Assembly (NCBI GenBank): GCA_030748435.1 | Contig: JASMLZ010000068.1 | Location: forward strand, 721-64,720 | Origin: Gammaproteobacteria bacterium | GTDB lineage: Bacteria; Pseudomonadota; Gammaproteobacteria; Pseudomonadales; Balneatricaceae | Length of the DNA stretch: 64,000 nucleotides | Direction of reading: 5' to 3' | Part shown: piece by piece, positions 1-64,000 of the stretch | Layout of the letters: each line of letters opens with the position of its first letter | How positions within the stretch are numbered: position 1 is the first letter of the stretch | Notes under the pieces: generated by a model | Told to the model about the DNA's origin: nothing | The model's input: the letters and a program-made list of their open reading frames with translations, nothing else | Database searches by the model: none | Translations under genes and position numbers: made by a program

Positions 1-84
1 TGTGACAGTCAGGGCCTAAGCCCTATAGCACCGGCCTTGCCTTATCAAGTAGAATAGGCGGTTTTATAAATAACGGTTTAAACC

Positions 85-816
85 ATGACCCTACTTAGTG
101 TAAACCTCAATAAAATCGCCTTGCTACGCAATTCCCGTGGCCGTGACTTCCCCAATGTTGGTGAATTTGCCAATAAGTTTATGGCTCTGGGAGTCAAGGG
201 CATTACCGTGCATCCGCGGCAGGATGAACGCCATATTACCAATCAGGATGCCTATGACTTAGGCGCTTTAATCGCCCCCTTGGCAGGTATAGAATACAAT
301 ATTGAGGGTTATCCTTCGGCTGATTTTCTGCGTATGGTGGAGGCAATCAAGCCTGATCAGTGTACCTTGGTACCCGATGCGCCGGGCCAGCTTACCTCTG
401 ATCATGGTTGGGATATGACCACTCAATTTGCGCAGGTGGATAGTGTTTGTCAGCATTTAAATGCTATGGGGGTGCGTAGTGCTATCTTCCTTGATGCCGA
501 TGTGGCGCAAGTGGAATTAGCCGCCAAGTCCAGTGCCCAACGCATTGAACTCTATACGGAAGACTACGCCTCCAACTGGAACACCCAGCGGCAGGCTGAG
601 GTGCTGGCCGGTTATCGGGCGGCAGCGATACGAGCGCAAGAGCTGGGTTTGGGAGTCAATGCCGGCCATGATCTGGATAGTCAGAATCTGGCAGATTTCC
701 TCACTATTCCTAATATACTTGAAGTATCCATTGGTCATGTACTAACCATTGAATGTATTGAACGTGGTATGGTCGAGGTGATTGGCCAATATCTGGATCT
801 TTGCGCCACTAATTAA
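85..816 (+). CDS. pdxJ: Pyridoxine 5'-phosphate synthase
   Basis: 243 aa. The N-terminus LSVNLNKIALLRNSRG and the motifs ITVHPRQDERHI and VNAGHDL are characteristic of PdxJ, and the length fits. Confidence 0.9.
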   Translation: MTLLSVNLNKIALLRNSRGRDFPNVGEFANKFMALGVKGITVHPRQDERHITNQDAYDLGALIAPLAGIEYNIEGYPSADFLRMVEAIKPDQCTLVPDAPGQLTSDHGWDMTTQFAQVDSVCQHLNAMGVRSAIFLDADVAQVELAAKSSAQRIELYTEDYASNWNTQRQAEVLAGYRAAAIRAQELGLGVNAGHDLDSQNLADFLTIPNILEVSIGHVLTIECIERGMVEVIGQYLDLCATN

Positions 817-851
817 CCTGTTACCCCGACCTTTGCCAAACAAGGTATGGT

Positions 852-3290
852 TTAGCCCTTCATACGCTCGCCTGCAGGATCATAGAAGCCTTGCAGGCTG
901 GCCTGGGCAGGGCAGTGTTGCTGGGCGACTTCGATACTGAAATTGGCAGTGGCTATGGCGTCTTTGCTCAGGTTAGGTATATTGACATAGCCCATACCGA
1001 TGGCTGCGCCAACAGCGTGACCATACATGCCCGAGGTCAGATAACCCACATAGTCCCCGTTCATCAGAATAGGTTCGTTGTGGTATAGCAGAGGTTCAGG
1101 GTTATGCAGCTTAAACTGCACCAGACGACGTTCAGGCAGACCTGCTGATTTTTGTTGCAAGAAGGCTTGCTTGCCGATAAAGTCTTTGGCATCCGGTTTG
1201 GCGGTAAAGCTCAGGCCGGCCTGCAGTAGATTATCTTCCGAGGCGATATCATGGCCCCAGTGCCGGAAGCCTTTTTCCAGCCGCAGGCTGTTAAGGGCAT
1301 GCAAGCCCACATTGGCTAGTTCGAACTCAGCACCCGCTTGATGAATGGCAGCGAATAACTTGGTCGCATCAGCCGCAGGTACCATAATTTCCCAACCCAG
1401 TTCGCCCACATAGCTGATACGTTGCAGCCAGCATTTGACTCCCGCGATATTGGCATAGCGACCAGTGCTAAAGGCAAACCCGGCGTTGCTTATATCTGTA
1501 TCAGCAATTTTCTGTAACGTCTTGCGGGCATTGGGGCCTTGCACCGACAAGCAGGCAAAGTCCTGACTGACGTTGGTTACCTGCACGTCACTGCCCTGCA
1601 GGTTTTTGTTCAGGTGCCACCAGTCACGGTTAAACGAACCTATACCGGTGACCACCCAGAAGCGCTCGTCGTCCATACGAGCCACGGTCAGGTCAGCTTC
1701 AATGCCGCCCCGTGTATTGAGCCATTGCGTATAGACCAGCTTGCCCACAGGTACGTCTATATCAGCGGCACTAATATGCTGCAAACTGGCCAGGGCATCT
1801 TTGCCTGTGACGGCAAATTTGCCAAACGAAGACATATCCACCATACCCACACTGTTACGCATGGCCATATGTTCAGCTGCATAGTTAGCAAACCAGTTTT
1901 GGCGCTTATAGCTATACTCGTATGCTGGCTTTTGGCCGGGCTTGGCAAACCAGTTAGGCCGTTCATAGGCACCAACTTCACCAAAGCAGGCGCCTGCATC
2001 GGTAAGGGCCTGATGGATGGGCGATAATTGCTTGTTACGGGCTGTATGATACTGGTAAAAAGGCCAGTGCATGGCATAGGTATGCCCCAGAGCTTCGGGA
2101 ATACGTTCTTGTACATAGTCATCGGTACGCTGCGCAGGATGATGGCGGCGCACATCACAATCGGTAATATCACCGGACGGATAACCATCAATTATCCAGT
2201 CGGCCATAAGCTTGCCCATACCGCCACCGGCACCAATACCCTTGGAGTTCATGCCACAGGCTACCCAGAAGTTATCCAGTTCTGGTGTTGGGCCCAACAG
2301 GTGCAGGTTATCGGCGGTAAAACTTTCCGGGCCATTAAACCAGGTGCGAATACCGACTTCGCCCAGAGTGGGAAAGGTCTCCAGACCTCGCATCAGGTAT
2401 TCTTCGATATGCTCCATATCGCATTCAAACTGATCAAAACAGAAATCTTCGGCAATGCGACTCATGGGCAGGCCCTTGGCATTGTGCTCAAACCAGCCCA
2501 CCAGCATTTTACCGGCATCTTCCTTAAAGTAGACGCCCTTGTCGAAGTCACGTAATACCGGGCGTGGTGTCAGGTCGTTGATTTCTTCTGTCACCACATA
2601 GAAGTGTTCGCAGGCATAAAGGGGTAAATCAATGCCCAGATCCTGCGCAAAATCACGGGACCAAAGCCCACCGGCCAGTACCACCTTGTTGGCCATAATG
2701 GTACCTTGATCGGTACGCACGCCCACGGCCTGACCATGTTCTACGATGATATCTTCAACCTTGGTGTTTTCCTGAATCAAAGCGCCACCCATGCGGGCAC
2801 CCTTGGCCAGAGCCATGGTGGTATCAATGGGATTGGTTTGGCCATCTTTGGCGATATAGAGGCAGCCAATAACGCCATCAGTATTAATACCAGGGTAGAT
2901 TTCCTGCAAGCGTGCATTGCTGATAAATTCCGACTCGACACCAAAAGCGGCACCCATGGAGGCGGTACGACGCAGTTCTTCCATACGCTCTTCAGTACGC
3001 GCCATGGACAGGCTGCCGATACGTTTGTAACCTGTAGCCTGGCCGGTTTCTGCTTCCAGGCTGGCATAGAGTTCATGGCTGTACTCAGCCAATTTGGTGA
3101 GCGTAGGGGTGGGCCATAACATGCTTACCAGACCAGCAGCATGCCAGGTAGTGCCGCAAGTCAGTTGCTTGCGTTCCAGTACCACCACATCTTTTACCCC
3201 CCGTTTGGTCAGATGGTAGGCAATGGAACAACCAGCGATACCACCACCGATAATAACCACTTCAGCTTTTTTGGGCAAAGCAATACTCAT
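852..3290 (-). CDS. Dimethylglycine/sarcosine dehydrogenase-family flavoprotein (DAO FAD domain plus GcvT-type folate-binding domain)
   Basis: 812 aa. N-terminal GGGIAGCS dinucleotide fold. TCGTTWHAAGL contains the histidine that carries covalent FAD in DMGDH/SARDH. The C-terminal half resembles aminomethyltransferase (YVGELGWE). Confidence 0.85.
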   Translation of the reverse strand: MSIALPKKAEVVIIGGGIAGCSIAYHLTKRGVKDVVVLERKQLTCGTTWHAAGLVSMLWPTPTLTKLAEYSHELYASLEAETGQATGYKRIGSLSMARTEERMEELRRTASMGAAFGVESEFISNARLQEIYPGINTDGVIGCLYIAKDGQTNPIDTTMALAKGARMGGALIQENTKVEDIIVEHGQAVGVRTDQGTIMANKVVLAGGLWSRDFAQDLGIDLPLYACEHFYVVTEEINDLTPRPVLRDFDKGVYFKEDAGKMLVGWFEHNAKGLPMSRIAEDFCFDQFECDMEHIEEYLMRGLETFPTLGEVGIRTWFNGPESFTADNLHLLGPTPELDNFWVACGMNSKGIGAGGGMGKLMADWIIDGYPSGDITDCDVRRHHPAQRTDDYVQERIPEALGHTYAMHWPFYQYHTARNKQLSPIHQALTDAGACFGEVGAYERPNWFAKPGQKPAYEYSYKRQNWFANYAAEHMAMRNSVGMVDMSSFGKFAVTGKDALASLQHISAADIDVPVGKLVYTQWLNTRGGIEADLTVARMDDERFWVVTGIGSFNRDWWHLNKNLQGSDVQVTNVSQDFACLSVQGPNARKTLQKIADTDISNAGFAFSTGRYANIAGVKCWLQRISYVGELGWEIMVPAADATKLFAAIHQAGAEFELANVGLHALNSLRLEKGFRHWGHDIASEDNLLQAGLSFTAKPDAKDFIGKQAFLQQKSAGLPERRLVQFKLHNPEPLLYHNEPILMNGDYVGYLTSGMYGHAVGAAIGMGYVNIPNLSKDAIATANFSIEVAQQHCPAQASLQGFYDPAGERMKG

Positions 3291-3320
3291 AAGTATAATC
3301 CTGTTTGTTATGTCGGTCAG

Positions 3321-3364
3321 ATGTAGGTCAACATAGTCGGGTTAAAACCCGACACATAAATGTA
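3321..3364. repeat. REP-like hairpin element, copy 1 (tgtaggtc ... gtcgggtt-aa-aacccgac ... acataaatgta)
   Basis: Intergenic, between the two dehydrogenase genes. Stem GTCGGG/CCCGAC lies at 3336-3353. A near-identical element is at 11614-11650. Confidence 0.6.
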
Positions 3365-3381
3365 ATCGAAAATTGCCTTGA

Positions 3382-5805
3382 TCAGGCGCGTAGTTTTGCG
3401 TTGTCTGGATCGTAGGCCGCATCTATCTCAACGTGGCAGTGACGCCTGCCCAGAGACGTTTCTACGGTTAATCTGGTTCCTGCCTGCGCATGCTCGGGTG
3501 TTACATAGGCAAAAGCCAGGCTCTTGCCCACGCGAAAACCATAAGCACCGCCGGTGATAATGCCGGTTAGTTTGCCGTTGGCAAATACGGCTTCGTTGCC
3601 AAAACATTCGGCGGGTACAGCATCATCAAATACCAGATAGGCCAACTGCATGCTGATACCGTCAGCCTGACGCTGACGTATATTATCGGCGCCAATAAAG
3701 TCACGGCTAAGGTCAAGAAAGCGTTCCATGCCAGCTTCGAGGCCGGAAATTTCTTCGGTAAACTCATGGCCATAGGCACGATAGGCTTTTTCCATACGCA
3801 TAGAGTTAAAGGCGCGACTGCCAAAGTTGCGCAGCCCTAATGGTTCACCAAATTCCATCAGCGATTCATAAATAGAAATCAACTGCCAGACGGGCATATG
3901 CAGCTCCCAGCCTAGTTCACCAGCGTAGGATACGCGCATGGCGAATACCGGGGCCGAATCCAGTTGTATCGTTTTACAGGACAACCAGGGGAAGGCACTA
4001 TTGGACAGGTCTTCCATAGTGATCTGTTGCAAGATATCACGGGCCTTGGGTCCGGTTAGCAGCAAGCCGCCCCAGCTTTCGGTAATATCTTCGATGTGTA
4101 CATTCAGATCGCCTTGATGCCATTGCAGCCATTGATAATCTTTGATTTGTGAGCCAATGGCACCCATCAGTAAAAATTCATTGTCACTGATACGGCTAAT
4201 GGATTGCTCCGCCATAATGCCCCCCTTGGGGGCGTGGAACAGGGTTAAGCCAATGCGGCCATTCTTTTGTGGCAGCTTGTTACAGGACAACTGATCCAGA
4301 AATGCGTAGGCGTCAGGGCCGGTTATACGGAATTTGGCGCTACCACTTAGATCGGTAATGCCACAGGCCTCTTGCACCGCAGCACATTCGGCGGCGACGA
4401 TTGGGTGGGCTTCATTATGGGCCCAGCTTTCACTTTCGCTCTGTACTTGCGCCGTGTGGAACCAGGCTGGTTTTTCGTAGCCAGCCGTAACAAAGTGTTC
4501 AGCTCCGGCTTGTTGCATGACGACATGCAGTGGGCTGGTACGAATGGGGCGGCCATGGGGGCGGTTTTCTGTAGGGGCTGCGCTGGAGTACATGCGCTCA
4601 TAGGATTCGATAGCCCGGGTGATACAGTAGTTTTTATCAGCCCAGGGGCCAAAGCGGCGGCTGTCAAGGCTGGCCATATTAAGTTCAGTTTGGCCATGTA
4701 CCATCCATTGGGCCATATACTTGCCTATGCCTCCCTGAGCAATGCCGATAGAGGCTCCGGAGAGCATCCAGAAGTTGCGTACTTCGGCGGCTGGACCACA
4801 CAGGAAATTGTCGTCTGGTGTATGAGTAATGGCGCCATTAATTATCGTGCGCACACCCACTTCGGCAAAATAGGGGGCCAGGTCCATACAGCGATCCAAA
4901 AACGGCATAATGCGCTCCAGATCACCTTCAAACAGGCCGCGGTCAAAGGACCAGTCCATGCCCCTCAGAGCCCAAGGCTTGGCGCCTCGGGTTTCATAGG
5001 GCCCTACCAGAAAGCCATTGCCTTCCTGACGAATATAGGAGGCTGCCCAGGAATCACGTACCACAGGCAGTTCACGGGTCAGCTTGGCCAATTCCGGGTG
5101 ATCATCGGTAACTAGATACTGATGTTCCACATTCACCAGTGGCACATGCACACCCACCATAGCACCCACTTCAGGCGCAAAACAGCCGCCACAGTTGACC
5201 ACATGTTCGGCGACAATGGTGCCTTTCTCGGTGATCACTTCAAATTCACCGTTATCCATCACATTGATGTCAATAACACGGTTAAAGCGGCTTATGGTGG
5301 CCCCGGCTTCGCGGGCTAGCTGACCTAATGGCATAATGACAGAAGTGGGGTCGACATGGCCATCGTTGGGTGTATGTAAAATGGCTCTAGCATTAGGAAA
5401 AGTCATTACCTGAGCTATATCAGCGGCTTCTTCTTTGGACACCCAATTCATTTCGCAACCAATATTGGCGGCCCTGCTTTTGATATTACGGAACCATTGT
5501 TCTTCTACTTCAGAATAAGCAACACGCAGGGAACCTGTGGTATGAAAACTGGATGGTAACCCCGTCTTAGCGGGTAAAATCTTGTCATACAGTTCAATGG
5601 TGTAGTCGTGAATTTTGGACAGGGTATGGTTGCCGTTAAAGTTTGGGCATAAGCCGGCGGCATGCCAGGTGGAACCACTGGTTAATTCGCCTTTTTCTAC
5701 CAGTACGATATCAGTCCAGCCTTCTTCGGTCAGATGGTAAGCCAGGTTAACGCCGAGGGAACCACCACCAACAATAACAACGCGAGCGTGTGAGGGTAAA
5801 GACAT
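3382..5805 (-). CDS. Second dimethylglycine/sarcosine dehydrogenase-family flavoprotein (DAO plus GcvT-type folate-binding domain)
   Basis: 807 aa and a paralog of 852-3290. It has VVGGGSLG, SGSTWHAAGL and a C-terminal YAGELGWE aminomethyltransferase-like domain. Confidence 0.85.
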   Translation of the reverse strand: MSLPSHARVVIVGGGSLGVNLAYHLTEEGWTDIVLVEKGELTSGSTWHAAGLCPNFNGNHTLSKIHDYTIELYDKILPAKTGLPSSFHTTGSLRVAYSEVEEQWFRNIKSRAANIGCEMNWVSKEEAADIAQVMTFPNARAILHTPNDGHVDPTSVIMPLGQLAREAGATISRFNRVIDINVMDNGEFEVITEKGTIVAEHVVNCGGCFAPEVGAMVGVHVPLVNVEHQYLVTDDHPELAKLTRELPVVRDSWAASYIRQEGNGFLVGPYETRGAKPWALRGMDWSFDRGLFEGDLERIMPFLDRCMDLAPYFAEVGVRTIINGAITHTPDDNFLCGPAAEVRNFWMLSGASIGIAQGGIGKYMAQWMVHGQTELNMASLDSRRFGPWADKNYCITRAIESYERMYSSAAPTENRPHGRPIRTSPLHVVMQQAGAEHFVTAGYEKPAWFHTAQVQSESESWAHNEAHPIVAAECAAVQEACGITDLSGSAKFRITGPDAYAFLDQLSCNKLPQKNGRIGLTLFHAPKGGIMAEQSISRISDNEFLLMGAIGSQIKDYQWLQWHQGDLNVHIEDITESWGGLLLTGPKARDILQQITMEDLSNSAFPWLSCKTIQLDSAPVFAMRVSYAGELGWELHMPVWQLISIYESLMEFGEPLGLRNFGSRAFNSMRMEKAYRAYGHEFTEEISGLEAGMERFLDLSRDFIGADNIRQRQADGISMQLAYLVFDDAVPAECFGNEAVFANGKLTGIITGGAYGFRVGKSLAFAYVTPEHAQAGTRLTVETSLGRRHCHVEIDAAYDPDNAKLRA

Positions 5806-5822
5806 AGTACAACTCCTTGGTT

Positions 5823-7370
5823 TTATTCTGCGCGGCCAATCTGGGCTCGGCTAATGCGAATATTGAAGGCTTTACGGATGGCCATATCGGTAGCATCATC
5901 CACGTGCATCGGAAAATGCTCGGCCAGAATTTTTTCTTTTAAAGCAATAGCCTTATCCAGCAATACTGGTTTGTTGGCTTCTTGCCATTGATTGGGGCTA
6001 AGGCGGTCACCCAATTGTGGATAGATATATTCGCTCTGCATAACCTGCAGAGTTTGGCTGGAGCCCAGATAGTGGCCCTTGTTATTTAAACAGACATCTT
6101 TTATCACAGCAAAGCCAAGGGCTTCTTCGTTCACCTGTAACCCCTTAGTCATGCGCAGGCAAGCGCCAAGTACATCATTATCCATCAACAGGCTTTCCGG
6201 ACAAACCCCCATCAGGCTGGCATACATGCCTGCGGCTTCATATACCACATTGGCTCCGGCCATGGCCGCTGCTCCAGCGGTATAGGCGCGCTCGGCACCG
6301 GCTTGAAAATCGGGTAATTTGGCATCCGTCATGCCACTGGCTGTGCCAGTTGGCAGATCAAAATAATTACCCATTTGTACGCAGGCAGCTGACAAGATAC
6401 CTTGCTCTGGTGAGCCGCCACTCATGGCCCCTGTGCGCAGGTCCGAAACAAATGGCCAGGTACCAATAATAGCTGCTGCGCCGGGTTTGATAGCATTGAC
6501 ATAGACCAGCCCCCCCAGGCACTCCGCCCAGGCTTGGGATACGGCACCGGCCAGTAAGGCAGGAGAGGTGGCTCCGGCCTGACCTGCAGATAGCAGTAGA
6601 ATGGGCATACCACCTTCTACACCCACCCGCAGGCATTCCAGAGACTCTTCAGCAAAAGTCATAGGTGGCACCACAAAGCAGTTGGACATGGAAACAAAAG
6701 GCCGTGCGCGCCACTGTTGTTCACTACCGGCAACCATATGCAGCATCTGCAAACCTTCAGCCACATGGGCCGCATCGGTAAAACTGGTACCAATATGTTT
6801 ACTGGTACCCATAACGGCTTCATAAAGGGTATTTAAATCCAGTTCCCGCGGGTCAGTAATGTCACGTAATACACAGGTACGCTGGAACATATGGATATGT
6901 TCGCATTGATCAGTAATGCGCGCCATATTATAGAGGTCAGAGGTAATGGGATCGCGATAACTATTGGTAGAGGGATCGGCAATATGCACCGCAGCCCCAG
7001 CCGTAGAGAAGTGCACTCTCTGGCCACTTAATTCAAGGTCATGCTTAGGGCTGATACCATGCAAAGTAAGGTTACGCTGGGCCGTTTGTATGGTACGTTC
7101 TACCAGTTCGCGAGGCATCCGCAGGCGCCCGTCTTCTCCCAGTTCTGCTCCAGCAGCCACGCAGGCTGTAATACAATGTGGCGTAGCACGGGCAAAACCG
7201 ATTTCAGCCAAAATACGGTAGGCATTATCAGCTATTGCTGCCATATCGTCAGGCTTAAGTGGTGTATAACTGCCACCAACTTCTCCCGCACGAACGGGTT
7301 TTATCTCTTCAGCAAGGGGCGCTTGCCGTTCTGCTAAACGGGCAGAGCGACCGCCAGATCTGCGAGCCAT
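5823..7370 (-). CDS. MttB-superfamily methyltransferase (trimethylamine methyltransferase family, non-pyrrolysine type)
   Basis: 515 aa. The arginine-rich N-terminus (RRSGGRSARLAERQ) and overall length are typical of MttB-family TIM-barrel proteins. The reading frame has no in-frame TAG, so this is not a Pyl enzyme. An RBS-like aggata lies upstream of the ATG. Confidence 0.8.
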   Translation of the reverse strand: MARRSGGRSARLAERQAPLAEEIKPVRAGEVGGSYTPLKPDDMAAIADNAYRILAEIGFARATPHCITACVAAGAELGEDGRLRMPRELVERTIQTAQRNLTLHGISPKHDLELSGQRVHFSTAGAAVHIADPSTNSYRDPITSDLYNMARITDQCEHIHMFQRTCVLRDITDPRELDLNTLYEAVMGTSKHIGTSFTDAAHVAEGLQMLHMVAGSEQQWRARPFVSMSNCFVVPPMTFAEESLECLRVGVEGGMPILLLSAGQAGATSPALLAGAVSQAWAECLGGLVYVNAIKPGAAAIIGTWPFVSDLRTGAMSGGSPEQGILSAACVQMGNYFDLPTGTASGMTDAKLPDFQAGAERAYTAGAAAMAGANVVYEAAGMYASLMGVCPESLLMDNDVLGACLRMTKGLQVNEEALGFAVIKDVCLNNKGHYLGSSQTLQVMQSEYIYPQLGDRLSPNQWQEANKPVLLDKAIALKEKILAEHFPMHVDDATDMAIRKAFNIRISRAQIGRAE

Positions 7371-7599
7371 ATGATTATCCTATAGCTAAAGACCTTCGCA
7401 CAATGTGGCCCTGTGGTGGTTTTCAAAACGTACTTTTGCGTGCGTTTTTGCCTTGTCACAGGAAAAAATCCCGGCTCGTGCAAAGCTCTCTGTTAGTGTT
7501 TTTATTCTTGCCTTGGCCTCATGCTATCAGGGCAATATTTATCAGGCTTATAGTCGCGATTTTTGGCGTTACTTGCAATTGATAATTTTTTAATTTGAT

Positions 7600-7614
7600 A
7601 TTAGAATTTCTAAT
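7600..7614. promoter_or_regulatory. Candidate LysR operator (T-N11-A box, ATTAGAA-T-TTCTAAT)
   Basis: Perfect 7-bp inverted repeat that fits T-N11-A. It sits in the divergent region between the mttB-like operon and the LysR gene. Confidence 0.45.
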
Positions 7615-7640
7615 CATCAATAATAATAAAGTCCAAGCCT

Positions 7641-8531
7641 GTGGCTCGCAAACTACCCCCATTAAATAGCCTTCGTGCCTTTGAAGCAGCTGCTCGTCAT
7701 TTAAGTTTTACTCGTGCTGCTGATGAATTGTGTGTAACCCAGGCAGCGGTGAGCCACCAAGTAAAGTCTTTGGAAGACCATCTGGATAAGGCTTTGTTTA
7801 TTCGATCCCCGCGTAAATTGCAGTTAACAGAATATGGTCAGCGTTTGTTGCCGGTGTTGGTGGAGAGTCTGGATAATATAGCCGATGTTATCAAAGACCT
7901 GCAACTGGAAGAGTCGCGGGGCATGGTCAAGATACGTTTGGCACCATCTTTTTCTGCTAAGTGGTTATCTCCCAAGTTGATGGATTTCTGGCATCAGTAC
8001 CCTGAGGTCAGCTTATCCATGTACCATGGCAAGCAGGCCGTCGATTTTGTCCGTGAAGATATCGACTTGGCGGTGACTTATGGGCGTGGTTATTGGCCCG
8101 GTGTGGAGTCGTATCCCATTATGAAACTGGATTACTTTCCCGTGGCCAGTCCTGAGTATCTGGCTAGCCGTCCACCTATCCGGGCCTATGAGCAAATGGC
8201 TGAATATTATCTGTTACACGATGGTGATCATGAGTCTTGGTTGGCCTGGTATCGTCAGGTAGGGCTACCTGATATAACCTTGAAGAGCGGTTATATTTTT
8301 GATGATACCAATGTGCTTATTCAAGGAGCCATTGATGGCCAAGGCTTTGCCTTGTGTTCCAGCCAGTTTGTTAGCGATCATTTGCAGTCAGGCAGGTTGG
8401 TAAAAGTGTTTGAGGAAACTCTGGAAACCGATTATGCCTATTATGTATGCTGTCCACCCAGCCATTTAAAACGCCCCGGGGTGTGTGAATTTAGGGATTG
8501 GATGGTGGCTCAATCTGAGCTAACAGCATAA
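7641..8531 (+). CDS. LysR-family transcriptional regulator (GcvA-like)
   Basis: 296 aa with a GTG start. The N-terminal KLPPLNSLRAFEAAARHLSFTRAADELCVTQAAVSHQV is a classic LysR HTH of the GcvA/AmpR subgroup. It is divergent from the mttB-like operon. Confidence 0.85.
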   Translation: MARKLPPLNSLRAFEAAARHLSFTRAADELCVTQAAVSHQVKSLEDHLDKALFIRSPRKLQLTEYGQRLLPVLVESLDNIADVIKDLQLEESRGMVKIRLAPSFSAKWLSPKLMDFWHQYPEVSLSMYHGKQAVDFVREDIDLAVTYGRGYWPGVESYPIMKLDYFPVASPEYLASRPPIRAYEQMAEYYLLHDGDHESWLAWYRQVGLPDITLKSGYIFDDTNVLIQGAIDGQGFALCSSQFVSDHLQSGRLVKVFEETLETDYAYYVCCPPSHLKRPGVCEFRDWMVAQSELTA

Positions 8532-9208
8532 TTGCGACCAATGGAACAGGCGCAGATGCGGCTTAGGCGGGTAAAGGAATAACCGGTTTGTTGATGCCAG
8601 TCATTAAACAGGGCCTGCACTTTTTTCTGATCACGCTGACTGGTGGGATGTTCGGCGATATCCAAACCGGCATCGCGCAAGCACATGCTGACATCACCTG
8701 TTAGCAAATAGGCGTCTACCCCCATATTGCGCAGCATACGCGGGCCGCTCATGCCTCCCAGACGTGAACCGTGTTTTTTCAAGTGTTGGCAAAGGCCTAG
8801 AAAATTCTCGTGGGGCCAGTCGGCTACCATGCTGGCGAAACTGCCATACTCTTGCTGTTGATCATAAATATACAGGGCGTTGGCAAATACGCTGTTGATT
8901 TTTTGATAATTACGCACAATGCGTTGGTCTTTGCCCATAGCCTCCACCTGTTCAGGGCTTAACAGCAACAGTTTTTCTGGGTCAAAGCTCAAAAATACAC
9001 TCTCAAATGCAGGCCATTTTCTGTCAATAACGCGCCATACAAAACCGGCTTGAAAGACGACCTTGGCCATCATGGAAAGATAGCGGTGATCTTGTAATTG
9101 TTGCAGTTGCGAGGCTGGAATAGGTTCCTCCAGACGCTCTGCCAAGCCCTCTGGACTGCCGTTGCGGTTCAGTGCCCGGTTGTAAATTGGGGTGAAGTCG
9201 ATGCGCAT
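8510..9208 (-). CDS. DNA-3-methyladenine glycosylase I (Tag)-like protein, divergent
   Basis: The core (VVFQAGFVWRVIDRKWPAFESVFLSFDPEKLLLLSPEQVEAMGKDQRIVRNYQKINSVFANA) aligns with the E. coli Tag helix-hairpin-helix core as I remember it. I moved the start to the ATG at 9208, which is preceded by AGGAG at a 6-nt spacing. Confidence 0.5.
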   Translation of the reverse strand: MRIDFTPIYNRALNRNGSPEGLAERLEEPIPASQLQQLQDHRYLSMMAKVVFQAGFVWRVIDRKWPAFESVFLSFDPEKLLLLSPEQVEAMGKDQRIVRNYQKINSVFANALYIYDQQQEYGSFASMVADWPHENFLGLCQHLKKHGSRLGGMSGPRMLRNMGVDAYLLTGDVSMCLRDAGLDIAEHPTSQRDQKKVQALFNDWHQQTGYSFTRLSRICACSIGRNYAVSSD

Positions 9209-9280
9209 ACAGGTCTCCTGCCCAGTTGGAATCGCCACTGCTAAATGCAGATTGCTAACTAGTATAGCAAGTGCTGAGCG

Positions 9281-9754
9281 TTACTTGACATAATTTAAGG
9301 GTACCTTGGTGCTGTCAATAACCTTGCGCATAACAAACGCTGACTTAACGCCACTAACACCTTCAATCCGAGTGATCTTGCCCAGCAACAAGTCATGATA
9401 ACTATCCATATCCGGCACTGATACCTTTAATTGATAGTCGGCTTCGTGGCCGGTAATAATATAGCACTCGGTTACTTCCGGAAATTGACTGATAGTGCTT
9501 TCAAAGCACTGAAAACGCTCAGGAATATGTTTGTCCATGCTGATATGCAAAATAGCAGTGAGATGGAGGTTTACCGCTCGTTCGTTAACCCGTACCACCT
9601 TATCACGTATAACACCGTTGTCTTCCAGTTGTCTGACACGACGTGAACAGGGTGCAGGAGTGAGCCCAACACGTTCAGCTAATTCATGATTGGAAAGACT
9701 ACCGTTGGCCTGCAACTCGTGCAGAATATTAATATCAAACTTGTCCAGTCGCAT
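9281..9754 (-). CDS. Lrp/AsnC-family transcriptional regulator
   Basis: 157 aa. LDKFDINILHELQANGSLSNHELAERVGLTPAPCSRRVRQLE is a canonical AsnC HTH, followed by a RAM domain. Confidence 0.9.
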   Translation of the reverse strand: MRLDKFDINILHELQANGSLSNHELAERVGLTPAPCSRRVRQLEDNGVIRDKVVRVNERAVNLHLTAILHISMDKHIPERFQCFESTISQFPEVTECYIITGHEADYQLKVSVPDMDSYHDLLLGKITRIEGVSGVKSAFVMRKVIDSTKVPLNYVK

Positions 9755-9810
9755 AGTTTGTACCTGCTGTTATATAGGAGATGGTCCTGATCATATTCTG
9801 ATATTAATAA

Positions 9811-9831
9811 AATTGCTTAAAATAAGCAATT
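9811..9831. promoter_or_regulatory. Candidate Lrp-type operator palindrome AATTGCTTA-AAA-TAAGCAATT
   Basis: 9-bp perfect inverted arms in the AT-rich lrp/leuA divergent region. The half-site TTGCTTAAAA is repeated at 9844-9853. Confidence 0.4.
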
Positions 9832-9949
9832 ATTAACTAATTATTGCTTAAAAATAGAATATAGGGCTGATTTAGATAAGATATTGCGCTAAATCCTTGT
9901 TATACTATGGTTAGACTTTGCAAACTTTTATTCTGCACAGGACAAAACC

Positions 9950-11611
9950 ATGTTTGATTATCGTAAATATAGTGCTTTTCAGCCCGTTGCCTTGCCCGAC
10001 CGTAGTTGGCCAGATAACACCATTACTCAGGCTCCAGACTGGTGTAGTGTTGACTTGCGCGATGGTAATCAGGCCCTGGTCAACCCCATGAATGTGGAGC
10101 AGAAAACTCGCCTGTTTAACTTGCTGGTGAGATTGGGCTTTAAAGAAATTGAGGTTGGTTTCCCATCAGCGTCCAAACCCGATTTTGACTTTGTGCGCAA
10201 GATTATCGATGAGGGTTTAGTGCCCGATGACGTTACTTTGCAAGTATTGACTCAGGCGCGTGAGGTGTTGATTAAGCGTACCTACGAAGCCTTGTCTGGC
10301 TGCAAGAAAGCTGTTATTCATGTCTACAATTCCACTTCCACAGTGCAACGCCAGCAGGTATTTGGTCAGGATATGGATGGTATTAAAGCAATTGCTGTAC
10401 AAGGGGCCAAATGGGTGGAGCAGTATGCAGCCCAGCACCCTGATACCGAGTGGGCCTTTGAGTATTCCCCCGAGAGTTTTACAGGCACTGAGCTAGACTA
10501 TGCCGTAGAAGTTTGTGATGCGGTTATCGAAGTATGGCAACCGGAAGGCGGCCGTGAAGTGATTATCAACCTGCCTTCGACAGTAGAAATGTCTACGCCT
10601 AATGTGTTTGCTGATCAGATTGAATATTTCTGTCGCCATCTGGCCAAGCGCGAGCATGTGCGTATTTCTTTGCACACCCATAATGATCGTGGTTGTGCTG
10701 TTGCTGCGGCAGAGCTGGGTTTGATGGCAGGTGCTGACCGTGTGGAAGGTACTTTAATGGGCAATGGTGAGCGGACAGGTAATACGGATATTGTTGCCAT
10801 GGCTATGAACCTGTATTCACAGGGTGTGGATCCAAAACTCGATTTGAGCAATATTGTTGATATTATTGAAGTTGTGGAAAGCTGCACAGAAATTGCTGTT
10901 GGCCCTCGTCATCCCTGGGCTGGAGAGTTGGTTTACACGGCCTTCTCGGGTAGCCATCAAGATGCCATTCGCAAGTCGGTAAAATACCATCAGGATCACC
11001 AGAAACCCAAGTGGGATGTGGCCTACCTGCCCATTGATCCCCGTGATATTGGTCGTGAATATGAGGCTGTGGTGCGCATTAACAGCCAAAGTGGCAAGGG
11101 TGGTGTCGCTCTGGTACTGGAACGTGATTACAGCATTGACTTGCCCAAGTGGATGCATATGTCCTTAAGTCGGGTGGTACAGGGCGCGACCGAAGCCACA
11201 GGTATGGAAATTTCGCCAGCCAATATATTCACCCTTTATCAGCAGAACTTTGTTGATGTGGCTGATGCCTGGGCTTTGCAAGACTATGGTATGCAAAAGC
11301 ATGCCGACAATATTACTGCCAGCTTTAGCTTTGGTGGGCAGCAGTTGCAAGGGCAGGGCCATGGTGCACTGGAAGCCTTGAGTGCGGCTTTGCAGGCGCG
11401 CTTTGGTTGTACTCTGGAAGTGAGCCATTATGACCAACATGCCCTAATGAATGCGGGTACTGAATCTATGGCTCAGGCTTGTATTGAGGTGGAAGTTAAT
11501 GGTGACTTCTTTGCTGCCGTGGCGGTTGCTGAAGACACTACCCAGGCCACTTTGCAGGCGATGCTAACCGCGTTTAGCCGCAGTGCGGTGGCCATTGCGG
11601 CGGCGGCCTAG
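9950..11611 (+). CDS. leuA: 2-isopropylmalate synthase (long, LeuA type 2)
   Basis: 553 aa. PDRSWPDNTITQAPDWCSVDLRDGNQAL and the HTHNDRG motif are present, along with a C-terminal regulatory domain. Confidence 0.9.
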   Translation: MFDYRKYSAFQPVALPDRSWPDNTITQAPDWCSVDLRDGNQALVNPMNVEQKTRLFNLLVRLGFKEIEVGFPSASKPDFDFVRKIIDEGLVPDDVTLQVLTQAREVLIKRTYEALSGCKKAVIHVYNSTSTVQRQQVFGQDMDGIKAIAVQGAKWVEQYAAQHPDTEWAFEYSPESFTGTELDYAVEVCDAVIEVWQPEGGREVIINLPSTVEMSTPNVFADQIEYFCRHLAKREHVRISLHTHNDRGCAVAAAELGLMAGADRVEGTLMGNGERTGNTDIVAMAMNLYSQGVDPKLDLSNIVDIIEVVESCTEIAVGPRHPWAGELVYTAFSGSHQDAIRKSVKYHQDHQKPKWDVAYLPIDPRDIGREYEAVVRINSQSGKGGVALVLERDYSIDLPKWMHMSLSRVVQGATEATGMEISPANIFTLYQQNFVDVADAWALQDYGMQKHADNITASFSFGGQQLQGQGHGALEALSAALQARFGCTLEVSHYDQHALMNAGTESMAQACIEVEVNGDFFAAVAVAEDTTQATLQAMLTAFSRSAVAIAAAA

Positions 11612-11613
11612 GC

Positions 11614-11650
11614 TGTAGGTCGGATTTTAACCCGACCCACATGTAAAATA
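11614..11650. repeat. REP-like hairpin element, copy 2 (tgtaggtcggattttaacccgacccacatgtaaaat)
   Basis: Sits between the convergent leuA and helicase genes. It shares the tgtaggtc, gtcgg..cccgac hairpin and acatNtaaa flank with 3321-3364. Confidence 0.6.
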
Positions 11651-11679
11651 TGCATTAACATCTGACCAACACCATAACA

Positions 11680-12972
11680 CTATTTGGTCTTTGCTTTAGA
11701 ACCTGTTTTTTGTTTGGCTGGCGTAGGACTGCGTTGTTTACCAGCTGATTTTTTGCCGGCTGATTTTTTTCTACCTGCTTTGCTCTTTTTGGTCTTGCTG
11801 GCTATCTTGGGCTCCGCCTTTTGTGGCTCCAGACCGGGTATTTGTGTACGGGGCAAAGCTTGTTGCAGATAGCGTTCAATACGGCCCAGATTAGGCCAGT
11901 CCATAGCGTCAACCACCGACCAGACAGTGCCGGCATCATGCTCACGCCCGCTGCGTCCGGCGCGGTGTACATAGGTATCTGCTTTGGCTGGCAGATAAAT
12001 ATTGATAACGTGACTAAGAGAGGGTATATCCAAACCCCGGCAGGCCAGATCGGTAGTAATAAGCATTTTATTCCAGCCTCGGCGCAGATCTTTTATTTGC
12101 TGGTTGCGGGCACTTTGTTTTATGTCGCCGTGTAAGCCGGTGCAGCGAATACCCAACTGTCTTGCGATGGTTAGCCACTTCTCTACCTGCTTGCGGCTGT
12201 TTACAAAAACCATGGCTTGATTGATATCTTTAGCCTGTAATAAGGTTTCTATTAGCTGTTGCTTATGCTCATCGTTGTCAGCTTGAAAAATACTGTGTTG
12301 GATATTGCCAGCCAGTTGGCGTGGTGCTTCTATGGTGATGGTAGTGGCTTGTTCATGCAGTAAATTGCCAGCAAAAGTTTGAATTTTGTCGCCTTCCAAA
12401 GTAGCAGAGAACATCAAAGTTTGATGTTGACGTTGCACTAACTTTGCCACCTTGTTGATGGGATCGATAAAACCCAAATCCAGCATACGGTCAGCTTCGT
12501 CAATGACCAGCATCTGCACCTGACTAATATCCAGCCAATTCCGCTCCACCAATTCCAGCAACCGTCCAGGTGTGGCTACCAAACAATTGCGCTGTTGTTG
12601 CTCGGTAATTGCGGCGTGCTGTTGACCTAGGGGAATGCCGCCCACAATAAGCAGGTTGCTCAGGCCTGAACCCTGCATTAGCTGTTGTATCACTTTCTGG
12701 GTTTGCTGAGCCAACTCCCGGGTAGGGCTAAGAATCAACACTTGCGGGCTGTCACTTAGATGCTGTCGGGTTTGGGTATCCAGCAGATGTTGCACTGCAG
12801 GCAAGGCAAAAGCCAGGGTTTTGCCAGTACCTGTGGGAGCGCAAGCTAACAGGTCTTGCCCGTCCATAGCCACAGGAATAGCTTGTGCCTGAATGGGTGT
12901 GGGTGCAGCCAATTTCATGGCAGCGAGGTTGGCAATCAATTCCAGATCGATGGGCAGGTCTATAAAGGACAT
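11680..12972 (-). CDS. DEAD-box ATP-dependent RNA helicase (RhlE-like) with lysine-rich C-terminal tail
   Basis: Motifs APTGTGKT, PTRELA, DEAD, SAT and HRAGRSGR are present. I chose the start MSFIDL because it resembles the RhlE N-terminus; the alternative ATG is at 13002. The tail contains a repeated KKSAG. Confidence 0.85.
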   Translation of the reverse strand: MSFIDLPIDLELIANLAAMKLAAPTPIQAQAIPVAMDGQDLLACAPTGTGKTLAFALPAVQHLLDTQTRQHLSDSPQVLILSPTRELAQQTQKVIQQLMQGSGLSNLLIVGGIPLGQQHAAITEQQQRNCLVATPGRLLELVERNWLDISQVQMLVIDEADRMLDLGFIDPINKVAKLVQRQHQTLMFSATLEGDKIQTFAGNLLHEQATTITIEAPRQLAGNIQHSIFQADNDEHKQQLIETLLQAKDINQAMVFVNSRKQVEKWLTIARQLGIRCTGLHGDIKQSARNQQIKDLRRGWNKMLITTDLACRGLDIPSLSHVINIYLPAKADTYVHRAGRSGREHDAGTVWSVVDAMDWPNLGRIERYLQQALPRTQIPGLEPQKAEPKIASKTKKSKAGRKKSAGKKSAGKQRSPTPAKQKTGSKAKTK

Positions 12973-13187
12973 AGTGGGCTTAGTTGGCCTGTAGAGTGTC
13001 ATTGCTAAAGGAGTGCTATCATACAGGAAAAACAGGATAAAAAATTGACTAGATAGTTAGATATTTATTTTCAAAAAAAAGTCAGTTCTGTTAACCTGCG
13101 CCGTTGGGCGCGTAAAAAATGTTCAGCTTGCTGACGCCCGGCAAGTTAAACTTGGCTGAAATTATCGGCCCGCACAATGGAAGCACC

Positions 13188-14318
13188 ATGAGAATAGATA
13201 ACGATACCAAACTTGACTACAAAGATGTATTAATCCGCCCCAAGCGTAGTACCTTGGCTTCGCGTAAAGAAGTTGATTTACAGCGGCAGTTTTGCTTTCG
13301 TAATTATCAGCCTGCAGCCACGGCTGGTGCCGAGCAGTCAACGCAGTATGAGGGCGTGCCTATAATGGCCGCTAATATGGATGGTGTGGGTACCTTTGAG
13401 ATGGCTGACAAACTGGCCACAATGGGTTTGTTCACCTGTTTGGTAAAGCATTATCCAATTGATCAATTGGTAGCATTTTTTAATGAGCCCGATACCATGC
13501 GCACTCATCATGTGGCTTATTCCATGGGCATTACTGCCAAGGATTTTGCCAAATTCGAGCAAGTATATAAGCAGGTAGGTTGCCAGCTAAAATTTGTTTG
13601 TGTTGATGTGGCAAATGGTTATTCAGAGCGCTTTTCTGAATATATCAAACAATTACGCGATGGGTTTCCTCATATTGTGATTATCGCCGGTAATGTTGTT
13701 ACTGGTGAAATGACGGAAGAATTATTGCTTTCCGGGGCAGATATTATCAAGGTTGGTATTGGCCCCGGTAGTGTTTGTACCACTCGTATTCAGACTGGTG
13801 TGGGTTATCCGCAATTATCTGCCCTGATTGAATGTGCCGATGCGGCCCATGGTTTGGGTGGTCATATTATTGCCGATGGTGGTTGCACTTGTCCGGGGGA
13901 TGTAGCCAAGGCCTTTGCAGGTGGTGCCGACTTTGTGATGTTGGGCGGTATGCTGGCGGGCCATAATGAAGGTGGTGGTGAGGTGATTAGGCGTTACTAT
14001 CAAAGTAACGAAGTCGCTCACACAGATGGTGCCTGGCAGCCAGTCATTGAAGAACGCAAGTTCGTACAATTTTATGGTATGAGCTCGGAAGCGGCTAACA
14101 CCAAGCATTTTGGTGGCCTGAAAGAATATCGTTCGTCTGAGGGGCGAGAGGTACTGGTGCCCTACCGTGGCGAAGTAGCAATCACTGTGCAAGACCTCTT
14201 GGGTGGTGTGCGCAGTACCTGCACCTACGCTGGAGCTAACAGCCTGAAACAACTGTCCAAGTGCACAACCTTTGTGCGCGTAGGTATGCAGTTTAATGGT
14301 GTCTATGCCAACCAGTAA
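13188..14318 (+). CDS. guaC: GMP reductase
   Basis: [23 protein letters not shown] matches the E. coli GuaC N-terminus, and the active-site region [11 protein letters not shown] is present. The ORF-track start at 13119 is probably over-extended. Confidence 0.9.
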
Positions 14319-14510
14319 TCGTCTTGCTGTAGTCTTGTGGCGCTTCTTTAGTGCACATTTAATGGCCTTGTGGTAGGTCTCTTAGATGTAATTTTGTCGC
14401 ATATAGACATGCGCGCGTTTTTGCATCTATCATACTAGCCGCTTTATAAAAGTGGCCCCTAAATACTAATTTTTGGGGCGTTTTACACACTGTTGTAATT
14501 AGAGAGATAC

Positions 14511-16244
14511 ATGTCTACTGATAACCAGCAATCACCAGTTGTACGCCTGCATCCGGGGCGCGGTGTTAATAAGTCGCGTAAGCATTTACGCGGGCGTCAG
14601 GTTGATGGCAAAGCACTGGATGAGGTGCGTGCACTATTGGCTGAGAGGCCTCGTCAACGTGATCTTCTCATAGAATTTTTACACCTTATTCAAGATAAAT
14701 TTGGTTATCTTTCGGCGCCACATTTGGCAGCCTTAGCGCAGGAAATGGGCTTGCCTATGGCTGAAGTGTACGAATGTGCCACATTTTATGCCCATTTTGA
14801 TGTGGTCAAGGAAGGTGAATTGCCACCACCTGCTGTTACCGTGCGTGTGTGTGATAGTTTAAGTTGTCAGTTGGCGGGAGCCGAACAGGTTAAATCTGCC
14901 TTGCTAGCGGGTACCAACCCGGCTCAAGTGCGGGTTCTTAATGCACCTTGCATGGGGCGTTGTGATACGGCACCAGTAGCAGAAGTAGGTCATTATCATG
15001 TTGATTATGCCAGTGCCGACAAAATTAAGTCAGCCATCGACAGTAAGCATTTCCATCCTGAAATTCCAGACTATCTGAGTTATGAAGATTATGTGGCTGA
15101 TGGTGGTTATAAATTGTTAAAGCAGTGCCTTGCCGGTGCTTATAGTTGGGAAGATATTCAGGCTGTTCTGGGTGATGCCAACTTAAAAGGTTTGGGTGGT
15201 GCTGGTTTCCCCACGGCCATGAAATGGAAGTTTGTGCGGCAGGAACCCCAACCCCGTTATGTTGCTATTAATGGTGATGAAGGTGAGCCAGGTACGTTTA
15301 AGGACCGCAGTTATCTGGAAGCCGACCCGCACCGATTTATTGAAGGTGTGCTAATCAGTGCCTGGGCAGTGGAAGCGGAAGCGGCTTATATTTATTTGCG
15401 TGATGAGTATCCTGCAGCGCGTCAGATTTTACTTAATGAAATTCAAAAGGTAGTGGCAGCCGGTTTGGCGCCAGCAGGTGGTATTCATTTGCGGCGCGGC
15501 GCTGGGGCCTATATCTGTGGTGAAGAATCGGCCATGATCGAATCGCTGGAAGGCAAACCCGGTATGCCACGCCACCGTCCACCCTTTGTTGCTCAGGTGG
15601 GTCTGTTTGGTCGCCCCACGCTGGTAAATAATGTAGAAACCGTATTTTGGATTCGCACCCTGTTTGACAAGGGCGCTGAATGGTTTGCTGCTCATGGGCG
15701 TAATGGTTCCAAGGGCTTGCGCAGTTACTCTGTTTCTGGTCGGGTAAAAAATCCAGGCGTAAAGCTGGCTCCTGCCGGTATCAGCATGCAAGAACTGATG
15801 GACGAATACTGTGGTGGTATGGCAGATGGGCACCGCTTTAAGGGGTATTTGCCTGGCGGTGCTTCAGGCGGTATTTTGCCAGCCGGAATGGCCGACATTC
15901 CACTGGATTTTGGCACTTTACAGCCGTATGGCTGTTTTATTGGTTCGGCAGCGGTCGTGGTACTGTCAGAGCAGGACAATATGCGTGATGTGGTGGTTAA
16001 TTTACTCAAATTCTTTGAAGATGAGAGCTGTGGCCAATGCACGCCATGCCGAGTAGGTACCCAGAAGATGGTGGACTTGTTGCAACGCCCTGATTGGGAT
16101 GAAGCCCTGTTACAAGAGCTAAGCAGCACCATGTGTGATGCCTCGATTTGTGGTTTGGGTCAGGCCGCATCCAACCCGATAACCTCGGTATTAAAACACT
16201 TTGATACCGATTTGATCACCACTGATCTGTTGGCTAGTAACTAG
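14511..16244 (+). CDS. fdsB: NAD-dependent formate dehydrogenase diaphorase subunit, fused NuoE-like (gamma) and NuoF-like (beta) domains
   Basis: 577 aa. The N-terminal part is thioredoxin-like 2Fe-2S (CDSLSC ... CMGRCD). It is followed by the NuoF FMN/NADH fold (GLGGAGFPT, GDEGEPGTFKDR) and a 4Fe-4S motif ESCGQCTPCR. Confidence 0.85.
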   Translation: MSTDNQQSPVVRLHPGRGVNKSRKHLRGRQVDGKALDEVRALLAERPRQRDLLIEFLHLIQDKFGYLSAPHLAALAQEMGLPMAEVYECATFYAHFDVVKEGELPPPAVTVRVCDSLSCQLAGAEQVKSALLAGTNPAQVRVLNAPCMGRCDTAPVAEVGHYHVDYASADKIKSAIDSKHFHPEIPDYLSYEDYVADGGYKLLKQCLAGAYSWEDIQAVLGDANLKGLGGAGFPTAMKWKFVRQEPQPRYVAINGDEGEPGTFKDRSYLEADPHRFIEGVLISAWAVEAEAAYIYLRDEYPAARQILLNEIQKVVAAGLAPAGGIHLRRGAGAYICGEESAMIESLEGKPGMPRHRPPFVAQVGLFGRPTLVNNVETVFWIRTLFDKGAEWFAAHGRNGSKGLRSYSVSGRVKNPGVKLAPAGISMQELMDEYCGGMADGHRFKGYLPGGASGGILPAGMADIPLDFGTLQPYGCFIGSAAVVVLSEQDNMRDVVVNLLKFFEDESCGQCTPCRVGTQKMVDLLQRPDWDEALLQELSSTMCDASICGLGQAASNPITSVLKHFDTDLITTDLLASN

Positions 16245-16256
16245 GGGGGTAGACTG

Positions 16257-19019
16257 ATGAGCAACACAACGATTGAATTTACCCTGGATGGTCACACAGT
16301 AGAAGCCCATGCTAATGAAACTATTTGGCAGGTGGCCAAGCGTTACGGCGAAACCATCCCTCATCTATGCTACAAGCCTGACCCCGGTTATCGTGCTGAC
16401 GGCAATTGTCGTGCCTGTATGGTAGAGATTGAAGGTGAGCGTACTTTGGCGGCTTCCTGTATGCGTAAGCCAAGTGCCGGTATGGTGATCAATAGTGCCA
16501 CTTCCGAGCGCTCCCAGACAGCTCGTAAAATGGTGATGGAATTGCTGGCAACCGACCAGCCAGAGCGTGAGCAGTCGCCTGATAAGAGTTCCCATTTCTG
16601 GGCCATGGCTGATTTGTTGGCGGTGGATGCCACCCAGAGTCGCTTTGCCGAGACAGAAAAGCCGCAAGCCGATAATTCCAGCCATGCCATGCGGGTAAAT
16701 CTGCAGTCCTGCATTAATTGTAATCTTTGTGTGCGCGCCTGCCGCGAAGTGCAGGTCAATGATGTTATTGGTATGGCTAATCGTGGGGCCGATGCCAAGG
16801 TGGTATTTGATTTTGATGATCCTATGGGTGAATCCACCTGCGTGAACTGTGGTGAATGTGTACAGGCCTGCCCCACAGGTGCCCTGATGCCAGCAGAGAT
16901 CACCAGTGTTGAAGGTGTAGGTGACAGTGCCGATTATGATCGCAAGGTCGACAGTATTTGTCAGTACTGTGGTGTGGGTTGCCAATTAACCTACCATGTT
17001 AAAGATGATCGTATTATCTATGTTGAGGGTCGTGATGGACCAGCAAATCAGAACCGGCTATGTGTGAAGGGCCGCTTTGGCTCCGATTATATACACCACG
17101 GTGATCGCCTGACCAAACCGTTAATACGTATCCCGGGTGCGCGTAAGGGTATTTATGGTGATTTTGATCCTGCCAAGCCATTAACCCATTTCCGCGAAGC
17201 CAGTTGGCAGGAAGCCCTGGACTTTGCTGCAGGCGGCTTAAAACGCTTGCGTGATGAGGAAGGTAAGCAAACCCTAGCTGGTTTTGGCAGTGCTAAAGGC
17301 TCTAACGAGGAAGCTTATTTATTCCAGAAGCTGGTGCGTACCGGCTTTGGTACCAATAATGTGGACCACTGTACCCGCTTGTGTCATGCCTCATCGGTGA
17401 TGGCCTTGCTGGAAGGCTTGGGGTCGGGTGCTGTTTCGGCTTCCTTTATGCAGGCCAAAAACGCCGAAGTCATTGTGATCACCGGCTCCAACCCTACCAA
17501 TAATCACCCTGTGGCGGCAACCTTCTTTAAGCAGGCAGCCAAGCGTGGGGCGAAGATTATCGTGGTGGATCCGCGTGGTTTGGTGATGAAGAAGTATGCC
17601 ACCCATATGGTGCGCTTTAATCCCGGCAGTGACGTCAGTTTCTGGAATGCAGTGATGCATGTGGTGGTGACTGAAAAACTGTATAACCAGTCCTATATAG
17701 ACACCATGACGGTTGGTTTTGCGGCCTTAAAAGAGCATGTAAAGCACTATACGCCGGAAGCCATGTCGGCTATCTGCGGGGTAGCACCGGATATGATTCG
17801 TGAAGTGGCGCGCCTCTATGCAACTTCCAAAGGCTCCATGATTTTCTGGGGTATGGGTGTATCCCAGCATGTACACGGCACTGACAATGTGCGGGCCATG
17901 ATTTCTTTGGCCTTGATGACCGGGCAAATTGGTCGTGAGGGCACCGGTCTGCATCCGCTACGCGGGCAAAACAATGTACAAGGCGCTTCCGATGCGGGTT
18001 TGATCCCCATGATGTACCCTGATTATAAGAAGGTGAATGTCGGTGACGTACAGGCGCGTTTTGAAGCCCTGTGGGGCGCTGAACTGGATGACAAGCCCGG
18101 TTTAACCGTGGTGGAAACCATGGATGCTATCCATGACGGCGTGATTAAGGGTATGTATATTGAAGGGGAAAATCCGGCCATGTCTGACCCGGATTTAAAC
18201 CACGCCCGTGCGGCTCTGGCTAAATTGGAGCACTTGGTGGTACAGGACCTGTTTGTCACCGAAACGGCTATGTATGCCGATGTGGTGTTGCCTGCTGCGG
18301 CCTGGCCAGAGAAAGACGGTACTGTGTCCAATACCAATCGTCAGGTGCAAATGGGCCGTCAGGCCGTATCGCCACCGGGAGATGCACGTCAGGACTGGTG
18401 GATTATTCAGGCAATTGCTCAGCGTATGGGGCTGGATTGGCAGTATACCCATCCCAAAGATATATTTAACGAGATGAAGCAGGCTATGGCCAGCCTGAAT
18501 AACTTGACCTGGGAACGACTGGAAACGGAAGAGTCTGTTACCTACCCATGCCCGGCCGCAGACCACCCCGGTAATGATATTGTCTTTACCGACGCCTTCC
18601 CTATTGAGGGAGGCAAGGGTAAATTTGTGCCAGCCGATATTGTTGACCCGGATGAGCGTCCGGATGATGATTATCCCGTTATACTGACCACTGGTCGCCA
18701 GTTAGAACATTGGCATACGGGTTCCATGACTCGCCGCGCTCCAGTATTGGATGCTCTGGAACCCTCTGCCGTGGCAACCTTGTGCCGTTCTGAACTGGAT
18801 AAGATTGGTGCCAAGGCCGGTGATATGATCCGTGTATCGACCCGGCGGGGCAGCATCGAGCTATTAGCGCGAGAAGATGTTGATATGCCAGAGGGTCTGA
18901 TCTTTATTCCGTTTGCCTATGTAGAAGCGGCCGCTAACGAGCTGACTAACCCCGTATTAGACCCAGTAGGCAAAATACCGGAATTTAAATTCTGTGCTGC
19001 CAAATTGGAATTGGCTTAA
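16257..19019 (+). CDS. fdsA: Formate dehydrogenase alpha subunit (Mo-bis-PGD, NuoG-like N-terminus)
   Basis: 920 aa. It carries N-terminal 2Fe-2S and multiple 4Fe-4S motifs (CINCNLCVRAC, CVNCGECVQACP) and a molybdopterin oxidoreductase domain. The active-site region is HCTRLCHASS, so the ligand is Cys, with no in-frame TGA. Confidence 0.9.
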   Translation: MSNTTIEFTLDGHTVEAHANETIWQVAKRYGETIPHLCYKPDPGYRADGNCRACMVEIEGERTLAASCMRKPSAGMVINSATSERSQTARKMVMELLATDQPEREQSPDKSSHFWAMADLLAVDATQSRFAETEKPQADNSSHAMRVNLQSCINCNLCVRACREVQVNDVIGMANRGADAKVVFDFDDPMGESTCVNCGECVQACPTGALMPAEITSVEGVGDSADYDRKVDSICQYCGVGCQLTYHVKDDRIIYVEGRDGPANQNRLCVKGRFGSDYIHHGDRLTKPLIRIPGARKGIYGDFDPAKPLTHFREASWQEALDFAAGGLKRLRDEEGKQTLAGFGSAKGSNEEAYLFQKLVRTGFGTNNVDHCTRLCHASSVMALLEGLGSGAVSASFMQAKNAEVIVITGSNPTNNHPVAATFFKQAAKRGAKIIVVDPRGLVMKKYATHMVRFNPGSDVSFWNAVMHVVVTEKLYNQSYIDTMTVGFAALKEHVKHYTPEAMSAICGVAPDMIREVARLYATSKGSMIFWGMGVSQHVHGTDNVRAMISLALMTGQIGREGTGLHPLRGQNNVQGASDAGLIPMMYPDYKKVNVGDVQARFEALWGAELDDKPGLTVVETMDAIHDGVIKGMYIEGENPAMSDPDLNHARAALAKLEHLVVQDLFVTETAMYADVVLPAAAWPEKDGTVSNTNRQVQMGRQAVSPPGDARQDWWIIQAIAQRMGLDWQYTHPKDIFNEMKQAMASLNNLTWERLETEESVTYPCPAADHPGNDIVFTDAFPIEGGKGKFVPADIVDPDERPDDDYPVILTTGRQLEHWHTGSMTRRAPVLDALEPSAVATLCRSELDKIGAKAGDMIRVSTRRGSIELLAREDVDMPEGLIFIPFAYVEAAANELTNPVLDPVGKIPEFKFCAAKLELA

Positions 19020-19047
19020 AACACATAAGCAATCAGCAAATATAAAT

Positions 19048-19080
19048 AGGGGCGAACAGTATTATCAGCCCCTTTTTTTA
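19048..19080 (+). terminator. Rho-independent terminator after fdsA
   Basis: GGGGC stem (19049-19053 and 19068-19072) followed by a T7 run. Confidence 0.6.
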
Positions 19081-19201
19081 TGCCCTTGTTATTTTATCTT
19101 TTAGGTTCAAAATAGAGACAACACTAGAATATTCGGTAAAATAAACCGATACACTAGCCATTTTACAATGTTTCTGCTTGATATAAAGGAATGAACGCAT
19201 T

Positions 19202-20026
19202 ATGGACACTCTGGTTTCTGCAGCTTGGCTATATAAGCATTTGCACCAAGCTGATCTAAAAATCGTCGATGCTTCCTGGTATTTACCAACTGCGCAAAGG
19301 GAGCCACAGGCTGAATATTTAACGGCTCATATTCCCGGTGCGGTATTTTTTGATCTTGATAAGTGCAGCGCAGACAGCCCATTGCCCCATATGCTGCCCA
19401 GTGCCCCACAGTTTGCTGATTATATGGCTCAGTTGGGCATTAACAGCAATGATCGGGTACTAGTCTATGATAGCCATGGGCTCTTTTCTGCAGCCCGGTT
19501 ATGGTGGATGCTGGGCCTGTTTGGCAGTCAACAGGTAGCCATACTTAATGGTGGGCTAAAGGCCTGGCAGAAGGCCGGTTATCCATTAACCAGCGGTGCA
19601 GAAGATGTGTCTCTCGGGCAGTATCAGGCGCAACCTGATACCAGCCGTATAGCCAGTCCTGACTATGTGCTGGATGCTCTGTTACAAAGTGATATTGCCG
19701 TGCTCGATGCCCGCCCTGAAGCGCGTTTTAACGGCACAGAACCCGAGGCCAGAGCCGGCCTGCGCAGTGGCCATATTCCCGGTTCTTATAATATGCCCTT
19801 TACCCGTTTGCAACGTGACGGCGCTCTCTTGCCCGTTGCTGAGCTAAAAGCCGAACTGGCAGATTATCTGCATAAACGCGAAATTATTACCACCTGTGGC
19901 TCAGGGGTTACCGCGGCAGTTATTGTATTGGCCCTGCATCTATGCGGTTATAGTAATGCTAAGCTCTATGATGGTTCCTGGGCTGAATGGGGTGGGCGGT
20001 TGGATCTGCCGGTGGCGGTAAGTTAA
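19202..20026 (+). CDS. sseA: 3-mercaptopyruvate sulfurtransferase (tandem rhodanese)
   Basis: 274 aa with two rhodanese domains. The active-site loop TTCGSGVTAA is typical of MST/SseA. Confidence 0.85.
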   Translation: MDTLVSAAWLYKHLHQADLKIVDASWYLPTAQREPQAEYLTAHIPGAVFFDLDKCSADSPLPHMLPSAPQFADYMAQLGINSNDRVLVYDSHGLFSAARLWWMLGLFGSQQVAILNGGLKAWQKAGYPLTSGAEDVSLGQYQAQPDTSRIASPDYVLDALLQSDIAVLDARPEARFNGTEPEARAGLRSGHIPGSYNMPFTRLQRDGALLPVAELKAELADYLHKREIITTCGSGVTAAVIVLALHLCGYSNAKLYDGSWAEWGGRLDLPVAVS

Positions 20027-20237
20027 CCAGCCCATGTCCTTAATATGCGGCAGCCCAGTCTATGGTAATTAACCTAAGATATTCTTATAGCTTGGCTATT
20101 TAAGCGCCTTTATAAAAGCTTACAAAGGTATTTTTTGAGTTGCCTGAATTAATCTTAGTATATACCAATAACAAGGGTAGAAATTTGGTAAAGGGGTAGC
20201 AGGGTAAATAGAAAGAGCTATTTCAGTTTTACTAAAC

Positions 20238-20273
20238 AAAAAAACAGGCAGGTCGCTCAAGACGACCTGCCTG
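20238..20273 (-). terminator. Rho-independent terminator after icd
   Basis: 11-bp stem caggcaggtcg/cgacctgcctg, followed on the minus strand by a T7 run. Confidence 0.75.
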
Positions 20274-20299
20274 CCATATGGTTAAGCCTAGCTTAATAG

Positions 20300-22543
20300 T
20301 TATTTATTACCCGCTGGCGCGTCTGCCAGAATGGCGTTTAGGGTAGCACTTGGGCGCATAACCTTTTTCACATCTTCACGGCGGGCGTGGAAGTAGCCTT
20401 TTATAGCTGATGCTGGCTGGCCCTGCACTTCGCTAAGTTCGGCAATAACCTGCTTTTCGGCCGCTTTCATGGCTTCGGCAAAGGGTTTAAACTTGGCTGC
20501 CAATGCCGTGTCCTCGTCCTGTGCGGCAATGGCTTGTGCCCAGTGAGTGCCCAGATAGTAGTGGCTGCCACGGTTGTCCAATTCACCCGTTTTACGCGAC
20601 GGCGACTGGTTATTTTCCAGTAGTGTGCCTGTGGCCTGATCCAGGGTTTTGGCCAGAATGCCAGCCACCTTATTATCTTGCTTGATGCCCATATCTTCCA
20701 GAGATACGGCCAAGGCAAGGAATTCGCCCAGGGAGTCCCAGCGCAGGTGGTTTTCTTCCAGTACCTGTTGCACGTGCTTGGGGGCGGAACCACCAGCGCC
20801 AGTTTCATACATGCCGCCGCCTTTAAGCATGGGTACGATGGATAGCATTTTGGCGGAGGTGCCCAGTTCCATAATGGGGAACAGGTCGGTCAGATAGTCA
20901 CGCAGTACGTTACCGGTAACGGAGATAGTATCGGAACCACGAATCATGCGTTCCATGGAGCGGCGCATGGCTTCTACATAGGTCATAATACGGATATCCA
21001 GACCTTCAGTGTCATGTTCGGCCAGATATTTCTCCACTTTGCTGATCAATTGGATGTCGTGTGGACGGTTACGATCTAGCCAGAAGATGGCGGGAGTATC
21101 AGACTGACGGGAACGGGTAACAGCCAGTTTAACCCAGTCACGCACAGGTTCGTCTTTGGTTTGGCAGGCGCGCCAAATATCACCTTGTGCCACTTCGTGA
21201 GACATCAATACTTCGCCAGTAGCGGCATTGACTACGCGCATAATGCCGGCTTCGGTTTCAAATGTTTTGTCGTGAGAACCGTATTCTTCGGCTTTTTTCG
21301 CCATCAGGCCCACATTGGGTACGGTGCCCATGGTGGTTGGATCAAAGGCGCCATTGGTTTTACAGAAGTTGATCATTTCCTGATAAATAGTGGCATAGGT
21401 GCTTTCTGGCATGACCGCCTTACAATCCTTGGGACGGCCGTCGGCTCCCCACATTTTGCCGCCATTTCGGATCATGGCAGGCATGGATGCATCGACAATC
21501 ACATCGGAAGGTACATGTAAGTTAGTGATGCCTTTAACGGAGTCAACCATGGCCAGTTCTGGGCGGTGTTCGTAACAGGCATGAATATCTTCTTCAATTT
21601 CTTCCCGGAAGGAACGTGGTAGCTCCTGAATTTTTTCGTAAACGCTGCTTAAGCCGTTATTGGGGTTAACACCCAGTTTTTCGAACAGGGGGCCATATTT
21701 TTCAAATACTTCTTTGTAAAATACAGTAACGGCATGGCCAAAGACGATAGGATGGGAGACTTTCATCATGGTGGCCTTTACATGCAGTGACCACATAACC
21801 CCAGAATCTTTGGCATCTTCAATAGAGGCTTCCAGAAAATCACGCAGGGTCTGGACACTCATGCGCATAGAATCCATGATTTCGCCGGCTTCCAGGCTGA
21901 GCTCTTTTTTGACGGTAACCTCACCGTCGGCGTTAACATGCTCGATACGCACATCAGTAGCTTGAGCTACAGTTATGGATTGTTCAGCTGAGTAGAAGTC
22001 GCCGTCACGCATATAATCAGCGTGGGTGCGGGAGGCCATGCTCCACTTGCCCATCTTGTGAGGAAATTTGCGGGCAAAAGCTTTTACTGCACCTGGGGCA
22101 CGGCGATCGGAGTTGCCTTCACGTAGTACGGGGTTGACAGCACTGCCCAGGATTTTGGAATAACGGGCATTGATAGCTTGCTCTTCCTCGGTGCTCGGAT
22201 TTTGAGGATAGTCAGGAATGGCATAGCCTTGGGATTGCAATTCTTTAATGCAGTTATTTAATTGAGGAGCAGAAGCGGATATATTTGGCAGCTTAACAAT
22301 ATTGGCGTTGGGGTCCTGTGTTAGCTCGCCAAGAAATTGCAGGCCGTCTTGAATCTGTTGTTCGTCAGTTAGATAGTCACCGAAATTGGCCAGAATACGG
22401 CCAGCCAGTGAAATATCAGTAATTTTAACCTTGATGCCAGCGGCGTTAGTGAACGCACGCACGATGGGCAACAAGGAACAAGTTGCCATGGATGGGGCTT
22501 CGTCGGTTAATGTGTAGTAGATGGTGTTGTTATGAGCAGTCAT
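20300..22543 (-). CDS. icd: Isocitrate dehydrogenase (NADP), monomeric type
   Basis: About 747 aa. [25 protein letters not shown] ... [12 protein letters not shown] closely resembles the Azotobacter-type monomeric IDH. The start was moved to the ATG at 22543, which is preceded by aaggga. Confidence 0.9.
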
Positions 22544-22869
22544 AGGATCCCTTTGTTTATGCTGGCGGATAAGCCTGGGGCTTGATGAGAAGCGGCTTGT
22601 GGCCACCTTAGACTCATTAACGTCAAGCCCACTGGGGTTGTTTAACCTGTGTACTATACGTCAAAAAACTACCAAATTTGAAGTGTTGCGAGATAACTAG
22701 TGGGTATTTATTGGCGAAATACCCAAGCTATTGTAGTTTTTTTACTTCATAATTGTCTTTTAGGGGGCTACAAATGTGCCGTCTTTACAAGCAGTAATGA
22801 CACCGGTCTGAAAAATGACCGGTTTGGCAGGGCTGGTCTGGTTGTTGAATTATTGGAGAAAAATAGACT

Positions 22870-23322
22870 ATGACTATTTGGGTGGATGCCGACGCTTGTC
22901 CTGTAGTGGTAAGGGAGATTTTATGCCGAGCTGCTGAACGCACGCAAATGCCTACGGTATTTGTTGCTAACCAGTTTATTTCTACGCCAGCCTCGCAGGT
23001 GGTGCGTATGCTGCAGGTGAGCAGCGGTTTTGATGAGGCCGATAATGAAATAGTTAAGCGTGTGTTGGCAGGTGATCTGGTGATTACCTCGGATATACCC
23101 CTGGCTGCAGAGGTGATAGCCAAGGGCGCAACGGTATTAAACAATCGCGGTGAAGCCTATACCAACGCTAATATCAAAGCCAAGTTGAATATGCGCGACT
23201 TTATGGAGACGATGCGTTCCAGTGGGGTACAAACAGGTGGGCCAGCCGCCTATAGTCATGCGGATCGCATGGCCTTTGCCAATAAGCTTGATCAATGGTT
23301 GGCCAAACAAGCTGGCAGTTAA
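22870..23322 (+). CDS. yaiI: YaiI/YqxD family protein (UPF0178, DUF188)
   Basis: 150 aa. The N-terminus [16 protein letters not shown] is diagnostic of the family. Confidence 0.8.
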
Positions 23323-23535
23323 ATCAGCACCCATGTGCAGATGCGACCAAATGTTGCCATACATCTATAAACATACATATTGCAGTACCATAGCCATTGA
23401 CCATCTATTACAATGATGCCCATGATATAAATCCCGTGCCCCTTTATTATATGTGTAACAGAGCTTGGCACGAGCCGGTATTTTGTCTTGTCACAGGGCA
23501 AAATAACCACCGTGCAAAGCGCTTAGGGTGTTGTT

Positions 23536-24369
23536 ATGAAAACTGCTGACTTATCTCGCTACCTGCTCTATCCCCAACCGGATGCGCCAGACCTAACGGA
23601 CTCGGTTTTGGGGCGTGATGAAAATAACCAGCCTATAGATATAGATGTGGTCGCTGAACGCGGGTTAACCGTATACCTTAATCGTCAGGAAGTGGTTACC
23701 TTGATGACTCTTGGGGATCACCCGCAATATCTGGCGGTGGGTTTTTTGCTAAATCAAAATATGTTGCGTGCCGATGATAAGGTGACAGGTATTGATTATG
23801 ATCAGGAACTGTCGGTGGTGATTGTGCGTACCGCAAGAGAAACCAACTACGAAGATAAGCTAAAGCAAAAGGTGCGTACTTCCGGCTGTGCTCAAGGCAC
23901 GGTCTTTGGCGATATTATGGAAAAGTTTGCCGGCATCCAATTGACTGACAATCTACAGTTAAAGACCAGTGCTATCTATGCCTTGTCCAAGAAAATTAAC
24001 ACCACGCCGAGTATCTACCATAAGGCTGGGGCTATTCATGGCTGTGTTTTGTGTCATGATGATCAGCCTTTAATATATATGGAAGATGTGGGGCGCCACA
24101 ATGCTATTGATAAGATCGCAGGTTATATGTACCAACACGCGATAGAGCCTTATGATAAATGTTTTTATACCACTGGGCGACTGACCAGTGAAATGGTTAT
24201 TAAAACGGTACAGATGCAAATCCCGATTTTGATTTCACGTTCTGGATTTACTGCCTGGGGTGTAGCGCTTGCCCGTCAGGCCGGCTTGACTTTGGTTGGG
24301 CGTGCCAAAGGGCGTAAGTTTGTGGCTCTAAGTGGCTACCAACGTTTGCACTATGATATAAATATCTAG
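23536..24369 (+). CDS. fdhD: Formate dehydrogenase accessory sulfurtransferase FdhD/FdsC
   Basis: 277 aa. The family signature regions (DVGRHNAIDK, SRSGFT) and the length match FdhD. Confidence 0.85.
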   Translation: MKTADLSRYLLYPQPDAPDLTDSVLGRDENNQPIDIDVVAERGLTVYLNRQEVVTLMTLGDHPQYLAVGFLLNQNMLRADDKVTGIDYDQELSVVIVRTARETNYEDKLKQKVRTSGCAQGTVFGDIMEKFAGIQLTDNLQLKTSAIYALSKKINTTPSIYHKAGAIHGCVLCHDDQPLIYMEDVGRHNAIDKIAGYMYQHAIEPYDKCFYTTGRLTSEMVIKTVQMQIPILISRSGFTAWGVALARQAGLTLVGRAKGRKFVALSGYQRLHYDINI

Positions 24370-24402
24370 ACAACAATCCTAGATTGTATTAGGAGACAAA
24401 GA

Positions 24403-25047
24403 ATGCTTGCAAAAGATCAATTGGTTGGTGTTATTCTGGCGGGTGGTCAAGCTCGGCGTATGCAGGGCGCTGATAAACCCCTAACCGAAATTGCTGGCAA
24501 ACCGCTGTTGCAATATGTGATTGAGCGGGCGCAGCCGCAACTATCCAATATGTTGCTTAATACCAATGGTGATGTTGACCGCTATGCTCGCTTCCAGTTG
24601 CCCATACAGGCTGATATTGTGCCAGATTTTGCCGGTCCTTTGGCTGGTGTGGTATCTGCTATGGCCTGGGCACGAGCTTTTCAGCCTCAGGCTAGTCATA
24701 TTATTACTATCGCTGCAGACACACCATTTTATCCTAGCGATTATGTAGAGCGTATGCTAGCTGCTGTTGATGAACAGCACCCTCTGGCCTGCGCCAGCTA
24801 TCGCGGCCGAACTCAGCCAGTGTTTGGCCTGTGGCCGATTGATCTGCATAATGAGTTACACCATGCGCTATTGGAAGAGGGTATTCACAAGGTTGATTTA
24901 TTTTCGGCCCGTTATGGTGTCGCCGATGTGGTGTTTGATGATATGCCTTATAACCCCTTCTTTAATGTTAATCGGTTGGCCGACGTAGCGGAGGGCGAGG
25001 CCCTGTTAGCGGCCCATGTCGCGTATGAGGTGCCGGTCGTCGTATAG
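24403..25047 (+). CDS. mobA: Molybdenum cofactor guanylyltransferase
   Basis: 214 aa. The N-terminal GVILAGGQARRMQGADKPL motif is present, and an RBS aggaga lies upstream. Confidence 0.85.
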   Translation: MLAKDQLVGVILAGGQARRMQGADKPLTEIAGKPLLQYVIERAQPQLSNMLLNTNGDVDRYARFQLPIQADIVPDFAGPLAGVVSAMAWARAFQPQASHIITIAADTPFYPSDYVERMLAAVDEQHPLACASYRGRTQPVFGLWPIDLHNELHHALLEEGIHKVDLFSARYGVADVVFDDMPYNPFFNVNRLADVAEGEALLAAHVAYEVPVVV

Positions 25048-25099
25048 CCATCGTTTTTGGCTTGACCAAAGGCGTCTAAAGGGCCATTATATGCGCCAG

Positions 25100-25300
25100 T
25101 TTTGGGTGCTTTATCAACGGCTGAAAAGCCGCCGTAAAGCTTAAAAGGGAACATCTAAGTAAAACTTTATGCTGAGATGGCTGTCCCCGCAACTGTATGG
25201 ACTGGGTTGTTACTCAACTTGGTCTGAGCCAGGAGACCTGCCCAAACTACTTAACCAGATGCCGGGTGAGCATCGGGCGAGGCAAGTATTGGTTTCCTCT
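25100..25300 (+). promoter_or_regulatory. Cobalamin (B12) riboswitch
   Basis: Conserved core elements occur in the correct order: AAAAGGGAAC (25143-25152), GTCCCCGCAACTGTA (about 25183-25197) and the B12 box GAGCCAGGAGACCTGCCC (25226-25243). It lies directly upstream of the cobalt transporter operon. The boundaries are approximate. Confidence 0.8.
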
Positions 25301-25345
25301 CCCTGCATAATGCCCGCTTGTAAAAGTTTTTTTAGGAACCGATCA

Positions 25346-26143
25346 ATGCCTTTTACTGCCGTTTTTAAAGCCATCCTTGTGCTAGGAATCTACTGTTTTA
25401 GTCAACTTGGTCATGCTCACTTTCAGTTGCTTTATACTGATACCGCAATTATAGAAAAAGCCGCTCCAGTCCCCGCCAAACTGATTTTTTGGCACCCTAT
25501 GGATAATGGTCATGGCATGGATATGCAACGCCCGCTGGAAGTCAGTGTTATACATCGTGGGCAGCACACTGACCTGACCGATAACGTTATGCAGACACAA
25601 TTTATTGGCCAGCATAATACCGCCGTGAGCTGGGATGTTAGTATTCCGGTAAAGCGCTCAGGTGATTATGTGGTTATTGTTACTCCTGAACCCTATTATG
25701 AAGCCTCTGAAGATATTTATATTCAACAGATTACCAAAGCCTATTTAAATCGTAACCAACTGCCTACGGATTGGCACCAGATGCACGGCCTGACGGCTGA
25801 AATTCGTCCTTTGATTAAGCCTTATAATGTTGCTGTTGGCACAAGTTTTCGTGGTCAAGTGTTGAATGCAGGCAAGCCGGTTGCGTTTGCTGAAATTGAA
25901 GTGGAGTATATGATCGCACCACCGGATATGACTACTGGCAAAGTGAGTTCCAGTGCCAGTCTGGAATTACCAGGTGGCTCTATAACCCTGTTGAGTGATG
26001 CCCATGGTATATTTAGCATGGCTATACCTAAAGCAGGTTACTGGGGTTTTGCTGCCTTGGGAGTGGGTAGTGATGACCACTATAAAGGCAAGCAATTATC
26101 TCAGGATGCCGTAATCTGGGTGCAAGCCCATGAGTTTAACTAG
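25346..26143 (+). CDS. DUF4198-type periplasmic protein, K-type auxiliary component of a Cbi/Nik ECF transporter
   Basis: A signal peptide (MPFTAVFKAILVLGIYCFSQLGHA) is followed by HFQLLY and a carboxypeptidase-regulatory-like beta-sandwich segment. I trimmed the start from 25169 because the upstream part of that ORF is the riboswitch. Confidence 0.65.
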   Translation: MPFTAVFKAILVLGIYCFSQLGHAHFQLLYTDTAIIEKAAPVPAKLIFWHPMDNGHGMDMQRPLEVSVIHRGQHTDLTDNVMQTQFIGQHNTAVSWDVSIPVKRSGDYVVIVTPEPYYEASEDIYIQQITKAYLNRNQLPTDWHQMHGLTAEIRPLIKPYNVAVGTSFRGQVLNAGKPVAFAEIEVEYMIAPPDMTTGKVSSSASLELPGGSITLLSDAHGIFSMAIPKAGYWGFAALGVGSDDHYKGKQLSQDAVIWVQAHEFN

Positions 26144-26152
26144 GAGAGCAAT

Positions 26153-26761
26153 TTGCATATTGTTGACGGGGCCTTGACCACCGAGGTTTTGCTAATTGGC
26201 GCGGCCTTAACTGGGTTAGGCCTGATGCAGGGTCTGCGAAGCATGCCGCTGGAGAAGATTCCTGCTACAGGTATGCTGGCGGCAACGTTTTTTGTTGCTT
26301 CTCTGATACATGTGCCTTTGGGGCCTTCTTCGGTGCATTTGATTATGAATGGCGTGGCGGGAATCCTACTGGGTTGGGCCGCTGTGCCGGCCTTGTTTGT
26401 CGGTTTACTGTTGCAAGCGATATTTTTCGGCTATGGCGGTATAACTGTGCTAGGTGTTAATGCCTGCAATATTGCTTTGCCAGCGGTGCTGGTTTACTAC
26501 TTAATTAGGCCGTTTATTGTGCGTGCCAGTGTCCGGCAACAGTTTATTTTTGGCGCCTTTGGAGGTGGTTTGGCAGTGGCTGGTAGCACGTTAATGGTGG
26601 CTGCCAGTTTATGGTTTAGTGGTGAAGAATTTATACCCGCTGCCAAACTGGTTTTGGTAAGCCATATCCCGGTAATCTTCATCGAAGCTTTATTATCTGG
26701 TGCAACGCTTTATCTGGTGGCCAAGGTAAAGCCGGAATTGTTTATGGGCAGGAGCTGGTAA
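26153..26761 (+). CDS. cbiM: ECF transporter substrate-capture component CbiM/NikM (cobalt/nickel)
   Basis: 202 aa and polytopic. The N-terminus Met-His-Ile-x-Asp/Glu-Gly is characteristic of CbiM/NikM. The start is TTG, preceded by AGGAGAG. Confidence 0.8.
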   Translation: MHIVDGALTTEVLLIGAALTGLGLMQGLRSMPLEKIPATGMLAATFFVASLIHVPLGPSSVHLIMNGVAGILLGWAAVPALFVGLLLQAIFFGYGGITVLGVNACNIALPAVLVYYLIRPFIVRASVRQQFIFGAFGGGLAVAGSTLMVAASLWFSGEEFIPAAKLVLVSHIPVIFIEALLSGATLYLVAKVKPELFMGRSW

Positions 26762-26763
26762 AG

Positions 26764-27342
26764 ATGCGAACAGCTCTGCTAATGGTTCTATTGACTGCTA
26801 TAAGTCCATGGGTGTGGGGTCATAAAGTAATTCTTGATGTATTTGTTAGTGGCGCGGTTGTTGAAGGTGAACTAGGTTTTTCCAATGGCGAAATGGCTAA
26901 CCAGCAAATGATATCGGTGTACAATACGATGGGGCAGGAACTAGCCCAAGTGCACACAGATAAGAATGGTTTTTTCTCTTATACTCCGGGCCAGAAAGTT
27001 GACCAGGTGTTTGTTGCTGATCTTGGCGCTGGGCATCTAGCCAAAGCCACTTTATCGGCGTCTGAATTGACATCAAACATGCAGTTATCAAGTGCCCCTG
27101 TGGCCCAACAGACAGAAGCGGAAAGTCCCAGATTGCCAGCCACTCAGCTAACCTCTGAGCAGGTCAATATGGCCCTTGAGTTACAAAAATTAAGTGTGGA
27201 AATCCGTCAGATGCGCCGCGCATTGAAGGCTTATAAAGAGCAACATGATTGGCAAACTATTTTGGGTGGTATGGGCTATATATTGGGTTTGGTGGGGTTA
27301 GGTTATTATTTCGCGGCACGGCGCCGGTTGCAGGATAAATAA
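26764..27342 (+). CDS. L-type auxiliary membrane-anchored component of the Cbi/Nik transporter (N-terminal signal, beta-sandwich, C-terminal TM)
   Basis: 192 aa. It has an N-terminal signal/anchor, a soluble domain and a C-terminal hydrophobic helix (ILGGMGYILGLVGLGYYF). Its position between M and Q matches the K-M-L-Q-O gene order described for some Nik/Cbi systems. Confidence 0.45.
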   Translation: MRTALLMVLLTAISPWVWGHKVILDVFVSGAVVEGELGFSNGEMANQQMISVYNTMGQELAQVHTDKNGFFSYTPGQKVDQVFVADLGAGHLAKATLSASELTSNMQLSSAPVAQQTEAESPRLPATQLTSEQVNMALELQKLSVEIRQMRRALKAYKEQHDWQTILGGMGYILGLVGLGYYFAARRRLQDK

Positions 27343-27343
27343 T

Positions 27344-28078
27344 ATGTTTTGGGTAACGAGCATTGATCCTCGTGTACGCATTATACTGGCTTTGCTGTTT
27401 AGTCTGGTTGTGGTGTCACTAAAGGCTTTGCCTTTATTGCTAGTGGCTTTTGCGATGGGGCTATTAATATTGCCAGGTTCCGGTCTGTCTTGGCAGTTAA
27501 CCCTGAAACGCATGTTGGCGATGGATGGCTTTATCCTGCTTATGTTGATTATGTTGCCGTTTACGGTCGCTGGAGACTTCTGGTTTAGTATCGCTGGCTT
27601 TACGGCCACCTGGCAGGGTTTATGGCGGGCGGTAGAAATAGCCTTGAAGGCTAATGCCATTGTTTTAATGCTGCTTACTCTGGTGGGCAGTATGGAAAGT
27701 GTGACCTTAGGACATGCTCTGGGAAAACTTAGAGTGTCCAGAAGTTTGGTGCACTTGCTGTTGTTTACTGTACGTTATGTTGAGGTGTTGAAAGAAGAAT
27801 ATCAGCGCTTACGTCAGGCTATGCAGGCACGTGCCTTTCGCCCGGGGAATAACTGGCATACCTATCGTAGTTTTGGTTACCTGTTTGGTATGTTGTTGGT
27901 GCGTGCCATGGAGCGCTCTGAGCGAGTTATGGAAGCGATGCAATGTCGCGGTTTTAATGGCCAGTTACCTATGTTAGCGCAATTACGTATGGGCCTTATG
28001 GACTGGGTGTTTATAAGCGTTATGTTGGCAGCCTTGGGTGGTTTAATGTATTTGGAGATATATCGTGTCATTATTTGA
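27344..28078 (+). CDS. cbiQ: ECF transporter transmembrane (T) component CbiQ
   Basis: 244 aa membrane protein with the CbiQ-like ARAFR / MxxRG coupling motifs (MQARAFRPG ... MQCRGF). Confidence 0.8.
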   Translation: MFWVTSIDPRVRIILALLFSLVVVSLKALPLLLVAFAMGLLILPGSGLSWQLTLKRMLAMDGFILLMLIMLPFTVAGDFWFSIAGFTATWQGLWRAVEIALKANAIVLMLLTLVGSMESVTLGHALGKLRVSRSLVHLLLFTVRYVEVLKEEYQRLRQAMQARAFRPGNNWHTYRSFGYLFGMLLVRAMERSERVMEAMQCRGFNGQLPMLAQLRMGLMDWVFISVMLAALGGLMYLEIYRVII

Positions 28079-28742
28079 ACTTGCCAATATTCATTTTGGC
28101 TATGTTGGTTGTCCGCCGGTTTTGAACGGGGCCAATTTATCTCTGCAAGCTGGGGAGCGTTTGTGCATTACTGGCCATAATGGTGCTGGTAAGTCGACTT
28201 TGTTACGTATTATGGTGGGTTTGCTTAAGCCCAATAAAGGCTCGATCACTGCTTTTGGTCAGCTCTGTCAGCAAGATAAAGATTTTTATAGTGTGCGTCA
28301 GCGAGCAGGTTTGGTATTTCAGGATGCCGATGATCAGCTGTTTTGCCCCACCGTGGCGGAAGATATTGCCTTTGGTCCCTTAAATCAGGGCAAAAGCCCG
28401 GCGCAAGCTATGCAGTTGGTAACAGATTTATTGCAGCAAATGCAATTAGGTTACCTACAGGATCGGGTGACACATAAGTTATCAGGAGGAGAAAAACGCC
28501 TTGTGGCTTTAGCTTCAGTATTGGCTATGCAACCGGAAGTGTTATTACTGGATGAGCCAACCAACGCTCTGGATGAGGAAAATGAAGCGCGTTTGGTGGC
28601 AATCTTACAGGGTTTGCCACAAGCTATGGTGCTGGTGAGTCACGACCCGCATTTCCGCCGTAAGATTGGTAATCGTACCCTGCGGGTAGTCGAAGGCCAA
28701 CTGCTGGAGTCCAATGCCTCCTGCCGCCATGCTGTGGCCTAG
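28065..28742 (+). CDS. cbiO: ECF transporter ATPase CbiO
   Basis: 225 aa with a GTG start overlapping the end of cbiQ. It has Walker A GHNGAGKST, signature LSGGEKR and Walker B LLLDEP. Confidence 0.85.
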   Translation: MSLFELANIHFGYVGCPPVLNGANLSLQAGERLCITGHNGAGKSTLLRIMVGLLKPNKGSITAFGQLCQQDKDFYSVRQRAGLVFQDADDQLFCPTVAEDIAFGPLNQGKSPAQAMQLVTDLLQQMQLGYLQDRVTHKLSGGEKRLVALASVLAMQPEVLLLDEPTNALDEENEARLVAILQGLPQAMVLVSHDPHFRRKIGNRTLRVVEGQLLESNASCRHAVA

Positions 28743-28830
28743 TCAGTAAATATCTAAGCTATTGTTTTTTGTTGCAGAGATTGCTTTGCTTGGCTCGCAA
28801 TAGCGGATTTATAAACCTTTTAGACCTGCT

Positions 28831-30612
28831 TTAGCTGCTAATGCCAAAGACACTAAAGGGAATAAAATTAACGCTGCTGCCAGCAGGTAAAAAGCGGGTG
28901 TCTTCATCCACCTCAACTAGACCGTCGGCTTTGGTCATGGAGGTAAGAATCCCGGAGCCGTGAGCGGCACTGCGTTTAAGCAACACGCTACCATCTTCTT
29001 GCACCTGCCGAAATACCCTAATCCATTCCCGCCGACCGGCTTTTTTGTTAATGGCAAAACCCAGTGTTTGTGGGTAGCTTGCCGGCTTTTGCCAAGGGCT
29101 GCCAGCCAGTGCCTGCACCAGTGGCGCGCCAAACATCAGGCTGCACACATTGGCGGCTACAGGGTTACCGGGTAAGCCGAGGAACAAGGTCTGGCCTGCG
29201 TTGAGTGTGCCAAAAGCCAGAGGGCGGCCCGGTTTAATCGCCACACGCCAGGCATGTACTTCACCAAGGGCCGCCAGTACTTGGGCAATATGATCGTGAT
29301 CACCGGTGCTGGCACCGCCAGAGGTGATAATCAGGTCATGCTCCTGAGCTGCCTGGCTAAGTGCCTGATACAGGCTATCATAATCGTCAGCAATAATGCC
29401 CAGATCTGTTACCTGACACCGCAGGTCCTGATACAGGGCTTTAAGCAGATGTCGATTAACATCATAAATGCCATCTTCGGGTAGCTCTGAGCCAATTTCA
29501 TAGACCTCGTCGCCAGTGGAGAACAGGGCCACTTTGACAGGCATATATACGGGTAATCTGGTATTGCCGGTGGCGGCTGCCAAGCCGATATCCTGAGGGC
29601 GAACAGTGCGCCCTTGCGTCAGTATAATATCGCCTTGGCGCACATCTTCACCGCGAGGGCGCCAATTGGTATTGGCTTTGGTAGCAGGCGCAAACTGTAT
29701 CTTGTCAGACTGCGGCTGCACATCTTCCTGCATCACGACAGTATCAGCCCCTGCAGGCATGCGCGCTCCGGTAAAGACACGCAGGCAATGCCCGGGTTGT
29801 AGCTCTATATGCTGACTGACACCAGCATTGGCAACCCCTGCCATAATGGGCAAGCAATAATGATGGGCTTGCAGATCAGCATAACATAGGGCCCAGCCAT
29901 CCACTGCGACATTGTCAAATCGGGGGCTGTCAAAGGTGCTGATGATATTGTCTGCCAGCACCAGATTATGGCACTCATCCAATGGCCGTTGTTGTTGGCG
30001 GCCGTGAGGTTGTGTCAGGTTTTGCATGGCTTGCCAAACAGCTTCTGTCGCTAGTAGATTTTGGCTGCTACTATAGCAGTCATTGGGGTTGTTGCCAGTG
30101 GCTTCTTCTGCGCTCTTAAGCAAGCCTGTGTGCTGCAAAATCCAGTCAGCTATGTGGTCAATATCGTTAATATCCAGTAATGGCACATCAGCCTGAAGAT
30201 TATCAAGATCGGTTGCGATGGCTTTGATATTGGGCACCTGATGGGCTAGTAGCCCACGTTCGTTGGGCTGGCGTACCACTTCCAGTTTATCATGAGGCCC
30301 CTGTTTATAGCCTTCTACAATAACCAGATCGCAGGGGGCAAAGGCCTGCAGTAATTGTTCCAGTGGCGCTTCAGGCTGATCGCGATACTCATGCATCAAA
30401 GTCCAGCGTTTGCCTGTAGCAAGCATGGTTTGTGTGGTTCCAGCAACACGGTGACGATAACTGTCTCGGCCCGGTTCGTCCAAGTCCAGATCGTGGTGGG
30501 CATGCTTGATTGATGCCACCTTATAGCCGCGTTGTGTCAGGTTGCTGATTAGACCTTCGACCAGCGTGGTTTTACCGTTATTTTTCCAGCCAACAATTCC
30601 AAATACTTGCAT
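28831..30612 (-). CDS. moeA: Fused MobB (MGD biosynthesis adapter, P-loop) and MoeA (molybdopterin molybdotransferase)
   Basis: The N-terminal roughly 170 aa begin VFGIVGWKNNGKTTL ... SIKHAHH, which is MobB. The remainder is MoeA-like (TGDE, SGGAS(T)GDHD, PGNP). The alternative start at 30651 is less consistent with the MobB N-terminus. Confidence 0.8.
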   Translation of the reverse strand: MQVFGIVGWKNNGKTTLVEGLISNLTQRGYKVASIKHAHHDLDLDEPGRDSYRHRVAGTTQTMLATGKRWTLMHEYRDQPEAPLEQLLQAFAPCDLVIVEGYKQGPHDKLEVVRQPNERGLLAHQVPNIKAIATDLDNLQADVPLLDINDIDHIADWILQHTGLLKSAEEATGNNPNDCYSSSQNLLATEAVWQAMQNLTQPHGRQQQRPLDECHNLVLADNIISTFDSPRFDNVAVDGWALCYADLQAHHYCLPIMAGVANAGVSQHIELQPGHCLRVFTGARMPAGADTVVMQEDVQPQSDKIQFAPATKANTNWRPRGEDVRQGDIILTQGRTVRPQDIGLAAATGNTRLPVYMPVKVALFSTGDEVYEIGSELPEDGIYDVNRHLLKALYQDLRCQVTDLGIIADDYDSLYQALSQAAQEHDLIITSGGASTGDHDHIAQVLAALGEVHAWRVAIKPGRPLAFGTLNAGQTLFLGLPGNPVAANVCSLMFGAPLVQALAGSPWQKPASYPQTLGFAINKKAGRREWIRVFRQVQEDGSVLLKRSAAHGSGILTSMTKADGLVEVDEDTRFLPAGSSVNFIPFSVFGISS

Positions 30613-30833
30613 GGGTCTTCTTGATAGGTAAGTTACCCGCTTATTGTACATCTATTGCACTAATTTGAGCTTACGTGTTTGCGTCTTTTTTATGTTCGTG
30701 GTGGTGTTTGTCTCGATAACTTGACTTAGGTCGCAACTAAATAAGCTATTAGGGTGGGCTTTATGCACAATAGGTAACAATTGCTGAGCTCTGCTGTTAA
30801 GTGGAGTTTTTTTATTACCATATGGTTGACCCT

Positions 30834-32084
30834 ATGAAAAAATATTCAGGCTTTAGCCTCTTTAAACATGCTTTAAAGCATCATGAAGATTGGCAGAAGA
30901 CGTGGCGTAGCCCACGTCCCAAGCAGTCCTACGATGTTATTATTGTGGGCGGTGGCGGCCATGGCTTAGCCACGGCTTACTATCTGGCCAAAGAACATGG
31001 CATCACTAATGTAGCGGTGCTGGAAAAAGGCTATTTGGGCGGTGGTAACACGGCCCGCAACACGACCATTGTGCGTTCCAACTATTTGTGGGACGAGTCG
31101 TCCAGACTTTATGATCATGCTCTGGATCTTTGGTATGGCCTGAGTCAGGACCTGAACTATAATGTGATGTTTAGTTCTCGTGGGGTTATGAATCTGGGCC
31201 ATAACCTGCAGGATATGCGCGATATTGAACGTCGAGTTAATGCTAACCGCCTAAATGGCATTGATGCCGCTGTGCTGACTACCAAAGAAGTCAAAGACAT
31301 TGTGCCTATTATTAACGACTCGCAGGATATCCGCTACCCGATTCTAGGTGCTTCCTGGCAAAAAACCGGTGGTGTGGCACGTCACGATGCTGTGGCTTGG
31401 GGCTATGCTCGCGGCGCTGACCAGTTGGGTGTGGATTTGATTCAACAGTGTGAAGTAACGGACATTGTGGTTGAGCAGGGAGCGGTTACAGGTGTGCAGA
31501 CCAGTCAGGGCTTTATTGGCGCCAAAAAGGTTGCCTGTGTTACGGCTGGTAACTCCGGTGTGATGGCCTCTATGGCAGGTATTCGCCTGCCTCTGGAATC
31601 GCACCCGTTGCAGGCTTTGGTATCTGAACCCATTAAGCCCATTATTGATACGGTGGTGATGTCCAATGCTGTGCATGCTTATGTGAGTCAATCAGATAAG
31701 GGTGACTTGGTAATTGGTGCTGGCATCGACGCCTATAATGGCTATGGTCAGCGCGGTAGCCTGCATGTGGTTGAACATACCTTGTCGGCTATTTGTGAAC
31801 TCTTCCCCATGTTTAGTCGCGTGCGTATGAATCGTGCCTGGGGCGGAATTGTGGATACCTGTCCCGATGCTTGTCCGATCATCTCCAAAACCCAGGTTGA
31901 TGGTTTGTACTTTAATTGTGGTTGGGGCACTGGCGGCTTTAAGGCCACGCCGGGTTCTGGTCATGTATTTGCCCATACGGTGGCCCATGATGATCCTCAT
32001 CCGTTGGCTAAACCATTTACTATCGACCGCTTTAACACTGGCCATTTGATTGATGAGCATGGTGCTGCTGGCGTGGCGCACTAG
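30834..32084 (+). CDS. soxB: Sarcosine oxidase subunit beta
   Basis: 416 aa. [27 protein letters not shown] is followed by [18 protein letters not shown], a typical SoxB N-terminus. It heads a soxBDAG gene order. Confidence 0.9.
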
Positions 32085-32094
32085 GAGACGGACA

Positions 32095-32385
32095 ATGTTA
32101 CATATCTATTGCCCATATTGTGAAGAAATGCGTGAAGAAGAAGAGTTTTCCTACGCTGGTGAAGCTCATATAGCCCGCCCATTGGACCCTGAATCCCTGA
32201 CGGATGCCCAGTGGGGGGACTATGTGTTCTTCCGCACTAATCCCCGTGGTTTGCATCACGAAATGTGGAATCATGCGGCGGGTTGCCGACGCTATTTCAA
32301 TGTGACCCGTGATACTCAAACCTATGTCATACACGAGACCTATAAGATGGGTGAACAACCTTCTGTCACTGGAGAAAAGCCATGA
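32095..32385 (+). CDS. soxD: Sarcosine oxidase subunit delta
   Basis: 96 aa. It starts MLHIYCPYCEE and later has HAAGCRRYF, which together form the zinc-binding Cys cluster of SoxD. An RBS AGGAGA precedes it. The ORF-track start at 32050 overlaps soxB and is unlikely. Confidence 0.85.
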   Translation: MLHIYCPYCEEMREEEEFSYAGEAHIARPLDPESLTDAQWGDYVFFRTNPRGLHHEMWNHAAGCRRYFNVTRDTQTYVIHETYKMGEQPSVTGEKP

Positions 32386-35300
32386 GCACCAAGCAAGACC
32401 AGTGCCACCGCCTAGAGCAGGGTGGTCGTATTGACCGCAGCCAGCCTTTGACTTTTACCTGGAACGGCAAGCAGTATCAAGGTTACAAGGGTGATACCCT
32501 GGCTTCAGCAATGCTGGCTAACGGCATCAAAATTGTGGGTCGCAGTTTTAAATACTCTCGCCCTCGTGGCATCTTTGGCCATGGGGCAGAAGAGGCTAAT
32601 GCCTTGATGCAACTGGGGGTTGGCAAGGAAACGATTCCCAATCCAAGGGCTACGCAAATAGAATTATTTGATGGCTTAACAGCCACCGCGACCAATGGCT
32701 GGCCTAGTGCCGATTTTGATTTGATGGAATGGGTAGGCAAGATTGGTGGCAAGATGATGCCGCCGGGGTTTTATTATAAAACCTTTATGTGGCCCGAAAA
32801 AATGTGGATGACTTACGAAAAGTTTATCCGCAAAGCTGCCGGTTATGGCAAGGCTTCTTTAGAGGCCGACCCTGATATCTATGACAAGCTTAACCGTCAC
32901 TGTGACGTTATGGTGGTCGGTGCTGGACCTGCTGGCCTGGCAGCTGCTCTGGAAGCTGGACGGGCCGGTAAGCGGGTGATAATTGCTGATGAACAGGATG
33001 AGTTCGGTGGCAGTTTGCTAGCCAGCAAGCAAACTATTAACGGTCAGGCAGCTGCTGCTTGGGCTGAGTCTGCAGCGGCAGAATTGGCGGCTATGGACAA
33101 TGTGCTATGTTTGTCGCGCACCACGGTATTTGGTTATTATGACCACAATTTTCTTGGTGCTTTGGAACGGCGCACAGATCATGAGGGTATGACGGCTAAA
33201 AGTGGTTCGCGCCAGCGTATTCATCGTATTCGTGCCCATGAGGTGGTGTTGGCAGCGGGTGCCCTTGAACGTCCTCTGGTGTTTGCCAATAACGATCTGC
33301 CAGGAGTCATGTTATCAGGTTCTGTGGCGACCTATATTAATCGCTATGGTGTCGTGCCAGGTAATCGCTGTGTAGTGATGACTACTAACGATTCCGGTTA
33401 TCAAACAGCGCTGGATATTACGGCAGCAGGTCGTACTGTGGTGGCTATCGTTGATACGCGTCAGCAGCCTGAAGGACGTCTGATTGAGGCAGCACGTGCA
33501 GCGGGCATTGTTATTAAAGCCGGCCATGCCGTGATTGAAGCTCAGGGTAGTAAACAGGTAACTGATGCTCTGGTGGCACCAATTGATGCTGCAGGTGAGC
33601 AGATAACCGGTAAACCTGTTTCCCTAAGCTGTGATTTGATTGCCGTGGCTGGTGGTTGGAGCCCGGTGGTGCATTTAAGTTGTCACACTGGCAGCCGTCC
33701 GCAATGGAACGATACTATAGCTGCTTTTGTCCCCGGCCCAAGTGTACAGCGCCAGCATCTGGCTGGTGCTGTTAATGGTGAATATACCACAGTTGGTGCT
33801 TTGCAGGCGGGCGCCCAGATGGGTGCCTTGGCGGCTGGCAGTGAAGCAACGACAAGCTATGACTGTGGCGACGAGTCAGTTGGCCTGGCCCAGGCTCTAT
33901 ATCTGGTGCCCCACACCAAACCAGTTAGTCGTGCGCCCAAGCAATTTGTGGATTTTCAGAACGATGTCACGGCCGCTGGTATTGAACTAGCCAATCGCGA
34001 AGGTTTTGAATCCATAGAGCATGTAAAGCGTTATACCGCCATGGGTTTTGGTACGGATCAGGGTAAAACCGGTAATATTAACGGTATGGCGATTACCGCT
34101 AAGAATCTGGGTAAAACTATTGCTGAAACGGGTACCACCATTTTTCGCCCGGCCTATACTCCGGTGACTTTTGGTGCTATGGGTGGCCGTGATATTGGTG
34201 AGTTACTGGATCCTGCCCGGCATACGGCTATGCATCCATGGCATGTGGAAAACGGTGCCTTGTTTGAAAATGTCGGTCAATGGAAACGACCCTGGTATTA
34301 CCCCAAGGCAGGTGAGACCATGCAGCAAGCCCTAAACCGTGAATGTATGGCGGTACGCAATAGTGTAGGCATACTGGATGCCTCCACTTTGGGTAAGATT
34401 GATATTCAGGGTCGAGACGCCCGTGAGTTTCTTAATCGTGTGTATACCAATGCCTGGAGTAAGCTGGCGCCGGGTAAATGCCGCTATGGGTTGATGCTCA
34501 AAGAAGATGGTATGGTGTTTGATGATGGTGTCACTGCCTGTCTGGATGATAACCATTTTCTGATGACTACCACCTCTGGTGGCGCTGCTGCGGTATTGTC
34601 ATGGTTGGAAATGTGGCATCAAACCGAATGGCCTGAACTGGAAGTCTACTTTACTTCGGTCACTGACCAGTGGGCAACCTGTTCCTTCTCGGGCCCCAAT
34701 GCTCGCAAGGTGTTGGCCAAACTATGTGATGATGTTGATCTGTCTGCTGAAGCCTTTAAGTTTATGGATTGGCGTGCAGGTACGGTAGCAGGTGTTAAGG
34801 CGCGTATCTTCCGCATCTCCTTTACCGGTGAACTGGCCTATGAAGTTAACGTACCGGCTAATCAAGGCCTGTATATGTGGCAACAGATTGTGGCGGCTGG
34901 TGCAGAGTTTGGTATCACCCCTTACGGCACGGAAACCATGCACGTGCTACGGGCTGAAAAAGGCTATATTATTGTTGGTCAGGATACGGATGGCTCTTTG
35001 ACACCGCAGGATTGTGGTATGCACTGGATTGTTGGTAAAAACAAGGACTTCAGCTTTCTCGGTAAGCGTTCCTTTACCCGTCCCGATACCTCGCGCGAGG
35101 ACCGTAAGCATCTGGTCGGCTTAAAACCCAAAGATCCAACCGTCGTGTTGCCAGAAGGTGCACAGATTGTACCTGATCCCAAACAGCCTATCCCTATGGA
35201 TATGCTGGGGCACGTTACCTCCAGCTACTGGAGTGAGTGTCTGGGTCATGGTATTGCTTTAGCTACGGTTAAGTCTGGCCACCACAAGATGGGTGATACA

Positions 35301-35393
35301 GTGTATTGCCCTCTGGCTGATGGTCGCGTGTTAGCTGCAGAAATCTGCAGTCCCGTATTTTACGATCCAAAAGGGGAGCGTCACAATGACTAG
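32382..35393 (+). CDS. soxA: Sarcosine oxidase subunit alpha
   Basis: 1003 aa. It has an N-terminal 2Fe-2S-like fold, an NAD/FAD fold [12 protein letters not shown] and a C-terminal GcvT-like folate domain. The ATGA overlap with soxD indicates translational coupling. Confidence 0.9.
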   Translation: MSTKQDQCHRLEQGGRIDRSQPLTFTWNGKQYQGYKGDTLASAMLANGIKIVGRSFKYSRPRGIFGHGAEEANALMQLGVGKETIPNPRATQIELFDGLTATATNGWPSADFDLMEWVGKIGGKMMPPGFYYKTFMWPEKMWMTYEKFIRKAAGYGKASLEADPDIYDKLNRHCDVMVVGAGPAGLAAALEAGRAGKRVIIADEQDEFGGSLLASKQTINGQAAAAWAESAAAELAAMDNVLCLSRTTVFGYYDHNFLGALERRTDHEGMTAKSGSRQRIHRIRAHEVVLAAGALERPLVFANNDLPGVMLSGSVATYINRYGVVPGNRCVVMTTNDSGYQTALDITAAGRTVVAIVDTRQQPEGRLIEAARAAGIVIKAGHAVIEAQGSKQVTDALVAPIDAAGEQITGKPVSLSCDLIAVAGGWSPVVHLSCHTGSRPQWNDTIAAFVPGPSVQRQHLAGAVNGEYTTVGALQAGAQMGALAAGSEATTSYDCGDESVGLAQALYLVPHTKPVSRAPKQFVDFQNDVTAAGIELANREGFESIEHVKRYTAMGFGTDQGKTGNINGMAITAKNLGKTIAETGTTIFRPAYTPVTFGAMGGRDIGELLDPARHTAMHPWHVENGALFENVGQWKRPWYYPKAGETMQQALNRECMAVRNSVGILDASTLGKIDIQGRDAREFLNRVYTNAWSKLAPGKCRYGLMLKEDGMVFDDGVTACLDDNHFLMTTTSGGAAAVLSWLEMWHQTEWPELEVYFTSVTDQWATCSFSGPNARKVLAKLCDDVDLSAEAFKFMDWRAGTVAGVKARIFRISFTGELAYEVNVPANQGLYMWQQIVAAGAEFGITPYGTETMHVLRAEKGYIIVGQDTDGSLTPQDCGMHWIVGKNKDFSFLGKRSFTRPDTSREDRKHLVGLKPKDPTVVLPEGAQIVPDPKQPIPMDMLGHVTSSYWSECLGHGIALATVKSGHHKMGDTVYCPLADGRVLAAEICSPVFYDPKGERHND

Positions 35394-35967
35394 TATGCAA
35401 ACGCCTCTACATAATATTACCTTGCCAGCCAGTGTGTCTGATGCCGGTGTGGTTATGCGCGAAGACAAGTTTCGTGGCCATTTAAATTTGCGCGGTAATC
35501 CACAGGATGCCGCCTTTACTGATGCTGTAGCGCAGGTACTGGGCGTGGCTTTGCCACTGGCACCCAACACTAGTGCTGAACAAGGCTCTACGCGTATTTA
35601 TTGGTTGTGTCCCAATGAATGGCTGCTGTTGGTTGCTGAAGGCACACAAGGGCAGGTGGAAGCAGATTTACGTGCCGCTCTGGCGCATCAGCATATTGCT
35701 GTTACAGACCTTTCGAGTGGCCAAACACTGGTCAATCTGTCGGGTGCTAAACTGGATGAGTTGATGATGAAGTCGGCAGTTTATGATTGCCATGCCAGTA
35801 ACTTCCCTGTGGGTAAGGTGGTGCAGACCACCTTTGCCAAAGCGGGGGCCACCATCTACAAATGTGAAGATGGTTCTTTTGATCTGGTGATTAGGCGCAG
35901 CTTCTCTGACTACTTTTTTCTGTGGCTAAAAGATGCCAGTAAAGAATATGGATTGTCAGTCATATAG
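35386..35967 (+). CDS. soxG: Sarcosine oxidase subunit gamma
   Basis: 193 aa. It overlaps the soxA stop codon and has the position and size expected of SoxG. Confidence 0.8.
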   Translation: MTSMQTPLHNITLPASVSDAGVVMREDKFRGHLNLRGNPQDAAFTDAVAQVLGVALPLAPNTSAEQGSTRIYWLCPNEWLLLVAEGTQGQVEADLRAALAHQHIAVTDLSSGQTLVNLSGAKLDELMMKSAVYDCHASNFPVGKVVQTTFAKAGATIYKCEDGSFDLVIRRSFSDYFFLWLKDASKEYGLSVI

Positions 35968-35996
35968 ACCAGTTTGCCAAGCTTGTATGCGATAAT

Positions 35997-36028
35997 AAAA
36001 AGCCAGCTTTTATAGCTGGCTTTTTTTA
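35997..36028 (+). terminator. Rho-independent terminator after soxG
   Basis: Stem AGCCAGC/GCTGGCT (36001-36007 and 36015-36021) flanked by an A-run and a T7 run. Confidence 0.8.
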
Positions 36029-36045
36029 TCAATGAGAATGAAACA

Positions 36046-36465
36046 ATGATGGAAGTGTATAGCAGTGCTCTTGTGGGCATCTGGGTTATCCTGTTAACAG
36101 TCTTTATACAATCTATGGTGGCCAGTATTGCCCATCGCCGGCAAAAGCATTATGTGCCAGGTATTGTCGATAACAAACTTAGTCACGAGTCTTTTGTGTT
36201 TCGCAGCCACCGCACGCTGATCAATTCGTTGGAAAATCTGGTGTTGATGTTGGGTACGGTAGTAGTGGCTATGCTGGCCGGGGTTGAGGCCAGCTGGGTA
36301 GCTGGCACAGTGTGGGTTTATGCACTGGCACGGCTTGTGCATATGTGGCTATATTATGCGCTTGCCACAGAAAAGAATCCCAGCCCTCGCAGTTATTTTT
36401 ATATCATTGGCATGCTGGCTAATCTGGTGCTGCTGGTAAAACTGGGCTGGTTTGTACTAGTGTAA
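36046..36465 (+). CDS. MAPEG-family membrane protein (glutathione-transferase-like)
   Basis: 139 aa with about 4 TM segments. The conserved pattern RSHRTLINSLENL ... ARLVHMWLYY resembles the MAPEG signature. Confidence 0.55.
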   Translation: MMEVYSSALVGIWVILLTVFIQSMVASIAHRRQKHYVPGIVDNKLSHESFVFRSHRTLINSLENLVLMLGTVVVAMLAGVEASWVAGTVWVYALARLVHMWLYYALATEKNPSPRSYFYIIGMLANLVLLVKLGWFVLV

Positions 36466-36521
36466 CAGGTATTGTTATACCCCAAAGTTTCGGCACAGGT
36501 TTCTATATATAAATCCACCTC

Positions 36522-36553
36522 AGGCCAACCAGCTATGCCTTGTTGGCCTTTCT
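36522..36553 (+). terminator. Hairpin terminator between the convergent MAPEG and MerR genes
   Basis: 8-bp stem AGGCCAAC/GTTGGCCT followed by TT. Confidence 0.5.
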
Positions 36554-36555
36554 AT

Positions 36556-36963
36556 CTAGTGTTGGCATAGCTGATGATCAGCCAATGTATAAATGACCTG
36601 ACAGGGCTGATTATGCCCCTGTTTACAACTGATCAGCATCTGCTCAAGCTCTTGTGCTAGACTCTGCAGACGTTCTATGCGAGAACGTGTTGCCTGCAGT
36701 TGTTGACGGGCAATTAACCCTGCCTGATGACTATCTTTATTTGGCCCCTGGCTTAAGTGTATAAGCTGTCTGATGGCCGGCAAGGAAAAGCCCAATTGCC
36801 TAGCGTGACGAATAAATTTTAACTGTTGCAAGTTAGCTTGGCTATATAGGCGTTGGTTACCTGCTGAGCGTTGTGCAGGAGGCAGTAAGCCAATTTTTTC
36901 GTAGTAACGAATAGTGGTTATTTTGCAGCCCGTGGCTGTTGCCAGTTTACCGATCGAAAACAT
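36556..36963 (-). CDS. MerR-family metal-responsive transcriptional regulator (CueR/ZntR-like)
   Basis: 135 aa. It has an N-terminal HTH (IGKLATATGCKITTIRYYEKIGLL), a coiled-coil and a C-terminal C-x7-C (CKQGHNQPC) metal-binding loop. Confidence 0.8.
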   Translation of the reverse strand: MFSIGKLATATGCKITTIRYYEKIGLLPPAQRSAGNQRLYSQANLQQLKFIRHARQLGFSLPAIRQLIHLSQGPNKDSHQAGLIARQQLQATRSRIERLQSLAQELEQMLISCKQGHNQPCQVIYTLADHQLCQH

Positions 36964-36973
36964 AAAAAACTCC

Positions 36974-37004
36974 TTGAACCTCTAGTTGCTATAGGTTTTA
37001 TCAT
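36974..37004 (+). promoter_or_regulatory. MerR-type promoter: -35 TTGAAC, 19-bp spacer containing the dyad ACCTCTAG-TTG-CTATAGGT, -10 TATCAT
   Basis: Read directly from the sequence. The overlong 19-bp spacer with an internal imperfect palindrome is the hallmark of MerR-activated promoters. It faces the CDF gene at 37037. Confidence 0.7.
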
Positions 37005-37036
37005 ATCTCAAAATATCAAAGCAAGAGGAAATATGC

Positions 37037-37651
37037 ATGCAAGAATGTTGTTCTGCCAGTCCGGTATTTACGGGTATGGATCCACTCTATAAAAGAGCGC
37101 TTGGGTGGGTTATTGCTATAAATAGCATCATGTTTCTGGTGGAGTTGAGCGCTGGCGTTGCTGCTGGCTCACAGGCTTTGCAAGCCGATGCATTGGATTT
37201 TCTGGGAGATAGTGTCACCTATGGCTTATCCCTGTGGGCTATTGGCCGTGCTGTTAGCACACGCGCCACTGTGGCTATATATAAGGCAGCTAGCTTACTG
37301 CTGATGGGCTTGTGGGTGTTGGGCAGTACCTTGTACCAGTTTTTGATTCTAGGGGTGCCAGAGGCGCAAATAATGGGCTTTATCGGTTTGCTTGCTCTGC
37401 TTGCTAACTTGTTTAGTGTGCTTATTCTTGTTAAGTATCGTGCAGGGGATGCCAATGTGCGTTCAGTTTGGCTGTGTAGCCGTAATGATGCCATTGGTAA
37501 TGTGGCGGTGATCTTGGCATCACTGCTGGTTTGGTGGCTGGGGTCGGCTTGGCCAGATCTGGTAGTGGCTTTGTTGATGTCAGGATTATTTGTGTGGTCA
37601 GCTAAAAGTATATTTACACAAGCCTGGCAGGAAAGGCGACAGGCGCAGTGA
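37037..37651 (+). CDS. Cation diffusion facilitator (CDF) family metal efflux protein, short form lacking the cytoplasmic C-terminal domain
   Basis: 204 aa with 6 predicted TM segments and the CDF TM2/TM5 motifs (ALQADALDFLGDS ... CSRNDAIGN). A Cys-Cys pair lies at the N-terminus. Confidence 0.7.
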   Translation: MQECCSASPVFTGMDPLYKRALGWVIAINSIMFLVELSAGVAAGSQALQADALDFLGDSVTYGLSLWAIGRAVSTRATVAIYKAASLLLMGLWVLGSTLYQFLILGVPEAQIMGFIGLLALLANLFSVLILVKYRAGDANVRSVWLCSRNDAIGNVAVILASLLVWWLGSAWPDLVVALLMSGLFVWSAKSIFTQAWQERRQAQ

Positions 37652-37698
37652 GTGTGATCTGGTAGTTGATAGCGCTCTTTTTACAAATCATACGAGAA

Positions 37699-37730
37699 CA
37701 AAAAAGGCTTCCTAAGAAGCCTTTTTTGTT
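37699..37730. terminator. Bidirectional rho-independent terminator
   Basis: AAAAAAGGCTTC-CTAA-GAAGCCTTTTTT lies between the convergent CDF and ABC permease genes. Confidence 0.8.
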
Positions 37731-37766
37731 AGCTTTACCGCCCCTTTGATATAGGCGGCATACTTA

Positions 37767-38810
37767 TCAACCGGGGCTCATGCCTCGCAAGCGCTCGGAG
37801 CGGCGGCGTAACAGTTCTAATACAGTCAGCAAAATAACTGACATCAATACCAAAATACTGGCCACGGACAGGATAGTAGGGGAGATCTGTTCACGAATAC
37901 CGGAGAACATTTGGCGTGGAATAGTGCGTTGATCTACATCGGCAATAAACAGTACAGCCACTACCTCATCCAAAGAGGTAATAAAAGCAAACAGGGCGCC
38001 AGAAATCATGCCCGGTAAAATCAAAGGCATAATAATGCGTCGGAAGGTGATCCAGCCATTGGCACCCATATTTTGGGCGGCCCGTACCAGACTCATATCA
38101 AAGCCACTAAGGGTTGCTGTGACAGTAATAATAACAAAGGGTACGCCCAGAGTTACGTGAGCCAAAATAACCCCTGCATAGGTCTTGGCCAGCCCGATAC
38201 CGGAATAGAAGAAAAACATACCAGTGGCGGTAATAACCAGGGGTACGATCATGGGTGAGATCAAGAGGCTGGTAATCAGTGCTCGATAGGGCATTTCCGG
38301 GCGCGACAAGCCAAGTGCAGCCAGCGTTCCCAAGGAGGTGGCAATAATGGTTGATACAGTGGCAATAAAGAAGGAGTTGCGGGCGGCTTTTATCCACTGT
38401 GCATTTTCCCACATATCGGCCCACCAGCCTTCAATCGCTTGCGGTGCAGCCATACCGTTATGCAGAATATCCATATACCAGCGGGTGGAGAAGGCTTCTG
38501 GATCCAGACTGAGCATACCTTCGGTAAAGGTAAAGTATGGTTCTGCATTAAATGACAGTGGAATAATTATGATCACCGGGGTAATCAAAAATACCAGTAT
38601 AGAGGAGCTGATAACCAGAAACATATAACGGCTAAAACGCTCGCCTGTAGTAGCGTATTCTGGCATCTTGGTCATAAAGTACAAAGGCACACCAAACACC
38701 AGTAAGAAACCAATAGCTGCTTTAATCGTTCCAGTTAATAGAGCTACGAAGATGGCAGCGACGAATAGGTAAACCAGTGCTTTGCCTTTTTGCTGAATAA
38801 ATTTATGCAT
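37767..38810 (-). CDS. ABC transporter permease (PotC/AttB-like, polyamine/opine type)
   Basis: It has the binding-protein-dependent transport inner-membrane motif region (AAQNMGANGWITFRRIIMPLILPG). The start was moved to the ATG at 38810, which is preceded by aaggga; the ORF-track start at 38837 is a GTG. Confidence 0.8.
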   Translation of the reverse strand: MHKFIQQKGKALVYLFVAAIFVALLTGTIKAAIGFLLVFGVPLYFMTKMPEYATTGERFSRYMFLVISSSILVFLITPVIIIIPLSFNAEPYFTFTEGMLSLDPEAFSTRWYMDILHNGMAAPQAIEGWWADMWENAQWIKAARNSFFIATVSTIIATSLGTLAALGLSRPEMPYRALITSLLISPMIVPLVITATGMFFFYSGIGLAKTYAGVILAHVTLGVPFVIITVTATLSGFDMSLVRAAQNMGANGWITFRRIIMPLILPGMISGALFAFITSLDEVVAVLFIADVDQRTIPRQMFSGIREQISPTILSVASILVLMSVILLTVLELLRRRSERLRGMSPG

Positions 38811-38837
38811 AATTATAATTTCCCTTATCCTTGTCAC

Positions 38838-40097
38838 TTAACCAAATCTTAGTTTGTCGATGCCAATAAGCTTGTTGTACAGCCAATAAAGAACCAGTAC
38901 GACTACCAGCAGTATTGTTCCCAGAGCGGCACCCAGACTCCAGTTAAGGGATTTCTGAATATGATAAGCAATCAGGTTGGAAATAAGCAGACCATCTTCG
39001 CCACCTACTAAAGCAGGGGTGATGTAGTAACCGATGGCAAGGATAAATACCAACAGGGTACCGGCAGCCAAACCCGGCAACGTCTGTGGTAAATACACTT
39101 TGCGATAGGCATATATGGGCTTGGCACCCATGGATAAAGCGGCGCGCATATAGCTTGGCGGTATGGTTTTCATCACACTGTACAGAGGCAGGATCATAAA
39201 CGGCAACAAAATATGTACCATAGCAATGATGGTACCAGTTTGGTTATAGATCATCTGGATCCGGCCATCATCAGTAATAAAGCCCAAAAATACCAGTATG
39301 TCGTTGATAATGCCTTCCGTTTGCAGGATGGCAATCCAGGCGGTAGTACGCACCAGCAACGAGGTCCAGAAAGGCAGCAAGACCATGATCATTAAAAGGT
39401 TTGACTGACGTAGTGGCAGCACTGACAAGAGGTAGGCCACTGGGTAGGCGAGTAGTATACAAATCAAGGTAATTAGGGCCGAAACCCAAATGGTTTTCAT
39501 AAAGTTGTTAAGATAAATCTGGTATAACTCATCGGCTTGTACTACTTCACCATTTTTGTCATATTTTAAGTCCAGAGCAGCAACGTAGAAGGCCGGAGTA
39601 ATATCGCGTGCGGCACGTTGAATAGTTAACCAGATAGCCGGATTAGCCCATTTCTTGTTGATTTTAATCAGGTTCTCTTTGTAAGGTGCCTCTATTTTTT
39701 TGGCTTTACGGGCGGTGGAGGTAAATAAGCTGCGTGATCCCGGCATTTCATAGTTGATGCGGGTTGCCATATTGCCTACGGTGCGGCCAACCTCACGTAC
39801 CTGTTTGGCTTTGGCCAAGTCTTTTACAAAAATTTCAAAGGTTGATTCGGGTGGTAAACCCTGACCATCCCATTGCAGTATGGCTTCAGCAAAGTTTGGC
39901 ACTACGGCAGAAACCTTATCATTATGGACACTTTGGAATAGCATCTGGCCGATGGGAATAACAAAACTTACTACCAAAAATAATACTAAAGGCAGGGTTA
40001 ACAGCAAGGCACGGCGGCGTTGCAGGGCCGTAGTTCGAGCCAGTTTCTGTTTTAACGGAATACCATCTTCTGTGAGTGTTAAGTCTGCGCTGCTCAT
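38838..40097 (-). CDS. ABC transporter permease (PotB/AttA2-like) with a large extra loop after TM1
   Basis: 419 aa. The EAA-like region is AALSMGAKPIYAYRKVYLPQTLPG, and a hydrophilic insertion of about 150 aa follows the first TM. Confidence 0.8.
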   Translation of the reverse strand: MSSADLTLTEDGIPLKQKLARTTALQRRRALLLTLPLVLFLVVSFVIPIGQMLFQSVHNDKVSAVVPNFAEAILQWDGQGLPPESTFEIFVKDLAKAKQVREVGRTVGNMATRINYEMPGSRSLFTSTARKAKKIEAPYKENLIKINKKWANPAIWLTIQRAARDITPAFYVAALDLKYDKNGEVVQADELYQIYLNNFMKTIWVSALITLICILLAYPVAYLLSVLPLRQSNLLMIMVLLPFWTSLLVRTTAWIAILQTEGIINDILVFLGFITDDGRIQMIYNQTGTIIAMVHILLPFMILPLYSVMKTIPPSYMRAALSMGAKPIYAYRKVYLPQTLPGLAAGTLLVFILAIGYYITPALVGGEDGLLISNLIAYHIQKSLNWSLGAALGTILLVVVLVLYWLYNKLIGIDKLRFG

Positions 40098-40175
40098 AAG
40101 GATAAGATTCTAATTATAAAAATAGAAGGACAGCCCCTATGGACTGTCCTTACGATTAGGCTTTAAGAAAAAGCT

Positions 40176-41261
40176 TTACTTGGTTAGCCAAGCGTTGAAA
40201 CGTTCGTTCAACTGGTCTTGGTTGTCAGCCCAGAACTCAAAGTCGTTCTGTAGAGCATTACCAAAGTTCTCTGGCGCCGTAGGCATATGAGGAGCCATAT
40301 CCAGTTCAGGCTGGTTGTGGTAAGAGCCTACCAGTGGGGCAGAAGACTTACGTACAGGACCATAAGAAATCCAGCTAGCTTGGTCAGCCAGAGCCTGAGT
40401 ACCAGTGGAATACTTGATAAAGTCCATAGTGGCGTCCATGTTGGCAGCACCCTTAGGAATTACCCACAGGTCCAAGTCCCATACCTGGCCATCCCAGTTG
40501 ATTTCGAAAGGCTTGCCTTCAGCGGCCACAGCGTTAAAGATACGGCCGTTGTAGGCAGTAGTCATAACCACTTCACCGTCAGCCAGTAGCTGTGGTGGTT
40601 GAGCACCTGCTTCCCACCATACGACGGAATCTTTAATGGTATCCAGTTTGGCGAAAGCGCGGTCAATACCTGCTTCAGTATTCAGCATGTCGTAAACTTC
40701 AGCAGCAGGAACGCCGTCAGCCATCAGAGCCATTTCCAGGTTTGGCTTAGGACCCTTGCGCAGGCCACGCTTGCCTGGGAACTTGTCCAGGTCAAAGAAG
40801 TCAGCCATACCGCTTACACCTTGAGTCTTGGACTTGTCATAGGCAAAGATGGTAGACCATACAATATTACCTACAGCACATTCGGTGACAGTGCCAGGCA
40901 GGAAGTCGTCAGCGGCTGGAGTGCCGTCAGCGCCAGCAGGCAGAACAGATGGATCGATAGTTTCAAGGATACCCTCGTCACAACCACGCACAGCATCAGA
41001 CAATTCAACGTCTACCAGGTTCCAGGTAACGTTACCTGCTTCAACCTGTGCTTTAATTTCGGCCAGACCACCACTGTAGTCTTCGGAAACAATGGTGTTA
41101 CCGGACTCAGCCATCCAAGGCTTATGATAGGCTTCGACCTGAGATTTGGTGTAAGCACCACCCCAGGATACAACGGTAATTTCGTCGGCTTGTACGGAGC
41201 CGGCAACGACTGCAGCGGAAACAGCTGTAGCGATCAACGTCTTGTTGATTAATTTGTTCAT
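40176..41261 (-). CDS. ABC transporter periplasmic substrate-binding protein (PotD/PotF/AttC family)
   Basis: 361 aa with signal peptide ...AGSVQA. The fold is family-1 SBP-like (ITVVSWGGAY...), and a strong RBS AGGAG precedes it. Confidence 0.75.
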   Translation of the reverse strand: MNKLINKTLIATAVSAAVVAGSVQADEITVVSWGGAYTKSQVEAYHKPWMAESGNTIVSEDYSGGLAEIKAQVEAGNVTWNLVDVELSDAVRGCDEGILETIDPSVLPAGADGTPAADDFLPGTVTECAVGNIVWSTIFAYDKSKTQGVSGMADFFDLDKFPGKRGLRKGPKPNLEMALMADGVPAAEVYDMLNTEAGIDRAFAKLDTIKDSVVWWEAGAQPPQLLADGEVVMTTAYNGRIFNAVAAEGKPFEINWDGQVWDLDLWVIPKGAANMDATMDFIKYSTGTQALADQASWISYGPVRKSSAPLVGSYHNQPELDMAPHMPTAPENFGNALQNDFEFWADNQDQLNERFNAWLTK

Positions 41262-41323
41262 GAATTACTCCTAGTTATTATGTTTTTTTTGTTGCAACAA
41301 ATGTCAGTCAGGCTGCCTGAAAT

Positions 41324-42412
41324 TCAAGCATCCAGAGCCAGACAATCTTCCATTTTCCAGCCAATGGTCACTGTATTGCCTTCTTGTAGTGCGGCGTGAT
41401 TGGCTGAGTTTGGAACCTTGACGATAAAATCGTCGTGACCACATACAGTAAAGCGAGTGCGTATATGGTCGCCATGGTAGATAAGTTCTTTTACTTTGGC
41501 AGAGAAAGTATTTTCTGTATTGCCTTCGCCTGGAGCGACAGTTACGCGTTCAGGACGTAAAGACAGAGTAGTGCGATCACCGACATTATCAACATTGATT
41601 TGTTGAGCAATAATGGTATCACCGCTTTCAGATTTAACGGTTGCCTGACCGTCAGCAAGGGCGGTAACGGTGCCCATAATGCGATTATTTTCGCCAATAA
41701 AGTTAGCCACAAAAGCGTTTTCGGGCTTTTCATATAGTGCTGCTGGTGCGGCACATTGCTGCACGATACCATCGTCAAAAACAGCAATGCGGTTAGACAT
41801 AGTCAAGGCTTCGGTCTGATCGTGAGTAACATATACCACGGTTAAGCCAAGCTGCTCATGCAGATGTTTGATTTCATATTGCATCTGTTCGCGCAGGTTT
41901 TTATCCAATGCTCCTAACGGCTCATCCATCAATACCAAGTCTGGATCGAATACCAAAGAGCGGGCTACTGCGACGCGCTGTTGTTGACCACCAGAAAGCT
42001 GCATGGGGCGGCGGCCACCAAATTCTCCTAGCTGTACCATATCCAACGCCCGCTTGACGCGAGCTTCCCGTTCAGATTTACCCATACCCCGCACTTCCAG
42101 CGGAAAAGCCAGGTTTTCGGCAACAGTCATATGAGGGAACAGGGCATAGTTCTGAAAGACCATGCCGATGCCGCGCTTATAGGGTGGAACTTTGTTGATT
42201 GGCTTGCCTTTAAGGTAGATTTCACCGTGTGTGGCAGGTTCAAACCCGGCCAACATCATTAAACAGGTGGTTTTACCAGAACCGGATGGGCCCAACATGG
42301 TGACAAATTCACCTTGGGCAACATCCAGATTGAAATCTTTTACGACGAGTATTTCGCCATCATAGCTCTTTTGAATATTTTCGAAACGCACCAGAGGGGA
42401 TTCTGCGGACAT
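41324..42412 (-). CDS. ABC transporter ATP-binding protein (PotA-like, with C-terminal TOBE-like domain)
   Basis: It has Walker A GPSGSGKTT, signature LSGGQQQR and Walker B LVLMDEP. The start was moved to MSAESPLVRFENI; the ORF-track N-terminal 35 aa look non-native. Confidence 0.85.
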   Translation of the reverse strand: MSAESPLVRFENIQKSYDGEILVVKDFNLDVAQGEFVTMLGPSGSGKTTCLMMLAGFEPATHGEIYLKGKPINKVPPYKRGIGMVFQNYALFPHMTVAENLAFPLEVRGMGKSEREARVKRALDMVQLGEFGGRRPMQLSGGQQQRVAVARSLVFDPDLVLMDEPLGALDKNLREQMQYEIKHLHEQLGLTVVYVTHDQTEALTMSNRIAVFDDGIVQQCAAPAALYEKPENAFVANFIGENNRIMGTVTALADGQATVKSESGDTIIAQQINVDNVGDRTTLSLRPERVTVAPGEGNTENTFSAKVKELIYHGDHIRTRFTVCGHDDFIVKVPNSANHAALQEGNTVTIGWKMEDCLALDA

Positions 42413-42874
42413 ATTTTTTAGCTCGTTTTGTTCTTTATTATATCGATGTGAGGTCGATCTTTTTTCAAAAGAATACCAACCCTTTGGTTGCTGCAGTCGA
42501 AACCGGTTGGTATTCATGTCGTGTTAGGCCATATCAAGAGGCCAGTTTTTATAGTTTATAAGGGCCATAATATTATATGTCATGGCACTTTTTTGCCTTT
42601 TTTTTTACCAAGACGTCTGCCACCCAAGAAAAAATTTTGCGGCAGAATAGCAAGTTTCATTACATTATCAACGTGACTAGCCATAGGAACTCTACCATTA
42701 AAACATGGTAAAAAAAATGTTTGGTTGCTAGTTGGGTAGGTATGTGTCGCAAATAGAGAAATTCGTCTGTGATGAAAATATCCACTGATTTTTCAAACAG
42801 GTGTGTTAATCATAATTGATTACGGGCCCCTAAGAGAGGTTTGATCAAGCTCCTTATTTTGGCTTTACTGTGGC

Positions 42875-43660
42875 TTATTTATAAACGGCCAGACTATGTG
42901 TGTCGCCATCTACAGTTAATGCCTGTCCGCTTATTTTTGCCCCCAAGTCAGAGAAGCTAAACATAATCATATTGGCTATATCATCAGCGTCCACAAAGGT
43001 TTGCATGGACGTGTTACGCACATTATCCATGCGTACCTTAGCGGTAGATTCACCGGTGGCAGAGGCAATGCTAGCAATCACGCGATCTATGCGCTCGCCA
43101 TTGACTGAGCCGGGGCAAATACAGTTAACTCGAATCTGCTGCGGGCCCAATTCCATAGCCATGGTTTTGGTTAAGCCAACAATAGCCCATTTAGCCGCAG
43201 CATAGGGGCTGCGATTAGGATACCCGTATAAACCAGCAGTAGAAGACAGGTTCATAATGGCGCCTCCCTTAGCTTGTTGTAGCATAGGGATAGCTAGCCG
43301 GCTAACATAGAAGGTGGCATGCAAATTAATATCAAAAGTGGTCTTCCAAGCCTCTATATCGAGGTTCTGTATTGGTCCGGCGGGGCCGGCTATGCCGGCA
43401 TTATTAACCAAAAAATGTAATTCGTTATCAAATAGTTTGCCCAGGTCGGTAAATAAAGCTTGAACACTACTCGGGTCGCCAACATCGGTTTGTGAAGAGG
43501 TGATATCTGGGTATTCAGTTGCCATGCTTTGCAAAGCTGCAGTATCAATATCACAAATATGTACTTGGGCACCGGCTTGGTACAAGGCTACAGCCGTTGC
43601 TTTGCCAATGCCACTGGCACCAGCTGTTATTAAAACCTTTTTGTTACCAATGCCTTGCAT
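42875..43660 (-). CDS. Short-chain dehydrogenase/reductase (SDR)
   Basis: It has TAGASGIGKA, NNAG and a YxxxK triad (YAAAKWA). The start was moved to the ATG at 43660, which is preceded by aagga. Confidence 0.85.
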   Translation of the reverse strand: MQGIGNKKVLITAGASGIGKATAVALYQAGAQVHICDIDTAALQSMATEYPDITSSQTDVGDPSSVQALFTDLGKLFDNELHFLVNNAGIAGPAGPIQNLDIEAWKTTFDINLHATFYVSRLAIPMLQQAKGGAIMNLSSTAGLYGYPNRSPYAAAKWAIVGLTKTMAMELGPQQIRVNCICPGSVNGERIDRVIASIASATGESTAKVRMDNVRNTSMQTFVDADDIANMIMFSFSDLGAKISGQALTVDGDTHSLAVYK

Positions 43661-44084
43661 CTTGTTATCCTTGTTTATTAGCAAGCAAGCTCTGCAGAGT
43701 TCGCCATGGTTATAAGCGTAGGGACGTGGCAACTTCTAAGTTATTGATTTTACAGGTCAGAAGTTGCTGGTTTTCACTCACAATAATGGTTTGACGAACT
43801 GTTCAGAGGCGCCTTTATGAACACTGCTGACACGGTAACGAAAGCAAGGCATGATTACCAAGATTTTCTCATTAGTTTTCTGGTGCCTGAGGGCAAGGGT
43901 TAGTTATGGGTTGGAATGTTGTCTGGCCCATATGCTACTTGGAGTGATAGTGGGGTGGGCTTAGCAGCGGCAGTAGCAACATCAAACTGGACAATTACTG
44001 CATAGGTCGCACAGAGATAAGTTTAGCTCTGGGGCAGTGATTGCCAAGCTACCAATGCAAATGGCTCAGATCTTGTTTGGTTGG

Positions 44085-44933
44085 TTATTCGCCAAACTTG
44101 CTGTTAGTGGGTTGTAGCTCCTGATATTCAGGATCGGTCTTTTGAGCCTTGGCCATAAAGGCCGCCAGCATATCAGTTTCCGGCTGGAACATGCCGGCTT
44201 GCCAGGTTGCTTGATAACGCAGTGACTCAGATACGCCATGGTCCCGGCTATAGTTCAGGTTCTCTTTGCAACCATAAATAGCCATGGGTGAGTGCTTGGC
44301 TATTTGTTCAGCGATCTCCATCACGCCAGTTAGCAAGCTATCGGTATCGTCAAATACCTGATTAACCAAGCGTGCTTGTAGCGCTTCCTGAGCGTACATA
44401 CGTCTGGCTGTGTAGGCCAGTTCACGGGCCAAACCTTCACCAACAAGTCCGGGCAAACGCTGCAAGGTGCCGATATCAGCTGCCAGTCCCAGTTTGGCTT
44501 CTTCTACAGAAGCAAAGGCGTCGGCACTCATATAACGGCAATCACAGGCACAGGCCAAATCCAAAGCACCGCCAATACATCCTCCTTGTATAGCAGCCAG
44601 TACGGGAAAGCGCACCTGTTCTACGCTGGAAATAGTGCTTTGCAATTGCAATACCAGTTGTCGTAAATGTTCATTGCGCCGGCCTGCTTCCTTGGGGCGT
44701 TTAATAGCACCACTATTAAATACCCCCAAATCCATACCCGAGCTAAAGTGCTTACCCGCTCCACTAATCACCAGCACCCGGCATAGGGCTTGTTGGTCCA
44801 GATGGCGCATGGCGGCGGGGAACTCCTGCCAAAAATCCACATTCATACTGTTGTAAGCATCAGGGCGATTAAAACGTAGGTGAGCGACCTTGCTATCGCT
44901 GATTTCGAGAGTGAAGGTTTGGTATGCCATCAT
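44085..44933 (-). CDS. Enoyl-CoA hydratase/isomerase (crotonase) family protein, possibly dienoyl-CoA-isomerase-like
   Basis: 282 aa with a crotonase fold (VISGAGKHFSSGMDL ... GGCIGGALDLACACDCRY). It lies immediately downstream of fadH. Confidence 0.8.
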   Translation of the reverse strand: MMAYQTFTLEISDSKVAHLRFNRPDAYNSMNVDFWQEFPAAMRHLDQQALCRVLVISGAGKHFSSGMDLGVFNSGAIKRPKEAGRRNEHLRQLVLQLQSTISSVEQVRFPVLAAIQGGCIGGALDLACACDCRYMSADAFASVEEAKLGLAADIGTLQRLPGLVGEGLARELAYTARRMYAQEALQARLVNQVFDDTDSLLTGVMEIAEQIAKHSPMAIYGCKENLNYSRDHGVSESLRYQATWQAGMFQPETDMLAAFMAKAQKTDPEYQELQPTNSKFGE

Positions 44934-44955
44934 GGTTGCTCCTTGGGCTAACTAG

Positions 44956-46995
<2,040 letters not shown>

Positions 46996-47049
46996 TTAAC
47001 AATGCCTCTACAGTAGGTGTAAATTGGCTGCGGGTCAAATTGATGACCT

Positions 47050-48213
47050 CTAGGTCATAACTGCATCTTGGCGATAAGGTGTTTGCTGATATGCCCATTG
47101 CATATATTGTTCAACCTGTCTGGTCTCTTGTTGGCAGAATTGCGCTATGGCCGGATCAAAGCCTGTTTCCTGCAACCAATGGTAGGAATGGGTGGCTTGA
47201 GGAGTAAAGCCTCGAGCTAGTTTATGTTCTCCCTGTGCACCGGCATCAAAATGCTTGAGTCCCTTGGCGATACAGTAGTCAATACCTTGATAATAGCAGG
47301 TTTCAAAATGTAGTAGGGGTATGTCTTCAAAGTATCCCCAATAGCGCCCGTATAGCGTCTCTGAGTCTTTAAAGTACCAGGCATAGGCCACAGCTTGAGT
47401 GTTGCCATCAGGTTTGCCTTGACGCTGGGCTTTTATCAGCACAATTTGTTCTGGCATGGTTTGCACCAATAAGCTGAATACTTCGGCATTAAGGTAGGGC
47501 TGACGCCCTCTTATATGATAGGTGTTGGCATAACAAGCATAGAAGTTGGCTATCTCTTGTGCACTAATATCTGCTCCTTCTAGCCAGCAGAAATCGATAC
47601 CTGCCTTTTGGATCTGATGGCGTTCCTTACGTAGCACTTTGCGTTTGCGTGAAGTGAGATTGGCAAGAAAGTTCTCAAACTGGGAATAATGCTGATTATA
47701 CCAATGATACTGGCAGCCCAGACGGCGGTGCCAGGATGTTTTATTGGCTGCTGCCCAGTCCTGTTGCTGGGCAAATAGCCAGTGCCAGCTATAAAAACCA
47801 TACTCGCGTGCCAGAGCAGGCAGCTGTGCACTCAGAAATGCCAGCACTCTAGGTAGATCAGTGTTTGGGGCCAGCAGTATACGTGGCCCTGCGCAAGGCG
47901 TATAGGGAATGGCGGTAACCAGTTTAGGGTAGTATGGACGGCCATAGTGTTTATGGGCTTCGGCCCAGGCAAAGTCAAATACATACTCACCCCAAGAGTG
48001 GTGTTTTATATAGGCAGGTAACAGGGCAACTGGTTGCTTTGACTCGGTAATTTCCATATGCATGGGTTGCCAGCCTGTGTTACTACCCGTGCAGCCACTG
48101 AGTTCTAGGCACTGGTGAAACTGATAGCGAGTAAAGGGTGTATTGGCTGAGATATAACAGTTCCAGGTGGCAGGCGTTATACTCTTGATGCTTTGATGCA
48201 TAATAACTTGCAT
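47050..48213 (-). CDS. FemAB-like/GNAT-fold protein of unknown function (DUF482 family)
   Basis: 387 aa. The N-terminal pattern (W..... NPF..YEF. ALE.SG .. TGW) and the length resemble the DUF482 family, recalled from memory and not verified. Confidence 0.5.
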   Translation of the reverse strand: MQVIMHQSIKSITPATWNCYISANTPFTRYQFHQCLELSGCTGSNTGWQPMHMEITESKQPVALLPAYIKHHSWGEYVFDFAWAEAHKHYGRPYYPKLVTAIPYTPCAGPRILLAPNTDLPRVLAFLSAQLPALAREYGFYSWHWLFAQQQDWAAANKTSWHRRLGCQYHWYNQHYSQFENFLANLTSRKRKVLRKERHQIQKAGIDFCWLEGADISAQEIANFYACYANTYHIRGRQPYLNAEVFSLLVQTMPEQIVLIKAQRQGKPDGNTQAVAYAWYFKDSETLYGRYWGYFEDIPLLHFETCYYQGIDYCIAKGLKHFDAGAQGEHKLARGFTPQATHSYHWLQETGFDPAIAQFCQQETRQVEQYMQWAYQQTPYRQDAVMT

Positions 48214-48442
48214 AAACTGACTATTTAGCTATAGGACAAAAGTTAAGCTTATCATGATGTAGTCTTGTGTGCGTTATAGATAGCATGGTGGTTTACTTGC
48301 TCTTTATACCCATTGCTGGTGGCTCTGTGTGTCCCTTATTTTGCATAACAAAATGTTATTAAATTGGGTGGCTAAATGTTGTTTGACCCTTGCTTTGGTG
48401 GCTTATATGCTTGCTTCTTTATGACTCTTTATTGAGGTGATG

Positions 48443-49387
48443 ATGCAATTTGAAGGAATTTATGTGCCGGTGATCACGCCTTTTGATGCTGACTATGGCA
48501 TCAATGAGAAGGCTTACGGCGACATTATTGAAGGCACTATCGCCGCTGGTATGCAAGGTATTATTGTGGGTGGTACGACAGGTGAATATTATGCCATGAC
48601 CCGTGCCGAACGTATTCGTACCATGGAAATTGCCAAACAGGTGATTAATGGGCGAGTACCACTGATTGCCGGTGTTGGCGCCTTGCGTACGGAAGATGCC
48701 GAAGACTATGCCCGGGAAGCCCTGCGTATTGGTGCTGACTGTATGCTGTTGGGGGCCCCTTACTATGCCTGCCCAACCTCTCTGGAATTAATGCGGCATT
48801 GTTTATCGGTGGCAAGAGCCGCTGATCTGCCCATTATGCTCTATAACTTCCCGGATCGAACCAATGCCCCTATGGATGAAGAATTTCTGCAGCGGGTCAG
48901 TCAGCGGGCCAACTTCTGTGCCATTAAGGAAAGTAGTGGTGATATTAATCGTTTACACCTGTTAGCTCGCCACTACCCCCATATCCAATTGTGTGTGGGT
49001 ATGGATGATCAGGCCCTGGAGTTCTTTGCCTGGGGCGCGCGCAGTTGGGTGGCCGGGGCTTCCAACTTTCTGCCCAAAGAGCATTACGCACTGTATCATG
49101 CTTGTGTCGTTGAGCAAGACTTTGATAAGGGGCGGCGTATTATGACAGCCCTGCTACCTCTGATGAAAGCTCTGGAGCAGGGTGGTAAATTTGTGCAGAG
49201 TATCAAGTTTGGTTGTGAACTGCAGGGTATGTATGCCGGTACAGTGCGTAAACCGTTGCGCGGTCTGACCAAAGATATGCGGCGTGAGTTTGCTGTCGTG
49301 GTGGAAGTGGTGCAAACCACTGTGGCTGGCATCTTGGCAGAATCTGCTCAAGCAAACAAACAACATAAAAGCGTTAAAGCGAACTAG
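48443..49387 (+). CDS. Dihydrodipicolinate synthase/N-acetylneuraminate lyase (DapA) family class I aldolase
   Basis: It has GIYVPVITPF ... GIIVGGTTGEY ... YNFP ... IKESSGD (Schiff-base Lys region). Three in-frame start candidates lie at 48437, 48440 and 48443. Confidence 0.8.
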   Translation: MQFEGIYVPVITPFDADYGINEKAYGDIIEGTIAAGMQGIIVGGTTGEYYAMTRAERIRTMEIAKQVINGRVPLIAGVGALRTEDAEDYAREALRIGADCMLLGAPYYACPTSLELMRHCLSVARAADLPIMLYNFPDRTNAPMDEEFLQRVSQRANFCAIKESSGDINRLHLLARHYPHIQLCVGMDDQALEFFAWGARSWVAGASNFLPKEHYALYHACVVEQDFDKGRRIMTALLPLMKALEQGGKFVQSIKFGCELQGMYAGTVRKPLRGLTKDMRREFAVVVEVVQTTVAGILAESAQANKQHKSVKAN

Positions 49388-49399
49388 GGAGTAGATGAC

Positions 49400-50914
49400 A
49401 TGTTAAGTAAACAGGACTATCAAGCCATTGCTGCCAATCTGGATTTACCGACTAACGCCTTTATTAATGGCCATTTTACTGCTGCCCAAAGTGGTGCCAC
49501 CTTTACTACACTCAATCCTGCTACTGGAGCAGAGTTGGCGCAGGTAGCTGCTTGCGACTCAGCCGATGTGGATATGGCTGTGCAGAGAGCGCGTGAAGCC
49601 TTCGAAAGTGGTATCTGGAGCAAGCTACAGCCTACCGAGCGCAAGCAGGTGATGATTCAGTTTGTTAAGTTGTTGCGGCGCCATCGTCATGAACTGGCCG
49701 TATTGGAAGCGCTGGACAGTGGCAAGCCTATTCGTGATTGTGAAGCTATTGATATTGAAGAGACCATTGCCTGCATCCAATGGCACGCTGAGGCCATTGA
49801 CAAGATTTATGATCAGGTAGCTCCCACCGGCGATGACGCAGTTGCTATGATTGTGCGTGAACCCTTAGGGGTTGTGGCGGCTGTGTTGCCGTGGAATTTT
49901 CCCATGTTAATGGCGGCCTGGAAACTGGGCCCGGCTCTGGCTGCAGGCAACAGTCTAATCCTTAAACCAGCCGAAGAAACCAGCATGACCTGCTTACGCA
50001 TGGCTGAATTGGCTCTGGAGGCAGGTATCCCGGCCGGTGTTCTGAATGTGCTGCCGGGTATGGGGGAAACCTGTGGCCAGGCCATAGGTCGCCATATGGA
50101 TATTGATGGTGTGTCCTTTACTGGTTCTACGGAAGTAGGGCGTTATTTTCTTAAGTATGCTGCCGAAAGCAACCTGAAGAAGGTAGTATTGGAATGTGGT
50201 GGCAAGAACCCATGTATTGTTTTGGATGATGCGGAACGTCTGGATGAGGTGGCTGAACAGGTTTTGACCGCAGTATTTTGGAATATGGGCGAAAACTGCT
50301 CATCTAATTCAAGGCTTATTGTTCATGCTGATATCAAGCCACAGTTACTGGCCAAATTACAGGATCAACTGGGTGACTGGCGTGTTGGTGACCCACTGGA
50401 CCCACAGTTTGCTCTGGGCGCCATGATTTCGGCAGCGCATTTTGACAAGGTTATGGGGTATATAGCTGCCGGCAAGCAGGAAGGTGCTAGCTTATTTGCC
50501 GGGGGCAAGGCAATTGACACAGGCAGTGGCTGGTTTATCGAGCCCACCATATTTGATAATGTGACGCCCGCCATGAGTATTGCTCAGGCTGAAATTTTTG
50601 GCCCCGTATTGTCTATCTTGACGGTTAACTCGGCTGCTGAAGCGGTTGCCTTAGCTAATGACACCTGCTATGGGTTGGCAGCGTCCATCTTTACCAGCAA
50701 TGTGCGGCGCGCTCATAATATGGCCAGAGCCATTAAAGCCGGTACAGTGACGGTTAATTGCTACGGCGAGGGCAATTTGGCGACGCCCTTCGGAGGCTAT
50801 AAGGAATCCGGCTTTGGCGGCCGTGATAACGGTATCCACGCCCATGATCAGTATACCGAAGTAAAGACCATATGGCTGGACTTAACCACTGAATCAGATG
50901 CGGAACTGGATTAA
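49400..50914 (+). CDS. NAD-dependent aldehyde dehydrogenase, PuuC-like subfamily
   Basis: 504 aa and colinear with E. coli PuuC as I recall it (SGKPIRD, WHAEAIDKIYDQVA, VPWNFPMLMAAWKLGPALAAGNSLILKPAE, ECGGKNP, GENCSS, EVKTIWLDL). Confidence 0.85.
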   Translation: MLSKQDYQAIAANLDLPTNAFINGHFTAAQSGATFTTLNPATGAELAQVAACDSADVDMAVQRAREAFESGIWSKLQPTERKQVMIQFVKLLRRHRHELAVLEALDSGKPIRDCEAIDIEETIACIQWHAEAIDKIYDQVAPTGDDAVAMIVREPLGVVAAVLPWNFPMLMAAWKLGPALAAGNSLILKPAEETSMTCLRMAELALEAGIPAGVLNVLPGMGETCGQAIGRHMDIDGVSFTGSTEVGRYFLKYAAESNLKKVVLECGGKNPCIVLDDAERLDEVAEQVLTAVFWNMGENCSSNSRLIVHADIKPQLLAKLQDQLGDWRVGDPLDPQFALGAMISAAHFDKVMGYIAAGKQEGASLFAGGKAIDTGSGWFIEPTIFDNVTPAMSIAQAEIFGPVLSILTVNSAAEAVALANDTCYGLAASIFTSNVRRAHNMARAIKAGTVTVNCYGEGNLATPFGGYKESGFGGRDNGIHAHDQYTEVKTIWLDLTTESDAELD

Positions 50915-50922
50915 GACGGGTT

Positions 50923-52257
50923 ATGCAGAAGGTCAAAAAATTCCCTGATTACCCTAATGACAGCGGTTGGTATGCTAGCTTGCCGGCGCGGCAAGCTGGC
51001 CCGTCGCTAACAGCGGATATTAGTGCTGATGCGGTTATTTTGGGGGCTGGTTTTGCCGGTTTAAGTGCTGCTCACCGTTTGGCTGAACTAAAACCCGATT
51101 GGCAGATACTAGTGGTTGATGCTTTGCCGGTGGGTATGGCCAGCAGTGGTCGCAATTCGGGGTTTATGATTGACTTGCCCCATACCCTTGATTCCCAGTC
51201 CTATACCAGCTCCGCTGGCGGTGTCAATGACGCTGATCGACAGGTTATTGCGTTTAATCGCAGCGCCATTGATTATGGTCGTACACTGGTAGAACGTTAC
51301 CATATTGATTGTGACTGGAGTGAAACTGGCAAAATTCATGCTGCTGCTACGGCCCAGGGAGCAAAAAGTCATACCGACTTTATGCGTGGCCTAGACGCCC
51401 TGGGTGAAGCCTATACGCCCTTGAGTGGTGTGCAGATGCAGGCCACTACCGGCATTGATTACTATCACTCCGGGGTGCATACACCCGGTACAGTGGCCGT
51501 GCAACCAGCGGCATTGGTCCGTGGTTTGGCAGCGCATCTGCCAAGCAATGTCAGCCTTTATGAAAATACTCCTGTAACTGGTTATGAGTGGGCTAGTCCC
51601 CATCAATTAAACACGCCTAATGGCTGTATTCGTGCCCGGCAGGTATTACTTTGCAATAACGGCTTTGGTGCCATGTTTGGGCTCCACAAAAACAACCTTC
51701 TTCCCATTTTGCTATTTGCCAGCATGACCCGGGTCATGAGTTCGCAAGAGCAAGCCTTGTTGGGCGGTGAAAAACAGTGGGGGCTGGTTCCCTCGCACCC
51801 GGCGGGAGCGACCATTAAACGTACTGCAGACCAGCGTTTGGTGGTACGTACGGGGATCAAATCCAGTTATAATATGCGTTATGGTCCACAGGTCATAGGG
51901 GCTATGCAAGCCCTGCACCGATCTTCTTACCAACGGCGTTTTGGCGCTCAGCTACCTGCTCTGGAGTTTGAGTATAGTTGGGGTGGCTTATTATGTATGA
52001 GCCGTAATGAGGGAACGGTTTTTGGTACGGTTGGCAAGCGCCTGCATGCCGCCATTTGTCACAATGGTCTGGGCGTCGCTCGTGGTACTGCTGCCGGCAA
52101 ACTTTTGGCGGAACATGTGGCAGGCCATGACAGTGAGCTCTTGCGTCAGTATTTACAGTCTCCGCAGCCGGCATGGATGCCAGCCCACCCCATTTCTACT
52201 CTAGGGGTGATGGGTAATATTTGGCGTCATCAAACCCTTGCCGGTCGAGAAGCCTAA
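50923..52257 (+). CDS. FAD-dependent amine/amino-acid oxidoreductase (DAO family, PuuB/OrdL-like)
   Basis: 444 aa. It has the dinucleotide fold VILGAGFAGLSAAHRLAE and SGRNSGF, and its size and N-terminal extension are typical of the PuuB/OrdL group. Confidence 0.75.
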   Translation: MQKVKKFPDYPNDSGWYASLPARQAGPSLTADISADAVILGAGFAGLSAAHRLAELKPDWQILVVDALPVGMASSGRNSGFMIDLPHTLDSQSYTSSAGGVNDADRQVIAFNRSAIDYGRTLVERYHIDCDWSETGKIHAAATAQGAKSHTDFMRGLDALGEAYTPLSGVQMQATTGIDYYHSGVHTPGTVAVQPAALVRGLAAHLPSNVSLYENTPVTGYEWASPHQLNTPNGCIRARQVLLCNNGFGAMFGLHKNNLLPILLFASMTRVMSSQEQALLGGEKQWGLVPSHPAGATIKRTADQRLVVRTGIKSSYNMRYGPQVIGAMQALHRSSYQRRFGAQLPALEFEYSWGGLLCMSRNEGTVFGTVGKRLHAAICHNGLGVARGTAAGKLLAEHVAGHDSELLRQYLQSPQPAWMPAHPISTLGVMGNIWRHQTLAGREA

Positions 52258-53165
52258 AAACTATTTAACAACCATTGACTTAGAGCTTGCACATCCGGGT
52301 TATCTGCCCGGTTGGACTTGATGGCCAGATAATAACCTCGCCCCGTATCCCATTGTTTATCTGTTAAGGCGATCAGCTTGCCTTTGGCGACCAGATCACC
52401 AATAGAATGTTCAAAGCCCAGAGCGATACCTTCGCCTTCCAATACAGCCTGAATCAACATCAGGTAATTGTTAAAGGTCAAACCACTGGGTTTTAAATCC
52501 ACTGTGTCGATACCAAAGTGCTGTAACCAGGCTGGCCAGTCAATCGCATCCCAACCAATATTTTCCCACAACTGCTCGTCCATATGCAGTAAGCGATGGG
52601 CTAACAAATGCTCCGGATGCTTGGGTCTTGTATGTTTGTCAAGATAACTCGGGCTACATACAGGGTAGGCACGTTCAGAGAATAAATAATGGGTTTCATT
52701 GCCTTGTAATTGGCTATTTCCACAGGTTAGCGCCAAATCCACTTTTTCTGAGCGCTGTTCCTGAGCATTGTCGGTGGCAATAACATGCACTTTTAGATGG
52801 GGGTATTGTTGTTGGAAGGCACGAATACGTGGCATTAACCAAAACGAAGAAAAGGCATGGGTAGCGGCAATGGTGACCTGACCAAAAGTCAGTGTCCGGC
52901 GAATATCATCACACACACTGCCAATATGTCCTAGTCCCATAGTTACTGCTTGAAATAGGCGCTCACCCTCTTTACTAAGCTCCAGGTGGCGGCGCACACG
53001 CAAAAATAATTGACAGCCTAATTGGTCTTCCAGACGTTTTATTTGCCGGCTTACAGCAGCCTGAGATACACACAGCTCGTCGGCGGCTTGAGTAAAGCTG
53101 AGATGGCGGGCTGCGGCTTCGAAAGTAACCAGACCATTAATGCCCGGCAGTTTTTTTCGTAACAT
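52254..53165 (-). CDS. LysR-family transcriptional regulator (GcvA-like)
   Basis: 303 aa. LPGINGLVTFEAAARHLSFTQAADELCVSQAAVSRQIKRLE is the HTH. It is divergent from the second mttB-like operon. Confidence 0.85.
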   Translation of the reverse strand: MLRKKLPGINGLVTFEAAARHLSFTQAADELCVSQAAVSRQIKRLEDQLGCQLFLRVRRHLELSKEGERLFQAVTMGLGHIGSVCDDIRRTLTFGQVTIAATHAFSSFWLMPRIRAFQQQYPHLKVHVIATDNAQEQRSEKVDLALTCGNSQLQGNETHYLFSERAYPVCSPSYLDKHTRPKHPEHLLAHRLLHMDEQLWENIGWDAIDWPAWLQHFGIDTVDLKPSGLTFNNYLMLIQAVLEGEGIALGFEHSIGDLVAKGKLIALTDKQWDTGRGYYLAIKSNRADNPDVQALSQWLLNSF

Positions 53166-53227
53166 AACATTGTTCTATTAAAGTATACGCCGCCAGTTTA
53201 GTTGGTTGGGTTATGGCCTGTAAATAG

Positions 53228-53242
53228 ATAACTATATGTTAT
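53228..53242. promoter_or_regulatory. Candidate LysR operator (T-N11-A box, ATAAC-TATAT-GTTAT)
   Basis: Inverted repeat fitting T-N11-A in the divergent LysR/mttB-like intergenic region. Confidence 0.45.
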
Positions 53243-53331
53243 CCATATGTACAAAAATGTTGTTTGTGCTATGTCGGCAAGCAGCGTATTTTGGGGTTTG
53301 TGATAAATTAGCTGGCTAGTGGAAATAACTT

Positions 53332-54891
53332 ATGTCGCAAGCTTTTGCCGAAGCAACTAAATTCCGCCGCGGAGGCCGAGCCAATCGCCGTGCCTTGCGC
53401 ACTGACAATATCGAACAAATGCTGCCCCAGTTAAAGCGGGGCCTGCCTTATATGGAACCACTTAATCAAGCTCAAATTGACTTGATTGATGATGCTTCCA
53501 TGGCCATTCTGGAAGATGTCGGTGTGGTATTTCGAGATGATATTGCACTAAATGATTGGCGTCAGGCTGGTGCCAGAGTAGAAGGTGATTTGGTTAAATT
53601 CGACCGGGAAATGATTCGTGAACTAATCAGTAGCATACCAGCTGAATTTAATTACCATGCTCGTAATGTCGCCAATAATCTGCAATTTGGTGGCCCCCAC
53701 AGTATGTTTGTGCCCATGACCGGGGCGCCCTTTCTACGTGATCTGGAGGATGTGCGCCGCAACCCGACACTGGATGATCTGGCCATGTTCCATAAGTTGG
53801 CCCATATGAGCCCGGCTTTGCACTCCTCAGCTCACCATATTGTGGAACCTATGGATCACCCAGTGCCCTGGCGTCACCTACAAATTACCTATTCCTCAAT
53901 GAAGTACTCAGACAAGACCTTTATGGGTATGACTACGTCGGGTAAAAATGCCGAAGATGTAATGGCTATGTGTGACATTCTGTTTGGCAAAGACTTTGTT
54001 GATCAGCACGCAGTCACCACGGGTAATATCAATGGCAATTCACCTCTGGTGTGGGATGAAACCATGCTTGGGGCCATGCGTGCCTTTGTTAAACGCAAAC
54101 AGCCCGTACTATGTTCACCCTTTGTTTTAGGTGGGGCCAACACACCCGCCTCAACCGTACCGGCAGTGGTGCAATTAAATGCCGAGGCCTTGTCAGCACT
54201 AGCTTATACGCAGTTACTAAACCCCGGGGCAAGAGCCATTTACGGGCATTATCTGGCGACCGTTTCCATGCGTTCGGGAGCGCCTATGGCAGGCACGCCG
54301 GAAATCTGTCTGATGAACTATATGATTGGTCAGATGGCGCGTTTTTATGATGTGCCCTGGCGTACTTCCAATACTCTGGGCGGGGCAAAAACCTTTGATG
54401 CTCAAGCTGGTTACGAAAGTGGGGTAAACCTGATGGCAGTGATGGCTGCAGGAGCTAATTATATTTGGCATTCAGCAGGTTGGAATGAGGCAGGTATGCA
54501 CTGCTCGGTAGCAAAGTTTATGGTGGATGCGGAACAATGCGCTATGGCTTATCGCATGACTGAAGGCCCGCGTTGGGATGACTTTGATACGGCTTTGGCT
54601 GCCGTACGTGATGTGGGGCCGGGTGGCCACTATCTGGGACATCAGCACACGCAGGAGAACTTCGAAAGAGCCTTCTTTATGCCTAAATTACTAGATAATA
54701 TGAGTATAGAACAGTGGGTTGCTGAGGGTAGTATGGATATTACTGAGCGGGCCTTAAAGTTGGCCAAAACCAAATTGGCTGAGTATCAGGAACCCAAGCT
54801 GGATGTAGCAATAAATGATGAGCTACTGGATTATATTGCCCGTCGGGAAAGAGAAATTCCCGACGCTGGTGGTTTGAACGAAGAGTATTAA
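53332..54891 (+). CDS. MttB-superfamily methyltransferase, second paralog (non-pyrrolysine)
   Basis: 519 aa. The N-terminal RRGGRANRRALR motif and the overall colinearity match the 5823-7370 product. There is no in-frame TAG. Confidence 0.8.
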   Translation: MSQAFAEATKFRRGGRANRRALRTDNIEQMLPQLKRGLPYMEPLNQAQIDLIDDASMAILEDVGVVFRDDIALNDWRQAGARVEGDLVKFDREMIRELISSIPAEFNYHARNVANNLQFGGPHSMFVPMTGAPFLRDLEDVRRNPTLDDLAMFHKLAHMSPALHSSAHHIVEPMDHPVPWRHLQITYSSMKYSDKTFMGMTTSGKNAEDVMAMCDILFGKDFVDQHAVTTGNINGNSPLVWDETMLGAMRAFVKRKQPVLCSPFVLGGANTPASTVPAVVQLNAEALSALAYTQLLNPGARAIYGHYLATVSMRSGAPMAGTPEICLMNYMIGQMARFYDVPWRTSNTLGGAKTFDAQAGYESGVNLMAVMAAGANYIWHSAGWNEAGMHCSVAKFMVDAEQCAMAYRMTEGPRWDDFDTALAAVRDVGPGGHYLGHQHTQENFERAFFMPKLLDNMSIEQWVAEGSMDITERALKLAKTKLAEYQEPKLDVAINDELLDYIARREREIPDAGGLNEEY

Positions 54892-54952
54892 TGCTTACTG
54901 AGCAGATGCTTGCCCAATTAGTCTGTGGGTTGAATGTGAGTTGAGAGATAAT

Positions 54953-57004
54953 ATGACAGACCCTTTATTAACCCCCTTTACACTGGGTAAGGTGCATTTG
55001 CGCAACCGTTTAATGAGTACTGCTCATGCCCCGGGCTATATTGAAGATCGTATGCCCAAGCAGCGTTATCGTTTATATCATCAGGCTAAGGCTAAAGGTG
55101 GTTTGGCCCTGACTATGTTTGGTGGTTCCTGTACAGTATCGCCGGATTCGCCTGCGGCTTTTGCCCAGATAGATCTGAGCCATGATCGGGTTATACCCTG
55201 GATTAAGGAACTGGCTCACAGCGTGCATGATGAGGGTGCCGCCATTATGTGCCAGATAACGCATCTGGGCCGTCGCACAGCTTTTGATGTGGAGCACTGG
55301 TTGCCACCTGTAGCTCCCAGTGCCATACCAGAACGCCCCCATGGCAGTAACCCGGCGGTATTGCGTGCTGCCGATTTGACCCGTATCGCTGCCGATTATG
55401 CTCAGGCTGCATACCGCTGTGCCGAAGCCGGCCTGGATGGGATAGAGTTGATGGCCTATGCCCACTTGCTGGACCAATTTTGGACCCCGGCCTTTAACCA
55501 GCGCGCCGATGCTTATAGTGCCGATGAGCAGAACCGTTTGGCTTTTACCCTGCAGGTTATGGATGCCATCCGTGCCGCCGTGGGGCAGGACTTTTTGTTA
55601 GGCATTCGAATGACGGGCGACGATTTTTTAGCACAATCACAAGGCTTGCAAGGTCTCGATGAGGCTGCTTGTCTGCAGATTGCCCAGCAATTAGAGGCTA
55701 GTGAGCAACTGGACTTCTTTAACTTTGTTGGCGGTCATCTGACTACCGATATGGGTTTGGCTGACTGTATTCCTCCTATGGGCAATCCTTCTGCCCCCTT
55801 TTTATCTCTAGCCGCACGTATGAAACAGGCCCTCAAATTGCCAGTTATGCATGCCACCCGGGTGACTGATGTAGCCAGCGCTCGCTACGCTATAGAATCC
55901 GGTGCTGTGGACTTGATTGGTATGACCCGTGGGCATATGGCAGACCCCAATATTATTGCCAAGTTAAGCCTTGGTCAGGAGCACCGTATCCGTCCATGTG
56001 TGGGGGCGGGCTATTGCCTTGATCGTTTACATGCCAAGGGTGAGGCCTTGTGTATCCATAATGTGGCAACCGGGCGTGAAGCCAGTATTTCCCATCAGCT
56101 TAAGACGGCAAAAGAGTCCCGTGATGTGGTTGTCGTCGGTGCTGGCGTAGCGGGTTTGGAAGCTGCCCGTGTGGCTGCTGAAAGAGGGCATAAGGTGACG
56201 GTGCTGGAAGCCACTGCGCAGGTGGGAGGACAGGTTAATCTGGCGGCTATGGTGCCCAGACGCAGAGAAATGGCCAGTATTATTGGCTGGCTCAAGCAGG
56301 AATGTGATGCTTTGGGCGTCAGCTTTGTATATAACTGTCTGGCTGAGTCGGAAGACGTTTTACAATATAGCCCTGAGATGGTGGTTATCGCCACTGGTGG
56401 ACTACCCAGACCTTTATCTCTGCAGCAAGGTGAGCATCTGGTAACAGGGTTATGGGATATATTAAGTGGTTATGCCAAACCTGCGGCCAAGGTGTTGCTG
56501 TATGACAATAATGGTGGTCATCAGGCTATGAGTGCAGGCGGCTTTATGCTGACCAACGGCACCCAAGAACTGGAATTGGTAAGCCCTTATCGAACGGTAG
56601 GGCGTGATATTGGTGATGTTAATTTCCCTCATTATCTGCGCGACCTTTATGCTGCTGATGCCAGATTGACGCCAGATTGGGAGCTGGTGGCGGTGGCGTC
56701 TGAAGCGGGTCAGTTATGCGCTACCTTGTGGAATGAATACAGTGCTACCAGCCAAACCCGGTTGGTAGATCAGGTGGTAGTAGAAAACAGCACCGATGCT
56801 AATGATCAGCTATTTTATGCTCTGGTACCACAGAGTCGAAATAATGGAGACATAGATTTTATTGGTATTCAGCAGGATCAGCCACGTTTGCTTGACGTTA
56901 ATCCTCAGGGGCAGTTTTATTTATACCGTATTGGTGATGCCTGGGCCGGGCGTAATATTCATGCTGCCTTGTATGATGCCATCAGGCTGTTAAAAGATTA
57001 TTAG
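54953..57004 (+). CDS. OYE-type FMN plus FAD/NAD(P)-binding two-domain flavoprotein, N-methylproline demethylase (StcD)/amine dehydrogenase-like
   Basis: About 683 aa. It has the same architecture as FadH and trimethylamine dehydrogenase (LRNRLMSTAH, VVVGAGVAGLEAA), but the Cys cluster region reads CVGAGYC..x12..C rather than CxxCxxC. I chose the start at the ATG 54953 after gagaga; the ORF-track TTG start is at 54941. Confidence 0.75.
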   Translation: MTDPLLTPFTLGKVHLRNRLMSTAHAPGYIEDRMPKQRYRLYHQAKAKGGLALTMFGGSCTVSPDSPAAFAQIDLSHDRVIPWIKELAHSVHDEGAAIMCQITHLGRRTAFDVEHWLPPVAPSAIPERPHGSNPAVLRAADLTRIAADYAQAAYRCAEAGLDGIELMAYAHLLDQFWTPAFNQRADAYSADEQNRLAFTLQVMDAIRAAVGQDFLLGIRMTGDDFLAQSQGLQGLDEAACLQIAQQLEASEQLDFFNFVGGHLTTDMGLADCIPPMGNPSAPFLSLAARMKQALKLPVMHATRVTDVASARYAIESGAVDLIGMTRGHMADPNIIAKLSLGQEHRIRPCVGAGYCLDRLHAKGEALCIHNVATGREASISHQLKTAKESRDVVVVGAGVAGLEAARVAAERGHKVTVLEATAQVGGQVNLAAMVPRRREMASIIGWLKQECDALGVSFVYNCLAESEDVLQYSPEMVVIATGGLPRPLSLQQGEHLVTGLWDILSGYAKPAAKVLLYDNNGGHQAMSAGGFMLTNGTQELELVSPYRTVGRDIGDVNFPHYLRDLYAADARLTPDWELVAVASEAGQLCATLWNEYSATSQTRLVDQVVVENSTDANDQLFYALVPQSRNNGDIDFIGIQQDQPRLLDVNPQGQFYLYRIGDAWAGRNIHAALYDAIRLLKDY

Positions 57005-57117
57005 AGGGTTTCGCAGCATGGTTATTGGGTCCAATAAAGGCGTTGTTGTCTGGCCCCCGCACAAGATTCTGCGGCGGGTGTGGCTTTATATTAATGATAA
57101 AATTCAGGAGCAAAATC

Positions 57118-57885
57118 ATGCGCTTTGTTGACAAAAGGGTCATTATCACCGGTGCTGCTGGAGGTATCGGCCAGACACTGGTTGACTTGTTTGCTCGCGA
57201 AGGTGCGCAAATATTGGCTACGGATTATCAAGGTGACAAGTTGCAGGCCTTACTACCAAGTTGGCAGGCAAAGGGCTATAAGGTTGTTACACAAGCGGGT
57301 GATTTAGCTTATAAAACCGATTGTGAGGCCTTAGTTGAGGCTTGTGTTAAGCAGTTTGGTGGAGTAGATGTGTTGCTTAACAATGCTGGTATTATTCCGC
57401 GAGGTAATATTCTGGAGACCACCGATGAGATGTGGTTTGCTGCTATGAATGTCAACCTTAATGCAGTATTTTACCTGTGCCGGGCAGCTATCCCCTATAT
57501 GCAGCAGGCGGGTGCGGGTGCCATCGTTAATACCAGCTCCGTCTGGGGTACAGAACCAGGCCCGGGACATGTGGCCTATTGCACCAGTAAAGGGGCCTTG
57601 GCATGTTTGACTCGTAATCTGGCTGTTGATCATGCGCCAGATAATATTCGAGTCAATGCGGTATGCCCCAATGAGGTGAACACGCCCATGATCCGCACAG
57701 GCTTTGCGCGCCGGGGTTTGGATCCCGATGAAGGGGTGGCGCAGCTTAATCAAAGTGTGCCCTTGGGGCGCATTGCAGAAGCAGAAGATATTGCTGATGT
57801 GATTGCTTTTTTAGCATCGGATGCAGCAGGTTATGTGTGTGGTGCAGTGGTGCCAGTGACCGGAGCTAAACCAGTATATGGGTGA
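57118..57885 (+). CDS. Short-chain dehydrogenase/reductase (SDR)
   Basis: It has TGAAGGIGQ, NNAG and YCTSK. The start was trimmed to the ATG after CAGGAG. Confidence 0.85.
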   Translation: MRFVDKRVIITGAAGGIGQTLVDLFAREGAQILATDYQGDKLQALLPSWQAKGYKVVTQAGDLAYKTDCEALVEACVKQFGGVDVLLNNAGIIPRGNILETTDEMWFAAMNVNLNAVFYLCRAAIPYMQQAGAGAIVNTSSVWGTEPGPGHVAYCTSKGALACLTRNLAVDHAPDNIRVNAVCPNEVNTPMIRTGFARRGLDPDEGVAQLNQSVPLGRIAEAEDIADVIAFLASDAAGYVCGAVVPVTGAKPVYG

Positions 57886-58636
57886 AAAGACTATGCAAAA
57901 AGTTGTCTTAGTAACAGGCGGAGGTGCCGGTATAGGCTTAGGCATCAGCCAAGCCTTTCTGGCGGCTGGTTATCAGCTAGTGGTGGTGCAACGCTCGGCA
58001 TTGCCAGAGGTCTTGGCTACTAATCCACAAGTGGGCTATTTTGCTTTGGATTTAAGCCAGCAGGACTTTGCTGGCTTGGTTGAATATGTGACTAACCGCT
58101 ATGGACGCTTGGATGCGCTGGTCAATAATGCGGGCTTTATGCAGGAACAGCCTATGGGATATCTACAGAGGGACGACTGGGACCGCATGCTATCAGTCAA
58201 TGTCACCACTCCAGTATTTCTAACCCAAGCCCTGCAGCCGCTATTAATGGCCAGTAAAGGCGCTGTTGTTCATATTGGCTCCATTGAAGGCCTGGCCAGC
58301 AACCCTCAACACGTTGCCTATTGCGCTAGCAAAGGTGCAGTGCACAGTATAACTCAAGCCATGGCCGTGGATCTTGGGCAGTATGATATTCGTTGCAATG
58401 CCATTGCCCCGGGGTGGATAAGATCGACACTTAGTGATACCTATATTAATGCCCAGGATGATGTCGAGGGTGCTTGGCAGGGTTTGCATAAAATGCATCC
58501 GGCAGGGCGGGTTGGTGAGCCTCTGGATATTGGTCAGGCAGCCGTATTTTTAGCCAGTCCACAGGCAAGCTTTATCACCGGACAAATATTGGTTGTGGAT
58601 GGTGGCCGCACGGCCAAGCTCCCTTTACCTTTTTAG
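57878..58636 (+). CDS. Short-chain dehydrogenase/reductase (SDR)
   Basis: It has TGGGAGIG, NNAG and YCASK. The start overlaps the upstream stop codon (ATGGGTGA); the alternative ATG is at 57893. Confidence 0.85.
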   Translation: MGEKTMQKVVLVTGGGAGIGLGISQAFLAAGYQLVVVQRSALPEVLATNPQVGYFALDLSQQDFAGLVEYVTNRYGRLDALVNNAGFMQEQPMGYLQRDDWDRMLSVNVTTPVFLTQALQPLLMASKGAVVHIGSIEGLASNPQHVAYCASKGAVHSITQAMAVDLGQYDIRCNAIAPGWIRSTLSDTYINAQDDVEGAWQGLHKMHPAGRVGEPLDIGQAAVFLASPQASFITGQILVVDGGRTAKLPLPF

Positions 58637-58704
58637 CCTCTAGTGCTTGTGCTGGCTGTTCGGCAATGATGTAATAGGGGGCAAATAACAACAAGGGCCT
58701 CCGT

Positions 58705-59634
58705 TTGAAGCAAGCTGCGTATAAACCTTGGCTAGCCGCTGCACTGGATTTGGGTTCCAATAGTTTTCATGTGACTATTGTTGATACTCGTGTCCAGCCT
58801 TATCGCGTGTTATTTCGCTATGGTGAAAAAGTACAGCTGGGAGCTGGTTTGGATAGCCATAACCAATTATCTGCTGAGGCACTGGCAAGAGGCCTCAATG
58901 CCATTCGTGGTATGGCCGACCGCATGGCACAGGTGGTCCCGCAACAGCGCTATATTGTGGCCACAAATACTTTGCGCGTGGCCAGCAATCGGCAGGACTT
59001 TATCCGCTCGGCAGAACAAATCTTGCAGGCGCCAGTACAAGTTATTAGTGGCGAGCGAGAGGCCCAACTGATCTTTGCCGGTGTAGTAGATGAACTATCG
59101 AGCCTCACCTTAGGCAATAGGGTTAAATTGGTGATTGATATTGGCGGCGGTAGTACAGAAATTTCCTGTGGCAATGACACCCCACGCTTGCTTAATAGCT
59201 TCCCTATGGGTTGTGTTGCCTACAGTCGTGAATTTTTCCCGGATCGCTGCATCACCTTGGCCGCTATGCAAGCGGCGGTACAAGCGGCTCGCCAATGTGT
59301 AATAAACCATGTTGCGCAGTATCAAAGTTATGGTTGGCAGTTTGCTGTGGGATCATCTGGGACCATCAAAGCCCTGACAGCCCTAAGTGGACAAAAGGAT
59401 CAGGGATTGCCGTTACTGACGCAGTCGAGTATGGCCACCATTGAACAACGTATTATGCAGTTTGCCACCTTGGATGAAGTTAACTTGGCTAACTTGCGTC
59501 CTGACCGTGGGGAAGTACTTCCTGCCGGCTATGCTATTACCCTGGGTCTGATGCAGGCTTTTCAACTGGATCAGTTATATTTCTCCAGCAGTGCTTTGCG
59601 TGAGGGGGTTATTGCCAGCTATATAAAGACCTAG
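58705..59634 (+). CDS. Ppx/GppA-family phosphatase (N-terminal actin-like ATPase domains only)
   Basis: 309 aa with a TTG start in the ORF track. AALDLGSNSFHV and DIGGGSTE are the Ppx/GppA phosphate-binding motifs. Confidence 0.75.
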   Translation: MKQAAYKPWLAAALDLGSNSFHVTIVDTRVQPYRVLFRYGEKVQLGAGLDSHNQLSAEALARGLNAIRGMADRMAQVVPQQRYIVATNTLRVASNRQDFIRSAEQILQAPVQVISGEREAQLIFAGVVDELSSLTLGNRVKLVIDIGGGSTEISCGNDTPRLLNSFPMGCVAYSREFFPDRCITLAAMQAAVQAARQCVINHVAQYQSYGWQFAVGSSGTIKALTALSGQKDQGLPLLTQSSMATIEQRIMQFATLDEVNLANLRPDRGEVLPAGYAITLGLMQAFQLDQLYFSSSALREGVIASYIKT

Positions 59635-59670
59635 GCTGCCTATATATGCAAATACCTATTGCCGGTCCAA

Positions 59671-59700
59671 ATACACCAGCCCCTACTAAGGCTGGTGTAT
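59671..59700. terminator. 11-bp perfect hairpin between the convergent ppx-like and ABC ATPase genes
   Basis: ATACACCAGCC-cctactaa-GGCTGGTGTAT. There is no clear T-run on either side, so its terminator function is uncertain. Confidence 0.45.
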
Positions 59701-59713
59701 ACACATGACAAGT

Positions 59714-60448
59714 TTAAACTGCCAGGTATTCTTCGCGCAGAGCCTGATTATCCAGCACCTCTTGCGCGGTGCCAGTAAACACAATTTCACCAGTATCGAT
59801 GATAATGGCGTGGTCAGCCAGTTTTAGCGCTGCCACGGCATTTTGCTCGACGATTATAGTGGTAATACCCATCTTCTTAACTTCCTGCAACATGCGCTCA
59901 ATTTCCTGGACGATAACTGGTGCCAAGCCCTCATAAGGCTCATCCAGTAACAGCAATTTAACGTCACGGCATAGAGCGCGGGCAACAGAAAGCATTTGTT
60001 GTTCGCCCCCAGATAAAGATGATGCTTCCTGTTTGCGACGTTCTGCCAAACGCGGGAAGTGGCTGTAGACTCGCTCTTTATCCCAGCCTATTGGCTCGGC
60101 GATTTGGGCCAGAGTAAGGTTATCTTCCACGGTGACGCCAGGGATAATACGCCGATCTTCACAGACCAGTTGAATGCCATTGCGGGCAGCTTCATATGTT
60201 TCCATAGTGTGCATTGCCTGCCCATTTAACCAGATTTCTCCACTGGTTAACGCAGGCTGGTTAGCTCGGGCAATGGTACGCAAAGTAGAGGATTTGCCAG
60301 CACCGTTACGGCCTAAAAGAGCAACAATTTCTCCTTCTGGGATATCAAAAGATACACCTTGCACTACATAACTTTCACCATAGTAGGCGTTTAAGTCACG
60401 ACAGGAGAAGAAAGATTGCACTTGGTGATTGTTTGCTAATACGCTCAT
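59714..60448 (-). CDS. Branched-chain-amino-acid-type (HAAT) ABC transporter ATP-binding protein, LivF-like
   Basis: It has Walker A GRNGAGKSS, LSGGEQQM and LLLDEP. The start was trimmed to the ATG at 60448, which is preceded by AAGGAGA; the ORF-track extension overlaps the upstream gene. Confidence 0.85.
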   Translation of the reverse strand: MSVLANNHQVQSFFSCRDLNAYYGESYVVQGVSFDIPEGEIVALLGRNGAGKSSTLRTIARANQPALTSGEIWLNGQAMHTMETYEAARNGIQLVCEDRRIIPGVTVEDNLTLAQIAEPIGWDKERVYSHFPRLAERRKQEASSLSGGEQQMLSVARALCRDVKLLLLDEPYEGLAPVIVQEIERMLQEVKKMGITTIIVEQNAVAALKLADHAIIIDTGEIVFTGTAQEVLDNQALREEYLAV

Positions 60449-60458
60449 TATATTCTCC

Positions 60459-61211
60459 TTACACTTGCGCTTCGCCAAGGTAGGCTTCAATGACTTTTGG
60501 GTGACCTTTGATGTCATCTGGCGAACCTTCGGCAATAATTTGCCCTTGCGCCAGTACCGAAATTTTTTCTGACAAGGAAAATACCACATTCATATCGTGT
60601 TCTACGATAACCTTGGTTATACCGTCCTGCAGATTATTCAGCAGTTCAATAGTTTGCTCAGTTTCGTGACGCGCCATACCTGCTGTTGGCTCGTCCAACA
60701 ATAGCAGGCGTGGTTTGTGAGCCAAACAAATAGCCATTTCCAAGCGGCGTTTGTCACCTCGCGATAGACTGTCAGCACGCACATGCAGCTTATCCTTGAG
60801 GCCGAGTTCACAGATCTGCTCTTCAGCAAATTCAATCAATGGTCGTTGGTGGCTGCTACTTTCAAACATATTCATACGAAAAGAACCATCACGGGCAGCA
60901 AATACTGGGATGGTGACATTTTCTAAAACGGTCATTTCTGGAAATACAGCCGGTGTTTGAAAAACCTTGGCAATACCTAACTGGTTAATGTCGTGTGGCT
61001 TTACATTCAATAGCGGTTTGCCATCGAACATTACCGAACCATCGTTGGGTTCCAACATGCCAGTCAGGACGTTTAACAGCGTTGATTTACCTGCACCATT
61101 AGGGCCAATCAAAGCATGGGTGGTTCCTTCTTCAATCTTCAGGTTGACATTTTGTAGAGCTTTCAGGCCACCAAAGTTAAGAGAGACCTGATGAATATCT
61201 AAAATAGGCAT
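60459..61211 (-). CDS. HAAT ABC transporter ATP-binding protein, LivG-like
   Basis: 250 aa with GPNGAGKST, LSRGDKRRLE and LLLDEP. Confidence 0.85.
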   Translation of the reverse strand: MPILDIHQVSLNFGGLKALQNVNLKIEEGTTHALIGPNGAGKSTLLNVLTGMLEPNDGSVMFDGKPLLNVKPHDINQLGIAKVFQTPAVFPEMTVLENVTIPVFAARDGSFRMNMFESSSHQRPLIEFAEEQICELGLKDKLHVRADSLSRGDKRRLEMAICLAHKPRLLLLDEPTAGMARHETEQTIELLNNLQDGITKVIVEHDMNVVFSLSEKISVLAQGQIIAEGSPDDIKGHPKVIEAYLGEAQV

Positions 61212-61222
61212 GATGACTCTCC

Positions 61223-62185
61223 TTACTCTTGCTTAATACGTTTGTACAGGCGGGATAAAGCTTCCATAAAGCCACCTGGCATAAAGATTACAACGGCCAT
61301 AAAGATAAAGCCTAGTACCAGTAACCACTGTTCCCCCAGATCTACCGACAGAACATTTTCGAAGTAGAGCATAAATCCTGCTCCCAACATGGGGCCAACC
61401 AGTGTGCCAACACCACCAATCACACTCATAATGACGATTTCACCAGACTGATGCCAGCCTAGGAATTCATGGCCTACAAAGGGTTCATATACCACCATTA
61501 GAGCACCGGCCAGGCCAGCATACATAGCACTGATAACAAACGTCAGCAGCTTATATTTACGCGCATTAATACCCGTGTACTCCAGACGTTGCTGATTACA
61601 TTTGATAGCCCGCATCATCAAACCTACCGGAGATCGCTCAATACGCTTGGCAATATAAAACATGATAATGGCAACCAGGGTGACCAAGTAGAATACCGCA
61701 TCACCTTGCATTTTGATGCCTGCCAACATAGGTGTTGGCATACCAGTGAGGCCGTTTTCGCCACCTGTCCATTCCTGCAACATAGCCATGGCCATGGAGT
61801 GAAACATCTCCGCGAAGGCTAGGGTCAGGATAGAGAAGTAAATGCCGGTGCGCTTTAGGGTTAGTAAGCCAATGATTACAGCCACTAGGGTAGAAACCAA
61901 TACCGCAACCATGATGGCAGGAATGATTTGAGCAGAAAAATCTTTTAGCATCAGACCTGTAGTATAGGCTGCGATGCCAAAGAAAGCAGCGTGTCCAAAG
62001 GACAGGTAGCCCGTATAACCTAACAGCAAATCAAAGCCAACCACAAAGATACAAAAGATCATAATCTTGGTGTCTAGCCCAGAGTAACCACCAAGCAAGG
62101 GGAACCAAAAAGGCATGGTAAGTGCGATTAGAGCGAAGATCACGACAGCTTTATTGCGTTGTAAAAAACCTTGTTGTATGTTCAT
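61223..62185 (-). CDS. HAAT ABC transporter permease, LivM-like
   Basis: 320 aa polytopic protein with the motif GYTGYLSFGHAAFFGIAAY. Confidence 0.85.
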   Translation of the reverse strand: MNIQQGFLQRNKAVVIFALIALTMPFWFPLLGGYSGLDTKIMIFCIFVVGFDLLLGYTGYLSFGHAAFFGIAAYTTGLMLKDFSAQIIPAIMVAVLVSTLVAVIIGLLTLKRTGIYFSILTLAFAEMFHSMAMAMLQEWTGGENGLTGMPTPMLAGIKMQGDAVFYLVTLVAIIMFYIAKRIERSPVGLMMRAIKCNQQRLEYTGINARKYKLLTFVISAMYAGLAGALMVVYEPFVGHEFLGWHQSGEIVIMSVIGGVGTLVGPMLGAGFMLYFENVLSVDLGEQWLLVLGFIFMAVVIFMPGGFMEALSRLYKRIKQE

Positions 62186-63087
62186 TATTCGAATACTCCC
62201 TTAGCACCCAATAGACCCCGTGGACGAACCAGAAGAACAATAACGGTAATCAGGTAAATAATGATGGTGGAAAGGTTTATATCGTAAGCAGTAAAGCTTT
62301 GCGCCATACCAATAAGTATGCCAGCCAATACAGCACCACTTAGAGAACCCATGCCGCCGATCACAACCACTAAAAAGGAAGGTACCAGCAAGTGCATACC
62401 GACTTCGGGTGATACTTGGGTAACAGGGCCACCAAAGACGCCGGCAATACCAGCAATAAGAGAACCAAGACCAAACACAATCATAAAGCGGCGATTAATA
62501 TTCACCCCTAAAAATTGCAGCATTTCCGAATCCCGCATTCCAGCTCGGATGACCAGACCAAAAGTAGTCCAGTGCAGCAAGGCAAACACGGCAGACACAG
62601 TCACAATAGACACAACTACCAGAATCATGCGCCACTTGGGATAAACTACAAAGCCTTCCAGAAAAGGGAACCATTCATGCATCAGAATAATGCCGTTGCC
62701 CCAGCTGGGTATGGCAAAAGGAATATTGTTAGCACCAAAAACCCACTTCAGGAGTTCCTGTATGACGATGGCCAAACCAAAAGTGACCAGAATTTGATCA
62801 GTATGTGGCCGGTTGTAAAAAAATTGAATCAAACCACGTTCCATGGCCAACCCAAGTATAAACAGGATGGTTGGAACGAGAACCAGCGCCATACCAAAAC
62901 CCATAGCGTCATTAATAGATACGGCGAGATAAATCGCTACCAGGTACAGGGCACCGTGGGCGAAATTAACCACTCCCAAGGTGCCAAAAATAAGAGTCAG
63001 CCCAAGTGCGATAAGCACGTAGATCGATCCCATTTGTAGGCCGGTGAGCAGTTGCATAAAGAATGCATTGATCGACAGGTCAAACAT
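62185..63087 (-). CDS. HAAT ABC transporter permease, LivH-like
   Basis: 300 aa polytopic protein with the motif GVVNFAHGALY. Confidence 0.85.
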   Translation of the reverse strand: MFDLSINAFFMQLLTGLQMGSIYVLIALGLTLIFGTLGVVNFAHGALYLVAIYLAVSINDAMGFGMALVLVPTILFILGLAMERGLIQFFYNRPHTDQILVTFGLAIVIQELLKWVFGANNIPFAIPSWGNGIILMHEWFPFLEGFVVYPKWRMILVVVSIVTVSAVFALLHWTTFGLVIRAGMRDSEMLQFLGVNINRRFMIVFGLGSLIAGIAGVFGGPVTQVSPEVGMHLLVPSFLVVVIGGMGSLSGAVLAGILIGMAQSFTAYDINLSTIIIYLITVIVLLVRPRGLLGAKGVFE

Positions 63088-63204
63088 TGCTGATGCTCCA
63101 TTTGCTGTTATTGCAGAACAGAATTAACAATAATTCTAGTTATAAAAACACCGCAGGATAAAGGCATTATTTTGCATGTGTTTTTGTTAATAATTTATGT
63201 AAAA

Positions 63205-63260
63205 AAGTGGGCAGTCAATATACCCACTTTAATAACAGGCCAGCCCCATGGCTGGCCTGT
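63205..63260 (-). terminator. Two intercistronic hairpins between the binding-protein gene and the permease genes, the second followed by a T6 run on the minus strand
   Basis: The first is ACAGGCCAGCC-ccat-GGCTGGCCTGT (63235-63260). The second is AGTGGG...CCCACT (63205-63227), with an A6 run on the plus strand that reads as T6 on the minus strand. Confidence 0.55.
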
Positions 63261-63281
63261 CAATGATCATACAAGGGCTCA

Positions 63282-64000
63282 CTAAGCTGGCTTGTATGGA
63301 CCCAGCTCACCTGGGAAGATGCTTGGGTCGTAGTCTGCCGTGGCACGATCTACTTCCTGTAATACTTCCAGATAGTCAAAATCACTGGTACGAGCCGATG
63401 GGGATTTACCCTTCATCACCAGCATGCTCTTGATACACTGGTGGTCAACACCACGGTACAGGGTTGAACCGTTACCCGCGCCATCAAACTCAAAGTCTTC
63501 CAGAGCCTTGATAACTGCTGGTGGGTAGAAGGTGCCTGCCATTTCACAAGCATTGGCATATAGCAGAGTCTGTACATAACAGGTATGAGCAGCCTGTGAG
63601 GGTGGGAAGCCATACTCATCAGTAAAGGCTTTAACGAATACCTTGGAACCTTCATCCTGAAGCGCCCAGTTCCAACCGGAGGTGCCTAGTACACCATCGA
63701 TATTGGTGGATCCGGCTCCTTTAGCCATTAGGCGAGAGTATAGTGGTACCACGATCTCCAGATTTTTGCCGTTTTTCTGCATATCACGCATACCGAAGTT
63801 AACAGCATTGGTCAAAGAGTTCACCATATTTGCGCCATAGTGGTTTAATACCAGTACGTCAGCATCAGAGTTCAATACCTGAGCCAAATATTGTGAGAAG
63901 TCGGTAGTTTTCAGAGGCGTCATAATATTGCCCTCTGTGGCCCAACCTTCAGCCTCGGTAAACTGTTGCATGGATTCTTGCTGAGTATGACCCCAGGAAT
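63282..64000 (-). CDS. Periplasmic binding protein, type I (LivJ/K / amide-binding family); N-terminus lies outside the window
   Basis: I checked the codons between 63972 and 63998, and the frame stays open to the window edge upstream of the ORF-track Met. It heads the HAAT transporter operon. Confidence 0.7.
   Translation of the reverse strand, partial: SWGHTQQESMQQFTEAEGWATEGNIMTPLKTTDFSQYLAQVLNSDADVLVLNHYGANMVNSLTNAVNFGMRDMQKNGKNLEIVVPLYSRLMAKGAGSTNIDGVLGTSGWNWALQDEGSKVFVKAFTDEYGFPPSQAAHTCYVQTLLYANACEMAGTFYPPAVIKALEDFEFDGAGNGSTLYRGVDHQCIKSMLVMKGKSPSARTSDFDYLEVLQEVDRATADYDPSIFPGELGPYKPA

Follow-up and report, generated by a model that had tools for sequence, protein, structure and literature searches.

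Glycine betaine is among the most abundant osmolytes of the ocean, and the way in which it is demethylated sets the recycling of its carbon and nitrogen and the demand for vitamin B12. The best comparison for the locus described here comes from the MtgB-type members of the MttB superfamily. MtgB of Desulfitobacterium hafniense binds glycine betaine through Y97, R312, H348 and F356, is killed by R312L and by H348E, and methylates free cob(I)alamin in vitro; R312 is kept in every characterised non-pyrrolysine member, these being enzymes for acidic quaternary amines (PMC13080624). Aerobic marine bacteria pair an MttB-family MtgB with MtgC, MtgD, RamA and DUF1638 proteins encoded by scattered genes (PMC12478193; bioRxiv 10.64898/2025.12.19.695462). 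In the aerobe Ruegeria pomeroyi, the mtgB, mtgC, mtgD, ramA and DUF1638 genes are dispersed and mtgC and mtgD knockouts are available (PMC12478193), as is an mtgB1 knockout for the MttB-family MtgB system of Phaeobacter inhibens (bioRxiv 10.64898/2025.12.19.695462).

Here we examined a 64-kb stretch of DNA from a marine gammaproteobacterium, referred to as the window, in which an MttB-superfamily gene (MttB1) is followed by two dehydrogenase genes (DH1 and DH2; Table 1). As in the MtgBCD(E) demethylase/split methionine synthase of R. pomeroyi and P. inhibens, a pfam06253 enzyme is found in an aerobe with partner genes that are not adjacent, it is tied to dimethylglycine and sarcosine demethylation and to THF-linked C1 oxidation, and cobalt uptake and B12 sensing are encoded close by. 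The locus differs from that system in that MttB1 falls into a deep paralogous clade (it shares 24% identity with MttB2, the MtgB/4YYC-like paralog of the same window), and in that the partner genes of the source genome were unseen in the 64 kb examined. We consider it likely that MttB1 serves as substrate-specific methyltransferase in a system of the MtgBCD type that depends on cobalamin and whose partners act in trans, and that THF-linked flavoprotein demethylases follow it.

Table 1. Features of the window and their coordinates
Feature	Position	Strand	Remarks
DH2	852..3290	-	DMGDH/SARDH-like flavoprotein, 812 aa; TWHAAG at residues 48-53
DH1	3382..5805	-	dimethylglycine-dehydrogenase-like flavoprotein, 807 aa; TWHAAG at residues 46-51
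MttB1	5823..7370	-	non-pyrrolysine MttB-superfamily methyltransferase, 515 aa, no internal stop
Rfam PYLIS_3 match	6233..6332	-	inside MttB1; 42.1 bits, gathering score 38
T-N11-A inverted repeat TTAGAATTTCTAA	7601..7613		candidate LysR box
LysR regulator, GcvA-type	7641..8531	+	divergent from the operon; NCBIfam NF008352, 325.7 bits, cut-off 288
NAD-dependent formate dehydrogenase subunits	14511..19019	+	C1 oxidation context
Cobalamin riboswitch	25087..25259	+	Rfam RF00174, 63 bits, gathering score 31.5
DUF4198-CbiM-NikL-CbiQ-CbiO cobalt/nickel ECF-type transporter	25169..28742	+	3' of the riboswitch
Heterotetrameric sarcosine oxidase genes	30801..35967	+	soxB, soxA and soxG scored; sarcosine-to-glycine context
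MttB2	53332..54891	+	second MttB paralog, MtgB/4YYC-like; T,R,L,H,G at pocket positions

Layout of the locus and its conservation

The coordinates of the three ORFs on the minus strand were checked; MttB1 and DH1 are separated by 17 bp, and DH1 and DH2 by 91 bp. It is rather probable that 852-7370(-) is co-transcribed as an operon that strips methyl groups off a betaine-like osmolyte. Both dehydrogenases showed the DAO, FAO_M, GCV_T and GCV_T_C architecture (Pfam), sharing with mammalian and bacterial DMGDH/SARDH enzymes (5L46, 4PAA and 1PJ5) the four domains, the TWHAAG covalent-FAD motif and the GcvT folate domain, and are 31% identical to each other. Human DMGDH (5L46) scored 570 bits with DH1 and 496 bits with DH2; judged from these relative scores only, DH1 would be the dimethylglycine enzyme and DH2 the sarcosine enzyme.

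The initial annotation, made from the DNA letters, had described an uninterrupted MttB-superfamily ORF with no amber codon, beside two flavoproteins of about 810 aa that carry TWHAAG and a GcvT-type domain, in an oxidative, THF-linked context. All of this was recovered, the sarcosine oxidase and NAD-formate dehydrogenase genes included. Within the sarcosine oxidase genes, for which scoring covered soxB, soxA and soxG, soxD would be expected in the gap at 32084-32382 between soxB and soxA. The cobalamin riboswitch in front of the cobalt transporter points, as context, to an organism that senses B12. The locus is largely ordinary except for the unusual substrate pocket of MttB1.

Close relatives (86-88% identity) showed full synteny with the window locus, and synteny around MttB1 is kept across several gammaproteobacterial orders. 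A DMGDH-like gene was within reach in 59 of the 80 genome-scan loci (61 when all 82 loci are counted), and 30 of the 80 had two such genes. Of 66 loci that could be scored, at least 37 had such a gene called immediately 3' of the MttB1 ortholog, the cluster behind this count (cluster 1) being a mixture of DH1- and DH2-type proteins; the neighbour at that position is typically 804-809 aa long, which is the length of DH1. The pairing of MttB1 with a dehydrogenase is conserved, and the MttB1 and DMGDH-type pair is common to uncultured marine Gammaproteobacteria (Oceanospirillaceae-like, SAR92/Porticoccaceae, SUP05/Pseudothioglobus, Pseudohongiella and Woeseia).

Family membership and substrate pocket of MttB1

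MttB1 matched Pfam MTTB (PF06253) with 361.9 bits (cut-off 25) over profile positions 1-491 of 500. It scored 181 bits with D. hafniense MtgB (2QNE/9YCE), 165 bits with Methanosarcina barkeri MttB (7XCL) and 141 bits with 4YYC, its kinship to these solved TIM-barrel structures being read from sequence scores alone. With D. hafniense MtgB it shares the superfamily, full-length homology and the non-pyrrolysine state, and methyl transfer to Co(I) is presumably the same; it differs from it in its aerobic host and in products that would be oxidised by DMGDH-type enzymes. The match to TIGR02369 (pyrrolysine-dependent MttB) reached 314.5 bits, under the NCBIfam equivalog cut-off of 525. Like the pyrrolysine enzyme of M. 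barkeri, MttB1 has Gly at the Y97-equivalent and the surroundings of its corresponding codon are similar enough to trigger PYLIS_3; unlike it, MttB1 has AUG for UAG and stands in a non-methanogenic context. That AUG (Met347), aligned with the pyrrolysine UAG, supplies the first base of the PYLIS_3 match. We rejected the match as a pyrrolysine insertion element, since it begins at AUG and several of its predicted pairs were flagged as non-canonical, and read it as coding-sequence homology instead.

By alignment, the MtgB pocket positions Y97/R312/L/H348/F356 correspond to G125/G342/M347/E378/L386 in MttB1, and at all four places where MtgB binds glycine betaine MttB1 has another residue (Y97G, R312G, H348E and F356L). 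Both MttB paralogs of the window were aligned at these positions, reading G,G,M,E,L in MttB1 and T,R,L,H,G in MttB2. All 71 of 71 MttB1 orthologs have G, G/A/S, E and L at the Y97-, R312-, H348- and F356-equivalents; four of the five pocket positions are invariant among them, and the R312-equivalent varies between G, A and S. MttB1 has thousands of homologs, of which the best 120 listed are 66-100% identical. What is new here is an abundant clade in which, as aligned, none of the four residues used by MtgB to bind glycine betaine is present and Met fills the pyrrolysine position, and the MttB partner in the marine gammaproteobacterial pair is, by the same residues, not a canonical MtgB. Because of these replacements the substrate of MttB1, or its binding mode, is putative; the substrate is probably glycine betaine.

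The missing binding residues would also fit a catalytically inactive or regulatory relic, with both dehydrogenases acting alone. We find this scarcely credible, as the many homologs and the high identity among the best 120 listed, the invariance of four pocket positions throughout the 71 orthologs, the intact ORF and the synteny conserved over several gammaproteobacterial orders all speak against it.

A corrinoid-dependent MttB1 acting on a substrate other than glycine betaine (another methylated amine, for instance a non-acidic one like choline or a methylamine, or a different betaine), with a product that feeds both DMGDH-type enzymes, is a more serious contender, and we regard it as unlikely. 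It is favoured by a pocket that differs from MtgB at all the positions aligned above, including R312, which is conserved throughout the characterised acidic-quaternary-amine enzymes, and by a pyrrolysine-MttB score near the MtgB score (165 vs 181 bits; 314 bits for TIGR02369). Alphaproteobacterial homologs, moreover, are found next to genes for a GMC oxidoreductase, an aldehyde dehydrogenase and PrpD. Against it, the conserved partner DH1 is the best match to a genuine DMGDH (570 bits). Related loci carry a BCCT transporter (cluster 12), FTHFS and 5-formyl-THF cyclo-ligase, as well as AraC regulators with a DJ-1/PfpI domain, which we take to be GbdR-like (Pseudomonas family); the BCCT, the GbdR-like and GcvA-like regulators and the sarcosine oxidase all indicate a route from betaine to glycine. 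Furthermore, the window has no canonical MtgB with Y,R,L,H, so that another enzyme would be needed for the first step if MttB1 acted elsewhere.

Two other sets of neighbours were considered. An aldehyde dehydrogenase located 5' of the SUP05 orthologs was rejected as BetB because its neighbours (PfkB/DUF2090, GFO_IDH_MocA and a sugar ABC transporter) read as an inositol-catabolism (iol-type) cluster. The L067-type neighbours (5-oxoprolinase-like proteins, PLP enzymes and an M24 peptidase) gave no substrate hint.

Corrinoid partner genes in the window and in related loci

No match to Pfam B12-binding, Pterin_bind or RACo was found among window ORFs of at least 150 aa (64 kb), and an MtgC profile run over stop-to-stop segments of at least 40 aa in all frames of the window gave no match at E<=1, in agreement with the initial annotation, which had seen no ORF for a B12-binding domain protein, an MtrH/MetH-like methyltransferase or an Fe-S activase in the 64 kb. 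MttB2 is likewise without a local corrinoid partner in the window. In the closest relatives (77-88% identity) no partner gene lies within 10 kb of the MttB1 ortholog, and 73 of the 82 related loci have no corrinoid partner within that distance.

The remaining 9 of 82 loci, with orthologs 64-67% identical to MttB1, encode a 240-aa protein with B12-binding_2 and B12-binding domains within 10 kb of the ortholog. Its gene is directly 3' of the ortholog in L035 and L051. In L056, genes for MtgC, a Pterin_bind protein, RACo and the MttB1 ortholog follow one another in the same direction; in L054 a DUF1638 gene comes right after MtgC, and homologs of the same cluster (cluster 43) occupy that place in L047, L053 and L058. 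These orthologous loci thus resemble the MtgBCD(E) system, with MtgC and DUF1638 in some and MtgC, Pterin_bind and RACo in another. Corrinoid, pterin-binding and RACo genes sit in operons with MttB1 orthologs in other Gammaproteobacteria, and all nine MtgC-linked orthologs share the pocket signature of the window protein. L053 and L058 have, immediately 5' of MtgC, a paralog of the canonical MtgB-like type (Y,R,L,H,G); in those genomes the glycine betaine enzyme may thus be one other than MttB1, which counts in favour of the other-substrate alternative.

In a search of 5.8 billion proteins with the MtgC profile, the 120 matches listed came from other lineages, and each had 76% identity or more to the Pseudohongiella query, which marks the family as highly conserved. 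We found no Oceanospirillales, Marinomonas or Halomonas entries in Dataset S2 of PMC12478193. SUP05-clade single-cell genomes are listed with MtgC and MtgD homologs, and the SUP05 clade also has MttB1 orthologs. With a Ruegeria atlantica homolog as query, used to link the clade to MtgB1/MtgB2, no R. pomeroyi sequence was among the matches.

From the missing local partner, the initial annotation had argued for an undescribed use of MttB, with THF as direct acceptor, free cobalamin, or a partner encoded elsewhere as options, and had stated that all characterised members come from anaerobes. The latter is outdated by the R. pomeroyi and P. inhibens systems (PMC12478193; bioRxiv 10.64898/2025.12.19.695462). 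Dispersed partners were already described in 2025 and orthologs stand beside corrinoid genes, so a new mechanism is unsupported; among the three options, likelihood favours the partner encoded elsewhere, an arrangement already described. A cognate corrinoid set outside the window, which that annotation had taken as fatal to its idea, does occur in orthologous loci (e.g. L056). The apparent MttB without a corrinoid partner has an ordinary, already published explanation, and the partner genes of MttB1 probably lie elsewhere in the source genome, outside the 64 kb.

We also weighed an Oceanospirillaceae-like lineage that has no dedicated corrinoid protein, in which MttB1, with its Gly/Gly/Met/Glu/Leu pocket, would pass the methyl group to THF (perhaps DH1-bound), to cobalamin in free form or to MetH at its B12 domain. 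The lack of partner genes in the window and the 73 partner-free loci, all closest relatives included, are consistent with it, as are the tight coupling (17-bp gap) of MttB1 to the gene of a THF-binding flavoprotein and the methylation of free cob(I)alamin by MtgB in vitro (PMC13080624). We nevertheless hold it to be very improbable, as orthologs with an identical pocket occur in MtgC/MtgD/RACo operons, in R. pomeroyi a scattered set of partner genes is documented as the normal state (PMC12478193), and the SUP05-clade genomes listed with MtgC/MtgD homologs belong to a clade with MttB1 orthologs. To our knowledge, moreover, direct use of THF is not known for any MttB-family enzyme.

Proposed demethylation route and putative regulation

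In the MtgBCD-type scheme with partners in trans, MttB1 would move the first methyl group from the quaternary amine, most probably glycine betaine, to the Co(I) of an MtgC-type corrinoid protein, from which an MtgD-type pterin-binding methyltransferase would pass it to THF; oxidised cobalamin would be re-reduced by a RACo/RamA-type activase, a DUF1638 protein or both. Dimethylglycine would then be demethylated by DH1, and sarcosine converted to glycine by DH2 or SoxBDAG. The C1 units would be passed to THF, and formate to the NAD-formate dehydrogenase of the window. The stepwise demethylation put forward in the initial annotation holds up as a proposal. If the MttB1 clade is the real betaine demethylase of these marine groups, its pocket would represent a second way to bind a quaternary amine, and marker-gene surveys that rely on MtgB-like sequences or the MtgB binding motif would overlook the clade.

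The divergent GcvA-like LysR gene and the T-N11-A palindrome that had been pointed out earlier were both confirmed. The LysR protein probably controls the operon, acting at the candidate palindrome, and a divergent LysR gene is present at 40 of the 82 related loci. TTAGAATTTCTAA matches once in the window, where shuffles expect 0, and the palindrome is kept at the same position in the relatives L002, L005, L007 and L008.

The MttB1 operon and its conservation

The window makes up most of a 67,963-bp MAG contig. The initial annotation had described three minus-strand ORFs, namely an uninterrupted MttB-superfamily gene and two flavoprotein genes with a TWHAAG motif and a GcvT-type folate domain, as well as a divergent GcvA-like LysR gene beside a perfect palindrome; all of these were recovered at the same positions and are listed below as MttB1 (MDP6969006.1), the dehydrogenases DH1 and DH2, and their regulatory region. 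DH1 and DH2 showed 31% identity to each other, and scored 570 and 496 bits, respectively, against human dimethylglycine dehydrogenase (DMGDH). The gaps are 17 bp between MttB1 and DH1 and 91 bp between DH1 and DH2. An 8-bp perfect inverted repeat in the latter spacer may form an intercistronic stem-loop; on the coding strand, it is not followed by a T-run.

Positions of the features identified in the window and in related loci (L035, L053 and L058)
Feature	Position	Strand	Description
MttB1	5823-7370	-	515 aa, uninterrupted; Pfam MTTB over whole length, 361.9 bits
DH1	3382-5805	-	807 aa; DAO, FAO_M, GCV_T, GCV_T_C; TWHAAG near N-terminus
DH2	852-3290	-	812 aa; DAO, FAO_M, GCV_T, GCV_T_C; TWHAAG near N-terminus
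Inverted repeat	3336-3353		GTCGGGTT..AACCCGAC
Palindrome TTAGAATTTCTAA	7601-7613		sole occurrence in window; 0 expected by chance
LysR gene	7641-8531	divergent from operon	above NCBIfam GcvA cut-off
PYLIS_3 match	6233-6332	-	Rfam, above gathering threshold, inside MttB1
Cobalamin riboswitch	25087-25259	+	Rfam, 63 bits
Cobalt/nickel ECF transporter	25169-28742	+	DUF4198-CbiM-NikL-CbiQ-CbiO, directly downstream of riboswitch
FadH region	42875-46986	-	2,4-dienoyl-CoA reductase, enoyl-CoA hydratase, SDR
MttB2 region	48437-57004
LysR gene of MttB2 region	52254-53165	divergent from MttB2
MttB2	53332-54891	+	second MttB paralog
L035, ASKHA protein gene	12452-14449	+	665 aa, Hydantoinase_A/MutL-like
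L053, neighbourhood with both MttB types	18338-20790
L058, neighbourhood with both MttB types	17962-20435

The nearest relatives, marine Oceanospirillaceae/Pseudomonadales MAGs, are 86-88% identical and fully syntenic, and close relatives share the palindrome at the same position. Scanning one genome per species yielded 80 related loci, to which two others were added (82 in total). A DMGDH-like gene was within reach in 59 of the 80 scanned loci (61 among all 82), two such genes were present in 30 of the 80, and a divergent LysR gene was found in 40 loci. In at least 37 of 66 scorable loci, the gene directly 3′ of the MttB gene is a member of the DMGDH-like cluster, typically of DH1 length (804-809 aa). 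The genome scan detected the pair in Oceanospirillaceae-like, SAR92/Porticoccaceae, SUP05/Pseudothioglobus and Pseudohongiella lineages, as well as in Woeseia, Thiothrix-like and sponge-associated ones. The MttB-DMGDH module is real and widely conserved. For the aldehyde dehydrogenase encoded upstream of the SUP05 orthologs, membership of a bet operon was considered and rejected, its cluster being read as an inositol-type catabolic one.

Probable corrinoid partners of MttB1

The absence of a corrinoid partner gene from the 64 kb, as initially reported, was confirmed: Pfam detected no B12-binding, Pterin_bind or RACo domain in any window ORF of at least 150 aa, and a profile of the small corrinoid protein MtgC had no match in any reading frame of the window. 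A protein search with the same profile was saturated by near-identical matches, numbering in the thousands, in other lineages. Within 10 kb, a partner gene is likewise absent from all of the closest relatives (77-88% identity). The operon also has no local partners in the complete genomes CP179212.1 (Porticoccaceae nBUS_09), NZ_CP159805.1 (Pseudothioglobus) and CALSSH010000001.1. The more radical options of the initial annotation, such as a direct THF acceptor or free cobalamin, are improbable in this lineage and lack positive evidence. The claim of an undescribed use of MttB is not supported; a partner set encoded elsewhere is the likely explanation, such sets having been published for marine aerobes and being directly visible in operons of orthologs.

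Glycine betaine demethylation in the aerobe Ruegeria pomeroyi relies on the pfam06253 proteins SPO2108 and SPO2134, together with the cobalamin-binding MtgC SPO2160, the pterin-binding MtgD SPO1863, RamA SPO2041 and the DUF1638 protein SPO2162 (Mausz et al. 2025, PMC12478193). These genes are dispersed, and a split methionine synthase shares MtgC and MtgD; homologs were reported in Alpha-, Delta- and Gammaproteobacteria, and a single genome can carry as many as seven pfam06253 genes (PMC12478193). A 2025 preprint further describes the deletion of mtgB1 from Phaeobacter inhibens and reports that cbiM is induced in cells grown on betaine (bioRxiv 10.64898/2025.12.19.695462).

Among the related loci, 9/82 encode a 240-aa B12-binding_2 and B12-binding protein within 10 kb, with its identity confirmed by Pfam. 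It is the gene directly after the MttB ortholog in L035 (Woeseia) and L051; in L051, the two dehydrogenase genes come next, in convergent orientation. In L054 (Pseudohongiella) it is followed by a DUF1638 gene, and L047, L053 and L058 have cluster-43 homologs at that position. L056 shows the order corrinoid protein, Pterin_bind protein, RACo-type activase and MttB ortholog, on one strand with small gaps. The nine corrinoid-linked orthologs are 64-67% identical to MttB1, and all nine have its pocket signature.

In L035, the ASKHA protein encoded after MttB-MtgC is not RACo/RamA and may represent a different kind of ATP-dependent reactivase for corrinoids. Both MttB types occur in one neighbourhood in the Pseudomonadales/gammaproteobacterial loci L053 and L058, which resemble L054; there, a BCCT transporter adjoins the MttB1 ortholog, and MtgC-DUF1638 is immediately preceded by a canonical MtgB-like gene. 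Hence, the two clades do not duplicate a single function.

Within the window, a cobalamin riboswitch and cobalt/nickel transporter unit has the formate dehydrogenase/molybdopterin genes on one side and those for sarcosine oxidase on the other; the sarcosine oxidase, the NAD-formate dehydrogenase and the second MttB paralog were all confirmed as initially recognized. Since the riboswitch precedes a cobalt transporter, the organism senses B12 and takes up cobalt. As annotated, the first transporter ORF has a start that overlaps the aptamer; its real start probably lies farther 3′. MttB1 would probably perform a cobalamin-dependent first demethylation with partners encoded in trans, to be followed by two THF-linked oxidative demethylations; the demethylation pathway proposed initially is a reasonable one.

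Substrate pocket of the MttB1 clade

MttB1 showed only 24% identity to MttB2 and about equal scores of 181 bits against D. hafniense MtgB and 165 bits against pyrrolysine MttB. MttB2 is clearly similar to MtgB and to S. meliloti 4YYC (342 and 464 bits). The glycine betaine site of MtgB comprises Y97, R312, H348 and F356; R312L and H348E abolished activity, and R312 is kept in every characterised non-Pyl member, the substrates of these enzymes all being acidic quaternary amines (Picking et al. 2026, PMC13080624). We read the residues at Y97, R312, the Pyl position, H348 and F356 from a multiple alignment. They are Y, R, L, H, F in D. hafniense MtgB; Y, R, L, H, G in 4YYC and the MttB proteins beside MtgC-DUF1638 in L053 and L058; and T, R, L, H, G in MttB2. 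MttB1 has G125, G342, M347, E378 and L386, and its orthologs have G, G/A/S, M, E, L (71/71). Gap-free alignment of the flanking motifs makes the assignment of R312 and H348 robust.

Although it lacks the glycine-betaine-binding residues, the MttB1 clade probably works like an MtgB, and either binds glycine betaine in another mode or has another methylated amine as its substrate. The context favours betaine, as suggested by the DMGDH-like partner, the GcvA-like regulator and sarcosine oxidase, together with BCCT transporters, THF enzymes and AraC regulators with a DJ-1/PfpI domain in related loci, the last of which we take to be GbdR-like (Pseudomonas family). What remains new is an abundant MttB subfamily, so far uncharacterised, whose substrate pocket is divergent.

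Other loci of the window

The MttB2 region resembles a cluster for the demethylation and catabolism of (hydroxy)proline betaine, with no corrinoid partner in the region. The genes ahead of MttB2 (DHDPS-family, aldehyde dehydrogenase and DAO) resemble those of hydroxyproline catabolism; the gene after it encodes a 687-aa FMN/FAD oxidoreductase with only a distant relationship to FadH and trimethylamine dehydrogenase. The bona fide FadH of the window (906 bits to 1PS9) shares the Oxidored_FMN and Pyr_redox_2 architecture with this oxidoreductase, but is unrelated to the amine demethylation genes.

The PYLIS_3 match within MttB1 is not an RNA element. It reflects coding-sequence homology, because it starts at an AUG codon aligned with the UAG for pyrrolysine and includes several predicted pairs flagged as non-canonical. 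Such homology is likely a source of false PYLIS annotations.

Follow-up and report, generated by a model that had tools for sequence, protein, structure and literature searches.

The window analysed here, a 64,000-nucleotide stretch of DNA, carries two operons which, with a probability put somewhat above even, form a single regulon under one LysR regulator that takes hydroxyproline betaine, and probably proline betaine too, down to 2-oxoglutarate. The operon of MttB2, a two-domain flavoprotein and two SDRs would be the demethylation half of that regulon, and we infer every substrate and reaction within it. The original prediction, which had described the MttB2 operon and its regulator and had seen in the pairing of MttB2 with the flavoprotein a possible hybrid of anaerobic and aerobic betaine routes, is confirmed as an observation and partly supported as an interpretation.

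All five genes first described were found where they had been placed or a few bases away. These are a GcvA-like LysR regulator (52254-53165, minus strand) with HTH_1 (PF00126) and LysR_substrate (PF03466) domains and, on the plus strand, MttB2 (53332-54891; PF06253, 695 bits, full length and with no internal stops), a two-domain flavoprotein of the HpbA/StcD family (ATG 54953-57004), an NAD-type classical SDR (SDR1; 57118-57885) and an NADP-type classical SDR (SDR2; 57878-58636), both SDRs belonging to PF00106/PF13561. Only the start of SDR1 is revised, the listed TTG at 57025 giving way to a likelier ATG at 57118 which has AGGAG 5′ of it. MttB2 and the flavoprotein gene are 61 nt apart, the flavoprotein gene and SDR1 113 nt, and the two SDR genes overlap by 8 nt. 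The gaps within the operon contain no terminator-like site and their RNAs do not fold better than shuffled sequences (z -0.4 and -0.5), making co-transcription of MttB2, flavoprotein, SDR1 and SDR2 plausible.

The ATAAC-N5-GTTAT box attributed to the regulator is real (ATAACTATATGTTAT, 53228-53242, within the 166-bp LysR/MttB2 intergenic region) and the motif matches at exactly two sites in the 64 kb, where shuffled sequences lead one to expect 0.07. The second copy (ATAACAAAATGTTAT, 48345-48359), which had been missed, is located 5′ of a DHDPS-ALDH-DAO operon, 78 nt upstream of its DHDPS-family gene. As this operon bears the same LysR box, the module is larger than first described. A box is present at the same DHDPS-ALDH-DAO promoter in relatives L006 and L007 and at the same LysR/MttB2 position in L007, L008, and L047. 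An identical 12-mer, AAATGTTGTTTG, lies behind both boxes on the plus strand, 14 nt past ATAACAAAATGTTAT (48374-48385) and 12 nt past ATAACTATATGTTAT (53255-53266), and is possibly an activation half-site or a -35 region. The LysR protein, which probably regulates both flanking operons, is 74-77% identical to the same-position LysR of Oceanospirillaceae relatives, but only 33% identical to the LysR beside the Rieske genes of a Paracoccus hpb cluster (HpbR position), a point of difference from the hpb pathway discussed below.

The upstream operon, also on the plus strand, encodes a DHDPS-family protein (HpbF-like; 48437-49387, PF00701), an aldehyde dehydrogenase (HpbG-like; 49400-50914, PF00171) and a DAO-family FAD oxidoreductase (HpbE-like; 50923-52257, PF01266). 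These are predicted to be a pyrroline-4-hydroxy-2-carboxylate deaminase, a 2-oxoglutarate semialdehyde dehydrogenase and a hydroxyproline oxidase/dehydrogenase, respectively, since a DAAO/DHDPS/ALDH trio is established as converting cis-4-hydroxy-D-proline to 2-oxoglutarate (PMC4113996). The DHDPS-family protein scores under the dapA cut-off and is 53-60% identical to the DHDPS proteins encoded beside MttB2 orthologues, that of Rhodobacter sphaeroides plasmid pB among them, but identity to the best hits from Sinorhizobium replicons reaches only 30-37%. The aldehyde dehydrogenase is 58-65% identical to its counterparts beside MttB2 orthologues. The DAO protein has 36% full-length identity with the product of the same-position pB gene and only 36-40% with alphaproteobacterial counterparts, and a search for a PDB sequence relative at E <= 1e-15 found none. 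Given the low DAO and DHDPS identities, the predicted function of the trio is drawn from the protein families and the gene neighbourhood.

MttB2 shares 40% identity with MtgB and 45% with 4yyc, and its clade is very conserved, orthologues from marine Alpha- and Gammaproteobacteria being 73-84% identical. At the positions of MtgB residues Y97, R312, H348, and F356, the residues T, R, H, and G are invariant in 83 clade members, so that the carboxylate ligands R312 and H348 are retained in all of them while Thr and Gly stand where MtgB has its cation-pi pair for glycine betaine, Y97 and F356. Characterised MttB-superfamily members that do not use glycine betaine behave alike at these ligand and aromatic positions (PMC13080624). 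MttB2 is predicted to be a non-pyrrolysine member of the MttB superfamily acting as a (hydroxy)proline betaine:corrinoid methyltransferase.

The neighbourhood of MttB2 orthologues was surveyed in 80 species-level genomes, with counts made on the 63 loci of at least 14 kb. At least two of the DAO, ALDH, and DHDPS genes lie within 10 kb of the orthologue in 54 of the 63, and the same loci have a GntR regulator (51), orthologues of both SDR1 and SDR2 (32), HpbD (24), ProVWX genes (10) and an HpbA-family gene (7). The HpbD-adjoining loci include the validated hpbD of R. sphaeroides 2.4.1, where the order on plasmid pB is MttB, an enolase-superfamily gene, SDR and SDR, with convergent DAO-ALDH-DHDPS-GntR and then ProVWX beyond. 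The enolase-superfamily gene, 55 bp from the end of the MttB gene, is RSP_4007 by gene count from hpbJ/I/H (RSP_3998-4000); RSP_4007 has been validated as the Hyp-betaine epimerase/Pro-betaine racemase, and proline betaine induces it 9-11 fold (PMC3950512). The MttB2 orthologue of this organism is inside the hpb island, beside validated hpbD and hpbHIJ, and the clade, widespread and unnamed, has its place in the hydroxyproline-betaine island already known from numerous marine bacteria. Among the substrates originally named, hydroxyproline betaine is strongly favoured by this gene neighbourhood, whereas a carnitine-like compound is without support. Rieske demethylases are encoded in R. sphaeroides and Motiliproteus as well, and for this reason MttB2 may be redundant or used under some conditions only.

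Of the four nearest species-level relatives, only L006 and L007 keep the exact four-gene order of the window; the SDR genes have been lost from L008, and from L047 the flavoprotein gene as well. The pairing of MttB with an HpbA-family gene recurs in independent lineages: the HpbA-family gene lies directly downstream of MttB in Oceanospirillaceae, Nioella, and Defluviimonas, just upstream in Shimia and a few kb off in one Rhodobacteraceae MAG.

The flavoprotein possesses an Oxidored_FMN domain (residues 9-345) and an FAD/NAD(P) Rossmann domain (from residue 395). It proved to be, as proposed, a homologue of the HpbA/StcD-family amine demethylases and not a 2,4-dienoyl-CoA reductase (DCR), with 47-48% full-length identity to annotated HpbA of Paracoccus and the 3-Cys family motif RPCVGxxY-C[LI]DR...ALC[IL]HN in common with it. 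In contrast, it is 25% identical to a DCR-type paralogue in the window, which has a CxxCxxxC...C motif. Matches on Sinorhizobium meliloti replicons are 47% identical and have generic annotation only. The protein is predicted to be an N-methyl-(hydroxy)proline demethylase; as clear HpbA orthologues are 67-70% identical among themselves and it reaches only 47% to HpbA, it may be a paralogue acting on another amine.

SDR1 has an Asp after beta-2, typical of the NAD type (best PDB match 3uxy, 255 bits), and SDR2 has Gln-Arg there in 40/40 orthologues, typical of the NADP type. They are the reciprocal best matches of the first and second SDR of the R. sphaeroides pB cluster, respectively. From the cofactor motifs, our guess is that the pair is a C4 epimerisation couple.

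In the proposed pathway, MttB2 would take one N-methyl group off the betaine and place it on the Co(I) corrinoid carried by a cobalamin-binding protein whose gene lies elsewhere, and a separate methyl-corrinoid:tetrahydrofolate methyltransferase would take it onward, as with MtgC/MtgD in Ruegeria and MtqC/MtqA in Eubacterium. The flavoprotein would remove the second methyl group from N-methyl-hydroxyproline by oxidation, with release of formaldehyde. The DAO-family oxidase would convert hydroxyproline to pyrroline-4-hydroxy-2-carboxylate, from which the DHDPS-family deaminase would form 2-oxoglutarate semialdehyde and the aldehyde dehydrogenase 2-oxoglutarate. The SDRs would act on the ring hydroxyl, the preferred guess being oxidation to the 4-oxo form and re-reduction with C4 inverted, which would complement the C2 epimerase HpbD, companion of the SDR pair in other genomes. 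Neither HpbD nor a proline-racemase-type epimerase, ProVWX or other betaine-type transporter, ETF or Rieske gene was found in the 64-kb window and, as a counterpoint to the pathway, the passage of L-configured hydroxyproline to a D-specific oxidase has no C2 epimerase there.

No corrinoid protein or methyl-corrinoid:tetrahydrofolate methyltransferase was found in the 64-kb window either. There is a cobalamin riboswitch 5′ of cobalt-uptake genes in the window, and two related loci have MetH-like B12-binding and pterin-binding genes near the MttB2 orthologue. MttB paralogues with separate regulators and a common corrinoid protein encoded elsewhere are known both in Eubacterium limosum (PMC8604678) and in aerobic marine bacteria (PMC12478193). 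Marine plankton contain both hydroxyproline betaine and proline betaine (PMC11965087). The HAAT-type ABC genes (59714-64000, minus strand) are present, but their suggested role as the uptake system is not supported, as they are not linked to MttB2 in the closest relatives; only distant HAAT permeases occur, at 2 of 80 loci, and the transporter linked to MttB2 orthologues elsewhere is of the ProVWX/HpbHIJ type.

Like the hpb pathway of Pelagibaca bermudensis, Paracoccus denitrificans, and R. sphaeroides (Zhao et al., 2013, Nature 502:698; Kumar et al., 2014, PMC3950512), the proposed route has two N-demethylations followed by DAAO/DHDPS/ALDH steps to 2-oxoglutarate, with the second demethylation assigned to an HpbA-family flavoprotein. 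However, the first demethylase of the hpb pathway is the Rieske oxygenase HpbBC and not an MttB-type methyltransferase, and the published pathway has no counterpart of the two SDR genes; the 2014 paper never mentions MttB or SDR genes (PMC3950512). The stc genes of S. meliloti, as cited in that paper, are alike by family in the StcD/HpbA-type second step and differ in having a Rieske oxygenase for the first. By its description in PMC8604678, the MtpB-MtqC-MtqA system of E. limosum (Picking et al., 2019) also uses a non-pyrrolysine MttB member on a proline-ring betaine, with its own regulator for the substrate gene and a common corrinoid protein and second methyltransferase encoded elsewhere; that host is a strict anaerobe, the methyl group serves acetogenesis and N-methylproline is the end product, whereas the hosts of MttB2 are marine aerobes in which its action would be coupled to complete ring oxidation. 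The MtgB-MtgC-MtgD system of Ruegeria pomeroyi (PMC12478193) also has an MttB-family protein at work in aerobic marine Proteobacteria, with MtgC/MtgD encoded apart and oxidative demethylases following. That system was assigned to glycine betaine without separating paralogues (“the top hit was taken”, PMC12478193), while MttB2 is without the glycine-betaine aromatic pair and has a hydroxyproline-linked neighbourhood. With MttB action and then oxidative demethylation in an aerobe already published for glycine betaine, the hybrid is less surprising than was assumed.

Use of proline betaine (stachydrine) only, as by MtpB plus HpbA, with the trio and SDRs forming a separate hydroxyproline pathway that shares the island, is unlikely. 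HpbD and HpbA act on proline betaine, which induces hpbD and hpbHIJ in R. sphaeroides (PMC3950512), MtpB is described as a proline betaine enzyme (PMC8604678), and the family annotation of the flavoprotein is N-methyl-L-proline demethylase. Against this, the clade is tied to the hydroxyproline trio (54/63 loci), the same LysR box precedes both operons, PutA is not linked, and the SDRs require a hydroxyl or keto group as target. The two betaines are in any case not exclusive, since HpbD accepts both. It is decidedly improbable that MttB2 is a glycine betaine MtgB and the flavoprotein a DgcA-like dimethylglycine demethylase feeding the sarcosine oxidase of the window. DgcA does have the same two-domain architecture, and SoxBAG and two DMGDH-like genes are present in the window. 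Glycine betaine also raises MttB-family proteins in Ruegeria (PMC12478193). The Thr/Gly replacement of Y97/F356 in all 83 clade members nevertheless argues against this assignment; MtgB itself barely uses proline betaine, meaning that pocket shape matters, no DgcB-like or ETF gene was found nearby, and the clade is tied to hydroxyproline genes and HpbD rather than dimethylglycine/sarcosine genes.

Chances are slimmer still that the substrate is carnitine, a hydroxylated betaine of pipecolate or some other quaternary amine of the hydroxylated kind, with the SDRs as its dehydrogenases. A hydroxyl or keto group is indeed implied by the SDRs, the DAO protein is weakly similar to L-pipecolate oxidase (110 bits, where the cut-off is 600), and MtcB is an MttB member able to use carnitine. 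Yet none of the other genes to be expected of a carnitine catabolic cluster is annotated beside MttB2 in the window or in two fully annotated related loci, the adjoining validated HpbD and HpbHIJ point to proline-ring betaines, and neither pipecolate nor carnitine routes have a place for a DHDPS-type deaminase. A chance juxtaposition of four genes with no common pathway, the flavoprotein being a 2,4-dienoyl-CoA reductase-like enoate reductase, is barely credible: E. coli DCR 1ps9 is its best PDB sequence match (183 bits) and several databases call its relatives “dienoyl-CoA reductase-like”, but that match spans residues 5-516 only, the identities (25% to the DCR-type paralogue, 47-48% to HpbA) and the 3-Cys motif place it with HpbA, and the gene set recurs across classes. 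If the reading of the two operons as a hydroxyproline betaine regulon is true, a B12-type methyltransferase would replace the known oxygenase in betaine breakdown in a marine bacterium.

Divergent from a minus-strand LysR gene (52254-53165) lie four consecutive genes on the plus strand. These are MttB2 (53332-54891), which is full length against PF06253 (695 bits) and covers positions 1-500 of the 500 of this TIM-barrel profile; a flavoprotein of 683 aa (ATG at 54953), with an OYE-type FMN domain at its N terminus and an FAD/NAD(P) Rossmann domain after it; and two classical SDR enzymes, SDR1 and SDR2, the second lying directly after the first. The ORFs and domains were thus found as the original prediction had described them. 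The most likely start of SDR1 is ATG 57118, which an AGGAG precedes, rather than the TTG of its listed ORF; with the start placed there, the first two junctions of the operon measure 61 nt and 113 nt and the third is an overlap of 8 nt. No terminator-like site was found in either of the two gaps, nor any significant RNA structure, the folds being not unusually stable, and a promoter/terminator scan returned sites no more numerous than in shuffled sequence. The Rfam search of the module gave no match and none of its genes matches NCBIfam above the cut-off. On sequence grounds, co-transcription of the four genes is plausible.

The ATAAC-N5-GTTAT box that had been proposed before MttB2 is present in the divergent LysR/MttB2 intergenic region as ATAACTATATGTTAT (53228-53242), a predicted site which is dyad-symmetric and of the LysR T-N11-A type. 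This pattern occurs twice in the 64 kb, with 0.07 copies expected and no third in the window, the second copy being at 48345-48359, 78 nt before a DHDPS-family gene (48437-49387). The latter is followed by an ALDH (49400-50914) and a DAO (50923-52257), this trio lying immediately upstream of the LysR gene with a convergent 4-nt overlap between DAO and the LysR gene. The 12-mer AAATGTTGTTTG is identical downstream of both boxes, at 48374-48385 (14 nt) and 53255-53266 (12 nt), and the same two promoters carry predicted LysR boxes in Oceanospirillaceae relatives. From this we infer a single LysR regulon of two operons, the trio and the MttB2 operon. The module is larger than originally reported, as it has the trio operon upstream with the same box. 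The 12-mer AAATGTTGTTTG is also carried by one of the relatives (L006), about 1.1 kb upstream of its MttB2 gene, in the LysR gene region.

MttB2 is a predicted non-pyrrolysine quaternary-amine methyltransferase of the MttB superfamily. Its ORF of 519 codons is uninterrupted, with no in-frame amber (pyrrolysine) codon. It scores 464 bits against PDB 4yyc and 342 bits against MtgB (2qne), and shares 45% identity with 4yyc (an unassigned structure), 40% with MtgB of Desulfitobacterium and 25% with MttB1, the other MttB gene of the window; the characterised or solved relatives aligned were MtgB and 4yyc. In the MtgB crystal structure, Y97 and F356 form the cation-pi pair for glycine betaine while R312 and H348 are the carboxylate ligands, and enzymes for substrates other than glycine betaine keep R312 and mostly H348 without the aromatic pair (PMC13080624). 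The Arg and His at R312/H348 are kept in MttB2 and are invariant across 83 clade members; the Y97/F356 positions are Thr/Gly in MttB2 and in all 83 clade members examined. A role as a glycine betaine-specific MtgB is unlikely, as the Y97/F356 pair is missing. Because the Arg/His pair is kept and the aromatic pair is replaced by Thr/Gly, the residues point to a substrate that is an acidic quaternary amine but not glycine betaine. The clade is distinct and very conserved, having more than 590 matching stretches in the one-genome-per-species data, and it carries only a generic family name in public databases.

The flavoprotein has its Oxidored_FMN domain at residues 9-345 and Pyr_redox_2 from residue 395. 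Two families come into consideration for it, namely the 2,4-dienoyl-CoA reductases (DCR) and the N-methylproline demethylases, to which HpbA of the hydroxyproline betaine/proline betaine (hpb) pathway belongs. Its best PDB match is the E. coli DCR 1ps9 (183 bits), covering residues 5-516 only, with trimethylamine dehydrogenase next (136 bits). In the plasmid-record search it is 47-49% identical, over its full length, to Paracoccus genes named 'hpbA: N-methyl-L-proline N-demethylase' in RefSeq, and it is 47-48% identical to HpbA of P. pantotrophus. A motif with three Cys, RPCVGxxY-C[LI]DR...ALC[IL]HN, is common to the flavoprotein, the annotated Paracoccus HpbA and six other family members, this motif being derived in the present alignment and not a published criterion. 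The other OYE/FAD gene of the window (44956-46986) has the DCR-type four-Cys motif CIGCNQAC...C and is only 25% identical to the flavoprotein. Identity as a 2,4-dienoyl-CoA reductase (FadH) was rejected on these counts: three Cys only, a partial match to 1ps9 and 25% identity to the DCR-type paralogue. A firm placement with the dienoyl-CoA reductases, looked for as the outcome that would speak against an amine-demethylase-type flavoprotein, did not occur, given the HpbA-family identity, the three-Cys motif and the low identity to the DCR-type paralogue, and on this count the original claim stands. The flavoprotein is accordingly placed in the HpbA/StcD N-methylproline demethylase family.

Within that family, the proteins encoded near MttB2 in Shimia and a Rhodobacteraceae MAG share 67-70% identity with Paracoccus HpbA and are its clear orthologues; for the window flavoprotein, and for the copies that immediately follow MttB2 in Nioella and Defluviimonas, the figure is only 47-51%, and the window protein possibly belongs to a paralogous subclade. 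In P. pantotrophus, ETF genes follow hpbA, whereas no ETF genes were found in the window. The three Cys, which are family-wide in the HpbA family, lie in the residues RPCVGAGYCLDRLHAKGEALCIHN (about 55985-56056), where trimethylamine dehydrogenase and DCR have four 4Fe-4S ligands. The window's other OYE/FAD gene lies in a minus-strand stretch (42875-46986), where it adjoins an enoyl-CoA hydratase and an SDR; this looks like a genuine DCR-type module, unrelated to the finding.

The gene neighbourhood of MttB2 orthologues is informative as to substrate. Among plasmid records, the protein search showed that Leisingera, Phaeobacter and Cereibacter (Rhodobacter) sphaeroides 2.4.1 carry MttB2 genes of 74-77% identity. 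The R. sphaeroides copy is on plasmid pB, where MttB is followed by an enolase-superfamily gene and two SDRs. Next come, in convergent orientation, an FAD oxidoreductase, an aldehyde dehydrogenase, a DHDPS-family gene and a GntR gene, and after these a ProVWX-type betaine transporter. In this organism hpbJ/I/H are RSP_3998-4000 and hpbD is RSP_4007, hpbD being induced 9-11 fold by proline betaine (PMC3950512). By gene count, the enolase-superfamily gene of pB is the validated hydroxyproline betaine 2-epimerase/proline betaine racemase hpbD; the MttB would then be RSP_4008, with RSP_4006 and RSP_4005 as the SDRs, the numbering RSP_4001-4008 being our own count from hpbJ/I/H and hpbD. The 2014 paper on these genes (PMC3950512) nowhere mentions the methyltransferase or the SDRs.

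In one scan of contigs that represent one genome per species, MttB2 orthologues (73-84% identity) turned up at 80 loci, mostly from marine Rhodobacterales and Roseibium (Labrenzia) with some Gammaproteobacteria. Neighbourhoods were counted within 10 kb of the MttB2 orthologue at the 63 loci that are 14 kb or longer. At least two of DAO, ALDH and DHDPS were present at 54/63 loci and a GntR regulator at 51/63, while both SDR orthologues were found at 32/63, HpbD at 24/63, ProVWX at 10/63 and an HpbA-family gene at 7/63. At one locus MttB and the oxidase are separated by a gene of the proline-racemase family, and one locus has a Rieske oxygenase gene. The MttB2 clade can be assigned by its gene neighbourhood to proline-ring betaines. 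Three Roseovarius loci (L062, L067, L069) have a distant MttB paralogue (26-27%) directly upstream of the MttB2 orthologue, at about 7900-9900, so that they possess tandem MttB genes in the hpb island.

Cis-4-hydroxy-D-proline is converted to 2-oxoglutarate by an established route via DAAO-, DHDPS- and ALDH-family enzymes (PMC4113996). The trio of the window is syntenic with that of the R. sphaeroides island, the specificities of its enzymes being predicted. The DAO, whose identity to the alphaproteobacterial counterparts is only 36-40%, could differ from them in stereospecificity, a point that bears on how L-configured hydroxyproline might reach this enzyme with neither HpbD nor a proline-racemase-family epimerase encoded in the window. 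The PDB sequence search gave no match at E <= 1e-15 for the DAO-like protein and generic DapA matches only for the DHDPS-like protein.

Both SDR1 and SDR2 have the TGxxxGxG cofactor motif and the Ser-Tyr-Lys catalytic residues. In reciprocal searches SDR1 pairs best with the first SDR of the R. sphaeroides cluster (59% identity) and SDR2 with the second (43%), and the order and the overlapping junction are alike. SDR1 has as its top PDB match 3uxy (255 bits), an unassigned SDR structure. An Asp after beta-strand 2, an NAD signature, is present in SDR1 and its R. sphaeroides counterpart; at that position 40/40 SDR2 orthologues have Gln-Arg and no Asp, an NADP signature. Such a tandem NAD-/NADP-type pair beside a C2 epimerase might invert a secondary alcohol via the ketone, in this case as C4 epimerisation of hydroxyproline betaine or its demethylated product, a suggestion which is made tentatively and is rather doubtful. 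Ring opening of a 4-oxo-betaine by elimination was also considered as a role for the SDRs and was dropped, as nothing supports it. Many SDR1 homologues (46-50% identity) occur on plasmids in unrelated contexts, and these are therefore without information on the function of SDR1.

This DNA also occurs on a marine metagenome contig (JGI), and the locus is most closely related to those of Oceanospirillaceae MAGs and Candidatus Njordibacter. Conservation of the MttB-OYE-SDR-SDR order was borne out in part among the four nearest species-level relatives. Two of them (L006 and L007) keep the arrangement of a LysR gene divergent from MttB2-flavoprotein-SDR-SDR-Ppx, but it is broken in the other two. 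Of these, L008 has MttB2 and the flavoprotein without the SDR pair, and L047 has MttB2 without the flavoprotein and SDR pair. In both, an ammonium transporter gene (4503-5762 and 11785-13044 respectively, both minus strand) fills the slot between the MttB2 operon and Ppx. As these losses lie between kept flanks, the flavoprotein and the SDR pair are separable accessories. The Ppx/GppA gene (58705-59634) was considered as an operon member and dropped, since it stays put in relatives without the flavoprotein and SDRs; it is a conserved flanking gene outside the module. The adjacent HAAT importer, which the original prediction had put forward as a plausible uptake system, did not survive as a conserved partner: it is absent beside MttB2 in the closest relatives, and distant HAAT permeases were found in 2/80 loci only.

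No gene for a corrinoid protein or for a methyl-corrinoid:THF (pterin-binding) methyltransferase was found in the 64-kb window. Such partners may be encoded elsewhere, as they are often unlinked in characterised systems. MtpB, MtcB and MtyB of E. limosum share MtqC and MtqA, which are encoded elsewhere (PMC8604678), and Ruegeria has its MtgC and MtgD genes apart from that of MtgB, with their products also serving methionine synthesis (PMC12478193). A scan of all loci with the E. coli MetH domains identified corrinoid/pterin modules in just 2 of the 80. One (L083) has MetH-like B12-binding and pterin-binding genes (2243-4697, minus strand) 5-8 kb from the MttB2 orthologue, and the other (L060) has a pterin-binding gene (10511-11194, minus strand) about 9 kb from it; these are rare instances of physical linkage of an MttB2 orthologue to its presumed corrinoid partners. 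Homologues of HpbD, the proline-racemase-family epimerase, the Rieske oxygenase HpbBC and ProW/ProX were likewise not found in the window.

The window has a cobalamin riboswitch (25087-25259, plus strand, 63 bits) before five plus-strand ORFs (25169-28742), three of which match DUF4198, CbiM and CbiQ, by which the stretch looks like a cobalt-uptake operon. The stretches 14511-19019, 23536-25047 and 28831-35967 hold between them an NAD-linked formate dehydrogenase (NuoF-like and molybdopterin subunits), FdhD, MobA, a MobB-MoeA fusion and the sarcosine oxidase genes SoxB, SoxA and SoxG, which amounts to a neighbourhood of one-carbon and methyl-group oxidation. The riboswitch, cobalt uptake, formate dehydrogenase and sarcosine oxidase fit a methyl-group-oxidising, cobalamin-using organism. 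A tRNA-Ile (anticodon tat) called by ARAGORN at 35745-35840 (plus strand) lies inside the soxG ORF and is probably a false positive.

MttB1 (5823-7370, minus strand) is 25-28% identical to MttB2 and MtgB. It has Gly/Gly/Glu/Leu at MtgB Y97/R312/H348/F356, keeping none of the four betaine-binding residues, and its substrate is probably not a carboxylate betaine. Its neighbours are two DAO-FAO_M-GCV_T fusions (852-5805, minus strand), which are dimethylglycine/sarcosine dehydrogenase-like, and a LysR gene of its own (7641-8531, plus strand). The Rfam element PYLIS_3 (mttB pyrrolysine insertion sequence) was matched inside MttB1 (6233-6332, minus strand) with 42 bits against a gathering score of 38. 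The MttB1 ORF is without an internal stop despite this match, which is probably coding-sequence similarity and not a functional element.

In the pathway proposed for the module, MttB2 would convert the betaine to N-methyl-(hydroxy)proline, the methyl group being transferred to a Co(I)-corrinoid and from there on to tetrahydrofolate, and would take the place of the Rieske-type first demethylase HpbBC. The flavoprotein would convert N-methyl-(hydroxy)proline to (hydroxy)proline and formaldehyde, and the enzymes of the upstream operon would take hydroxyproline via pyrroline-4-hydroxy-2-carboxylate and 2-oxoglutarate semialdehyde to 2-oxoglutarate, with the SDR pair adjusting the stereochemistry of the ring hydroxyl. 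Taken overall, this mechanism is given a slight preference. The designation as a proline-ring betaine demethylation module is held with more confidence than the whole mechanism, and each single step with less. A more specific proposal is that the MttB2 clade is a hydroxyproline-betaine-specific cobalamin-dependent methyltransferase of aerobic marine bacteria and, jointly, that the SDR pair is a C4-inverting redox epimerase working through the 4-oxo form of hydroxyproline betaine or N-methyl-hydroxyproline. This joint proposal is considered unlikely to be correct in full. If it were true, the SDR pair and the C2 epimerase HpbD would funnel all four stereoisomers into one pathway, and part of the 'mtgB' of ocean surveys would represent proline-ring betaines rather than glycine betaine.

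The module shares its pathway logic with the published hpb pathway and MttB2 its enzyme type with MtpB and MtgB. MttB enzymes at work in aerobes were published in 2025, in a glycine betaine study which took 'the top hit' among MttB paralogues (PMC12478193). Hydroxyproline betaine is not a known substrate for the MttB superfamily. In the literature searched, no assignment of the MttB2 clade to the hpb island was found, nor any cobalamin-type methyltransferase that replaces or duplicates the Rieske step, nor the conserved SDR pair of the island; searches for MttB with StcD and for MttB with hydroxyproline betaine gave nothing useful.

Marine bacteria have abundant, highly expressed MttB-family genes, whose paralogues have yet to be separated by substrate, and proline-ring betaines are real metabolites of plankton (PMC11965087). 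The analysis draws attention to a conserved pair of SDR genes in the hpb island, and the prediction is directly testable in R. sphaeroides 2.4.1, where the orthologues adjoin the validated hpbD. The route proposed here would add an oxygen-independent, methyl-conserving first step to a pathway that has until now been described with a Rieske oxygenase alone, and would tie the use of an osmolyte to the supply of cobalamin.
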